Source: Macrostomum lignano
Taxonomy: Eukaryota
Length of the DNA stretch: 64,000 nt
Direction of reading: 5' to 3'
NCBI GenBank assembly: GCA_002269645.1
Contig: NIVC01000228.1
Coordinates: 17,865 to 81,864 of the forward strand
Below the pieces are notes generated by a model, which saw only the letters and a program-made list of their open reading frames with translations, made no database searches and was not told where the DNA came from. This document shows, one piece after another, positions 1 through 64,000 of this stretch (position 1 is its first letter; every line of letters starts with the position of its first letter). The position numbers were made by a program, and so were the translations under genes.

Positions 1-131
1 CGTTTCGGATTCCCGCCCCCATAGACCATAGAATATATGTATATTGATCACGAACGACCCTCGTGATAGATTTCCTCGTTAGATTGTACATACCATAGAT
101 AGCCAATTATAATCGAGAGCCGAATTGACAC

Positions 132-1155
132 ACTACGGCTTATGGGAGCCAAATTGCACGAGCCATTGATTCTTATGGGAGCCGTTTTGACATACTGATT
201 CTTATGGGAGCCGTTTTGACATACTGCGGCTTATGGGAGCCATTTTGACACACTGTTGCTTATGGGAGCCGTTTTGACACACTGTTGCTTATGGGAGCCG
301 TTTTGCACGAGCACTTTTGATACATAGATTCTTATGGGAGCCGTTTTGACACACTGTTGCTTATGGGAGCCGTTTTGACACACTGTTGCTTATGGGAGCC
401 GTTTTGACACACTGTTGCTTATGGGAGCCGTTTTGACACACTGTTGCTTATGGGAGCCGTTTTGACACACTGTTGCTTATGGGAGCCATTTTGCACGAGC
501 ACTTTTGATACATAGATTCTTATGGGAGCCATTTTGACACACTGCGGCTTATGGGAGCCGTTTTGACACACTGCGGCTTATGGGAGCCGTTTTGCATGAG
601 CACTTTTGATACATAGATTCTTATGGGAGCCGTTTTGACACACTGTTGCTTATGGGAGCCGTTTTGACACACTGTTGCTTATGGGAGCAGTTTTGACATA
701 CTGGTTCTTATGGGAGCCGTTTTGCATGAGCACTTTTGATACATAGATTCTTATGGGAGCCATTTTGACACACTGCGGCTTATGGGAGAAGTTTTGACAC
801 ACTGTGGCTTATGGGAGCCATTTTGCACGAGCACTTTTGATACATAGATTCTTATGGGAGCCATTTTGACACACTGCGGCTTATGAGAGCCAAATTGCAC
901 GAGCCATTGATTCTTATGGGAGCCGTTTTGACACACTGCGGCTTATGGGAGCCGTTTTGCATGAGCACTTTTGATACATAGATTCTTATGGGAGCCGGTT
1001 TGACACACTGTGGCTTATGGGAGCCATTTTGACATACTTATTCTTATGGGAGCCGTTTTGCATGAGCACTTTTGATACATAGATTCTTATGGGAGCCATT
1101 TTGACACACTGTGGCTTATGAGAGCCGTTTTGCAGGAGCACTTTTGACACACTGT
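132..1155. repeat. Tandem array, core CTTATGGGAGCC(G/A)TTTTG plus variable 11-25 nt tail (units ~29-43 bp, ~30 copies)
   Basis: Directly visible; the tails recur (ACACACTGTTG, ACACACTGCGG, CACGAGCACTTTTGATACATAGATT). Confidence 0.95.
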
Positions 1156-1606
1156 TAGTCAGACTGGAATTTTTTCATCTGAAGCAAAGAGTAAAAGCAT
1201 TTCTGACAGTTCAAGCTTACTGGAGCCAATCTGCACAACTAAACTCAGCATATGGGGCGTATGAGAGCCGAATCGCATGAATGATTTTACCATAGACAGT
1301 TGAACGAAGTAGAATCGCGTAGATGGGTTACTAACGCAATTTGGTCGAAATCGAATCAGTCTATAGTGCATCTATATAATTAGCAATATCTGTTAACGAT
1401 CAGACACGGCGACCTGTACAAAAGCGGTCTCAGTTAGGCGTGTTGGTCATAGACATAAAATATATATCGCGCGTTTCGTCGGTTATTTTAAACGATTAGC
1501 TCGGCAAATATAGAATTCTTCCCCTACTACGTCTTTTACACACTGAGCTTCTCAGTTAAATTTTATTACAAATTTACAAATTTATACATCTTCTTATCGA
1601 ATAAAA

Positions 1607-3642
1607 ATGGCCGACGCTGTTATGACTGCTTGTCCGATTTGTGGCATGTTGATCTCTAATAAGAACATGGCCAGGCATATCGCCAAGCAACATAGTAATT
1701 ATGTCGACGAATTCAATTGGAGCACTGTCGTCGAGCCTCAGCGACCGGCTGTTGATGCGCCGATTATACTCAAAGCGAAGGCAATTTGGCACTCGTTGCG
1801 AGTACGGCAGCAACCAGCTGGACAGCTTAACAAGCGACCATGTCCTGATTGTGGCAAGTATGTCAAACAATTGACAAGACATCTTGCCCATACATGTGCC
1901 CAAAGAAGACGTCGTCATCCAATTGTCGGACAAACCTGTCAAGCGCCTGGTGCGACGAGCGCATGCTTATCGGAGGCAAACTTGCATCGGACTGTTGAAC
2001 TGCCTGTCGTCAGTTTATCCGCTGGTCCATCTACAAGTGGTTTACTCGACGGTGTAGACGTTGGACCAAGCAGTGATTCCAATTTTCAAACTGCGACCAA
2101 GACAGTCAACAGTGAACGCCGCCGCGCTCAAACGGTGACCCCGGCATCGAACACCGAACGTCAATCGGCAGCTAAGTTCGCAACCGGGCCGACCAATGCC
2201 GCGCCTGAGCATGTTAGACCGTGTGTCGTCGAATCTGTCGACGAGTTGTACAACCAAGTCGAACAGAGACCATCTGGCGACGACCATGTTCATCCATCGT
2301 CTAACAATGATTCGGTCGGCAACAGCATCGCCGATGCGACAATTCGAAAGGCGCGCCAATTCCAAGGTAATAATAATTAATCATTAAATTCTTCTATATT
2401 AGTAGATAGTATCGCACAATATTATTGTATACTTATCGACGTGTACCAATTACATAGTTAATGGATATTGTTTTATGCTTAAACAACCAACAGGCTATTT
2501 GACTGATCTGCAAAAAACAGCTAGTCAACTTGACAGGCTTGCAGAACAGCTTCGTCCAGACATGGAGACTAGCGACGTAGACATTGTCGATGTGACACGT
2601 GTACTCCGTGGTCACGTCGAATTGGCGTCTAAACAGCTGGTCCGTGCACTCGAGACGAGCATCAGTCAGGTCAAGCGTCCTGCTATCGATAGACTGGCCA
2701 GCGCGGTACAACGGCACCAAGAAGTAGGAGAAGAGATCGCGGTTGGTAACGTCGTCGCGACATCAGACGACGAGATTGTTGCCAGCTTATTGGACGCGAT
2801 CGAACAGTGTGCCAAGGACAATGAAACTGCAGATTCTGAGCAGCAAGGCAGAGTCATTGTCGTACCAGCGCCGCCTGACAACGACCAAGCCGCCGACGTG
2901 TCGTCTGGTTCCGATGCCGACATTCAGGACGAAGCGGATGACAATGCGGGTGGTTCCGACAGCAGTGTGAGCGAGACTGATGATCCACTTGCCGTGATCG
3001 ACTATGGTGAAGCACAGTCTATCGCCGAGGACATGACTAAGCGACTTGTCGATATTTGGTGGAAAATTAATAACAAGATCGAAGAAAACAAGTCGCATGT
3101 CCATCGTCGGAAACAACTGACCACTGCGGTTCGTCGGTTCGAGGAACGCTTGCCAAATTAAAACATAAGCTGGGTGTCAGTCTGGAGACTTGGTTAAATG
3201 CTCCGCACCGAGTTGCCACAGATTTGACAGAGATGAAAACCCGCGGTGTCTGGCAAGCAAGTACCGCCGGAGTAAAAGCATGCCAATTACAGTGCATCCT
3301 AGCCGCAGTCAAGACTTTATTGGAAAATGAGTCTGATTTCGGTGCCATCACTGTAATTAGGGCACTCCGGTTATCGGAACCACCCAACGGCGTATTCACT
3401 GGCGCAGCGGATGACGTCACTACCGCGGCCAGACTATTACATGGAATAGCCAGCGGAGTAAAGAAGTTGTCCAGCAATCTATACCATCGAAAGACAGTGT
3501 CTGCGTTTCTAATACCTCGAATCGATGCTGTCTACGTAAGTACCTGTTTGTTTGTTTGTTTGTTTGCTTGATTATATTTTTGAAATTATAATCTATATTA
3601 TGTGTAGATTAGAACTATAAACTATGATTGTGCATATGATGG

Positions 3643-3700
<58 letters not shown>

Positions 3701-5219
3701 AAGAACGATAATGATGATAATGATGATACATAAAGATTAATTTTTGCTTCTCTTATAATACACACAGGCGCAACTCGGACGGGTCAGCCGACAACAGGAC
3801 AATCGGTACCATCTAAATGATGATGCGCGACAACAAAAATACACCGAGTTGTTCCTGACTGTCGAAGAGTATGACCTCGTAAGAAACAGGCTACTGGAAT
3901 TGGTCAATATGATCGAGAAACATTCCTGGTCAGATTTACCAACAGAAGGTACCTGGTCCGACATTGCGCGGCTGGTCAATCAAACGAATTCTCCGCGAGG
4001 AAGATGGCGCGATTTCATAATGCCAATCAGTCGCGAGCTGGCATTCTTGGGCACTGCAATATTCCATAGCAATCGTGTATTGCCGTGGATTTATCTGTGT
4101 CGGCATCACCTCGAAGACGCGTTAAAAAACAAAGGCTCCAGTATGGATACCGTCATAACGCGATTACCACCTAGCGAGGTGCCACACAAGCAAGGTTCGC
4201 GAGGCCGTGGCGCAACACTGTTGTCACCGAGACGATTGTGTCAATCGTTCATTCTATGGTGCGAAAAGTTTGTCACGCCTGCGCTCGAAGACCTAGATGT
4301 GCAAGTGCCCGATGAAATGCAATATATCTTCCCTACTTCCAACGGGACGGCTCGAGTCACTGGTGACTATTCGAGGCTCGTGGTCGACGGTTCGGTTCGA
4401 GTGATTGGTCGCAAATACCGAGCCAGCGATGGACGGCGCAATCAATTGTCTGCGTATGCGCGTTTTCATCCGGACCAGATCGAACAGGTGACGCATTTGT
4501 ACGACACTTCGAAGCCTGTTGTCACCCGGTACTACGCCGCCGCAGCAATTGACGCAGCCCGACTCGAAGTTGCTACCGACTTGAGGGACTGTTTCGAAAA
4601 GTTCGCCGTCAACCAAACTGGTGACGAGCGGAGCAAATCGAAATGCGCAAAAGTCCAACAGTCCATCTTGGATGCGTCGACGCTTGCGACAGCAATCGAG
4701 CAGCAGACCAGTGAGTCGGTGACGAAGACGACGACGACAACGGGAAGCAGACGACGACGACGACGAAGCGTTAGCATCGTATTGCCAGAGCAGCACGATC
4801 AAGCCGACGTTGATACTGCACCGACTAAGACGTCTGGCAAATGTCGCCGCTCTCAGTCGCTGTCGCCGCGTCCACCATCGTCCGACAAATGTCGCCTCTC
4901 TAAATCGCCGTCGCCGCGTCCGCCATCGTCCAGCAAAGTTCGCTCATTACCGCCGTCTCCGCGCTCGCCGTCGTCTGGTAAGAGTCGTCTGAAATCAAAC
5001 TCTCACCAGCTGGCGTCGACATTGTCATCGTCGTCGAGCAGAATGTCGCGATCCAAGTCGCCACATTCGCCACCAACAAAAAAACGACGCGGTATTATCA
5101 ATTTGCCGAACGTCGATCTAGACGCCGACGATGATGACGATGCTGACGAAGACAGCAATGCTGACGAAGACAATTGTTCCTCAATTCTTTTCGAATTTTT
5201 ACGATTACATTTGGCTTAA
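1607..5219 (+). CDS. Spliced zinc-finger / tyrosine recombinase protein, ~1,084 aa (exons 1607-2366, 2494-3535 with a 1-nt frameshift between 3074 and 3161, 3768-5219)
   Basis: Intron 2367-2493 (GTAATA..CAACAG, phase 1) and intron 3536-3767 (GTAAGT..CACAG, phase 0) both join the flanking ORFs in frame. C2H2-like motifs CPICGMLISNKNMARHIAKQH and CPDCGKYVKQLTRHLAHTC. YR-like motifs LAFLGTAIFHSNRVLPWIYL (first R), HKQG (K), YIFPTSNG, RASDGRR (second R), HLYDTSKPVVTRYY (Tyr). Confidence 0.65.
3637..3728. repeat. (GAT)n microsatellite inside the second intron of the YR gene
   Basis: Visible run of GAT/GGT triplets. Confidence 0.95.
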
Positions 5220-5533
5220 AAGCTAAAGTTGTTCAATAGATTTTAAATAACAGGTCCGTCCATGGATAATAATTATAATAAGCCGTTGTTAATTTTTACA
5301 CTTGTTTTATTTGTGCGCATAATTGATTATTAGATAAAGCAAGTGACAATACATTTCACTATTAATCGTAGTTGTCGAATCTAAAGTCAGCAATTAATTA
5401 AGACTAAATACAAGTAATTATATTTCAATTGCATTGTACCTTATGGTTTGTTAGACACTTTGTTCTAAGAGAATTTACCTATGCTCTAAATACTAATTGG
5501 AATGAATTGTAATTGGCACAGTTAAACAGTTCA

Positions 5534-8500
5534 CACGGTGCTACCATAGTCGGAAAATTGCTTAAAAAATTCACCGGAAAAGTTATTTGTCACAATTGAT
5601 ACTCGAATTAGTAAGGATTCCTTAGAAGAAAAAATAAAAATCGTAGTTGTTCGTTTTAGCTCAAAAAGTGCTATTTTCAGTTTTTACCATAGACGAATTA
5701 ATAAAAAAGCGAAGTATCACCGTACTGTTTAGAAAACAATTCGATTGAGTCTAGGATCAAATGCAAGCATTAAAAAACATGTTACTGATATTCATCAATG
5801 ATTGGTTGATGCCTAAAAGCTACACATTTGACTTGGATGGGCCTACCACAAGAGAGTCTTAAGGCCCATTCACACTGCCATCAAACGAGACCAAATTTCA
5901 AGTGATCACACGACATGTGCATAGTTTTTCATCCCTTTGTACGTAAGTCATTTGAGTTGGTTGCTTGTTTGATGGCGTTGTGAATGAGCTTTTATACTCG
6001 TACTCACCCTGTTCGGATGAGTCACTGGTTCAGATCCACCCAGCCCGCCCAGACCCAAAGCTTTATCCTCAGCCAATCCCTCCACCATTCTAAATACGTA
6101 GGTAAGCACTCGTACGCTGTGGCTTGCTCTCTCTCTTCCTGAGCTGTACATACAAAGTATGATATTGTACATTGGTGTGTGCTCTTTGCACCAAGCACTC
6201 GCCGAACCACCCTCAGTCTTGTAATGCCATCGTGCTCATTTATGTTTTTCATCAATATAAACGTCAAACCTCAAACGTAAGGAGGTCCCGTCTGAGGAGG
6301 TTTTGTTGTCCAACTCTGTCTAAAAATGTTTCATCCAAACATTTAGTTGCAACGATTGTGCTTGCGTGTACACAGTTTTTGTCATGCCACTGTCACACGA
6401 AGATTGCCTCAATCGGATCTGCATTTTGTGCTTTTCGAAGGCAAAAGAGTTGCGATCCGTTACGCCCTGGATGCTGGCCATCATCAATCGGCACAGTGGC
6501 TGGCTCTACGATCCGCACGATAATCGCGTTCCCAAGGCAATTTGTGGCACGTGCAGATTCGCTCTGCAGCAGCTGGAGAAGGGCCAACGGGCTGATGTGC
6601 CACCGATGTATGACTTCAGGGACGTGCAGCCACTGCCGGTGACCCGATCAGTGGGCCAAGATGGATGTGACTGTAAGATCTGCAGCACTGCCGGATGCAG
6701 AGTCCATCCTCCAGAAGCCAACGTCCCAAAGCGGTCTGTTGGGCGGCCGAGTTTGACGGCGGACGAGGCTACAACGCCCAAGCCCGAAATGGTCAAGGTC
6801 TGCTCCTTCTGCATCAGTCCTATTGGCAGGGGCAAGCCACACACATGCAACAGACCCACAAGACTGCAGAATGCGCATGCCCTGTTGCAGGAAGCGTCCC
6901 CGGAATTCCCAGAGCGGCTCGCCACAACAATTGTGCGGCAGAAACTTATTACTTCAGGCTCCGGAGACACAGCCTCTGGCATCACCGTGCTGGCATCCAA
7001 CGCTGGACCCTCAATGAGGCTGGCCATGAATCCGCCGCCTCCGAAGCCAACAGCGGTCTTCACGGCGGATAATATGCGTCATCTGCAAGGTGAGCTGGGC
7101 CTCAGTTCGCGCAAAACGGAGGTTGTACTTCGAAATCTTCGGTCTTCGATTGGCGCCTCAGCTGTCCAGAGCAACATCCGGCAGACATTGAGGGAGATGG
7201 ATCACGAACTGGATGACCTCTTCCAAGCGAAGCAGCTGGCGTTTATCCGAGAAGAGAGGGGAAGGCAGACTCCAGCTGAGCAGTGGGCCGTTGTCTGCAC
7301 TGATGTGGTCGAGCTCCTGGGCCGCATGATTGCAAACCGCCGGCTGATGGATGTTGCTTCCACAGTCGTCAGAATTGGAATCGATGGTGGAGGTGGGTTC
7401 TTGAAGCTCTCGATATCCGTTTTTGACCTGTGCGTGTGTGCTGGTGAGGAGCAGCAGAAGGGGGCTGATCGCCGATTCCTCGACTCTGGCGTGCATCGGG
7501 CCGTCATCCTTGGCATCGCTCCCAACACGCAGGAGAACCACAGGAACCTGGAGTGTCTCTGGGAGAGCTGCCGCCTGCAGCTTCTGTCGGCGAACATCAG
7601 CATCGCGTGCGACCTAAAACTTGCCAACATCCTGCTCGGCTTGATGGCCCACAGCAGCTCGCATCCCTGCACCTGGTGCAACGTCAATAAAGGGAGCCTT
7701 GACAGCTGCGGCGAGCCAAGGACCTTTGGCAGCCTCAGTGAGAAATACCAGGCCTACCTGGCTGCTGGTGGTGAACGCCAACTAGCTAAGCACTTCGATA
7801 ACGTCGTCCAGCCCAGCATCTTTTCCGCTGGAGTTGAAGTCCCGGTGTTGCACATTGTCCCTCCGCCGGAGCTGCACCTGCTGACCGGTGCGGTCCATGT
7901 GCTGTACGAGGGTCTGCATGGTGTGTGGCCCGAGAGCGAAGCTTGGCTTACAGCTTGCAATGTCCAACGTGACAAGCATCACGGTGGCAGCTTCACTGGC
8001 AATGCGAGCCGCAAGTTGCTGCGCAACGTGGACCTGCTAGAAGCGATGTGCCCGATGGCAGCGCTGCCATTTGTTGCCGCCCTTCGAGCATTGAACTCGG
8101 TCGTGGTGTCATGCTTCGGGAGTGAGCTGCGTTCCAATTTCGAGCAGGCGATTCAGGAATTTCGCACCAGTTATGCCGATCTCGGCATTTCCATCAGTCC
8201 AAAAATCCACGCGATTTTCCACCACGTCGGTGACTTCTGCCGCGCCAAGGACAAAACAGGCCTGGGGCCATGGAGCGAACAATGCACGGAGTCGATGCAC
8301 AGAGACTTCCTCCTGCATTGGGAGAGATACAAGGTGGCGAGCACGCATCCTCTCTTCGCTGAAAGGCTCCTGGCAGCTGTGCAGTGTTACAACAGTCGCC
8401 ATTTGTGAGCGTTTTATGGAAAGTGCGAATCCGGAACTGCAACAGTTGAACTGCAACGCAAGTATTGGACAGTTATGAAGTCAGAAAATTTAGTAGCACA

Positions 8501-9143
8501 ATTTTTCAACCCACTCAGTTATTGTAGTCAAAGCCTCCAGGAAAATCAACCCGCTAAATGTCCCCTTTGAAGTCTATATATTAAATTGCAATTGTAACGA
8601 TTCTAATTTGAATTGTAAGGTAATACAAAACTTTGTACGATAGGGGTGCTTTCACAAACCCGAAATTTCATAGCATCAAGAACATATTCACATGGTTTGG
8701 GGTTAGATATTAAGGTGAAAGAATATAAAAAATAATTTTTATGTTGTAAAATTTGGGGTTTGTGAAACGCCATAGCACCATGCTGCTTTGAGTTGTTTTG
8801 CTTCATGTAAGACAGTGTGCTAAGCTTCGAGTAAATTTAAAATGTGCATACAATACAATATTCATGGACTTGCTGAAAAAATTTGTGAATTTGTTTCGAT
8901 TTAAATTGTTATAACTTTTCTTTAATACGCTTTTGACAACAATTTGAAAGAATTCAATTACAATGCAGTAAATTTCCAATATAATCTATGGTAAAAACAG
9001 AAAATTGTTTTTTTGAGCTAAAATGAACGAGTACAATTTTAATTTTTTCTTCCATGGAATCCTTAATAACTCGATTGTCGATTGTGACAAATAACTTTTC
9101 TGGTGAATTTTTAAAGCAATTTTCCGCCTATGGTAGCACCGTG
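5534..9143 (+). mobile_element. Chapaev-type (CMC superfamily) DNA transposon, apparently full length
   Basis: ~135-bp imperfect TIRs starting CACGGTGCTACCATAG at 5534 and ending CTATGGTAGCACCGTG at 9143. 4-bp TSD TTCA at 5530-5533 and 9144-9147. Single internal transposase ORF. Confidence 0.88.
6384..8408 (+). CDS. Chapaev/RAG1-related DDE transposase, 674 aa
   Basis: N-terminal H-x7-C-x2-C..P-x3-C-x2-C..C-x-C-x2-C zinc region. Core motifs IGIDGGGG, ACDLKLANILLG, HPCTWC, PELHLLTG, GGSFTGN, PKIH, WSEQCTESMH (D, D, E present). No stops. First ATG is at 6384; the ORF track starts at GTG 6366. Confidence 0.88.
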   Translation: MPLSHEDCLNRICILCFSKAKELRSVTPWMLAIINRHSGWLYDPHDNRVPKAICGTCRFALQQLEKGQRADVPPMYDFRDVQPLPVTRSVGQDGCDCKICSTAGCRVHPPEANVPKRSVGRPSLTADEATTPKPEMVKVCSFCISPIGRGKPHTCNRPTRLQNAHALLQEASPEFPERLATTIVRQKLITSGSGDTASGITVLASNAGPSMRLAMNPPPPKPTAVFTADNMRHLQGELGLSSRKTEVVLRNLRSSIGASAVQSNIRQTLREMDHELDDLFQAKQLAFIREERGRQTPAEQWAVVCTDVVELLGRMIANRRLMDVASTVVRIGIDGGGGFLKLSISVFDLCVCAGEEQQKGADRRFLDSGVHRAVILGIAPNTQENHRNLECLWESCRLQLLSANISIACDLKLANILLGLMAHSSSHPCTWCNVNKGSLDSCGEPRTFGSLSEKYQAYLAAGGERQLAKHFDNVVQPSIFSAGVEVPVLHIVPPPELHLLTGAVHVLYEGLHGVWPESEAWLTACNVQRDKHHGGSFTGNASRKLLRNVDLLEAMCPMAALPFVAALRALNSVVVSCFGSELRSNFEQAIQEFRTSYADLGISISPKIHAIFHHVGDFCRAKDKTGLGPWSEQCTESMHRDFLLHWERYKVASTHPLFAERLLAAVQCYNSRHL

Positions 9144-10084
9144 TTCATTATGATCTAAAATTTCTTTGATCTACATAGTTTGGCATACAATTGAATGTCT
9201 GACCCACTAGCTAGATCAATGTAAAGATTATCTATGTCCTGTGTATAGATAAGCTACATTAATATAAAGCTAAATATATTGGTTAAGACAGACTACAACC
9301 ATATTATGCTTTAATATTAATTTTCTTTGAATTGTATAAATAACCTATGAAAGTCAAATTTCAAATAATGAGTATTTGTGATGGACAAAACAACTTATTA
9401 TTGATGCTCTTATCAATAATAGTTTTCTAATATCAATATGCATACAAGATATGCTAATTTATTGAATTAATTAGGAAGAAAATATATTTTATTAAAATAT
9501 GATTAGCACATAGTTTGGTTTCCCGTTTATTATGATTCAAGGCAAGACCAGATTTGGTCACAATGTCGCATATCACACCAATATAAATATAAGGATAACT
9601 ATATGCAAAGGTCTGTCATTTTATATATTGAATTTCAATTCTTTTCTTCTTTTAATAAAAAATAAAGGCTAAATGTAGCTAGGTCAAAGACAAAGTATGA
9701 TAGAGAACAGCAAAATAATCAATTAGCATGTTGGAACCAAGCCATATTGTATATTTATTGGCCAATTGCAATATAGAATTGGAATTAAATGACTAGATGA
9801 TTAAATTGGATAGACTTCAACAAGGCAAAAATTAAGAATATACATATTTAGTTCAATAAGTCATTTCAATTTCAATAAGTCATTTGAATAGATTTTTAAT
9901 TTGAGTTTTGGAACTCAGGGCATACAGGCAAAAAAAAATAGAAAAATTCACATAAGTGACACTATATGAATGTATCTATTATTATTTATTTATTTATTTA
10001 TTTATTACATAGTGTAAACATAGATAAGCCTAGTATTCTATGGCCTAGGCATATCTTATATGCCTATAATGGCTAAATAGGTAT

Positions 10085-10905
10085 AATTGGCAACAATAAT
10101 TGGCCGCGTCATTCAGTCCTTCTATAATGCAGTTCTGGCTAAGGTCATTCAATGACCTGGCCGGCCTGATGCAAATGTAGATGTCGACGCAGGCATCCAC
10201 GCCGTCCTCATAACGATAGCAGCATATTCCATAATCTATATTCCATATTCCGCGTCATTGAGTCCTTCTATTATGCAGTTCTGGCTAAGGTCATTCAATG
10301 TCGGCGCAGGTATCCACGCCGTCCTCATAGCAGTAGCGGCATGCATAATACTCCTCCAGATTGGCTCGCCGTTCGAGGATTGGATGCTGGCCATAATGCC
10401 TGTCCGGCCTGATGCAAATGTAGATGTCGACGCAGGCATCCACGCCATCCTCATAACGATAGCAGAATATTCCATTATACTATATATTTTATATTCCAGA
10501 ATCCATATTCCATAGTACTTCCGATCGGTTAGCGTTCAGGTGGCTGTCCACTTCCTGTTCCATGAGCTGCGCACCACCAAGTAGCCTTGCGTTGTATTCA
10601 TAATTGACGCCCCAATTAGTCGCTTGTGCGCCCGCTATGCTACCTGATTTACATACATCCGTTCCCAAGCTGGTAATTGCCGGTCTTGATTGTTAAGACT
10701 GTTTGCGATAAATATGAAGAATATAATAGATAAATGATAAATATAATAGCATTTTCTCAAGGTTTGTAGCACTCCACCAGATTGGCTCGCCGTTCAAGGA
10801 TCGGATGCTGGCCATAATGCCTGGCCGGCCTGATGCAAATGTAGATGTTGGCGCAGGCATCCACGCCGTCCTCGTAATGGTAGCGGCATAGCAGCTATAG
10901 TATAG
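10085..10905 (-). pseudogene. Three or four partial copies of a Cys/His-rich coding module (YACRYCYEDGVDACxDIYICIRPARHYGQHPILERRANL), possibly ZZ-type zinc-finger-like
   Basis: Copies at about 10150-10230, 10270-10470 and 10760-10895. Differences between copies fall mostly at third codon positions in this frame (TAC/TAT, GAC/GAT, CCG/CCA, CTT/CTC). Confidence 0.4.
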
Positions 10906-10920
10906 CACAACAATTTCCAT

Positions 10921-11085
10921 TTGGGGTGGCCGGCGCTGGTTGCATTTATGCATTTTATTTGGTGTGGCCAGCGCTGGTTAAATTTACGCATTATGTTGGG
11001 GGTGGCCAGCGCTGGCTGCATTTATGCATTCTATTTGGGGTGGCCAGCGCTGGCTACATTTATTCATAATGTTGGGGCGCCCGAC
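10921..11085. repeat. ~38-bp tandem repeat (GGGGTGGCCAGCGCTGGCTGCATTTA...), about 4 copies
   Basis: Visible; the same family recurs at 14118-14257. Confidence 0.9.
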
Positions 11086-11159
11086 TGTAGCGAGCAAGCC
11101 GAATGACTGTCAGCTTGGATCCAATGAGTATAATATTATATACATTGGTTTCGGCAATA

Positions 11160-12610
11160 GAGATCTGTATATATTTGTGATATCCTTGTTAATTCCATGT
11201 TAATTAGGGTAGGGAACAAATCAATATAGTTGTTATAGCCAATGAAACTATGGCTGGTCCATAATCAGCTCTGCGAATTTGTGCACTTATATACTGTGCA
11301 TATATTTGTGTTATCCTTGTTAATTAGGGCAGTGAACAAACCACTAGAGTTGTTACAGCCAATGAAACTATGGCTGGTCCATGATCAGTTCTACGAATTT
11401 GTGCATTTATATACTGTGCATATATTTGTGTTATCCTTGTTAATTAGGGCAGGGAATAAATCAATATAGTTGTTACAGCCAACGAAACTATGGCTGGTCT
11501 ATGATCAGTTCTGCGAATTTGTGCACTTATATACTGTGCATATATTTGTGTTATCCTTGTTAATTAGGGCAGGGAATAAATCAATATAGTTGTTACAGCC
11601 AATGAAACTATGGCTGGTCCATAATCAGCTCTGCGAATTTGTGCACTTACATACTGTGCATATATTTGTGTTATCCTTGTTAATTAGGGCAGTGAACAAA
11701 CCACTAGAGTTGTTACAGCCAATGAAACTATGGCTGGTCCATGATCAGTTCTACGAATTTGTGCACTTATATAATGTGCATATATTTGTGGTATCCTTGT
11801 TAATTAGGGCAGGGAATAAATCAATAGAGTTGTTACAGCCAACGAAACTATGGCTGGTCCATGATCAGTTCTACGAATTTGTGCACTTATATAATGTGCA
11901 TATATTTGTGTTATCCTTGTTAATTAGGGCAGGGAATAAATCAATAGAGTTGTTACAGCCAACGAAACTATGGCTGGTCTATGATCAGTTCTGCGAATTT
12001 GTGCACTTATATACTGTGCATGTATTTGTGTTATCCTTGTTAATTAGGGCAGGGAATAAATCAATATAGTTGTTATAGCCAATGAAACTATGGCTGGTCC
12101 ATGATCAGTTCTACGAATTTGTGCACTTATATAATGTGCATATATTTGTGGTATCCTTGTTAATTAGGGCAGGGAATAAATCAATAGAGTTGTTACAGCC
12201 AACGAAACTATGGCTGGTCCATGATCAGTTCTACGAATTTGTGCACTTATATAATGTGCATATATTTGTGTTATCCTTGTTAATTAGGGCAGGGAATAAA
12301 TCAATAGAGTTGTTACAGCCAACGAAACTATGGCTGGTCTATGATCAGTTCTGCGAATTTGTGCACTTATATACTGTGCATGTATTTGTGTTATCCTTGT
12401 TAATTAGGGCAGGGAATAAATCAATATAGTTGTTACAGCCAATGAAACTATGTCTGGTCCATCATCAGTTCTGCGAATTTGTGCACTTATATACTGTGTA
12501 TATATTTGTGTTATACTTGTTAATTAATAAACAATTGAGTTGTTGTAGCCAGTGAAACTACGGCTAGTCCATTATGAGCACTACAAATTTGTGCACTTAT
12601 ATGACCATGT
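11160..12610. repeat. 120-bp tandem repeat, about 12 copies
   Basis: AATGAAACTATGGCTGGTCC...GTTGTTACAGCC recurs at exact 120-bp period, so the sequence lines repeat every second row. Confidence 0.97.
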
Positions 12611-12934
12611 GCACTTAATCATCTTTTCTAAAAATATTGTGATTACACATCATTTTTAGACATGCCCTATCCCCAAATAAATAATTGTCTATGAAACAAA
12701 AAAACCAATATAACATTATAACTGGTTTATATCATTGTCTATAATAGTGAATAGTAAACAAGATTGTTGAAATATGCTATATTCTCCTTTTTATAGTATT
12801 ACATAAAACTGTTTAGTTTAGATTTAGTACACATTTATAATTATAACATAAACCGCAGAATTTATATGACATCATATTTCAATTCAGTGTTGTTACATTC
12901 GCAACTGACAATGACATGGTTAAAAGAGGATTAT

Positions 12935-13250
12935 ATTGATTGTCAATGCACTTCCAGTATGTTGGATCCACTGTCTAACCAATGTGATGGTTGTCACGTG
13001 CACTATAACAGTCTAGTCGAAAAGCCTTTATTGAAAATATTTCCTAAATAGGTGAATATGAATATATGATTTTTTTTTAATATGAATGTGAATATATGAA
13101 TAGGTGAATATGAGTATATATGCTTTGTATGTGTTAAGTCAGTATAGAATATTAACTTGATTGTCGATGCACATCCAGTATGTCGGATCCGTTGTCAAAC
13201 CAATGCGATGGTCATATGCGCTGTAGCAGTCTTGTCGGAAAGTCTCAATA
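12935..13250 (-). pseudogene. Two diverged copies of a ~30-codon exon-like unit (xFRxDCYSAxDxHxIGLTxDPTYWxCIDNQ)
   Basis: Copies at about 13152-13245 and 12938-13030. Six synonymous third-position changes and one 3-bp indel; the lower copy has TAG where the upper has TTG. Confidence 0.45.
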
Positions 13251-13400
13251 GAAAATATGTCATACATTGACATAGATTACCTTTGTAACAAATAGCATAA
13301 AATAAAATAAGATAGCTAATATATAGGTAGATAGATAGACATTTCTATATGGTCAAAAAACTGGTCAGCTAAACAGATTGCTGGAAGCCAATCCAATCGA

Positions 13401-13918
13401 TCACTGTTGCTGCTGCTGCTGCTGTTGCTGCTGCGGCTGCTGCTGCTTGGCGGTGTACCATGCCAACAACTCCGTCCACCAGACGCAACCAGCGGCGGCG
13501 GCAGACTCTGACTCATCCACAACCAGGCAGCCCTGCTCAATCAGCGACTCAGCGAAGTCGACCCCGGCAGCATCGCAGAGGGCCACTCGCCAGACCACCG
13601 CCTCGTCAGTAGCAGAGCGTCCGGTTTCAACAGTCATCAGCCTGACTGTCCATTCCCGGCCGTCGTTGGCTCCGAGAGCGGCACAGAGAGTCTGTGAGTG
13701 CGATGCGGCGAAAGCGTCGGCGGTGCGCACGAGCGTCAGGCGGCATGCGTGGGCGAACGGCGCCAGAGGCGGCGACTGCAGCTCGGCGGGCAGAGGCGCC
13801 AGCTCGGAAGTTGCGGTGGCTTCGTCATTGCAGAAGTCAACGAAGCGCACAGTGAGGTTGCGACTGCCGGCCGGGTCGGTACAGTGTGTGATGGTACCAT
13901 TGACCGTCATGGGAAAAT
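13401..13918 (-). CDS. Terminal exon of a Tudor-domain (extended Tudor/TDRD-like) protein ending in polyQ
   Basis: Acceptor GTCAG| at 13919 after a (GT)n tract. Motif TVRFVDFCNDE..SELAPLPAEL..PPLAPFAHACRL and C-terminal VDFAESLIEQG resemble extended Tudor domains. TGA at 13401-13403. Confidence 0.65.
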
Positions 13919-13930
13919 CTGACCGCGAAC

Positions 13931-13992
<62 letters not shown>
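13931..13992. repeat. (CA)n microsatellite
   Basis: Visible run. Confidence 0.98.
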
Positions 13993-13995
<3 letters not shown>

Positions 13996-14117
13996 GTTGA
14001 GTCTCTGAGCTGAAGTTTCAGCCTGTGACAATACAATAGCCTCTGACTTCAAATTCCAAGTCCAGTTCAGAAGTCCAATATCGCTGGCTGACTGGCTGGC
14101 TAAACTTGTGCATTATA

Positions 14118-14257
14118 ATGGGGGTGGCCAGCGCTGGCTGCATTTACGCATTATGTTGGGGGTGGCCAGCGCTGGCTGCATTTATGCATTCTATTTCGGG
14201 TGGCCGGCGCTGGCTGCATTTACGCATTATATTGGGGGTGGCCAGCGCTGGCTGCAA
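14118..14257. repeat. Second cluster of the ~38-bp GGGGTGGCCAGCGCTGG repeat
   Basis: Same unit and orientation as 10921-11085. Confidence 0.9.
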
Positions 14258-14961
14258 CTTTGAGGTGGTATTTTGTATTTAGTATATGTGGATTGAAATC
14301 GTAACATGCATTCATTCAATGTAGCCTTCCAGGTATAACCACATTATCTGTGTAATGTTTATCATAATTAATATCGTTAGTATAAATGTATATTCTTCGC
14401 GAATATACAATTATAAATTTTAAGGACATTTGTATATAAATTAGCATTTGCATAAATTAGCATAAATAAGGACATTTGTATATAAAATTTGTAAATAACT
14501 ACACACACTATGGCACACAATTTCCAACTTGATTCAACTTGACTGGATTCAATGCAAACAGTAGGTCGATTCCTTTTATTATTGTTGTCGATATATTTAG
14601 TGTTATTTATCATTTATCGAGACGCGCATAACATAATGCTTGCAGTTTCCTTAATTTTTCATACATCTCTTAATGCGGAGAAAAATGATTCATAGACATG
14701 GAAACATTGCCAATCTATCTTTCATTGGTCGATCGATTGCAATTGCACTTGCATTGACTACTGTTGTCAGCTTACAAAGAGGAATACTCGACAATCCAAC
14801 TGAGTGCCATCGATCAATGTGCAACACCGGACAAAGAGTCCGGACTAACCATAATAGACACACAAAGACGTATACGATTTTTATATGTTTGAAATTTACA
14901 TTATAACAATAAATTAACGCACAATTTACACTTCAGCTACAATCGGACAAGTCGTTCTATA

Positions 14962-15285
14962 AGGTCAGTCCTGCAGTCCGAGGCCCTGGCCCGTCCTAGC
15001 GATCTGCTGCGCCGTCGGCGACTCCAGCTGTCAGGCCACGTCATCCGCGCCGAGGCCTACTGTCCGGAGCCGGTGCAGGAGGTGTTGCTACTTACGTTGC
15101 AGGCACCATACCGACGGGGACAGACGAGGACTCGGCGCTACGTCGACTGTCTGATGGCTGATGCCGGCGCCCCGGACTCTGTCGGCGGTGCGGCCTGTGT
15201 TCGCGCCCAAGTTTCGAAGCGCGCCATCTGACGCTGCTTTTGCGAACTGGCAGCGTACTCTGTTGTTGTTATGTTGTTGTTAATC
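14962..15285 (+). mobile_element. 3' fragment of a non-LTR retrotransposon (RTE-like ORF C-terminus plus microsatellite tail)
   Basis: Frame 14962-15231 reads ...SDLLRRRRLQLSGHVIRAE...RRGQTRTRRYVDCLMAD...*, matching the RRLxxxGHVxR..GR..W/Y.D pattern at RTE-type ends. It is followed by (TGT)n. Confidence 0.7.
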
Positions 15286-15527
15286 ACGCATGAAATCGAT
15301 AATTACACGATCGTCTGGCTGAACTACATATTCGAAATCGCCTAAATCAACTCATTAATTATACAAACGCATCCGAATGTATTTCGAGCATTTCAATGTT
15401 TTTTTTATTTGAATGTTTACGCGTTACAGACCAACTGTTTATCTACAGGACAGTCGGTCAATCTATCTGTCTATCCATCAGACTGTACGTCATCGTGTCT
15501 GTATGTCTGTCTGTATGCCATTCAATC

Positions 15528-15533
15528 AGTATG

Positions 15534-15578
<45 letters not shown>

Positions 15579-15591
15579 GTATATATCTATA

Positions 15592-15632
<41 letters not shown>

Positions 15633-15648
15633 GTCTGTCTATCTATCT
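15528..15648. repeat. (ATCT)n microsatellite
   Basis: Visible run. Confidence 0.97.
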
Positions 15649-16659
15649 AAGTTTCTTCATTTGTATCGCTACCAAAGAATTCAAAGAAACTTTAGGCTGC
15701 ACGGCAACTGTTATCCATCATCCTATCCATATATTAGACCATGTTTGTTTTCGTCAAATAGGCCTCTCATTCTAGCAACATCAGCATCAGGCGCTGCGCG
15801 ATGATGTAGCGATACCACACACCACCTCACGCCAAGTCTTAGATCGAGGTTGTTGTTTTTTTCTACAACTCAGTCGTTCATTTTAACAGCAACAACAACA
15901 GACGCTGCGCGCGATGGTGTAGCCTTACGCCACGTCCCATACCCACTCACAGTCTATTGCGCTCTCACGCGTGCCAGCGAGTCAGCTTGGTGACAATTCT
16001 CTCCAAATCGATAATTGCTTCTCACGTTTCACCAACAGGCTGCAGTCGGTGGCGGCAAAGGCGGCAAATCCGCTACAAATAAATCCATTGGAATATATAT
16101 CATACTAAGCATCAGTGAATCGATACAATACTTGTTATTGCTGCTAGTGCGTTGCTACCGCGATTCCACGACCTCGATACTGTGTAAACATAGTCACACG
16201 ATTCGTTTGTTTACACAGTATACTACTTGCAGTTTATCCACGCAGAGTTTCCAAGATATCACACCGCGGTTCCCCAGACAGATTAGTATGAAGAAGATTC
16301 ATCTCCCAGACAGCAGGCATCCCTCATACAGCAGGCATCCCCAGATAGTAGGCATCCCTCATACAGCAGGCATTCCAATAGAGAAAAAAAAATTTTATGC
16401 GAAAATTTTTTTAAGTCAAAATAATTTTGACACTTAGAGAAATTTCACATTTCTCGGCGAGCGCAGCGTTTCCCCAGAAAAAAACTAGGCTAGGGTTAGG
16501 GTTAGGTGTTGTGAATAATGATAGTAATAGGTAGGTAGATTGGGTGGGTTAGTTAGTTAGTTAGTTAGTTAGTCAATCGGTATGTATGTATGTATGTATG
16601 TATGTATGTATGTATTAACTAGTGTTTGTTTATTGTTTAGCCAGCCAGGGTGACAATAA

Positions 16660-16854
16660 TTGATCTATTTTTAGTCAACTACAAATAGATGCGGGTTCGT
16701 CCCTTAGAGATTTTATTCTCTCACTCACTCGCTCACTCACTCACTCAATAGTCTATGGTCAATCAGTCAGTCTTCGAGCCAGCATGTATTTCGCTAGTAT
16801 ATAGTCTTTAGGGACGAACCCGCATCTATTTATAGTTGACTAAAAATAGATCAA
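16660..16854. mobile_element. Small fold-back / MITE-like element with ~50-bp inverted arms
   Basis: TTGATCTATTTTTAGTCAACTACAAATAGATGCGGGTTCGTCCCTTAGAGA (16660-16710) against its reverse complement at 16805-16854, with 2-3 mismatches. Confidence 0.75.
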
Positions 16855-16991
16855 CACTTGCTCTTTGAAAGAAAGAATAGTAGGAGTATGGTACCTGTAA
16901 ATATACATATAAAATAAACTATGCATTGACTACTACTGAAATAAGTACTATAGTGTGAATATATAAGCTACTACACACACGCACACATAGG

Positions 16992-17026
<35 letters not shown>

Positions 17027-17824
17027 ACGCACACGCACACGCACACAATTTTAATTCTGGGGGACCGCTGCGCTCGCTCGGGTTAGCAAAATTATATAAT
17101 TCTACCCTCCCCTCTCAATCAGCCCTCACTAACCCTAAACCTAACCCTAACTCTAACAACAAACAAATTTTTTTCTGGGAAACGCTGTATGTGAATACTT
17201 TTATCCTGGGGAAGCCACCTGTTGCTGTCTGAGGGTAACTTATCTTGGGGGAAGCCACTCTCCCGATGCTTTCCTCTCCTCTCCATGCCATGGGCCGCTG
17301 CAATTCAAAATCACACCCGCCTATTTGTTTCTTCTATTCGTTTGTGACCGCGATTAAGAAAGTACAAGTTAAACTGTATGGGTTATAATATAGCATGCTG
17401 TTTGTACACACTCTAAACTCCCTTCTGGCTGAATACTCATTCTACTGCCCCCTTTTTGCCATAGAATAAAAATTTGAAGTCTCCCTATCGATTTATCACT
17501 CTCGATACGTTGTTGCAGCCATAGACATAGATTGAGGCCGACCTGTCCATCTCGATGTTTTAAACCCTGACCATTTCGATCTTGCTCAGTTGTAAGTAGA
17601 GCGGCGTCTTGCGCCCGGCTCCCTCGCTTGCTCTCTCTAGTATAGATAAGCATAGCTACTACGTCCACCTTTTGCGTTTCTATCAAGTAAGTTGCAACTG
17701 TGCTTTTTTTATATGTTTTATTATATCACGAGTGGAGCTACGCCTTTGAAGGTGAAATAGTACGAACTCTCATCCTGGAAATTCTGAAGCGGAAGAACTC
17801 CCATTCACTTTTATAATCATGTCA

Positions 17825-18115
17825 AAATTGCATTTTCACTATATGTAACAGGTCCCTTACATGCTGCATGTTTAGGTGGAGCAGCCTCTCTCTCTCTCTC
17901 TCTCGGATATGCTATAGCCCTTAACTACTATTGTTTCACAATTGCATTTTCACTATATGTAACAGGTCCCTTACATGCTGCATGTCTAGGTGGAGCAGCC
18001 TCTCGGGTATGCTATAACCCTTTATTAATATTTCACATTTGCACTATCACTATATATAACAGGTCCCTTACATGCTGCATGTTTAGGTGGAGCAATATGC
18101 TATAGCACTTTAACT
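17825..18115. repeat. Three diverged ~110-bp direct repeats (TTGCATTTTCACTATATGTAACAGGTCCCTTACATGCTGCATG...)
   Basis: Visible at about 17826, 17941 and 18038. Confidence 0.85.
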
Positions 18116-18589
18116 ACAATTATCTAATGATCACAGCTTCGCTATACAACAGGTCTATTACATGATGCGAGTTCAGTTGAAGCAGCCTCTCTATTATAAG
18201 CCCTTTTTATTATAGCTAGCGTCTTAAAACAAGTCATGTTTTCTTATGTGTGGAAAGGCATGGAAACTGTATGCGCTACTATTCTGGATAAATTGGGAAT
18301 CTACTACAACGCACTGCTGGCTAATAACTTCAAGCGTTTGAATCTTCATATCGCCAATTCACATAGACTTTCTATCAGTAGCTTTGCAAGTTTTAATAAA
18401 TATACTGACGCTGCTATTCTGACATTTGCAAACCCAACTGAATGGATTGGTTAATTGATGGACTTTCGTGTTTCATTATTGTCATCCAGGGTGACCGTTT
18501 AAACTTTTGATATCCAATGAAGGAAAAACAGCTGGATTCATTTAGCGCAACTGCTTTTGATCGGTAATCGAGGTCAAATCACCAGTCTT

Positions 18590-19560
18590 AGGGGTCAAAA
18601 CACCAGTAGAGGTCACATCACCAGTCAACATGGTCACATCACCAGTCAACATGGTCACATCACCAGTCAGTCTGGTCACATCACCAGTCAACATGGTCAC
18701 ATCACCAGTCAACATGGTCACATCACCAGTCAGTCTGGTCACATCACCAGTCATTAAGGTCACATCACCAGTCAATCGGGTCACATCACCAGTCACCAAG
18801 GTCACATCACCAGTCAGTCGGGTCACATCACCAGTCAATTGGGTCACATCACCAGTCAACTGGGTCACATCACCAGTCAGTCGGGTCACATCACCAGTCA
18901 ATTGGGTCACATCACCAGTCAACTGGGTCACATCACCAGTCAGTCGGGTCACATCACCAGTCAATTGGGTCACATCACCAGTCAACTATGTCACATCACC
19001 AGTCAACGCAGTCACATCACCAGTCAACGCGGTCACATCACCAGTCAGTCGGGTCACATCACCAGTCAATTGGGTCACATCACCAGTCAACTGGGTCACA
19101 TCACCAGTCAGTCGGGTCACATCACCAGTCAATTGGGTCACATCACCAGTCAACATGGTCACATCACTAGTCAGTCGGGTCACATCACCAGTCAGTCGGG
19201 TCACATCACCAGTCAATTGGGTCACATCACCAGTCAACTGGGTCACATCACCAGTCAACGCGGTCACATCACCAGTCAACGCGGTCACATCACCAGTCAA
19301 CGCGGTCACAACACCAGTCAACATGGTCACATCATCAGTCAACTGGGTCACATCACCAGTCAACGCGGTCACATCACCAGTCAGTTGGGTCACATCACCA
19401 GTCAGTCGGGTCACATCACCAGTCAGTCGGGTCACATCACCAGTCAACATGGTCACATCACCAGTCACCAAGGTCACATCACCAGTCCCTAAGGTCAAAA
19501 CACCAGTAGAGGTCATAACACCAGTAGAGGTCACATCACCAGTCACTAAGGTGATGTGAC
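18590..19560. repeat. 21-bp minisatellite GGTCACATCACCAGTCA(ACAT/GTCG/ATTG...), about 45 copies
   Basis: Visible. The long VTSPVN-type ORFs here are by-products of the repeat. Confidence 0.97.
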
Positions 19561-21626
19561 CATCCAATCCAATTAAACGTAGAAACAATCAAACGAAGCG
19601 GAGACTGGGTGAAATGCGTGAAATGATCAAAACTCGCAAGCAAGAGAATAGCTAACTTAACTAACCATAGATTGAAGAATTGGCTGGCTGGCTGACTGAC
19701 TTGCATTCTGCCTTCGATTGATACTTGCGCGCGCGCATTTTTATCAGTTAGCGGGCTACCCCCCACGCTTTCTATTTCGATACCAACGAGTTAAATATAA
19801 ATGGGGGATGACCCTAGACAGTATACAAATGACCTTATCATTGGCCAATACAGAGCAGCAAAAACCAACCCCCATAAATACAAGCCAATAGATGCGTAAA
19901 ATTGATGCTAAAATTGGCGAGCATGGTATATCCTAGGGTCTTTGCTTTTTGTTGGACACTTTCCGTGCGTGCTAACAAAAACTTGCGCACTTGCGCGCAC
20001 ATTTCTAGCAAAGTTGCGTAACTTTAAAAAGCTTACGTGGGCGAAGCTTAATATTCTAAGAAATCTTGCATAATTTCATTTAAATTTTAAATATTGTACT
20101 TGTTACAGTAAACCAAAGTTATTGCAAATTTCAAAACAAAGCTACTGGGAAGTACAATTAACTAAAAGAAAAAATATTTTTTTTATTTTTAAAGATTTAT
20201 TTAAACTTTAATAAAACATTACAACAATTATTAATTACAACATTAAAACAATAATTGCTAAGAAATTCTAGTGACAAAAACTTGCGCAAAAAAATTGCGC
20301 GCAACTTTTTGTTCCAAACTTGTCATTGTCATGCAAAGATTCCATCCTGGGCTGCAGCTAAGGGGAAAGGGCCCTGGCCCCCTTGCTTGGCCCTCTCCCC
20401 TCTCTGGATCTGCCCCTGTAAATACTCTAAATAAAATATAAAATTATGAATAGACAAATTATCAATGTCATCATATATCTATTTTATCTACATCTACATA
20501 GTACTTGGTCTCATAGGCCTAAAGTTCCTAAATAAATAAATAAATGTCTATTCAGCTATTGTGAACATTGACACCATGATGGTATTAATGTTAAGTAAAA
20601 AAGCTAATAATTAGTACAGGATAGATTTGCAGTGCAATGGATGCCAATGAAATTGCAAGGTAGAGTTAGCCTTACCTTATTATCTGATGATGAAATAGTG
20701 GTATCATTCAATCTAAAGATCTTTATTCCTCATTCACAGAATGGGTGAATAGCTAGCAAATTAAGCTTGGTCAGTTAGAGTCTTAGAGATGGCCGGCTTA
20801 TTTCAGACACACCAGTCTATCTGACTATCTAAGAGCCCATCTGACTAACTAAGGCTAACCGTTCAAGATTTTTATTCTTAACCTTCGAAAAAGCGCAGCT
20901 ACCGAAATTGCCAACTTTCAGCCGTCTAAAAATTTCACAAATCGATAATTTTAAAGCTTCGTGTGGAGAAATTTCATTGGACGCGAAATACACCTTAGCA
21001 ACGTCGTGTCACTTACGTACGCTTTTACTTATTAGTAGCAATGCACAAATATGTACTGAGAACATTTTAGCATAAACAACAAATTATCATATTTAGTTAC
21101 TTTGTCTGTATTTTTAATGCTTATCGACTGAAAAATTCATGTTCTTTGCACCAACAGACTATTAAGCTCAATCAAATCTGCTTTACACTCGGTAGTCAAC
21201 AGCTTTGGCCTCTCAGTGACATATATGAGGCCTAAAATAAGCCGTTTTGCCTCTTACTTCTAAGTTCCGATTATTTAAGCTTCTGACCGTAAAATGTAAA
21301 TTGGAAATCTATTTTTTGAAATTATTCAAAGCTGAGAGAAGCGTAGAGGAGCGTAGAGGAGAATTTCTCAAATACTTGAGTTGCTACAATCCCGTGACAA
21401 GCATATGCATGTCCCCGAGCCCCTTCCCCATCAAACAAAAAATATATAGCAACTATTTTTTCAATTGTTGACAAGTTACTGAAAATGTAGCTACCATAAA
21501 TAAGTTACATTTAATTTTCTCCCATTAGTTCGCTGCTAAACTATTAAATGTAAGAAGCTGCAAGAGTGCTAAAGTGGCACACAGAATGGAGCGAGAGAAA
21601 GACTAAAATCATGGAATAGATCGCAG

Positions 21627-21653
21627 TGCGGTGGCCCTTAAAAGGGCCGTTTT
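21627..21653 (-). promoter_or_regulatory. Histone-mRNA-type 3' stem-loop (AAAAC GGCCCT TTTA AGGGCC ACCGC), no histone ORF upstream
   Basis: 6-bp stem, 4-nt loop and flanks match the metazoan replication-dependent histone stem-loop consensus (stem-loop 21633-21648). Confidence 0.55.
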
Positions 21654-22049
21654 ATCTTTCTAATTAACAAAAAGACGGAATGAGAAGCTTGCTCGAACCA
21701 AGCTAAAGGCATTGGTAGAAGCTGCATTTTAAGCGTGCAAGATTTTATGCGTAGATATACATGTACGATCAATTATCTCATACTTACACGTGCACATGAA
21801 GCATGTGCAGGACTGGTTTACTTACTTGTACATGCATTATTATTGCACAGTACGATGTACGGTTCGTGTGCACGCGCGCTTTCAAAAAAATATTAGGAGC
21901 GCTAAACATTGCTTGCGGTCGCAAAAGGAGTCCCAAGTGCCCTGAACTGCCAAGGGGGGCGACTTTTTGGCCCCAGCTGTTGTGAGGGCTGGCATTGAAG
22001 AAGTTTCATTTTAAAAGGCGCGTGATAAACAGAGAATCTTAATTCACAA

Positions 22050-22232
22050 TCCCTTCAGTTTAAGACCCTTCATTCACAAACCCTTCATTCACAATCCCTT
22101 CATTCACAAACCCTTCATTCACAATCCCTTCATTCACAAACCCTTCATTCACAATCCCTTCATTCACAATCCCTTCATTCACAATCCCTTCATTCACAAT
22201 CCCTTCATTCACAATCCCTTCATTCACAAACC
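22050..22232. repeat. 15-bp tandem repeat CACAA(T/A)CCCTTCATT, about 12 copies
   Basis: Visible. Confidence 0.95.
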
Positions 22233-22427
22233 ATTGATTCTGTAGTAAGTCATTAGAATTAACTCGTAGTCTCGGTTAAATTGAAAAAAATTCCTCGGCT
22301 TGTTGAGATCCAATTTACGTACCACAGTTTGAAAGTGATGGCATTGTGATTGATCGCTGATATTCATTTATTCATGCTCGGTGGGATCGCTGCGATCCTG
22401 AGCCTGGGCGCCAATATTTGGCGTCTG

Positions 22428-22702
22428 GGTTGGGCGCCCCTGTCTCTAGGTGGGCGCACCTGTACCTGGGTGGGCGCCCCTGTCTTTTGGTGGGCGCCCC
22501 TGTCTTTTGGTGGGCGCCCCTGTCTCTGGGTGGGCGCCCCTGTCTTTTGGTGGGCGCCCCTGTCTCTGGGTGGGCGCCCCTGTCTTTTGGTGGGCGCCCC
22601 TGCCTCTGGGTGGGCGCCCCTGTCTCTGGGTGGGCGCCCCTATTTTTTGGCGGGCGCCCCTGTCTCTTTGTGGGCGCCCCTGTCTCTTTGTGGGCGCCCC
22701 TG
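22428..22702. repeat. 20-bp tandem repeat GGGCGCCCCTGTCT(T/C)T(T/G)GGT, about 14 copies
   Basis: Visible. Confidence 0.95.
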
Positions 22703-23623
22703 GGAGCTGGTCCCTCCCCAACTGCTCCAACGCAACAAACGCGGGCCATAAATAAAAGCACTGCTGGGCACAATTCGGTTTTGTTCACAATTCCCAATTC
22801 TTCACAATTATTGCAATGCAGCATGGCGGATACTCATAAATTCTTTAATAACATATACGAGCCATGTTCAAAAATATTCATCAATTTTTTGCAAGCATTC
22901 TACACTTTAAATAATTCACAAATAACATTGGGCCCAGAAGAAGCTCTCACAATCATGACCTAACTCCGAGATTTCTGCTCAGCCGCAAGGGACAATTCTT
23001 AAGTATAGAAGGACGCAACAGCTCGAAATCTATATCTATGGTAAATGTTTTGAAGGCCACTTTTCGCCGAAAAATACACTACCGAAGATATAGAGGTTTT
23101 AATTTTTTCAGCACAAAAATTGTTATTGCTTTTGATAGGAGGCAGATCCAGTGTTCATCTTTTGATGTGTTGTGCCTTTCTTATGGCTTTATCGATATTT
23201 ATAAAAGTTTTTCGTTCAGAAATAGTTTTAAAGGCAGGTTGCACCGGAAAAATACACTACGGAGATAGGAAATTTCACGATTTTCAACACGGAAACAGTG
23301 ATTGAGTCTCTTAACAGTGTCAGAGAAAGTTCTAATCACACTATGTTGTGCCTTGCATGCTGCTCTAACGACGCATTAATCGATTTTTCAATTTTAAATT
23401 GGTCTTGTCATTATTTTAAGCGTTTTTTTCCCATAAGACCAATATAACTACAGTACGTACAGCTGTAACTTATACAGCTGCTGCAGCCAATTTATAATGT
23501 ACCATAACTCCCAGTTACATTTCACTCAATAATTTGCTTCTAAACTGTTACATAAGCTGCAACAGCGCAAGAGCGGCAATGCCATTTGGTGCAAAATCTT
23601 AATTATGTGCGTGCCCACAGAAT

Positions 23624-23644
23624 TGCCCTTAAAAGGGCCGTTTT
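23624..23644 (-). promoter_or_regulatory. Second histone-type stem-loop (one stem mismatch)
   Basis: Minus strand AAAAC GGCCCT TTTA AGGGCA. Confidence 0.45.
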
Positions 23645-23961
23645 ATAGTTTAAGTAAACCAGCGAAACAAAGACGAAATTGCACGAAAGCAAGCGAGACT
23701 GAGTGTTGGAAAACAACTATAAACTTCTTGTTTCTATTTTGAGCATGTAAATAAGCATAGGTAGTTCTGCTGGAAGTTAAATTGTAAATATTATCCAAAA
23801 TCAAGCTGCTGGAACTGGAAGGTGAAAAGGTTTTATATGTTAGGAAATTATTTTAATAAAAATTTTACATACCTATTGATTAATGATTCTCGCCGTGAAG
23901 GCGGACATACATAGCTGTGCAATATTGCTAAAGTTGTACATGTAATTATACATGTATTGGC

Positions 23962-23987
23962 ACTGTGGCCCTTAAAAGGGCCGTTTT
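23962..23987 (-). promoter_or_regulatory. Third histone-type stem-loop
   Basis: Minus strand AAAAC GGCCCT TTTA AGGGCC ACAG (stem-loop 23967-23982). Confidence 0.55.
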
Positions 23988-24529
23988 ACTTTTCTATAAA
24001 GTAAATAAAAATGGAATGAATTTGAGAATATTGCTGCTCAAACCAAGCTAAACGCACATAAGTAGAAAAAATATTTCAGGCGTGTTAGATTTCTTGGTTC
24101 ACAAACTCTTGATTCACAAAACACATTAATTCACGAAAAATTAAGTCACAAACTGCTACATGTACGATTCACAAACCCTGACAATTAAATAACTAATCAG
24201 CAAATATTCTGACGTAACGGAATTCGTCTCTGCTTCTTGGTGGGCGCCCCCCAGCTGTCTCTTGGTGAATGAGACCTTCCCCAACATGCTCCAACGCAAT
24301 AAACGCGAACCATAAATACAAATACCATATAAACTATTTTAGCCTCTCCCCCCATAGCAACACTGTACAATTCTAACCATTCACATAGAGGACTGCATGT
24401 GTCTTGGTAAAGCTCGAGTCTAAGTTATCCAGTTCAAATATTGATTCGATCTACAAGAGAACTGAGAGTTCGAATCGGGAGACCACTTGCTTTAGGTATG
24501 ATCCATATTCCTTAAGACTGCTTTGCATG

Positions 24530-24530
24530 G

Positions 24531-24606
<76 letters not shown>

Positions 24607-24698
24607 GGCAGGCAGACAGGCAGACAGACAGACAGACAGGCAGGCCAGGCAGACAGGCAGGCAGACAGACAGACAGACAGGCAGGCAGATAGACAGAC
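24530..24698. repeat. (GACA)n/(GGCA)n microsatellite
   Basis: Visible. Confidence 0.97.
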
Positions 24699-26370
24699 AA
24701 AATGAAAAAGACAAAGACAGAAGAATGGTCCAGATGTAAATTAATGCTCTTGTGTGTGCTATATTGTTTCCTCTTTCACCGCTTTTTGGTATTCGGCGGA
24801 AATTTTGAGCAGCAACTGCTATGCGCAGAACCACTTGGGCAGAACCAAAGCGCAGACTTTGGTCTCAGCGGTACCCACGCAGTCTGCACAGGCGACTTTG
24901 GTCTCAGCGGTGCCCAACATGTCAGTGCCAACGTTGTCGTTTGTGGCGCCATCGACAACTAGTATAGGTTTACCCAATTCTACCGGTACACTGTGCCTTC
25001 AACGCTGCCTGCCATGCCTCTCAGCAACTATAAAGGAGCAATTACCAGTTGTAGTGAATGCGCCGCCGATAATTCACTTTTTAAATGCTCTTTCAAGTTC
25101 CAACTCACAGGCGATCCAATTTTTTTCACAAATCCGCCTACTTAAATGGTGTGCTTTGAAAATGAAGGCGAATCCGGCTGCCCAAAATTGCGCTCTCGAA
25201 TTTTTAACGGGAATTCTTTCGTTACCGGACATGCAAAATTACTTCAATTGCTACGTAAGTGAAAAGTGTTATACGAGTATTTAGTGTAAAAAATCTATCC
25301 TACGATTCTGAACGAATACGTTAATTGTATTTGTAATTATTAATTACTAAAATACAAATGTCTACGACAACTAGAACAAACAGACTTATTTGCAAAGCTT
25401 ACTTACTTTTGACAGATGAATACAACGCTCGTTTGTTCCACATGCCACGCCGTTACACGCCTGGAGAAGAGTGATTTGACATCAATTTTGCGCGTACCAG
25501 TTATTGAAGTCATCGCCGAATCACACAGACATTTCGTGTCCAGTTTGTACTCTCGGTCGACGTAGCCACCACCAGGCCTCATGTCTTTTACGTCAAAGTT
25601 TCTATCCCCCTTCTTTCATATGTACAGAACAACAACAGTATAATGGACCGGAGGGAGTCTAACTATTGTATATACAAACTCTTAGATATTAGGTTTTACT
25701 GACCTTATCTGCTACTGCTAGCTGGTATGCTCGTATGTTAAAGTAATTAGTAGAAAGTAGAATTTAGCAGGCAAGCAAAGAGATCGAGTTTCCAGTTTTT
25801 TTGTTTAGCATAGGTCTTAAAACGATGAGAAATAATAGAGAGGTGTGCAGGCAGTGGCGTGACCCAGCAGCCAGGCGAGCAAGGGGCTTGCGTACAACGT
25901 TATAATTTCTTCCTATTTCCTATCAACGTTACAATAGCTTCCATTTTACTCACTGGAAAGGAGGAAAAACCTTTTCCCCACATACGCACTCTAGTTAGAT
26001 TTCTTGGTCTGTGGTCTTTGTCCCCGTGCATCTCTATCGCTCGGTTGGGGGTTAGGGCTGAGGGAAGGTGGGTTAATTACCTTTGCAATATAATGAGTAG
26101 GCACCTTTTTTACAGTCATTTTGACAAAAAAAGCCCATACGCAATGCGGGATGCGCAGTCAAGTGGGAGTTCTTTGTCTGTGGAATATGGAAAATTGATC
26201 GATGACGGAAGCTATGCTTACAAGCCCCACATGTGAAAAGCAGACAATGGGGAGAGACAGTCAGTGAGCAGCATTAAAAAAATAGGTCACCATAGACAAA
26301 CAATAGATATTAAACACAACTTTTGCTACCCGCCGCCGTCTCTACACGTACAGGAATTAGTTGATTAGAC

Positions 26371-29300
26371 CTAATCACCTGACAGTGACACTAGTGGTAC
26401 AATGAGGTAACAGTCTGGCTGCGGCAGCATTATGCACTTCCTCGTGGGCACTCCCGTAATAGTTTGACGCGAATCAGAATAGTAGCCGATCCGTAGGAGT
26501 GACGAGGGGTAGGGGTAGTTGTATAAGGTGCCGGTCAGGGTGAGAACAACTCTATAGACTTTTTTGTTGCCATGGACTTCGGCTATGCGCACTACATGGT
26601 CTCCAATCATGCAACAATTATAGGGCGCATTTGAGCTGTATCGCAGAGATGATAGCGGACTCTTGGTTAGCAGCTCGCGGACATTAAGCATTTGCGTTAG
26701 CAGGTGTGAAGTGACAAAACGCGTCACTTGAAGCCGCTTCTTAATGTGTGATAAGTAGTTCTCAAAAGGAACGCTAAAAAGTTGCTTAAGCACCCAAAGA
26801 TTTGAACGAATTCAGGGAGATGCAGCAGTACGTGGGTGTTGTGACTCATGACGGTGTCACCGTACACCTCGTGGGCTTGGGCGACAAACTTCTTCAGGCA
26901 AGTTGCGGCTTCAAACACTTCAGTATTGATGCAGTAGTCGGATGGCATAAACACATAGATTGCGAAATGTAAAAGAAGAAAGTTCTTGAAAAGTTGATCA
27001 GGAAAGAATCGCCGGAACAGAACTGGACCGAAGTAAAGAAGATAGTTTTTTTTAACTCAGACGCCTTGAAATGTGCTAATTCTTGGTCAATCCGACGAGG
27101 ACGTCGCTGGAATTGTAACGGAGTGAAGGGAGCAACCCTTTCGATCTCGTCGGACAGCGCTGTGATTTCACCGGGCCTCAGTTTACAATGGCGGCCGTCA
27201 TCTATCGAGAACAGAAAGTGAAACAGCTTCCGCACTGTTCCAAGGCAGACAAGATGCATAGAGTCCGGTGGTATGCACTTAGGGAACTCCAACCCCGGCA
27301 GTTGCATAAGTGGACCGGATCCGGCTCGCTGATTTGACTCACTGCAATTTGAATGAGAAATGAAGTAAGGGAATGAGAGATGAAGGGAGGGGATGGGAGA
27401 TTAAAGGGAGGAAATAGGAGATGAAGTAAGGGAATGAGAGATGAAGGGAGGGGATGGGAGATCAAAGGGAGGAAGAGGAATTGACTAACCATCCTGCGCG
27501 ATAATCTTCAGTTGTACGAGACTCTCCTGCTGTTGTTGGATAGACGATTCGTCTATCTACGGTCTTTGCGGGACTTTTGCAATAAAAGCAGCCGAAATGT
27601 GAATTGTGGCCGAGCGTTTTCGTGATGAAGGAACGAGCTGGTGCATCGCAGATAAAATTCAAGTTGCGCAGTTTGATGATCACTCCCTCAATCGTCGCGA
27701 AGTTAGACATCAGCTCTGTAGCACTCAACAGACATTAACACTCAAAAATAGTGCAGTAGAAACATTGCTATGCTCTTTCGTCTATGGCATTAGTTGGCGC
27801 CGGAAGGAGTCGAGGAGGGGGGAAAGTGAGAATGGGGGTGTGGATGAAATTTAAATAAATTTTAGTCTATGGCCCACATCGACATTAACATGCACTGTAG
27901 TTTTTTGATCCCATAAAGAGGGATACAGAAGGTTTAAGAGAGATGAGTAGAAAGACAGCAGATTTGATTGCTTGCATCTTTCATTTACTCAAACAAAATC
28001 GCCATGGCTGACGCAGAGCCAACTACAGTGGCAGAAGTTCTGCCTCCTCTATTTAACTACGGAGCTATGCCGAATGGTGAGATTTCAGGAGTAACATCCG
28101 GCGAGTTCGACTTGATCTGCACGTCATTCGATCATGCCCAAGGTCATTAGACAGTCGAGATGCAGCGAACCGCTATAGATTCTCCGAGAAAAGCTGCTAG
28201 AGGCTTTCGCTATCTTCTTGAGTTAATGATGAACGTCAGTGAGAAAGCAGGCCTTACTAAGGTGTACACCGACCGCTGCATATGGTAGGTAGTTTGACCT
28301 GTACTTTTGCCCACCATATTCATGTGTCTCTGTAAACACATTTGAATCTAGACAAATCAGTTACCAACTTATCTTAAACTGCAGAGTAACTAGAGCGTGC
28401 CACCTGGATGCCTGTGGCCAGACTATCCAGGAGATCTTGCTCATCACTGGGCGAAAGTGTGAGCGAACTGTTAAGCGCTACTTATCGAGGCGACGTGATC
28501 GCAGTTTGTATAGGGCATCTCTGGCTGTGGATCAGGCGCTGAATCATGCAGTTTCCGAAAATAATGTCAATAATAAGATCGTTAAGCTAGTTCGTCCAAA
28601 ATCCAATCACAATAAGCGAGGCTACGATGGAGTAATGTGCGGATGTTTATCAAGAGCCTGTCCAGACCGACGGCGCACTACGTGTGCAGGCTGCTCCGTC
28701 AAAGAAGATGAAAGTGACCATTGGCGGCAGTCGCAATATGATTGATATTCTTTTTGAGTGACGTTTCTGTGTAGGCCTGGTATTAACTGATTAACATACG
28801 ATTTCTTTGTTGAACAGTTTTTGATGTTTTTCTAACATAAAAAAATAAAATTTACCCTTTGTTATTATTTAAATTGCCGTTGCGTGTTAATGTCCAAAAT
28901 GACATTAACACGCATCCCACGCGCGTGTAATTGTCACCAAAAGTGCATAGCAATGCAATGGGGACGGGTCGAGCAAATCCGGCGATTGTTGCTAGGATGG
29001 GCCAGGCACTAAAGTTGGATCAGTTATAGATAGGCATTCCATCAATGCCTATTTTTAAGTCCAGTTCGAATCCATCCAAACCGTCTGGAAGTGCAACCGC
29101 ATGACTCAACTTCAGCAGATTGTTTTTTAGCAGGTAGGCTATGTTGGAGGCAATACATAGGTAAGCGAAATGGCTTGCACCCATGGAATACTTGAGAATC
29201 TTCTTTTTCCCGTCCTTGGTTGTTAACAAGTACAGAGATTTCGAGACGGGCAATCCGCGGCTGTGAAGTGCGTTTAATAAAAAATGCATCGCTCTGTGAG

Positions 29301-29700
29301 GTATGCTGTAGAGCAGGAAGAGTACCAACAACTCTTCGTCCAGAGATTCCAGAGTGGGCTTAGCTGGCTCTTCTTCTTCATAGACTCTTCCATCTCCTTC
29401 GCATAGATCTTCTTCTGGCAGTTCTACGGACAACAGGTATTGTGCAAGGTGTTGCGGGTCGAACTCGTGATTTGCGGTTACGCTGTCAGCACAAGGAGGC
29501 AGTTCGTCGGGTTGGTTGTCAAGCAGTTCGTCGGGTATGTCTTCTACTACTTTATTTTTCTGTGCGCTTAATTTGGTATCTGATAGCACATTACTAAACT
29601 CTCTCCTAGAGTTGGAATAAAAAATCTTTCTCCTTTTAGTCATACCTTTGGATATAAAAGTAGGATCGATAACAATTGAATGGGATAGACTAGAACTCAA
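26371..29700 (-). pseudogene. Decayed CACTA/EnSpm-type (CMC) transposase gene, element 1
   Basis: Ordered motifs on the minus strand: KIGIDGMPIYN*SNFSAWPIL, FICDAPARSF, GHNSHFGCFYC, DSMHLVCLG, FQRRPR, KASEL, HNTHVLLHL..V..FG, FENYL. Stops, frameshifts, introns and an insertion at about 27.74-28.9 kb interrupt it. Confidence 0.85.
27881..28894 (+). mobile_element. Internally deleted Crypton (DUF3504-type YR) element inserted in the CACTA transposase
   Basis: Spliced reading (intron 28285-28384, GTAGGT..CTGCAG) gives MMNVSEKAGLTKVYTDRCI[*]VTRACHLDACGQTIQEILLITGRKCERTVKRY, matching the Crypton/DUF3504 YTNHxxRxT..L..G....I...TGH+S....Y motif. 14-bp inverted ends GACATTAACATGCA (27881) and TGCGTGTTAATGTC (28881-28894). 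Confidence 0.7.
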
Positions 29701-31141
29701 TGAACTGGTTAAAAATAGTATAGAATCAAACTGTTTTACTGAAGAATTAAATTTAATTGGTTTAATTGGTTGTTTCTTAAGTTAGTAAATAAAACTGAGT
29801 ATAACAAAAATATGCGGAATAACGGAATGAACTGAATCGAGAAGGAAAGACCACGTTCCTTCAATCGAGGGGTCGTGATTGGAGCAGAAAAGCGGGCTTT
29901 TTACAGCCCACCAATTCTATTGGACAAAAATTCTATTGGCACGCTATACATACGTTTGTATTTCAAGTAAATCCAACTATAATCTGCAGTCTGTAGTCCA
30001 ACCAGCAATCTTTTAGTTCAAACTGTGTTTTAAATTCTAGGAACTATCCCGATGAAAACGGTACCCAGGCCAAGAAGCGTCCCAGAGTCACTTGCGTCGC
30101 CCCAGAGTCGTTCTAGACGCGTTGCAGATTACATAGGTTAAATGGGACAGAAGTGATTCTAAACGCTTCTAAAGCGACGAAATGTCACGGTACAAGTCGC
30201 CAAAAAGTCGTCAAAGAGTCGCCCCAGAATCACTTTGAAGCGTTTTATTGTCTGCGACTCTAAAACGATTCTGGCGCGACTCTAGTGATTCTGGGGCGAC
30301 GGTATAACGATTCTGGGGCCGTAGAGTCGTATTTGACGCGTTCTAGAGTCGCATTAGAGTCACTGAGTTGTGTTTGAAGCGCATTTGCGTCGCTTGATGA
30401 ATTAGAGTCGCATTTCCGGCGTTTCAGCGGCGTTTTGCAGTCGCTAAAAAGTCGCAAAAGAAGCGCTTTAGCGTCACTGTAGAATCGTTTGTGCGTCGCA
30501 TCTGAGGCGCTCTGGACGCGTTACAGAGTCGTTACTACTACCGGCCTTAAACAGACTGCTGGATCCTCATAGAAAGTGCATGCTCTTCAGTTAGAAACCC
30601 AGTACGCTGTAAACTTAGCGAAATGATGCAAAATTCGGAAAAGAACGTATGGAAAATTTTCATGCGTTTTCGACAGGCGTCGCAAGTCGGCCATTTATTG
30701 TTAAATATTAGCTGCCAGTTAATTGTTATATTATTGCAACAAAAATAGTGACCAAAAGGTATTAGTATTATTAGTGGCAGTGTTAGTAACAGTAGTAATA
30801 ACTATTAAGTAGAAGTACAGAATGATCACAAATATTACAGTTGAGTGATGATAAGTTTATTATTATTATTACATTTATTATTATCAAAAATTGTGATTAA
30901 ATTATTGAGATTATTAACAATGGAAATCATTAAATTATTATCAAATAATAGTAGTAGCAGTAAAAAATCGACAATAAAATGATTTATACATGTACAGTAG
31001 ACAACGAATTCTCGCAGCTACGCTTTCATAAAGGAGAGTGGATAAGAGTAGCAGATTTATCGTATAGTTCTACGAGTACAATACAATAGTCTTGTGCTAT
31101 CAAAGTATTGCAATCTTTACAAGTACTTACAAGACTACAAG

Positions 31142-31294
31142 CAGAGGCGTAGGGAGGGGGGAATAGGGGGGATGTATCCCCCTCCGAAGAGCCTAACCAA
31201 AACTTTTTGTTGCCCTTTGTTGCTATACATGCTACCATGTGAGCACTTTTACCTTGGTGTATCCCCCCGTAGGAAATTCCTGGCTACGCCCCTG
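31142..31294. mobile_element. hAT-like MITE (CAGGGGCGTAGCC family)
   Basis: Ends CAGAGGCGTAG...CTGGCTACGCCCCTG; flanks ACTACAAG / ACTAAAAG (7 of 8 match, 8-bp TSD). Confidence 0.7.
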
Positions 31295-31404
31295 ACTAAA
31301 AGATCGAAGATGGAGAGGAGGGCCTCGAAGACAAGCCACGCTGGACAAGCCAAGCTGGGGATGCTGGGTACCCCACCAGCTGACCGCCATTAACAGGTTG
31401 ATTC

Positions 31405-32170
31405 CGATGCAAAGCCAAAGTGAGAGACCAAGGCTGAGCTGCACCCCAAGAAGGTCATGCTTTCAGTATTCTGGGACACGAAAGGACACGAAAGTATTCT
31501 GGGAGCTGCTGTCGAAGAACATAGCATCAATGCCACTTCCACCAGGAGCAGCTTGAGCGCCTGCATCAGAAGCTGGCTGAGGTGCGCCCTGAACGTTGCC
31601 GGGTCATATTGCTGCACGACAACGCACCTGCGCACAAGGCACAGTCGACCCGTCAGAAGCTGCTCGAGTTGGGCTGGGAGATTCTTCCCCACCGTACAGC
31701 CCAGATCTTGCACCCACCGATTAACACCTGTTTGCCGCCATCGACCGTTCTATGGCCGGCAAAAAGTTTAATAATGAGGACGACCTGAAGACCCACCTGA
31801 CAAACTTCTTCGAGGGCCAGTGCCCGGAGTTCTATAACCATGTCAATGTAAATTGATAACCCCGTCGAGGGCTGAGCAATAAGTTTCCGGACGTGCATAG
31901 TTAAGAGGCGGCTGATAAAATCTAACACCATAGGAGTCAAGTATATTATATAAATACAATTTTTGTAAAGTTTCAGACACACTGGTCATGTATAGGCAGT
32001 GCAGCACCCAAACCATGCTAGCATACGTACCTATCTATCAAATTCGCCATGGAGCTCAATAGGAGTCTTTGTAAAGCAATGATTTATTACGATTTTAAAA
32101 GTGGTTTGCGACAGCAAGAAAGTCTTGAGCGATTGCGAGGAGCTTTTGGGGATGAAGCACCTTCTAGATG
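31405..32170 (+). pseudogene. Mariner (DD34D) transposase fragments: C-terminal part 31405-31835, then a left TIR-like sequence (~31865) and an N-terminal HTH part 32049-32170
   Basis: LHPKKVMLSVFWDTKG, LLHDNAPAH, GWEILPH(P)PYSPDLAPTD, KKFNNEDDLK; TIR-like CGAGGGCTGAGCAATAAGT; MELNRSLCKAMIYYDFKSG..ESLERLRGAFGDEAPS. Confidence 0.85.
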
Positions 32171-32352
32171 TAACTGTTTTTTTCTAACTCTTTTTGTCTG
32201 GGCACATCCGGAAACATATTGCTCAGCCCTCGTACGGAAAACTTTTACATTGAATGAACTAGTGACAAATGTGAAAAAATTCCCTACAAGCTGATGTTCC
32301 CGCAAATTGCAATGCCTGTTTAATTATTGATTAGTTTAATTTTTGTCTTAAG

Positions 32353-34467
32353 TCAGTTCCCCTGATCAGCTTCCGGGTCGTCTGGCTCCTCTTGGGCACG
32401 TTGGTCGTTGGATCGCTTGGCTTTCATCAGCTCACTGCGCAACCGCCGAAACGCCAACTGCAGTCGCGAAGGAGGGACGTGGGCCTTCACAATTCGTACA
32501 AGAAATGATTGTACTACGTCCAGGGTCCTCTCCGCTACACAATCCCTTGACCGGCCTGTCAACGACTTTGTACGCAAGTCCTCCTCGCTGAAAACAGCAC
32601 GGAGAAGCGCTCTGAGCACGAGCATCTGGGTATGCTCGCTTTTTCGCTCCCCGTGTGTCTCCACCGCGGACATAAGCGTCGAGTAGCTGCGAGCCTTGAC
32701 CTGTAGTAGAAGGGGTAGAATTTTGAGCTGCAGAGCGATATTGGACTTTGCAATTGCATCCACGAATCCATTTTTGCTACCTTGAACGGGTGCCCCGGCA
32801 TGAGCGGAACCATTTCGGCCTCCGGTGCTTCTTCTACATGCTGCTGCACGCTGCTGAATGCAGCGCCAGCTGCTGCTGAAGATGCAGCGGCAGCGGCAAC
32901 GGGCATTGCAGTGGCGGCGGCAACGGGAAGTAAAGTGGCGGTGGTAACGGCGGTTGCAGCAGTGGATGTGGCAGCGGCAGTGGCAACGGCACCTGATGGC
33001 GTTTCCTCGGCCAGCAGCTCCGCCATCAGATCGCCTGTCTCGCCAGGTCGCGAGACGCTAGCGCCGTCACTATGCCACTGTGTCAGCGTTCCGACTGCGG
33101 CAGCTTTTATTGCATCAGCGAATTGGCAGATGCTACTGAACTGCCGCATCACTCCGTCATTCGTACGGGCACGGTCCTGCTGGGCCTGTGCAAGCGGTGG
33201 TATTTGATGATGAGGTGTGGTTCTAAAAATTGGAACGAGTATGTAGTTTCACTTCTAGTGCATCAGAAGGGCCGTGCCTCACCTCAATTAGTGCCGCCTG
33301 CATTTTGTCCAGCTCGCGCTCCATGCTCCCAACCTTGAGGAGCAGCTCTGCATTTTCTCTGGCCAACCGGTCAACCGTCAGATCTCGGGCTGCCAGATCT
33401 GTCTGCAGCTGACCCACATTCAGCTGGAGAGCCTGCAGCGAGGCCGCAGTTTCATGCAACTTTACGTCCCGCACGGCGCACTGCGAGCACGTGTCTGGCA
33501 CTACAGGAGAATGTAAGGGTGGGAGTTTTTTAAACATTCTCTCTCTGGCTTTGGCTTCCCGTTTGTCAGCTGGACCCCAGAATAAAATTGCAGGATACCG
33601 ACAGCTGTTAGCGGACGGCTTCCTTGCCCAGAAGACGGAGACTTCATCCCATCTGTGATGCCCGTTAGTTGGTGGTGGGTCACAGAAACAAACAGTGCCA
33701 TCCATTGCACGAAAGCTGCCTGCTTCTTTAAACTGTACCACCCACCAGGACGACCCACCTAATGCGACGGCAGACGCAGCGGAGCCGGTGGCATCAGAGT
33801 TCGCGCCGGTGGCAGCGGAGCCGGTGGCAGCAGAGCCGGTGGCAGCGGAGCCGGTGGCAGCAGAGCCGGTGGCAGCAGAGCCGGTGGCAGCGGAGCCGGT
33901 GGCAGCAGAGCCGGTGGCAGCGGAGCCGGTGGCAGCGGAGCCGGTGGCAGCAGAGGTCGCGCCGGTGGCAGCAGAGGTCGCGCCGGTGGCAGCAGAGGTC
34001 GCGCCGGTGGCAGCGGAGCCGGTGGCAGCAGAGCCGGTGGCAGCGGAGCCGGTGGCAGCGGAGCCGGTGGCAGCAGAGGTCGCGCCGGTGGCAGCAGAGG
34101 TCGCGCCGGTGGCAGCGGAGCCGGTGGCAGCGGAGCCGGTGGCAGCAGAGCCGGTGGTAGCGGAGCCGGTGGCAGCAGAGGTCGCGCCGGTGGCAGCAGA
34201 GGTCGCGCCGGTGGCAGCAGAGTTCGCGCCGGTGGCAGCAAAGGCAGTTGGCAGTCGCTTCGGCCGATGCGACCGGGAATCGGTTCGGTTGTGCACCGTG
34301 GCTGAGCAGCGGCCGCACAAAAACATCAAAGTCAGTGGGCATTTGGAGCACCGCACCTCCGCCAGGCTGGTACATGAAGCACAGCTCCTAGCGTCTTGAG
34401 CAGCTCGCGTCGGGAGGCTGCCCGACTTATCGGCTGTGCGGCGGCGAGTCTGGCGACCGGATGACAT
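32353..34467 (-). CDS. CACTA accessory protein, ~645 aa: B-box-like Zn finger, SAATG repeat linker, coiled coil, C-terminal BEN-like domain (exons 34467-33283, 33185-32781, 32700-32353)
   Basis: Both introns are GT..AG and phase 0 (ALIE|AQQD, PFK|VKAR). CASC-x7-CSKC-x7-CGRC-x3-H-x7-H. LVLRALLRAVFSEEDLRTKSLTG..LD resembles BEN domains. No internal stops. Confidence 0.7.
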
Positions 34468-34845
34468 TTCGCTGAAAAAAATTGTAGTGGGGTCCGTTCC
34501 GTTGCAAATTCCATATGGGTTCTCATAAATTTGAAGGAGTAACGCAGTTTGCTGAATTCACTTATAAAAGTGTATGTACGCTCGTATATATTTTCGGGAA
34601 GTGAAAAGTATGCGGATAAGCAACTGAAAATCTACAGCATAACATTGTAAACTCATAAGTTCGAAGCTTCGCATGCTCAAAATTTACGAGCAGAGTTGAC
34701 GTTCTATTTCGAAGCTTTTGTCATGTCCCCTCTTAAGCATCTCTCTCCAGGCCTGGCCCTGGCGCCGTGTGCAACGGCTGACATTTTTGTTTCGTCTGCT
34801 TGTATTGTCTACTGCTTTAAATAAATAATTAAATCAATAGTTCGT

Positions 34846-37460
34846 TCACGAGTATGACACTTGGGTATGCGGCATGACAGCGATATGGGTATCGTTGAAG
34901 GCACACGTGCCGATGATTTCGGCCGCATGGAGGACGACATCTGCATCGTCAGGAAAAACGTCAAACGGATGACAGGCGAGCCTCCGAACGTGGCAGTAAG
35001 TGCAGCCGGCTTCTTCAGGATCTGCAATGCCTGCCAAAAGAAAAAGCGGCTGCAGCGGTGCATCGGCTAACGGCAGTGGGCTGACTTGAAACGTTGCCGT
35101 GTCATTGGCCTGCCTGATCTCTTTTACTCGCGCGAAAAGCAGAGTTCGCGAATTCGCCGGACGAAAAGCTGCAACAAAGCAGGAGACTGTTCTCCGCAGT
35201 CGGAGTCTCGCGGAGTACGTCTCCACATAAAAGCCGCTTGGCAGCAACGCCCGCTGAAAGCAACATGGCCGATTGCGTACTGGACGGGACAATTGCAAAC
35301 CACCAGCGTAACGCGTGCCGCCCCCTTGATGACCGGGATGGCCGGCCAAGATGAGCTGCAAACGCGTCTCACTGCAGGCCGTCTCGACAGCGATGGTGTT
35401 GCTCAATTCAGCGGCCAGGTTGCGTCGGCCATGCAGTCTAGCCAGCAGCCGGCCGTGCTGCGACTCAAATAATCCAGTCGAGAGTCTGTGCACTGGGCCA
35501 AATGCTGCTGCAAACGATGGAAAATGCTGACAAACCTTGGGATGGAGAAGAAAGGGGGTGGTTCACGCAGCAGTAATTAAAGTTGTGCTTGCAATGGAGG
35601 AGTTTTAAGTGAGTTGTTACAAATTTAACTACATGGTGCACGTTATAGGTCAAAGCCCGTCTTGAGTACAACGGCTCCAGACGGTGCGCGAAATGTCGCA
35701 ATGAAGTGCTTGCGCGTTCCACTTCGTACAGTGGCGCGTCGTCCAGCGTAAGCCAGAAGAAAGACGACGACAGCAAGTTGAAATGCTGTGCGTACGTCTC
35801 CGGCAGAATGTCTGGGAACACAATCGGGCCGTACAGCAGCAACCACGCTTCCAGCTCGTGACCCCTGAGATGGCCAAGGTCTCGCAAGCTCCGTGGTGCT
35901 CTCTGTACCGCGCCCCTCGGAATTCGGATCGAGGCAGTCAGAGCGTCAAGGAGTTGAACGGATCCTCGTAGATCCGGGTTGACTGAATTTTGGCAAAAGT
36001 GTTTAGTCTGATAGCAAGTAAACAAGTAAACCATTTTTCCGACTAAATAGCAACATTCAGCCACGAACCTGCACTCGAGTCCGGCTTGGGTGAGCCAAAC
36101 AGCTGCGTGAGCGTCCACTTGACGGGGCCCTCGCACAACTGATGCAAATAGCACGTTGGGGTTGCTGTAAAAGTGTGGGGTCTTTTACTGTGAGCTTAGC
36201 AGTCCAACTTGAACTTAACAATCTCAGCTGGGAACTTATTCGTTACCCCAAATGTAGTCGAACCCAGATAATTCACTCAGAGGGGACAACGCCTTAACGC
36301 CGAGGTTACCATCTCGCAACTCGACGCCTACGCGCGCAAGGTGTACAGTATCACGCAGACACCGCACCTGAGGCTGCTGACAGCCACGCTCTGTAGCTAG
36401 GGCGACATCAGCTGCTGCCACGTCCGGTGGGTAGAAGCGCGCCTGTCCTTCACCAACGGGAGCAGTACGGATGTAACATTTGTCACACCCGTGGACAGCG
36501 TTAAAGCGCTTAACGCCGATTGTCTCAGCCCGCTGTGGCGCGTCCATCATGAACAGCAGTGGATGAAAACGGATGACACCGGCCTGAGTCACATCAGGGC
36601 CGCATCCTCTTCTGCATGCAACTCCATCCAGACTCAGCTTATTAAGCTGCTTTACTACCATTGGGAGATACGCTGTAGAATTAAGCTTCTGTCTGCTGCA
36701 CCAGTAGCCGCAGGTCACCACGCTGTTGGCTTTCAGGCGGTCCGGTAGCTCCACCACGGACAGGTACACAGGACAGATTTCCATGACGGAATGGCGGAAT
36801 GCCTGTTGCAAATAAAATGAAACTTCGAATTTTCCGACTGTAATTAATTTGTCACAGCGTTTAACCATCCAGAACATGGGACAAAACTGCAACAAAGACG
36901 GCCCCCTTACTCGTTCTTACCGGAAATCCGTCAATGCAAACAACGTAACTCAGGTCCTGTCGGGAGTCCAGGGAAATTAAACTCTTAAATTTGCAGTACC
37001 CTTCAGAAGAGCCAAGTCCAAGAAAACCAGGCTCGCACTTCTGGTCTGCGGGGAATACGACTTTCTGGAGCAATCCTTCCGCTTCTATCTGCAACTGAAG
37101 CTGCTTACGGACGTCCATCTGCCAGTACGTGCAGATTTTGTCCGGCGTTAGTGCAGCTGTGCAGTTTTCACAGACAGTGTCAGCTGTATCCACTCGAGCG
37201 AGGCACTTCAGGCAGAAATTGATACATTTGGGTTTCCGTCGACGCACCCCTAAGGCCTGGCGCAAATAATGCTTCGACGTAGGGATGCACCCACCAGCAG
37301 GCAGAGTCTCGTCAATCAGAGCCAGGACAGCACGGACGACGCTACCATTTAAACCGTACCTGGTCACAATTTTCTGCATTGCAACAGCAAAGCTCCCGTA
37401 CGTATGTCCACTTCATGGGCACACGGGATCATGCAGTCTCGGATGAGCTTCGTCATCGGA

Positions 37461-37493
<33 letters not shown>

Positions 37494-37850
37494 ACTATGG
37501 AGGTTTCCGTCGGACAAGGGTGTAGCCTCCTCGATATTTACGTCATCCTTGACGTCACCCCGATAGTCTCCGTCTCCATCATCATCTGACCATCCTGCCT
37601 CCTCTAACAGCACATCGGGGGAATCCGTCTGCTCAACCTCCATGTGGACAGTCGGTTCAGCAGCACCGTGGTCTCCAACGGGGACAGCAGCCGCCTCATT
37701 TTGGGCGTCCTGTCGCTGTTGAGCGAGACGCTCACGACGCCTTCGTTGTCGAAGTGCGTCACCGCGACGCAACCGGCCTGTTGGGTCGGCATCAGCAGCT
37801 TCGCGCTCCCTGCGCCGATAGACTTTTCGCTGGGCCGCCCTGTCAGCCAT
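34846..37850 (-). pseudogene. CACTA/EnSpm transposase of element 2, with introns and disabling changes
   Basis: ATG at 37850. In-frame TGA at 37413-37415. DGFP|AFRHS..PVYLSVVELP, MMDAPQRA..GVKRFNAVHGCDKC, YLHQLCEG, QRAPRSL, HELEAWLLLY, LTYNVH. Confidence 0.85.
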
Positions 37851-38328
37851 AATAGCGCTGCAGACATTTTCGGACAAGTATTTTGTGATGAGGTGCGTGT
37901 TAAATAAATAGGCTACTACTCTAATCTGCCAGTGTTCGTACAACAAATACTAGCTACATTGACAGAAAAGGGTACAAAAATAATTGAGACGACGATACAC
38001 GAGAATTAAAAAATCCAAATGCAGTCCAAAAACGTGCGGACACAGCTATATACTTGCAATATTACACTGGAAACCGAGAAGCACTAGAACTTTGCAATCT
38101 TACACTGGGAACCAAGAACCACTAGAACGTAGTTGAATCAGGAGGTGGAACTCGTAATTGTTGCACTTTTTTTAATGCTAGCTTGTTTACGTGTGTACTC
38201 ATACGATGTTGAGGCTTTAATTCCTGTTAAATCTACATCAGTCTAGTGGTCCTTGGTACAAACTGCCATATCACCCTGGCGTCCACCGGCGTCACATGCA
38301 TATATACATTCATGAACGGAGGTAGCAG

Positions 38329-39334
38329 TTATTCCTCATTTGGAGTACATGATATTTGGAGTACGCTGTCTAGCAGGGCAGACCAGTTAATGGGATCCAG
38401 AGTTGGCTCGTCGTTGTTTGAAACAGGCTGGGCAAGGGTGAGGACCGGGTTGTTCACCTCGTCCTCGTCGAAACCAGGAATCCCGCGGGTTAAATCCGAG
38501 GCTGTTAGGACGTCATCCAACAGAGCAGACCAATTTATTTCACCACTCATTTCAATTTGCCTGCTGTAAGTCAAATATGCAGGTGACAAACATGTACAAT
38601 AGCGTCAACGTTCGCTACATATCGCTACATAAGGCTACACGACATACACCATACCAACCTTAGCAGGACCTCAACAAGATCTAAGCTGGGAACAACCCAA
38701 ACAGACGCTGCATCTACACATGCGCACTTTTACATGTGCTTGCAGTAGAATGTCATTTAACCACACAAAAACTACACGACGATGGACGCCAACATACAAA
38801 TTGTGTTTTAAACGTACATGTACAAGTAGTTCGTTAACCCCGCTGTGGCATGTGCACTGGTGCAGGAGGGGGTAGCGAGGGGGGCGGAGACGGTGGAGGA
38901 TTGCGACGATGCGGGAGCAGGGGCATTCTAAAAAAATCTTCGCCCAGTTCATCATCTTCTTCTTCCTCTCGATCCTTTTCTTCTGCTGCAGCTTGTCGCT
39001 GCCTTTGAAGCTCCAGCACCTCCTGCTGCCTCCGCACGCCTATCTGCTGGTACTCTAGTAGCTGTTGCTGTCGCTGCAACAGCCGCTGTTGCTCCTCGAG
39101 CAGCCGCTCTAATGCAGCAAGCCTGTCTTGCTGCTGCTGCATGCTGGGGTTCTCTACATTTAGTGGCTGTAGTAACTGCTGCTGCTGATGAAGGTTGACC
39201 TGCAGCTGCTCAACTACCAGCCGCTGTCGCTCCCCAAACTCTTCCCGCAGGTCCTCCAGATAAGGTATCACAACCTCCGGTGCCTCGTCCTCCATCACGT
39301 CCTCCTCTTCCTCCAGTTCATTACGTGGATCCAT
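38329..39334 (-). CDS. Low-complexity acidic/Gln-rich coiled-coil ORF(s) inside element 2, function unknown (39334-38834; possible further exon ~38560-38329 with INWSALLD twice)
   Basis: ATG-initiated 166-aa ORF. Putative acceptor TTACAG before the 38.56-kb segment. No recognisable domain. Confidence 0.4.
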
Positions 39335-39583
39335 GGGTACCTATATAGCTGCAAAAAGCAGCTGCACAGTAGTATTATTGTCCTGATTACATGTCCCCCC
39401 ACAAGAGGCTATACCAGACCATTATTTATCAACTATTTGCAATCTAGCTGAGGAACTTCTCTCACTTCCCTAGTTAAATTGGTGTAGACGAATCAAGCAG
39501 CGGAATTACATGTACACATGCAACGAAGCCTTCGTACGTAGGATAAAATGAACAACGCAAGAAAAAAGTAACACCGATCAGGA

Positions 39584-39945
39584 TTAAAAAGCACCTCAAG
39601 TGCAGCAGTTGCCAAACTGGCTAACTGTAGGTATAAAACATTTTGGAGCAAACAGCTCATTTCTAAGTTTGCATTAAAAAGCACCTCAAGTGCTGGCAGT
39701 TGCCAAACTGGCTAACTGTAGGTATAAAACATTTTGGAGCAAACAGCTCATTTCTAAGTTTGCATTAAAAAGCACCTCAAGTGCTGGCAGTTGCCAAACT
39801 GGCTAACTGTAGGTATAAAACATTTTGGAGCAAACAGCTCATTTCTAAGTTTGCATTAAAAAGCACCTCAAGTGCTGGCAGTTGCCAAACTGGCTAACTG
39901 TAGGTATAAAACATTTTGGAGCAAACAGCTCATTTCTAAGTTTGC
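39584..39945. repeat. ~90-bp tandem repeat, 4 copies
   Basis: TTAAAAAGCACCTCAAGTG...CTAAGTTTGCA at 39584, 39674, 39765 and about 39855. Confidence 0.95.
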
Positions 39946-40994
39946 GTTTAGTTTCTCTTGACATAAAAATTCTTCTTACATCACACTGAAATTCAAACGG
40001 TACTACACTCTTCACCTCCGTGTAATATACATATTCACCTACAGTCTACAAGTACATTTTAAAACGCACCAGAAAATCACAATAGATCAGACACCTACAA
40101 TAATTGCTAACGGAATGACAATGTATTTAGGAAGCAAATAGAAGTTATAAATCTTCTCTGCAACACGCTTCCCTGCACCGTACAAACCGTAGTCCAGTTA
40201 ATTGAATGTAGGCGTCGGCATTCGACCAGTGACAGTTGGAACAGACCCCGTCGCTGAACAATAGCTGCAAAAGTGAGCAAAAAGGCTTTTTAGAAAGCAA
40301 TATACACTCCGTTTTAGCCTACTGAACTCTAATTGCACTAACTAGCCTACTGAGTTAGTAGAAAGTTTAGCGCTAGTACAACGATTCTTAGACGACTTTT
40401 TCGCGACTCTTTTACGCTTCTACAACTCACGTGACGCGCTTGTGATGCAAGAGTCACTTCTCCGTCGCATTTGACGCGTTTGAGTCGTTAAAAAGTCACA
40501 AGAGTCGCCCCAGACGCGCTAGAGTCACTAGAGAGTTGTTTGCAACGACTTTTTAGCGACTCTTGTCACGGTATCGTTTTCAACGGGTATACTATTGTAC
40601 AACTGTTCAAGCATGGAAAGCATCCGCTCCATAGTGTTGTTTGTAGATGATTAAGCAAGTAATTGAGGCAGGTTACAGTGAAGTTTCCCTATGTGAATTT
40701 CAAGAATTTACTGTAGAGACATCGGAGAATTTCGGCTCTTCGCAAAGATTCTGTGATGAAAAACTGAAGGTTAAAGCCGAGTATGAATCTGAATGGTACG
40801 ACACCGTCATGAGCAAGTCGTACTTGATGACGCGGTGAAAACTGAGCCAAAGATTAAGTTTATACGAGACTTAATAAGTCTTAAAAAGAAGAGCATTGAA
40901 GGTGTGCTTAGATTAGTGCCTCGAGTGAACTGCGGTCAGCGAAACCGGTTCATAACTTTAAAGGTGAGTAAAGCAAAATCTTGAATTGCAAAAT

Positions 40995-41290
40995 TTCTCA
41001 GCATCATCTCTCTGTCACTCAGCATTGTCTCCATCACTCAGCGTTCTCTCTCCGTCACTCAGCGTTGTCTCTCCGTCACTCAGCATTATCTCTCTGTCAC
41101 TCAGTGAGTCAGCATTATCTCTCTGTCACTCAGCGTTATCTCTCTGTCACTCTGCATTATCTCTCTGTCACTCAGCGTTGTCTCTCCATCACTCAGCATT
41201 ATCTCTCCGTCACTCAGTGAGTCAGCATTATCTCTCCGTCACTCAGTGAGTCAGCATTATCTCTCTGTCTCTCCGTCAGTCAGCATTATC
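40995..41290. repeat. ~21-bp tandem repeat TCTCTCTGTCACTCAGCATTA, about 14 copies
   Basis: Visible. Confidence 0.9.
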
Positions 41291-42265
41291 TGCGGACTGT
41301 CACTACTCACGTACTACCCATCACCATTACAGAATGTTACCACATCGGAGAGCGAAGCCGACGGTGTGCATTCTCTCTCTACAAAGAAGAATACCCAGGC
41401 AAATGGCTCAAATTACGCGTCCCCTTTGTCGGACATCGAGCTTCCTGCCTTCAATACGGCACTTTTTGCCTCAGTCGGTCCGCCTACCGACCCCAGCTCA
41501 ACGGAATCTGACGCTGGCATCGACACCGCCAACCGTTGGGCACATTGTCCCACCGACGCAGACGCCGAAGACATGCGGAACCAGCAGTCAACAGAGCAAC
41601 CAGTCAGTCAGCAAATCTAGGACGCCGATGTCTACAGCGACTCAAAAAGGTAGACAGCACACGTACGCGGATGCTGACGAAGATGCAGATATTGACTGCA
41701 TTGATCCAAGGGCAGTAGAAAGACTGCAGAGAAGTCTGGCCAAGTCAGGAGTGGACACCAGTTCTCTCAACGGCTTGAGCATTCTGTCGATGCTCAGTGC
41801 ACGGCAGAGCTGTGACGCTGTGCATAGAATCCGTCGACTGGAAAGACTGGTTCTACCACTTCTGGAAGGCATCAGCGCATCCCTGTGTACGTCATCTGCA
41901 GCATCGACGTCCACAGCAACCACAGACTTTGAGCCAATTGACTCCTGGGAGAGTTACATTCGCTTCATTTCATCACAGCAGATTCAAAGCAGCTTGGTAA
42001 GGGATTAGAATAAGTAACAATCTGATTTTTAACTTTTGAGAGTATTGCAAGAAAGAAAGGGATAAACAATGAATATTAGCTAATGTAATAAATAGTCTTT
42101 ACAATCAGTCTCGAATCCTTTCCCAAATAGGAACCGCATCTGCGCGGGTGCCGTTGCCCAACACTGGCGGAAACAGTGCGTCGCATGCTGGCCAAATGCC
42201 TCTCTCCCAGGATGCTCTGTCTGGTTAACTGGAGCGGCCGAGGCGGCATGCTGGAACGCTGCAGG

Positions 42266-42761
42266 CAGGGGCGTAGCCAGGAATTTTGATTGGGGGGGGG
42301 CGTGAGTTAGGGGGCGCCAGCTTCTTATAGGGGGGCGCCAGTTTCTTTTAGGGGGGGGCGCCAGTTTCTTATAGGGGGGCGCCAGTTTCTTTTAGGGGGG
42401 GGCGCCAGTTTCTTTTAGGGGGGCGCCAGCTTCTTATAGGGGGCGCCAGTTTCTTTTAGGGGAGGCGCCAGTTTCTTATAGGGGGCGCCAGTTTCTTTTA
42501 GGGGGGGCCGCGGGCACCAGTTTCTTTTAGGGTTTTAGAGGGGGGCGCCAGTTTCTTTTAGGGGGGCGCCAGTTTCTTTTAGGGGGGGGGCGCCAGTTTC
42601 TTTTAGGGGGGGGGGCGCCAGTTTCTTTTAGGGGGGGGGCGCCAGTTTCTTATAGGGGGGGGGGCACCAGTTTCTTTTAGGGGGGGGCGCCAAGGCCAGA
42701 GTTGGTGATTGGGGGGGGGGGCCACGCCCCCCCTTGCCCCCCCCCTCTGGCTACGCCCCTG
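42266..42761. mobile_element. hAT-like MITE with an internal GGGGGCGCCAGTTTCTTTTA minisatellite
   Basis: TIR CAGGGGCGTAGCCAG / CTGGCTACGCCCCTG; perfect 8-bp TSD GCTGCAGG (42258-42265 and 42762-42769). Confidence 0.92.
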
Positions 42762-43559
42762 GCTGCAGGGCGGAGCTTCCAGACTGCACCCTGACTGGAA
42801 AACAGCTGGGATTTGAGAACGCCAGGAAATTATTTTTGGTAAGTCACCGAGTAATCCTACTACTGTCAGTAGACACTACGGAGCATAAACAAAAATTTTG
42901 TTAACGTAAATAAATTCTTGCTAAAATTTAAACTACCAACAGACGCTGTAAAAGACTTATTCCCGGCGGACCCAATTACAAAGAAGCTGGTGCATCAAGA
43001 TTACGACATCCAGCAGGCAATTATTGATGTTCTGCTCTGCGGCCGGATTCAGGCTGAAGCTGCTGCAGCTGCCATTGTCTCCACTGCTGCTGACTTTGAC
43101 TTTGGAGAAGGCCGGCCGCAGAAAAAGCACAAAACGGCACGCGTGCTACAGGAAAGTGATGAAGCTGAAAACCTGCCCAGCGAGATCAGTGACAATTGTC
43201 AGTCAGTCGATAGCGTAGAGCTGGACATGGTGAAAATTAATACTATTTACTGAACAGCCCGTTTGAACTACTTGTACTTATCTATTACTAACAATTTTAG
43301 TCAATCTTAGTTTTTTTATTGGGTTTTGCATAGTTTTTGCATGTATTTATTGCCTACTATCTTTACGTGCTAAATATTATTTCTCATCTATTACTTTTTA
43401 AATATAAACATACGCTCGTACTAGCTGATGTGGGCAGGAGCCGCATGAATGCAATAGTAATAAATGTTAAAAAACTATCTGAATCTTTGTGATAAAAGAG
43501 AAAAGGCTGAGTGGCCTACTAAAAGTAGCAAAACTAGTACTTTGCTACAAATGTTCAGC

Positions 43560-44222
43560 TATCTATGATAGTGTCTATAGACATGTCTATTCTTCAGATA
43601 TCTAGGATGATAGTGTCTATAGAGATGTACTTTCTTCAGATATCTATGACAGTGCCTATAGACATTTCTATTGTTCAGATATCTATGACAGTGCCTATAG
43701 ACATTTCTATTGTTCAGATATCTATGACAGTGCCTATGGACATTTCTATTGTTCAGATATCTATGAAAGTGCCTATGGCCATTTCTATTGTTCAGATATC
43801 TATGAAAGTGCCTATGGCTATTTCTATTCTTCAGATATCTATGACAGTGCCTATAGACATTTCTATTGTTCAGATATCTATGACAGTGCCTATGGACATT
43901 TCTATTGTTCAGATATCTATGAAAGTGCCTATGGCCATTTCTATTGTTCAGATATCTATGAAAGTGCCTATGGCTATTTCTATTGTTCAGATATCTATGA
44001 AAGTGCCTATGGCTATTTCTATTGTTCAGATATCTGGGATGATAGTGTCTACAGACATTTCTATTGTTCGGATATCTATGACAGTGCCTATAGACATGTA
44101 TATTGTTCAGATATCTGACAGTGTCTATAGACGTGCCTATTGTTCAGATGTCTATTATAGTGCCTATAGAGATGTACATTGTTTAGATATCTAAGACTAT
44201 AGTGCCTATAGACATGTACATT
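43560..44222. repeat. 39-bp tandem repeat TTCAGATATCTATGACAGTGCCTATAGACATTTCTATTG, about 17 copies
   Basis: Visible. Confidence 0.95.
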
Positions 44223-44390
44223 GTTAATTTCGCTGATAAAATTTAGATTTCGGCATTCTAGCTTGCTGTAAACAGTTTCTCTACTTACAGTTCAGTAGCA
44301 AGAAAGCATGTGTAAGCTATTATTTAAACTAGTTGAATATGATAAGCTATTATCGATTCAGTGATAATGATTTACACTTTGCAAACGCAG

Positions 44391-45959
44391 CTACTACAGC
44401 ATTCTGGATAGCGGAGAGCGCAGCCGCCTGCTGCCGTACTACACTGAGCAGGCCAAACTGACCCTGTCTACAGCTTCTCCGCCTAGCGCAATGAATCATC
44501 ACAAATCATTGAACTGCTACATCAGTCTCAGCAGGAATCTGAAATACCTGGAGAGCAATCGGAGCAAAGCTGAATCGTTGGTACAGCGTGTCCGCTGTAG
44601 AGAAGCTGCCAGCCACCAGTCACCTGTTAAACAGCATGCGAGTTGACGTGCCTGTGAACGGCGACAATGCGGCGCTAATCTTTGTTACTGGCCTGTTCAT
44701 CGAGCTGACGCCCGGTCAAGACGGCGGCGACAGTCAGGACAAGACTCTGCGCACGTTCAGCCGCACCCTGGTGCTGGTGCCAGTGCCCGGCTCCGAGGCT
44801 GGCATGCAGATTCACGCCGACGATTTTTATATCACCCACGTTAGCCATCAGGTTAGACTTGGATTTGTACAGTTGGTGGAATTAATTCCCTGGGTCTCGG
44901 AGCTTTATAGAATTCTCCAAACTTTATGCTCATTGGAATTCTCCAAACTTTATGCTCATAGGAATTCTCAAAACTTTATGCTCATAGGAATTCTCCAAAC
45001 TTTGTGCTCATAGGAATTCTCCAAACTTTATGCTCATAAGAAATTCTCCAAACTTTATGCTCATAGGAATTCTCCAAACTTTATGCTCATAGGAATTCTC
45101 CAAACTTTGTGCTCATTGGAATTCTCCAAACTTTATGCTCATAGGAATTCTCCAAACTTTATGCTCATAGGAATTCTCCAAACTTTATGCTCATAGGAAT
45201 TCTCCAAACTTTATGCTCATAGGAATTCTCCAAACTTTATGCTCATAGGAATTCTCCAAACTTTATGCTCATAGGAATTCTCCAAACTTTGTGCTCATTG
45301 GAATTCTCCAAACTTTATGCTCATAGGAATTCTCCAAACTTTATGTTCATTGGAATTTCCCATAGCTTATCTACATAGAAATTCCCCATATCTTATCTAC
45401 ATAGAAATTCCCCATATCTTATCTACATAGAAATTCCCCATATCTTATCTACATAGAAATTCCCCATATCTTATCTACATAGAAATTCCCCATATCTTAT
45501 CTACATAGAAATTCCCATATCTTATCTACATAGAAATTCCCCATAGCTTATCTACATAGAAATTCCCCATATCTTATCTACATAGAAATTCCCCATAGCT
45601 TATCTACATAGAAATTCCCCATAGATTGTCCGTTCTACAAGTTCCCAATGTCCTATATTTATGGCAACTTTATTTATCGTATTATCTATGGAAATTGCCC
45701 GCGACTTCATCGGCTAATCGTCAAAGAAAATCCTCATATTGCCTCATATTCGTGTCAACCGCCCCCGCAACCGCAGGGTGCCGAGTGGCTCCTAGAACAG
45801 AGAGCCAGCGCGACTACAAGCGCCACCCTTCAGGAGCTACCGGCCGCGGCCAAAGAGGCCATGGTAACCGAATTCGAATTCGGCTGGGATTTTAAAGTGG
45901 CCGCTGAAAATTTCGCCCAGCTAAAAGCTGAAGGCAAAATCCCACCGGAAGCGTTTTAG
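44391..45959 (+). CDS. Nuclear RNA export factor (NXF1/TAP family) 3' exons: NTF2-like domain (44391-44851) and TAP-C/UBA-like domain (~45780-45959), with one frameshift near 44585
   Basis: YYSILDSGERSRLLPYY..YISLSRNL..LPATSH..VDV..VTGLFIE..LRTFSRTLVLVP..IHADDFYI, and WDFKVAAENFAQLKAEGKIPPEAF*. Acceptor CGCAG at 44390, donor GTTAGA at 44852. Confidence 0.8.
44905..45625. repeat. Two adjacent 26-bp intronic minisatellites (GGAATTCTCCAAACTTTATGCTCATA, about 17 copies; AGAAATTCCCCATATCTTATCTACAT, about 10 copies)
   Basis: Visible; they switch at about 45355. Confidence 0.95.
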
Positions 45960-46194
45960 AAGTAACTCGAACTGTTTGACAACTTTGCGACTTTGCGATA
46001 AACTAACGAAACAATTAATTTATGGCAATATTTATGGTGCAGAATTAATAGTACAAGCCACTGATCAATCAAGTCTAAGTTGTGCATAAAACATTGCGGT
46101 ATGCTTCCCTATTCTACAATTCTTGATTCATCTTACTGCATGTCTGACCTTTCGTCATGTACGAGCAAAACGGCAATATACGAGTAATTTGCAT

Positions 46195-49100
46195 GCATCC
46201 TCGCCATTTGATTCCCCATCTATAGACTCCTCGCCATTTGATTCCCCATCTATAGACTCCTCGCCATTTGATTCCCCATCTATAGACTCCTCGCCATTTG
46301 ATTCCCCATCTATAGACTCCTTCCCATTTGATTCCCCATCTATAGACTCCTCGCCATTTGATTCCCCATCTATAGGCTCCTCGCCATTTGATTCCCCATC
46401 TATAGACTCCTCGCCATTTGATTCCCCATCTATAGACTCCTCGCCATTTGATTCCCCATCTATAGACTCCTCGCCATTTGATTCCCCATCTATAGACTCC
46501 TCGCCATTTGATTCCCCATCTATAGACTCCTCGCCATTTGATTCCCCATCTATAGACTCCTCGCCATTTGATTCCCCATCTATAGACTCCTCGCCATTTG
46601 ATTCCCCATCTAGACTCCTCGCCATTTGATTCCCCATCTATAGACTCCTCGCCATTTGATTCCCCATCTATAGACTCCTCGCCATTTGATTCCCCATCTA
46701 TAGACTCCTCGCCATTTGATTCCCCATCTATAGACTCCTCGCCATTTGATTCCCCATCTATAGACTCCTCGCCATTTGATTCCCCATCTATAGACTCCTC
46801 GCCATTTGATTCCCCATCTATAGACTCCTCGCCATTTGATTCCCCATCTATAGACTCCTCGCCATTTGATTCCCCATCTATAGACTCCTCGCCATTTGAT
46901 TCCCCATCTATAGACTCCTCGCCATTTGATTCCCCATCTAGACTCCTCGCCATTTGATTCCCCATCTATAGACTCCTCGCCATTTGATTCCCCATCTATA
47001 GACTCCTCGCCATTTGATTCCCCATCTAGACTCCTCGCCATTTGATTCCCCATCTAGACTCCTCGCCATTTGATTCCCCATCTAGACTCCTCGCCATTTG
47101 ATTCCCCATCTATAGACTCCTCGCCATTTGATTCTCCATCTATAGACTCCTCGCCATTTGATTCCCCATCTAGACTCCTCGCCATTTGATTCCCATCTAG
47201 ACTCCTCGCCATTTGATTCCCATCTATAGACTCCTCGCCATTTGATTCCCATCTATAGACTCCTCGCCATTTGATTCCCCATCTATACTCCTCGCCATTT
47301 GATTCCCCATCTATAGACTCCTCGCCATTTGATTCCCCATCTATAGACTCCTCGCCATTTGATTCCCCATCTATAGACTCCTCGCCATTTGATTCCCCAT
47401 CTAGACTCCTCGCCATTTGATTCCCCATCTATAGACTCCTCGCCATTTGATTCCCCATCTAGACTCCTCGCCATTTGATTCTCCATCTATAGACTCCTCG
47501 CCATTTGATTCCCCATCTAGACTCCTCGCCATTTGATTCCCCATCTATAGACTCCTCGCCATTTGATTCCCCATCTAGAATCCTCGCCATTTGATTCCCC
47601 ATCTATAGACTCCTCGCCATTTGATTCCCCATCTATAGACTCCTCGCCATTTGATTCCCCATCTAGACTCCTCGCCATTTGATTCCCCATCTATAGACTC
47701 CTCGCCATTTGATTCCCCATCTATAGACTCCTCGCCATTTGATTCTCCATCTATAGACTCCTCGCCATTTGATTCCCCATCTAGAATCCTCGCCATTTGA
47801 TTCTCCATCTATAGACTCCTCGCCATTTGATTCCCCATCTATAGACTCCTCGCCATTTGATTCCCCATCTAGACTCCTCGCCATTTGATTCCCCATCTAT
47901 AGACTCCTCGCCATTTGATTCCCCATCTATAGACTCCTCGCCATTTGATTCCCCATCTATAGACTCCTCGCCATTTGATTCCCCATCTAGACTCCTCGCC
48001 ATTTGATTCCCCATCTATAGACTCCTCGCCATTTGATTCCCCATCTATAGACTCCTCGCCATTAGATTCCCCATCTATAGACTCCTCGCCATTTGATTCC
48101 CCATCTAGACTCCTCGCCATTTGATTCCCCATCTATAGACTCCTCGCCATTTGATTCCCCATCTAGACTCCTCGCCATTTGATTCCCCATCTATAGACTC
48201 CTCGCCATTTGATTCCCCATCTATAGACTCCTCGCCATTTGATTCCCCATCTATAGACTCCTCGCCATTTGATTCCCCATCTAGACTCCTCGCCATTTGA
48301 TTCCCCATCTATAGACTCCTCGCCATTTGATTCCCCATCTAGACTCCTCGCCATTTGATTCCCCATCTATAGACTCCTCGCCATTTGATTCCCCATCTAT
48401 AGACTCCTCGCCATTTGATTCCCCATCTATAGACTCCTCGCCATTTGATTCCCCATCTAGACTCCTCGCCATTTGATTCCCCATCTATAGACTCCTCGCC
48501 ATTTGATTCCCCATCTATAGACTCCTCGCCATTTGATTCTCCATCTATAGACTCCTCGCCATTTGATTCCCATCTAGACTCCTCGCCATTTGATTCTCCA
48601 TCTATAGACTCCTCGCCATTTGATTCCCCATCTATAGACTCCTCGCCATTTGATTCCCCATCTATAGACTCCTCGCCATTTGATTCCCCATCTATAGACT
48701 CCTCGCCATTTGATTCCCCATCTAGACTCCTCGCCATTAGATTCCCCATCTATAGACTCCTCGCCATTTGATTCCTCATCTAGACTCCTCGCCATTTGAT
48801 TCCCCATCTATAGACTCCTCGCCATTTGATTCCCCATCTATAGACTCCTCGCCATTTGATTCCCCATCTAGACTCCTCGCCATTTGATTCCCCATCTATA
48901 GACTCCTCGCCATTTGATTCCCCATCTATAGACTCCTCGCCATTTGATTCCCCATCTAGACTCCTCGCCATTTGATTCCCCATCTATAGACTCCTCGCCA
49001 TTTGATTCCCCATCTAGACTCCTCGCCATTTGATTCCCCATCTATAGACTCCTCGCCATTTGATTCCCCATCTATAGACTCCTCGCCATTTGATTCCCCA

Positions 49101-51490
49101 TCTATAGACTCCTCGCCATTTGATTCCCCATCTAGACTCCTCGCCATTTGATTCCCCATCTATAGACTCCTCGCCATTTGATTCCCCATCTATAGACTCC
49201 TCGCCATTTGATTCTCCATCTATAGACTCCTCGCCATTTGATTCCCCATCTAGACTCCTCGCCATTTGATTCTCCATCTATAGACTCCTCGCCATTTGAT
49301 TCCCCATCTATAGACTCCTCGCCATTTGATTCCCCATCTAGACTCCTCGCCATTTGATTCCCCATCTATAGACTCCTCGCCATTTGATTCCCCATCTATA
49401 GACTCCTCGCCATTTGATTCCCCATCTATAGACTCCTCGCCATTTGATTCCCCATCTAGACTCCTCGCCATTTGATTCCCCATCTATAGACTCCTCGCCA
49501 TTTGATTCCCCATCTAGACTCCTCGCCATTTGATTCCCCATCTATAGACTCCTCGCCATTTGATTCCTCATCTAGACTCCTCGCCATTAGATTTCCCATC
49601 TATAGACTCCTCGCCATTTGATTCCCCATCTATAGACTCCTCGCCATTTGATTCCCCATCTTGACTCCTCGCCATTAGATTCCCCATCTATAGACTCCTC
49701 GCCATTTGATTCCTCATCTAGACTCCTCGCCATTTGATTCCTCATCTAGACTCCTCGCCATTTGATTCCCCATCTAGACTCCTCGCCATTTGATTCCCCA
49801 TCTATAGACTCCTCGCCATTTGATTCCCCATCTAGACTCCTCGCCATTTGATTCCCCATCTATAGACTCCTCGCCATTTGATTCCCCATCTAGACTCCTC
49901 GCCATTTGATTCCCCATCTAGACTCCTCGCCATTTGATTCATCATCTAGAATCCTCGCCATTTGATTCCCCATCTATAGACTCCTCGCCATTTGATTCCC
50001 CATCTATAGACTCCTCGCCATTTGATTCTCCATCTATAGACTCCTCGCCATTTGATTCCCCATCTAGACTCCTCGCCATTTGATTCTCCATCTATAGACT
50101 CCTCGCCATTTGATTCCCCATCTATAGACTCCTCGCCATTTGATTCCCCATCTAGACTCCTCGCCATTTGATTCCCCATCTATAGACTCCTCGCCATTTG
50201 ATTCCCCATCTATAGACTCCTCGCCATTTGATTCCCCATCTATAGACTCCTCGCCATTTGATTCCCCATCTAGACTCCTCGCTATTTGATTCCCCATCTA
50301 TAGACTCCTCGCCATTTGATTCCCCATCTAGACTCCTCGCCATTTGATTCCCCATCTATAGACTCCTCGCCATTTGATTCCCCATCTATAGACTCCTCGC
50401 CATTTGATTCCCCATCTATAGACTCCTCGCCATTTGATTCCCCATCTATAGACTCCTCGCCATTTGATTCTCCATCTATAGACTCCTCGCCATTTGATTC
50501 CCCATCTAGAATCCTCGCCATTTGATTCTCCATCTATAGACTCCTCGCCATTTGATTCCCCATCTATAGACTCCTCGCCATTTGATTCCCCATCTAGACT
50601 CCTCGCCATTTGATTCCCCATCTATAGACTCCTCGCCATTTGATTCCCCATCTAGACTCCTCGCCATTTGATTCCCCATCTATAGACTCCTCGCCATTTG
50701 ATTCCCCATCTAGACTCCTCGCCATTTGATTCTCCATCTATAGACTCCTCGCCATTTGATTCCCCATCTAGACTCCTCGCCATTTGATTCTCCATCTATA
50801 GACTCCTCGCCATTTGATTCCCCATCTATAGACTCCTCGCCATTTGATTCCCCATCTAGACTCCTCGCCATTTGATTCCCCATCTATAGACTCCTCGCCA
50901 TTTGATTCCCCATCTAGACTCCTCGCCATTAGATTCCCCATCTATAGACTCCTCGCCATTTGATTCCTCATCTAGACTCCTCGCCATTAGATTCCCCATC
51001 TATAGACTCCTCGCCATTTGATTCCCCATCTATAGACTCCTCGCCATTTGATTCCCCATCTAGACTCCTCGCCATTAGATTCCCCATCTATAGACTCCTC
51101 GCCATTTGATTCCTCATCTAGACTCCTCGCCATTTGATTCCTCATCTAGACTCCTCGCCATTTGATTCCCCATCTATAGACTCCTCGCCATTTGATTCCC
51201 CATCTAGACTCCTCGCCATTTGATTCTCCATCTATAGACTCCTCGCCATTTGATTCCCCATCTATAGACTCCTCGCCATTTGATTCCCCATCTATAGACT
51301 CCTCGCCATTTGATTCCCCATCTATAGACTCCTCGCCATTTGATTCCCCATCTATAGACTCCTCGCCATTTGATTCCCCATCTAGACTCCTCGCCATTTG
51401 ATTCCCCATCTATAGACTCCTCGCCATTTGATTCCCCATCTATAGACTCCTCGTCATTTGATTCCCCATCTATAGACTCCTCGCCATTCG
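46195..51490. repeat. 5.3-kb satellite of 30-bp (CTCCTCGCCATTTGATTCCCCATCTATAGA) and 28-bp (…ATCTAGA) units, about 180 copies
   Basis: Visible. All the DGESNGEESI / WGIKWRGV ORFs are by-products. Confidence 0.99.
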
Positions 51491-52021
51491 AGACAGTTCG
51501 AAAATTCTAATATACAACATGTACTACCTAGCTATCATGAGTGCCTGCCGCGCCAAAATGAGTGCAATAAGTGTATACAATAGCGATTTTGAAACTAATG
51601 TGCTTGTAGGAATTTATTCTACATGTTTTAGACATTTTAGACATTTTAGACATTGTTTTAAGCGCATTTTCAAACTAAAATTATTCTTAATGTTGCTGGT
51701 ATATAAGCGCAAATATATGCCTATTCTTTGCAGTTCTGCACTATGTCACTGCACTACTTGCAGTGCTGCTCCTGTTTTCTAAACTAGAAACCTACCAGGT
51801 ATTTTGATTGCCTAGAGCATAAAGTTTATGAAACATTCTTTGTTTTCTTGCAGCAGTTTGCACAGTGGTTCGCCTCAGCGGCTTCAGTCTGTGGTTGCTG
51901 CTTGAGCACTGCTGACGGAATTCTTTGAGCAGCGGCGGGCGAGTCGACGCAACTATTTTATGTTATCGGCTTGCTGATCCTCCAGTCTCTGCAGTCGGAC
52001 ATGCTGCCTGCAAAACAATAG

Positions 52022-53222
<1,201 letters not shown>

Positions 53223-54224
53223 GCTGTAAAGTTGGTGTACAATTAAAGCAAGAACAACAGCCTCATTAATATTGCATTTTTATTGTAAAACCAATGTTTA
53301 ATAATGGAAGAGTGCTCATGTGTGAATTAGGTTTGTGACAGAAGAAATAATGTGAAAGTGTAGTGAGCTAAATAGTGAAAAATCAAATACACAAAACAGG
53401 CACTGCAGTGAGTTTTAAAAATTGTAGTGCAAACAATCGCACTACAATTGTGCAAATTCTAATGACCCAAACAAGCTCATCAACAGCTTACTACTCTACG
53501 AGAGTAGCCAAAATAGCATGTTAAATAAATAAATAAATTCAATGCAAAATAACAGCCATACAAAGTGCTCTGCAATTCTAAACTGTAAAATAAACAGATA
53601 TATGTACACAAATTATAAATTACAGATTACAAACTTTCGAGCCTCTCAGGCAAGCAGTCGGGAAATTGGGAAATTTCAAACGCTAACTGTTCCTCGAGTT
53701 TTAAACATTGAGAGGAGAGACTTATACTGCTGAAAAGAGCCTGCAACGCTAAGTTCGGGAATATAATTTTCTTGCTTTATTCATGAAAACAAAAAGCACA
53801 ACATTCAAGGAAAATTCATTCTTAAAATTTTCTGACACTTCAAATCAAACCCCCGTGTTGGGGGTGGCGGCGATAGGGTTCAGTGTACACAGTGAATGCC
53901 CAGTAGGCTACAGATAGCAATGAAATGAAAGAACGATGAAATGATGGTAACCCTAACCCTAACCCTAACCACTGACGCCTCTAACTTGAATATTTTTAAG
54001 TATGGAAAGCATCTTTTGGATCTCTATTTAGCAGTCTTGATGGACTGCAATTTCATGGAGATGTCGGGTATTATTTGATGAAGTTCTGTTTCACGGAGAC
54101 GATTTTGATGGCTTTCAATTTCCCAAAGAAAATTTTGATAGATTTCTGTTTCACGGAGAGAATTTTGATGGATTTCTGTTTGACGGAGAGGATTTCGGTG
54201 GATTTGGTACCTTCAGTCAGTCAG

Positions 54225-55060
54225 AGAAAAGAGAAAAGAGAAGATAGAAAAGAGAGTAGATATGAGACAGGAGAGATTAGAGATGACATATGGGAGAGAA
54301 TAGGAGAGTAAGGCGAGAATGAAGAGGGAGAGAGAAGAGAAGAGGAGAGAGGAGATGAGAGAGGAGAGTAGAGAAGAAAGAAAGAGTGAGATGAGGGATG
54401 AGAGATGAGAGAGGAGGGGAGAGAGAAGAGGGGAAAAAGGAGACAGGAGAGAGTAGAGACGAAAGACCAGGGAGAAGGTATAAATAAGGTAGTAGAGAAG
54501 AGAGGAGAGAGATAAAATATCAGAGATGAGAGAGTTAAGAGAGGAAAGTAGTGAGGAGAGGAGAGATGAGAGATGCGATGAGAAAAGAGATGAGTGAGAA
54601 CATAAGAGAGAAGAGATTAGAGATTAGAGAAGAGAGGGGAGAAGATGAAATGAGCAAGGAGAGGAGAAAAGAGAGAATGGAGAGGAAAAAAAGAGAGAAG
54701 AGAAGAGACAGGGGATAGTGGAAAGGAGGAAAGAAAGATGGGAGATAAGAAAGTAGAGTGTGAGAGCGTATATGAGATATGAGAAATGAGAGCAGAGAGG
54801 AGAGAAAAGAGAAGAGAGAGAGGGGGTTAAGGAAAGACGATAGATAAGTGAGTAGAGATGACATATGAGAGAGGAGAGGAGAGGGAGAGATAAGGGAGAA
54901 GAGACGGGACAAGAGACAGGAGAGGGTGCAGACGAAAGACGAGGGAGAAGAGATAAACAAGGGAGTAGGGGCAGAGATGAGATGAGAGAGAGGAGAGAGA
55001 AGAGAGTCATTATAATAGCGAAGAGAGGAGATAGGAGATATGAGAGACATGAGAGTCTTT
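54225..55060. repeat. Purine-rich (GA) low-complexity tract
   Basis: Visible strand-asymmetric A/G sequence. Confidence 0.9.
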
Positions 55061-55574
55061 GAGCTATGGTCTTTGAAAAGTTTTGTAAAGAATTTGGAGA
55101 TAATTTGGAAGATAGGGTTCAAGACATGGAATTTCAGTTGATGAATATTTCAGGGAATGGAATTCCGGTGATGGGAGTTCTTCCCCTTTCTCCTCCGAAG
55201 GAGAAGTTCCACTCTAATATACTAAAAATGAAGATATTGCTTGCTTGTTCGAAATCGATTATCTCCCGAAGGGCTCAACCGATTTTCTCCGTTTCTTTGC
55301 CAAAAGATGTCAAATGTGCCCGGGACGGTACATGTAATTTTATTAAGCTCTAGCTCAATGCTAAGATGATTAAATATTCGAAAAACTGTTTTAAATGGGC
55401 TTTTTTAATGCAAATTTTATCAGCGAGAAACTTCACTACCAATTGTAAAGATTGCATCAACCCCAACTGATAAGAAAACTCACTCAGAATTTTCTATTTA
55501 AATCTATTTAAATTGCTCAAGTCTACCAGGGAGATTAGAATTCTGGATTCTGGCAGACAGCCTACCCCAGCTAG

Positions 55575-56613
55575 TATTGAGCTACATGTAATCTTCCACA
55601 TTGAGCTACATGTAATCTTCCATATTGAGCTACATGCAATCTTCCATATTGAGCTACATGTAATCTTACATATTGAGCTACATGTAATCTTACATATTGA
55701 GCTACATGTAATCTTACATATTGAGCTACATGTAATCTTCCATATTGAGCTACATGCAATCTTCCATATTGAGCTACATGTAATCTTACATATTGAGCTA
55801 CATGTAATATTCCATATTGAGCTACATGTAATCTTCCACATTGAGCTACATGCAATCTTCCATATTGAGCTACATGTAATCTTCCATATTGAGCTACATG
55901 TAATCTTCCATATTGAGCTACATGTAATCTTCCATATTGAGCTACATGTAATCTTCCATATTGAGCTACATGTAATCTTCCACATTGAGCTACATGTAAT
56001 CTTACATATTGAGCTACATGTAATCTTACATATTGAGCTACATGTAATCTTCCATATTGAGCTACATGCAATCTTCCATATTGAGCTACATGTAATCTTA
56101 CATATTGAGCTACATGTAATATTCCATATTGAGCTACATGTAATCTTCCACATTGAGCTACATGCAATCTTCCATATTGAGCTACATGTAATCTTCCATA
56201 TTAAGCTACATGTAATCTTCCATATTGAGCTACATGTAATCTTCCATATTGAGCTACATGTAATCTTCCATATTGAGCTACATGTAATCTTCCACATTGA
56301 GCTACATGTAATCTTACATATTGAGCTACATGTAATCTTCCATATTGAGCTACATGTAATCTTCCATATTGAGCTACATGTAATCTTCCATATTGAGCTA
56401 CATGTAATCTTCCATATTCAGCTACATGTAATCTTCCATATTGAGCTACATGTAATCTTCCATATTGAGCTACATGTAATCTTCCACATTGAGCTACATG
56501 TAATCTTCCATATTGAGCTACATGTAATCTTCCATATTGAGCTACATGTTTGCATATTGAGCTACATGTAATCTTCCATATTGAGCTACATGTAATCTTC
56601 CACATTGAGCTAC
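55575..56613. repeat. 24-bp minisatellite ATTGAGCTACATGTAATCTTCCAT, about 43 copies
   Basis: Visible. The HIELHVIF ORFs are by-products. Confidence 0.98.
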
Positions 56614-57284
56614 AAGGCCTCAGAGAACAGCGGCTGACTGTATTGAAGTGTTCTGAAACCAGCTAAGTAGTCAGTACGAGTAGTATATCAGCGCATATTT
56701 ATTAGTTGTCAATGCAGATGCAGGTAAAAAACACAAAAGCTTTAATCCGCAGACAATGTCAATCACATTGGGAGGTGACAGTCCAGGTCGAGACAGACCG
56801 CATGGTTTGGGACAAAATCACCAAATGAATGAAGGAGTCGAACAGCAGGTACTGAAGGTGACACAAATACTGACAGACTGCAGTGCCATCCGGGGTGAAG
56901 GCAATCGACTCAGGAAATGAAAAAGCAAAACTGACAAGCAATTCCAATTCGTAAAAAAGGCCAATAGCAGCATTTAATGGAATACTTTCCTTGGGACTGA
57001 AGAACTGCGTGAAAAAAAAGACGCACAAAACGCATGACTTACTACTTATAAAAAATTGTGAATCAGTAGTACATCACAATAAATAAATCAGTTCGATTAT
57101 GCAACAGAGAAGATTGTTGGAACTGTGACTGGGGAATGAATGCAGATTAACTGGGGACTGGATGGGACTGAAACTGGTTGTGGGGACTCGAGGCTGATCG
57201 GCTTTGATTGACAGGTGACTGAGCATTGCTTGAGGTGATCAGCAATGGGAATTGGACTGATGCAGCACAGGGAAGCTTGCAGCC

Positions 57285-58939
57285 TCAGTGGGGTTTGGCA
57301 TATAGACAGGGGAAAAGCGAGAGGCTGATGAGGAAGCTGGAGAGGCTGATGGGGAAGCTAGAGAGGCTGATGGAGAAGCTGGAGAGGCTGATGAGGAAGC
57401 TGGAGAGGCTGGTAGAGAAGCTGGAGAGGCTGATGGAGAAGCTGGAGAGGCTGATGGAGAAGCTGGAGAGGCTGATGGGGAAGCTGGAGAGGCTGATGGG
57501 GGAAGCTGGAGAGACTGATGGGGAAGCTGGAGAGGCTGATGGAGAGGCTGATGGAGAACTCCAAACGAGAGCCGCAGCCCTCATTTTTCCAGTCTTCATC
57601 TGCTGCGACGCCCTCCTCCGCGGCTGCAGCACCTTGTCGTGCCTGACGAACAGGCCGTGCCGGGCCCTGCACCTGAAGTACTTGACGCCCTTCACCGAGC
57701 CGTCGTTGCGGCCCTCGGGCTGGTTTAGTTCCACCCCCACCCAGGTGCCCGCCGCGAACTGGGTGGGGCCGCAGAACCTCACGTGACCTGGCAGCTTCGC
57801 GCCCTGCGGCTGCTGCACCAGACACGGCTCGCCCGGCTTCAGCCAGGCTGGCGGCGCGGTGTCCACCCTGCCGGAGCCGCTGAGGTCCTGTCGGGAGCCG
57901 AAGGCCGACGCGCTGTCGGAGAACTCCTCGTCACCACCTCCGCCGTTCGGCGCCTTCTGGGCGGATCGCTTGGGGCTCTGCAGCAGGCGGGTGAGGCGGA
58001 CAAGGCCCTCGCCTTCGCCGGCCTCCGCGGCCTCCGGCGGCTGCTCCGCCGCGGTGCCCACCGGCGGGGGCGGCGGCTGCGTCGGCGACGGAGCTTCCGG
58101 GGCTCAGCGGGTTGCGGCTGCGAGGTCTCGAGGACTGCGGAGTCCACGGACTGCGGCACCTCCTGAGAGCGGCAGGTTTGACATCCCATCTGACTGATTC
58201 CCCACTCAGATCCCATCTGATTGATTCCCCACTTCGATCCCATCTGACTGATTCCCCACTCAGATCCCATCTGACTGATTCCCCACTCAGATCCCACCTG
58301 ACCGAATCCCTCACATCCCACCTGATCGATTCCCTCACATCCCACCTGATCAATTCCCTCACACCACACCTGACCGATTCCCTCACATCCCACCTGACCG
58401 ATTCCCTCACATCCCACCTGACCGATTCCCTCATCTGACCGATTCCTTCACATCCCACCTGACCGATTCCCTTACATCCTCACCTGCTGCTGGAAGGCCG
58501 CCCACGAGGTGTCCCTGTCCAGGTACATGGACTGCGTCAGCTGTGCCCTCTCCGACTTGCTCTTCCGCATCCGCCCGCCGCAGTCCTCGTTGAAGGGATT
58601 CCGGCGCCGGCTGCCCCCGTCTCCGCCGTCGCTGTCTTCAGAGGCTGCGACGGCGCCGCGGTCGGGGAAGTCCGCCTCGCCGAGGAAGTCGCCGCCGGGG
58701 CCGCCGCGATGACCGCCGAAGGTGGCGGCCTCCTCAGCCAGCGGCTTCATGGGAGTCAGCAGCAGCGAGGACCGCGAGATCAGCCCGCCTGCGCCTGCGC
58801 TGCCTCCTGCGCCACCGCCTCCGCTGCCTCCGGCTCCGCCAAGGACTCCGGCAGGGTGCGAGGACAGCGGGCTGATCAGGGGGTTCTTGGCCGCTGCTGA
58901 CGCCGGGTTGGAAGGGAGCGGAGGGGGGGCTGCAGAGCT
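57285..58939 (-). CDS. C-terminal exons of a CAP-Gly protein, most like kinesin-3 KIF13B/Khc-73 (exons 58939-58484 and 58162-~57560, 1-nt frameshift at 58099-58102)
   Basis: Phase-0 GT-AG junctions (Q|SSAAP.., FQQQ|EVPQ). PAWLKPGEPCLV..GHVRFCGPTQFAAGTWVGVELNQPEGRNDGSVKGVKYFRCRARHGLFVRHDKV is a CAP-Gly domain near a protein end. The true C-terminus is obscured by a 21-bp repeat. Confidence 0.7.
57320..57555. repeat. 21-bp tandem repeat GAGAGGCTGATGGAGAAGCTG
   Basis: Visible. Confidence 0.92.
58180..58480. repeat. ~24-bp intronic minisatellite (CCCACCTGACCGATTCCCTCACAT and variants)
   Basis: It fills the intron between the two CAP-Gly gene exons. Confidence 0.92.
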
Positions 58940-58944
58940 CTGAC

Positions 58945-59188
58945 GTCTGACATTCACTAGTCATGCCGTCTGACATCCACTGACATTCACCAGTCATGCC
59001 GTCTGACATCCACTGACATTCACCAGTCATGCCGTCTGACATCCACTGACATTCACCAGTCATGCCGTCTGACATCCACTGACATTCACCAGTCATGCCG
59101 TCTGACATCCACTGACATTCACCAGTCATGCCGTCTGACATCCACTGACATTCACCAGTCATGCTGTCTGACATCCACTGACATTCTT
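58945..59188. repeat. 33-bp tandem repeat TGACATTCACCAGTCATGCCGTCTGACATCCAC, about 7 copies
   Basis: Visible. Confidence 0.95.
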
Positions 59189-59600
59189 GACATTTGCTTT
59201 TGGCACCCAGCTCAAATCTTTCCTTTCACACCTTTCTTTTCACACCCTCCCTCCCACACTCTCCCTCCCACACTCTCCTTTTTACACTCTCCCTCTCACA
59301 CTCTCCCTCTCACACCCTCCCTCTCACTCGCATTTCAGCAAGCCACAAACTTCATAACAAAGAATAGCAAGAGCAATGAAAAACGGAAAATGTTTGTAAC
59401 ATAAACTAACAAATAAAGGTCAAGTTACTGAAAAGCGCGTAAATGTGTACATATTTAGCCTACTGGCCATAAGTAGCATAGCGCGCTTCTAAGTTTTCAG
59501 TCTGAGACCTGAACGGGAAGGGAGAGTTGGGATTCCCTACCTTCCGCATGCTGCACTGCTACTCACAGTAGTAAGCACCTGATACAAGAGTTGTCAGTTC

Positions 59601-62600
59601 ATGCGGCATGCTAAAATACGAGCTAGATGGAGGAGCGGAGGTCTGGAGAAGCGGCAGAGCCGACCCCGGCGAGTCGGAAGGCGGTGCAGTGTTTTTTGTG
59701 TCGAGAGTGGGGCCATATCTCATCAAAGTGTCCCAAGAAGACCAGCCAGACAAGTGGAAACGGGAAATCGCCAGTACGATGTCACAAGTGCAACGGTGAA
59801 GGCCACCTATCCTTCAAGTGTCCAAAGTCGGGAATGGGCCGAGGGGACCGACCGGGGAGAGTCTCCCAGGAGCGAGGAACCGGTGTTGCTCACTAACCCT
59901 GTAAATAAATCCAAGTGCGTCTCTGGTGATGGGAATTCAAAAAGCAACCTGGTTCAAGAGGCGTGTTCGTCGGTCTCAACGGAGTCCTTGACAGTTTTTA
60001 GTTCCGGTGCGGTTTCCGGCAAGCCAGTGGCTCTGCTGTTAGACAGTGGTGCAAGTGTGTCAGTGCTGAGCTGGGATGTTTTCCTGAGGCTGCCGCAAGA
60101 GGTGAGGGAGAGACTGACTGGAATGGACGGTTCCCTTTTAACGGCCAATGGAGGTGCGATGAGGATGAGAGGCTGCATTGTGCTGGACGTGGAGATTGGC
60201 GGCGAGCGGTGGTCAGCGAATTTTTTTGTAGTGGATGGATTGCGTTATGACGTAATCCTCGGGTCCGAATTTTTCAAACAGCATCGTTGCGTCATCCACT
60301 ATTCCGAGTTTGTCTTTCGAGTTGGTGATGTTAAAGTTCCAATACGGCAGAAAGGCGAGCTGCTTGTGGTGTGTCGAATAAAAGCCGATACAACGGTATT
60401 TCTGGAACCTGCGCAAGAAGTGATCATGCCAGCCAGGGTGCAGAAAAAGGGCGCAAGAAACTGCGGATCGGTTGGCATAACGGAAGAAAAGCCGTGAAGG
60501 CCGCTGAGAAGGAGTTGGCGCTGGCCCGAGCTCTGGTAGCGCCCGGCGAGGATGGACGGCTGCCGACGAGATTGCTGAATACATCCAGTTGTAGAATGAG
60601 GGTCAAGAAGGGAGAGACGATTGGCTGGTTTATTCCTTTGGAACCGAACGGAGGTGTCAACGTAGTGCGCTTGGACGAGAGGCCAAGAATGAAACGGAAG
60701 CATGGAACCCGATCGAAGAATTCTGTGAGTGGGGTTCGTGTGGCCTGTCGGAGGAGGAGGAAGCCGACTTCAGAGAGCTGTTTTCCCAACATCGGGCTGT
60801 CTTTGCTAAGGACTCCAAGGATCTCGGCTGTACGACCGTGATGAAGCACGAGATCGACACTAGTGATGCCAGGCCTGTGAAGGAAGCGGCGAGACGGATT
60901 CCCCCGTACCTGCGGCAGGAAGTGGACAAGGAGTTGGACGACTTGTTGGAAGCTGGAAGAATCAGCGAGGTCCAGTCCCCATGGTGCTCTCCAGTGGTGT
61001 GCGTGAAAAAGAAGGACGGTTCACTGAGGTTCTGTTGTGACTACCGGAAACTGAATGAAGTGACCAAGAAGGATGCAGTGCTTTTGCCTAGGACAGATGA
61101 CCTGTTGGAGAGCCTAGGCGGTGCCAAGATTTTTTCGACCATGGACATGCAGTCGGGATACTGGCAGATGGCGGTGGAACCCAGCGACAGACTAAAGACG
61201 GCCTTTGGCGTTTCACACCGGGTGCAGCAGTACGCCTGGAACGTTATGCCATTTGGATTGACGAATGTGCCGGCTTCATTCAGCCGACTAATAAATGTAG
61301 TGTTGGGGAAGTTGTGCTCGAAGTTGTTTGGTGTATCTGGACGACCTGCTAGTGTGGTCAAGAACGGTGGAGGAGCACCTGGAGCGGCTGCAAACGGTTT
61401 TTCGTCGGTTGCGAGCAGCGAACATCAAATTGAAGCCGAAAAAGTGCGCATTCTTGTTGAAGTCAGTGACTTTCCTTGGACACGTAGTGTCAGCTGATGG
61501 AATCACCACGAGTTCAGAAAAGATTGCTGAAATTCGTGACTGGCCAACGCCGAAGAATGCCAAGGAAGTAAGGTATTACCGGCAGTTTATCGCAGATTTT
61601 TCCCGCATTGCTGAGCCGATGCTGCGACGGACCCGACAGGATTGCCCGTGGAGCTGGGATGAAGAGTGACAAGCCGCATTCGAGGCCCTGAAAGTTTGCA
61701 GGGATCGGAGGTCATGGCGTTTCCAAACTTTGCGGAGGACGCTGGAGAATTCGTTTTAGACACGGACGGTAGCACAAAAGAAGGAATTAGCGCTGTGCTT
61801 TCACAAGTGCAGAAATATGGAAGTGAGAAGGTAATAGCTTACGGGAGCAGGACGTTGTCGCGAGAAGAACGGAATTACTGCACGACACTAGTCGAGTTGC
61901 TGGCCGTGGTGTTTTTCGTACAGAAGTTTCGTTATTACCTGATGGGGCGAGAGTTTCTAGTGCGCACCGATCACAGCAGCTTGAAGTGGCTGCATTCGCT
62001 GCGGGACGTAGAAGGACAGCTGGCCAGATGGCTAGAGCTCTTGGCACCGTACAAGTATCGCATCGAACATCGTTCTGGAGTCAAACATCAACACGCAGAC
62101 GCTCTCTCCAGGAAGCCACGTCGGCGCCATCAAAGAAGCGAGAGTTGTCCCGGATGTGCACAAGAGCAGATCGGCGTGAACGCGTTGGGATTACAGAGGT
62201 GGACCTCGGAGGAGATCAGGGAGAGCCAGAAGATGGACAGCGACATTCGTCAGGCGATGGAGCTGCTGGCACACGGCGACGGAGAGATTACCGAAGAGCA
62301 TTTGCGACGCATCTCACCGACGGCAAGGAGGATTGTCGAAAGACGTCGTGACCTTGAGGTGTCAGACAGTGAGGTGCTGCTGTGTCATACGGGCAGTGGA
62401 CGTCACCCGCAAGTGGTGTTGCCACGGAATATGCTGAGAGCGGTGCTGGAAGAGGCTCATGCCAGACGGAGTGGAGGGCACGTCGGGATTTTCAAGACCA
62501 AGGAGAAGGTGCAGCAATCGTTCTGGAGGCCTGGACTTGGCCGCGAGGTCGAAGAGCACGTAAAAGCCTGTTTGGACTGCACCAAGGCCAAGACTGGCAA

Positions 62601-64000
62601 GAGACCGGTTGCACGATGGAGCCGATTCCGAGTTCAAGCCCATTCGATATCAAGATGACGGACGTCATCGGGCCGCTGCCACGGAGCAAGAAAGGAAACT
62701 TCTATATCCTCACGGTGCAAGATGCGTTCTCAAAGTGGCCAGACGCTTATGCCATCCGGAACCAGAAGGCGACAACGATTGCAAGAGTGCTATTCGAACG
62801 CTGGATTGCCAATCACGGGTGCTCCCGGGTACTTCACTCGGACCAAGGAAGGAACTTTGAGTCGGGGATCGTCAGGAAGCTGTGCGAGCTGTTGGGTGTA
62901 AAGAAGACCAGGACGAGCGCCTACCACCCGAGTGGCAACAGACAGGTGGAACGATTTAACGGGTTCCTGAAGAAAAGTTTGCGCACGTATCTGGTAGAGA
63001 AGGGTCAGAACGCCTGGGAGGAGTACCTGCCAAGTGCCTTGATGGCTTATCGATCGACGGTCCAGGCGTCCACCGGTTACACGCCCTGCTACATGCTGCA
63101 TGGTCAGGAGATGCTGCTGGGATTCGAACCAGAGGACCTTAGGCAAAAGACGGACAGCTATCCCTCGTTTGTGCAAGAGATCCAGCAGAACCTGCTTCAT
63201 GCCCATGAACACGTTCGAGAAGGTCGCGAGACGGTTCAGCGACGACAGAAATGAACTACGATCGGAAAGTGAAGGGCAAGGCGAGATTCAGAAGGGTGAC
63301 ACTGTCTTGCTGTACTATCCGTGCTTGGAGGTGGGAGAGAAAAGCAAGTTTCATATCAACTGGCGCGCCGCCCAGTGAATGTCCTGGAGAAGCTGTCAGA
63401 CGCGTTTGTACCGGGTCCAGGACCCGAGGAATCCAAATGCAAGTGCAAGGTGTACACTACAATAACCTTAGACTGTGTGCCGAGGAGCAGAAGGGAGACT
63501 GTCAACGGGTGGCATGATGAAGCGGCAGGACACGAGGAACAAGAAGCAGAAGAGTCAGAAACCAGCACCTTACCGAAGGAACGGAGGGGAGTGGAACAGG
63601 ATAGAGAATGCTGAGAAGGACGACGACGAGGACGACATCTTCTGGCTGGTGGCAACGGTTCTCCACCGTCAAGAGGTGCCAAGCGGGCGGCCATCCAGGC
63701 CGGCAAAGAGAGAACCGGGGGGGGGGGGTGGGAGAGAGGCTCGCGAACATAGTGTAAAAGCTATGTTTCGTGGCAAACCTTCTCCTATCAGAGTGGCTCT
63801 GGACCGACCACACAGAGCACCTCCCTAAACAATATCAAGGTCAAAAACCCGATGAAAACGAGAATGGAGAAGAACGGAAGAGAGACAGAGACGGAAAACA
63901 GACGCACCGCAGAAGTCATCTTTCGCCTGCAATCGATCGAGAAGAACCCCGGACCAAGAACACAAGGCCAGAAGGCCGCGAGAAACAAACGCCGTAAACG
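59601..64000 (+). mobile_element. Ty3/gypsy LTR retrotransposon, 5'-truncated and multiply frameshifted (gag knuckles, protease, RT, RNase H, integrase; possible PPT at 63717-63728 and 3' LTR running off the window)
   Basis: Two CCHC knuckles (CFLCREWGHISSKC, CHKCNGEGHLSFKC), LLDSGAS, SPWCSPVV..KKDGSLRFCCDYRKLN, MPFGLTN, YLDD, LDTDGS..ISAVLSQ..YGSR, TDHSSL, HARRSGGH..C..C, DVIGPLP..DAFSKW..HSDQGRNFES..YHPSGNRQVER. Domain order PR-RT-RH-IN. No 5' LTR was found. Confidence 0.95.

Follow-up and report, generated by a model that had tools for sequence, protein, structure and literature searches.

The Macrostomum lignano DNA analyzed here is a stretch of 64,000 nt, referred to as the window. Its positions 1607-5219 carry, on the forward strand, a gene of approximately 1,080 codons with three exons and two GT-AG introns; all parts of the gene described below are located on the same strand. 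The gene model joins the open reading frames 1607-2380, 2475-3161, 3224-3571 and 3849-5219, and the GC content is 0.52 in the exons, 0.28-0.30 in the introns and 0.28-0.38 in the flanks. An initial annotation of this DNA had connected the four reading frames via two phase-matched GT-AG introns. The phases do fit, and M. lignano proteins in UniProt span the same junctions; the spliced gene model is real. The same annotation had called the gene hidden, which does not hold: since UniProt proteins from M. lignano cross these junctions, the gene is uncharacterized rather than hidden, and its paralogues are already present in that database as uncharacterized proteins.

Exon 1 (1607-2366, GC 0.52) starts with an ATG at 1607 and codes for a low-complexity region in addition to two zinc fingers. 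It ends at 2366, directly in front of the donor GT at 2367, and this exon border is common to the model of the paralogue P0008 (UniProt A0A1I8G604). Intron 1 (2367-2544, GC 0.30) begins with GTAATA and has two in-frame acceptors, ending at 2493 or 2544. The P0008 model uses the acceptor located 51 nt downstream, so that exon 2 begins at 2545 instead of 2494; the interval 2494-2544 encodes 17 amino acids (GYLTDLQKTASQLDRLA) that are absent from P0008. Exon 2 (2545, or 2494, to 3535) encodes a helical region and an acidic linker (2832-2984), after which a conserved module begins; the exon contains a frameshift. Intron 2 (3536-3767, GTAAGT...ACACAG, GC 0.28) harbors an (ATG)n microsatellite at 3636-3727. 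Several M. lignano models use another acceptor 30 nt downstream, which ends at 3797, so that their exon 3 starts at 3798. At this junction P0001 (A0A1I8GN39), P0006 and P0007 read RIDAVY followed by AQLGRV, joining 3535 to 3768, and P0008, P0005 and P0009 read RIDAVY followed by DNRYH. Exon 3 (3768, or 3798, to 5219) encodes the remaining part of the module, an SR/SP-rich tail, a motif resembling a nuclear localization signal (NLS) and an acidic end, and closes with TAA at 5217-5219.

Zinc finger 1 (1631-1693) has the pattern C-x2-C-x11-H-x4-H (CPICGMLISNKNMARHIAKQH), and its four ligands are all found in P0008. Zinc finger 2 (1841-1897) reads C-x2-C-x9-H-x4-C (CPDCGKYVKQLTRHLAHTC), with the equal pattern in P0008 (CPHCHRIVRCVERHLKRSC). 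Of the two putative C2H2 fingers proposed initially, the second is of the CCHC type. All eight ligands are kept between paralogues that are only ~33% identical across the finger region. Pfam matches in this region stay below the cut-offs, both for zf-Di19 (E 0.016, 15.9 bits versus 27.5) and for zf-C2H2_4 (E 0.13, 13.5 versus 27 bits), and an exact-protein look-up of exon 1 returned no record. At the other end of the protein, an Arg-rich and SR/SP-rich tail (4746-5090) includes a 48-bp unit repeated in tandem (4831-4931, with 2.1 copies versus three in P0008) and the NLS-like PTKKRR (5073-5090), and it is followed by an acidic C-terminal stretch (5115-5174, DLDADDDDDADEDSNADEDN). The acidic linker, the tail, PTKKRR and the acidic end could all be located as initially described. 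Transposases do not usually carry an SR-rich tail.

The frameshift in exon 2 is an 8-bp tandem duplication at about 3128-3143, GGTTCGTC being followed by GGTTCGAG (CGGTTCG-T-CGGTTCG-A). Removal of one 8-bp unit (3128-3135) gives exactly the P0008 sequence TTAVRGTLAKLKHKL. What had been taken for one missing base between 3074 and 3161 is caused by this duplication instead. As a consequence of the duplication, the reading frame of this copy ends prematurely at the TAA at 3159-3161; the frameshift falls before most of the conserved module. Judged from its reading frame, the copy is a pseudogene, or at best would encode a truncated zinc-finger protein of ~470 amino acids.

To place the gene in a family, relatives were collected with several searches. 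When 1.84 billion representatives were searched exhaustively with phmmer, the only matches were the paralogues of M. lignano and two further fragments of eukaryotic origin, with 26% and 32% identity; the lineages outside M. lignano stem from Logan run SRR31628394 and JGI sample 3300040801. The contigs of these two distant homologues (L001 and L002) extend the homology to ~440 amino acids, and the homology to both proteins starts at a ...WWK motif. With the 917-aa product as query, a word-indexed search for homologues gave no match, the same search with the three-lineage profile or the L001 protein returned only the query's own relatives, and scans of metagenomes and viral contigs found no relatives. 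Seven paralogous proteins of M. lignano are visible in UniProt. A0A1I8G604 is listed as 'C2H2-type domain-containing protein', and A0A1I8GN39, G5E4, J0A6, H110, J9Q8 and J916 are named 'Ras-GEF domain-containing protein'. This automatic name was not reproduced, with zero RasGEF matches in Pfam and zero matches in PDB. A recombinase annotation is absent from all seven entries. A0A1I8GN39 is 100% identical to amino acids 521-799 of the 1607-5219 product. The A0A1I8G604 model comprises 1,084 amino acids, is free of the 8-bp duplication and shows ~33% identity to the 1607-5219 product at amino acids 8-131 (the finger head) and ~97% thereafter. By homology, the gene belongs to a small family that is present in several copies in M. 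lignano. The copies differ by the frameshift in 1607-5219, an internal deletion of 113 amino acids in P0002, the number of repeats in the tail and the exchanged finger head; the L001 homologue is likewise frameshifted and deleted. M. lignano is a recent polyploid, and therefore near-identical copies alone do not mean transposition.

The conserved module of ~440 amino acids begins at ~3021 (IAEDMTKRLVDIWWK) in exon 2 and continues in exon 3. The initial annotation had proposed a Crypton-like tyrosine recombinase; at the motif level the C-terminal part of the module does look like such a recombinase, an assignment that is unproven. The candidate catalytic region (3852-4616) rests on columns invariant in three lineages and on a weak collinear hhalign alignment, and contains FLTVEE (3852-3869), SNRVLPW (4068-4088), PPSEVPHKQG (4167-4196), YIFPTSNG (4323-4346), YRASDGRR (from 4416) and LYDTSKPVVTRYY (4497-4535). 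Recombinase catalytic domains (Pfam PF00589) usually start where the FLTxxE motif lies. The columns invariant across the three lineages are FLTxxE, R, P-W, D, E-V-x-x-K, F, RR and S. They include the box-I-like R (RVLPW/RLQPW; R-x-x-P-W), the first R of SDGRR and the proposed K of E-V-x-x-K, for which a position in the loop of a hairpin is predicted. Two lineages extend over the T of YDTS/LGTS, at the His/Trp position, and over the final Y, and both retain these residues. The proposal that R, K, R and Y are retained was borne out to this extent, with R, K and R in three lineages and Y in the two covering ones. Both histidines are replaced as had been suggested, the second by T; the first position, however, is not a conserved Ser and reads S, M or T among the lineages. 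By inspection, the active sites of DDE, HUH, GIY-YIG and PD-(D/E)xK enzymes do not fit the invariant columns.

The locus lies in repeat-rich DNA, between a 1-kb satellite (ending at 1155) and a TIR transposon (starting at 5533), and the window is full of satellites and includes a Gypsy element. No other long open reading frame is present from the satellite end to the TIR element. Within the window there are neither terminal direct or inverted repeats around the gene nor further copies of its flanks or introns, and a 29-bp satellite occurs upstream of the gene only. The window begins just 1.6 kb upstream of the gene, inside the satellite, and the upstream limit is cut off. This position would suit an explanation in which the gene is part of a larger composite element, with other parts outside the window or displaced by the satellite or TIR insertion; alternatively, a different, unrecognized nuclease or recombinase would account for a conserved 440-aa module with no known domain. 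Since no second conserved reading frame adjoins the gene on either strand, and since on inspection the invariant columns lack a DDE triad, HUH and PD-(D/E)xK, we consider both variants very improbable.

The recombinase assignment was then compared with sequence libraries. Searches of Pfam, NCBIfam, PHROGs and PDB sequences at E<=10 with the M. lignano protein, the two homologues and the family profile gave no recombinase match, and Pfam PF12012 (DUF3504) was likewise not matched at E<=10. Weak matches to RHG29_45_N, PUB_1 and FATC were far under the cut-offs and were taken as chance. With a custom recombinase HMM, the three family sequences score no better than shuffles. That every library search was negative is what one would expect if the genes belonged to a lineage-restricted nuclear family with zinc fingers and SR-rich tails that is unrelated to recombinases. 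Conservation of R, K, R and Y would then be ordinary, the copies would stem from recent polyploidy and segmental duplication, and the gene at 1607-5219 would be a pseudogenized duplicate. Nuclear regulatory proteins and speckle proteins typically have SR-rich tails and acidic stretches, and the paralogues stand in UniProt as ordinary predicted proteins, both of which agree with such an origin. Against it, the invariant residues fall on exactly the columns expected for a recombinase, the distribution is extremely patchy (three lineages in 1.8 billion representatives), decayed copies are found in two lineages and the locus is embedded in repeats.

Profile comparisons with hhalign bear on both explanations. 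The template consisted of the 39 recombinase domains of Kojima & Jurka 2011 (PMC3212892, Additional file 4), with CryptonS represented by two sequences and compared within this full set only. Positions 12-178 of the query aligned weakly with positions 1-163 of the template, collinear from end to end, pairing R-R, D-D, C-C(PV), F-F, S-His, R-R, T-Trp/His and Y-Y. The full-set score was 15.1 (P 0.087 in local mode; P 0.019 in global mode) and was above 149 of 150 column shuffles (z 2.6 local, 4.1 global), which argues against a family unrelated to recombinases; the hhalign probabilities are ~1% (P 0.02-0.14). A XerD profile built from 80 orthologues scored 19-21.5 (P 0.03-0.14), with LLxTS...Y placed on LLGHS...Y. 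The subset scores, in turn, are inside the shuffle distribution, as an unrelated family would predict: 10.9 for CryptonA (null 12.2±2.0), 13.2 for CryptonI (null 13.5±1.8) and 12.7 for CryptonF (null 12.9±2.3), and likewise for the DIRS and prokaryotic subsets.

AlphaFold models of 495 and 221 amino acids were both of low confidence (pLDDT 43.5 and 46.7). In the low-confidence 221-aa model, a long helix carries the R and a hairpin carries the K in its loop, and helices with SDGRR, T and Y follow; this is the order found in recombinases, in a model with unreliable packing. A Foldseek search with this model (pLDDT <50) returned chance Hsp70-type matches alone (E about 1). The lack of a tyrosine recombinase match by Foldseek means little, because both models have a pLDDT below 50, although the absence of fold evidence also agrees with a family unrelated to recombinases. 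Weighing these observations, we regard such an unrelated nuclear family as somewhat unlikely.

The explanation that we tentatively prefer, and that is quite possibly correct, is that 1607-5219 belongs to a very divergent, recombinase-like gene family that is, or once was, mobile, and that this copy has decayed. The C-terminal half of the module would be a very divergent catalytic domain of a tyrosine recombinase that kept Arg, Lys, Arg and Tyr and lost both histidines, and the family would represent, or descend from, a Crypton-type DNA element that encodes a recombinase only. Binding to DNA would fall to the zinc fingers together with the helical part on the N-terminal side of the module, and the tail would deliver the protein to the nucleus. 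Attack of the Tyr on the DNA backbone would then allow the element to be excised and to be reinserted through a circular intermediate. A more far-reaching version, which we consider unlikely as a whole, is that the family constitutes a lineage of tyrosine-recombinase DNA transposons of eukaryotes that has not been described before and stands apart from the four groups of Cryptons. Such a lineage would work with an R-K-x-R-T-Y site free of histidines and with an exchangeable zinc-finger head; this head would set the DNA specificity, because the paralogues differ almost only there. Intact copies of the A0A1I8G604 type might then still be mobile in M. lignano.

If the family does encode a recombinase, it would add a very divergent branch without the histidines to the few recombinase-only transposons of eukaryotes, and would be an example of a recombinase whose zinc-finger DNA-binding head is exchanged as a module. 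A further gain would be a candidate site-specific recombinase from a model animal in which transgenesis already works. Should this assignment fail, an orphan conserved module of ~440 amino acids is still defined, the unsupported automatic 'Ras-GEF' name is corrected and the locus is marked as a frameshifted pseudogene in satellite-rich DNA.

Among known systems, the DUF3504 host genes (ZMYM2-4, QRICH1, KCTD1, KIAA1958 and WOC) resemble the M. lignano family in combining a candidate recombinase-like domain that has degraded catalytic residues with fused zinc fingers in a nuclear-type protein. A similar history, in which a tyrosine recombinase was domesticated or lost its catalytic activity and the fold was kept for binding DNA or protein in a chromatin or transcription factor rather than in a transposase, would explain the loss of both catalytic histidines with S, M or T at the first position. 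The alternative splice forms of the annotated models are in keeping with it, and the additional zinc fingers and nuclear-type tails recall the Crypton-derived regulators portrayed in PMC3212892. According to the same paper, however, DUF3504 is without most of the tetrad and is conserved widely in animals, whereas the M. lignano family is nearly an orphan and retains R, K, R and Y across lineages. It also has no Pfam DUF3504 (PF12012) match, and its frameshifted and deleted copies and patchy occurrence are more easily reconciled with a selfish element than with a conserved host gene. We therefore judge domestication to be quite improbable.

The catalytic domains of XerD and Cre are collinear with the M. 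lignano family in hhalign, with IF..NG aligned on LFPS, at scores that are not significant (P 0.03-0.14). The spacing from F to R is 35-36 residues in the family versus 37 in XerD, and from R to T/H it is 23 in both. Unlike XerD and Cre, the family has S, M or T in place of the first His and T in place of His/Trp, large insertions between FLTxxE and the first Arg, and an upstream helical part of ~190 amino acids, compared to ~100 for the standard N-terminal core-binding domain.

Compared to Cryptons (CryptonA and CryptonI of animals; PMC3212892), the M. lignano family shows no sequence affinity to the groups tested and no Pfam match, and neither histidine of the R-H-R-Y set is present. Its protein is about twice as long, bears an N-terminal pair of C2H2/CCHC fingers and ends in a long SR-rich tail, whereas animal Cryptons, as described in PMC3212892, have no C-terminal domain. 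In other respects the two are alike: nothing is encoded apart from one gene, which contains introns, terminal repeats are not seen around the M. lignano gene, the candidate catalytic residues agree in order and spacing with R...K...xxxR...x...Y, and both are found in animal hosts with a patchy distribution.

The four plus-strand ORFs from which the initial annotation had assembled a spliced gene were recovered when window positions 1-7000 were read and ORFs listed, and joining 1607-2366, 2494-3535 and 3768-5219 with one frame correction gave an open frame of 1,084 codons. Intron 1 starts with GTAATA and intron 2 with GTAAGT, and both end in CAG. The GC content is 0.52 in the exons, 0.28-0.30 in the introns and 0.28-0.38 in the flanks, the pattern expected if the gene is real. 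No second copy was found in the 64-kb window. UniProt models agree with this structure: P0001 (A0A1I8GN39), 100% identical over aa 521-799, spans the intron-2 junction precisely where predicted, and P0008 (A0A1I8G604; a model of 1,084 aa named 'C2H2-type domain-containing protein') shares both donors. P0008 has no counterpart of the 17 aa from 2494-2544, so the intron-1 acceptor seen in an annotated model is the one ending at 2544 and not at 2493, while the intron-2 acceptor varies among models (intron end 3767 or 3797). Since UniProt holds these paralogues, the gene is not hidden but already predicted, though uncharacterised. The proposed finger pair is present, with finger 2 of the CCHC type.

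The frame correction had been ascribed to one missing base between 3074 and 3161. At this point P0008 has TTAVRGTLAKLKHKL, whereas one frame of the window gives TTAVRRFEERLPN followed by a stop and a second frame gives ...VRGTLAKLKHKL; the P0008 sequence is regained exactly once 8 bp are deleted (3128-3135, one unit of CGGTTCG-N-CGGTTCG), showing that the lesion is an 8-bp tandem duplication and that no base was lost. The reading frame of the window copy ends at 3159-3161, and a gene in this state is unable to yield the catalytic module.

Relatives were searched exhaustively with phmmer against 1.84 billion representatives, which yielded four proteins, two of them representing seven UniProt proteins, all from Macrostomum lignano according to a cluster look-up, which identifies the window as DNA from that flatworm. 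The automatic name 'Ras-GEF' carried by UniProt fragments found no support in Pfam and PDB searches. P0008 and the window product share ~33% identity over the finger pair (aa 8-131), with 8/8 zinc ligands kept, and ~97% beyond. Compared with window 1628-1999, P0008 is a mosaic, with a divergent finger head followed by ~850 residues that are ~97% identical; this suggests that the DNA-binding head was exchanged or that gene conversion was limited to the rest of the gene. The paralogue P0002 lacks 113 internal residues, and the 16-aa SR repeat has 2.1 copies in the window gene versus 3 in P0008.

Beyond M. lignano, only two relatives were found in this phmmer search: L001, a 2.4-kb JGI metagenome contig, and L002, a 1.8-kb Logan contig (run SRR31628394). 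Word-indexed searches, family-profile and L001 queries, and metagenome and viral-contig scans revealed no more. L001 is frameshifted and deleted (a frameshift and a ~25-aa deletion at 1200-1240, between the ...PESGRW and AVRRLAMEF segments) and is therefore likewise a decayed copy; its ends are simple repeats on both sides (1-160, about 2120-2375). L002 contains a short, frame-keeping AT-rich GT-AG intron of 69 nt (1223-1291) and a ~45-aa acidic insertion ahead of the predicted hairpin. Conceptual translations could be aligned over ~440 aa, from ...L..WWK to beyond the proposed Tyr.

Upstream of the gene lies a ~1-kb satellite array (117-1155) in which a 29-bp unit, CTTATGGGAGCCGTTTTGACACACTGTTG, recurs ~30 times; this satellite was not found elsewhere in the 64-kb window. 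It has higher-order periods of 72, 101 and 130 bp, continues as degenerate units to about 1280 and stops ~450 bp short of the start codon. Directly downstream is a separate DNA-transposon-like element (5533-9144), whose terminal inverted repeats of 135-161 bp are 87-89% identical and begin CACGGTGCTACCATAG. TTCA on each outer flank may be its 4-bp target duplication. Its single intronless ORF of 680 aa (6366-8408, GC 0.55) contains Cys-rich motifs and gave nothing above noise in Pfam or PDB.

The remainder of the window consists largely of satellites, plus a Gypsy-type element. A 5.3-kb array (46198-51488) of ~180 copies of the 30-bp unit TCCTCGCCATTTGATTCCCCATCTATAGAC shows strong strand skew and is followed by ~1.2 kb of (ATAG)n (52025-53223). 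Five further, unrelated tandem arrays have periods of 120 bp (11194-12602), 21 bp (18572-19545), 39 bp (43552-44215), 26 bp (44910-45621) and 24 bp (55575-56614). A long ORF at 18630-19559 is simply the 21-bp repeat in translation, with low-complexity artefacts as Pfam 'hits'. The plus-strand Gypsy-type LTR retrotransposon pol region (59601-63254; aspartic protease, reverse transcriptase, RNase H, integrase zinc-binding domain and integrase core) is spread across several ORFs and therefore probably frameshifted. On the minus strand, an ORF at 57285-58061 has a clear Pfam match to CAP-Gly (E 4e-24) and may be a cytoskeletal exon of the host lying among repeats. Decayed copies, patchy distribution and this repeat-rich setting fit a selfish element; copy number alone is no proof of one, because M. 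lignano is a recent polyploid (PMC10733133).

The C-terminal domain had been read as a Crypton-like tyrosine recombinase with R, K, R and Y kept and both His apparently replaced. Against this reading, Pfam, NCBIfam, PHROGs and PDB returned no recombinase match, and a recombinase HMM gave no signal in family sequences. Both AlphaFold models had pLDDT <50, and Foldseek with the second gave chance matches only. Membership in Cryptons was not supported by the only feasible test: hhalign scores against the CryptonA, I and F subsets lay inside their respective nulls, as did those against the DIRS and prokaryotic subsets. In favour of a recombinase, FLTxxE, R-x-x-P-W, D, E-V-x-x-K, F...P, F, RR and S are among the invariant columns of the family alignment. 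R, K and R are invariant, and the T of YDTS/LGTS and the next Tyr are conserved wherever sequence covers them, but the first His position is S, M or T among lineages, so no conserved replacement exists there.

We used 39 recombinase domains as hhalign template (Additional file 4 of Kojima and Jurka, 2011, PMC3212892; machine-read text with some noise). Family positions 12-178 aligned to template 1-163, pairing R-R, D-D, C-C, F-F, S-His, R-R, T-Trp/His and Y-Y, with the Lys offset by four columns within a loop. Probabilities of ~1% spoke against a recombinase; in its favour, the score beat 149 of 150 column shuffles, both locally (z 2.6) and globally (z 4.1). The second, unreliable AlphaFold model has, in this order, a long helix with the first Arg, a hairpin with the Lys in its loop, and a series of helices with SDGRR, T and Y. 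Taken together, the initial observation was confirmed, with corrections, and recombinase ancestry of the C-terminal domain stands at about even chances. An XerD profile (80 orthologues) gave a similar partial alignment. For now, a Crypton or recombinase reading of the domain is an attractive hypothesis.
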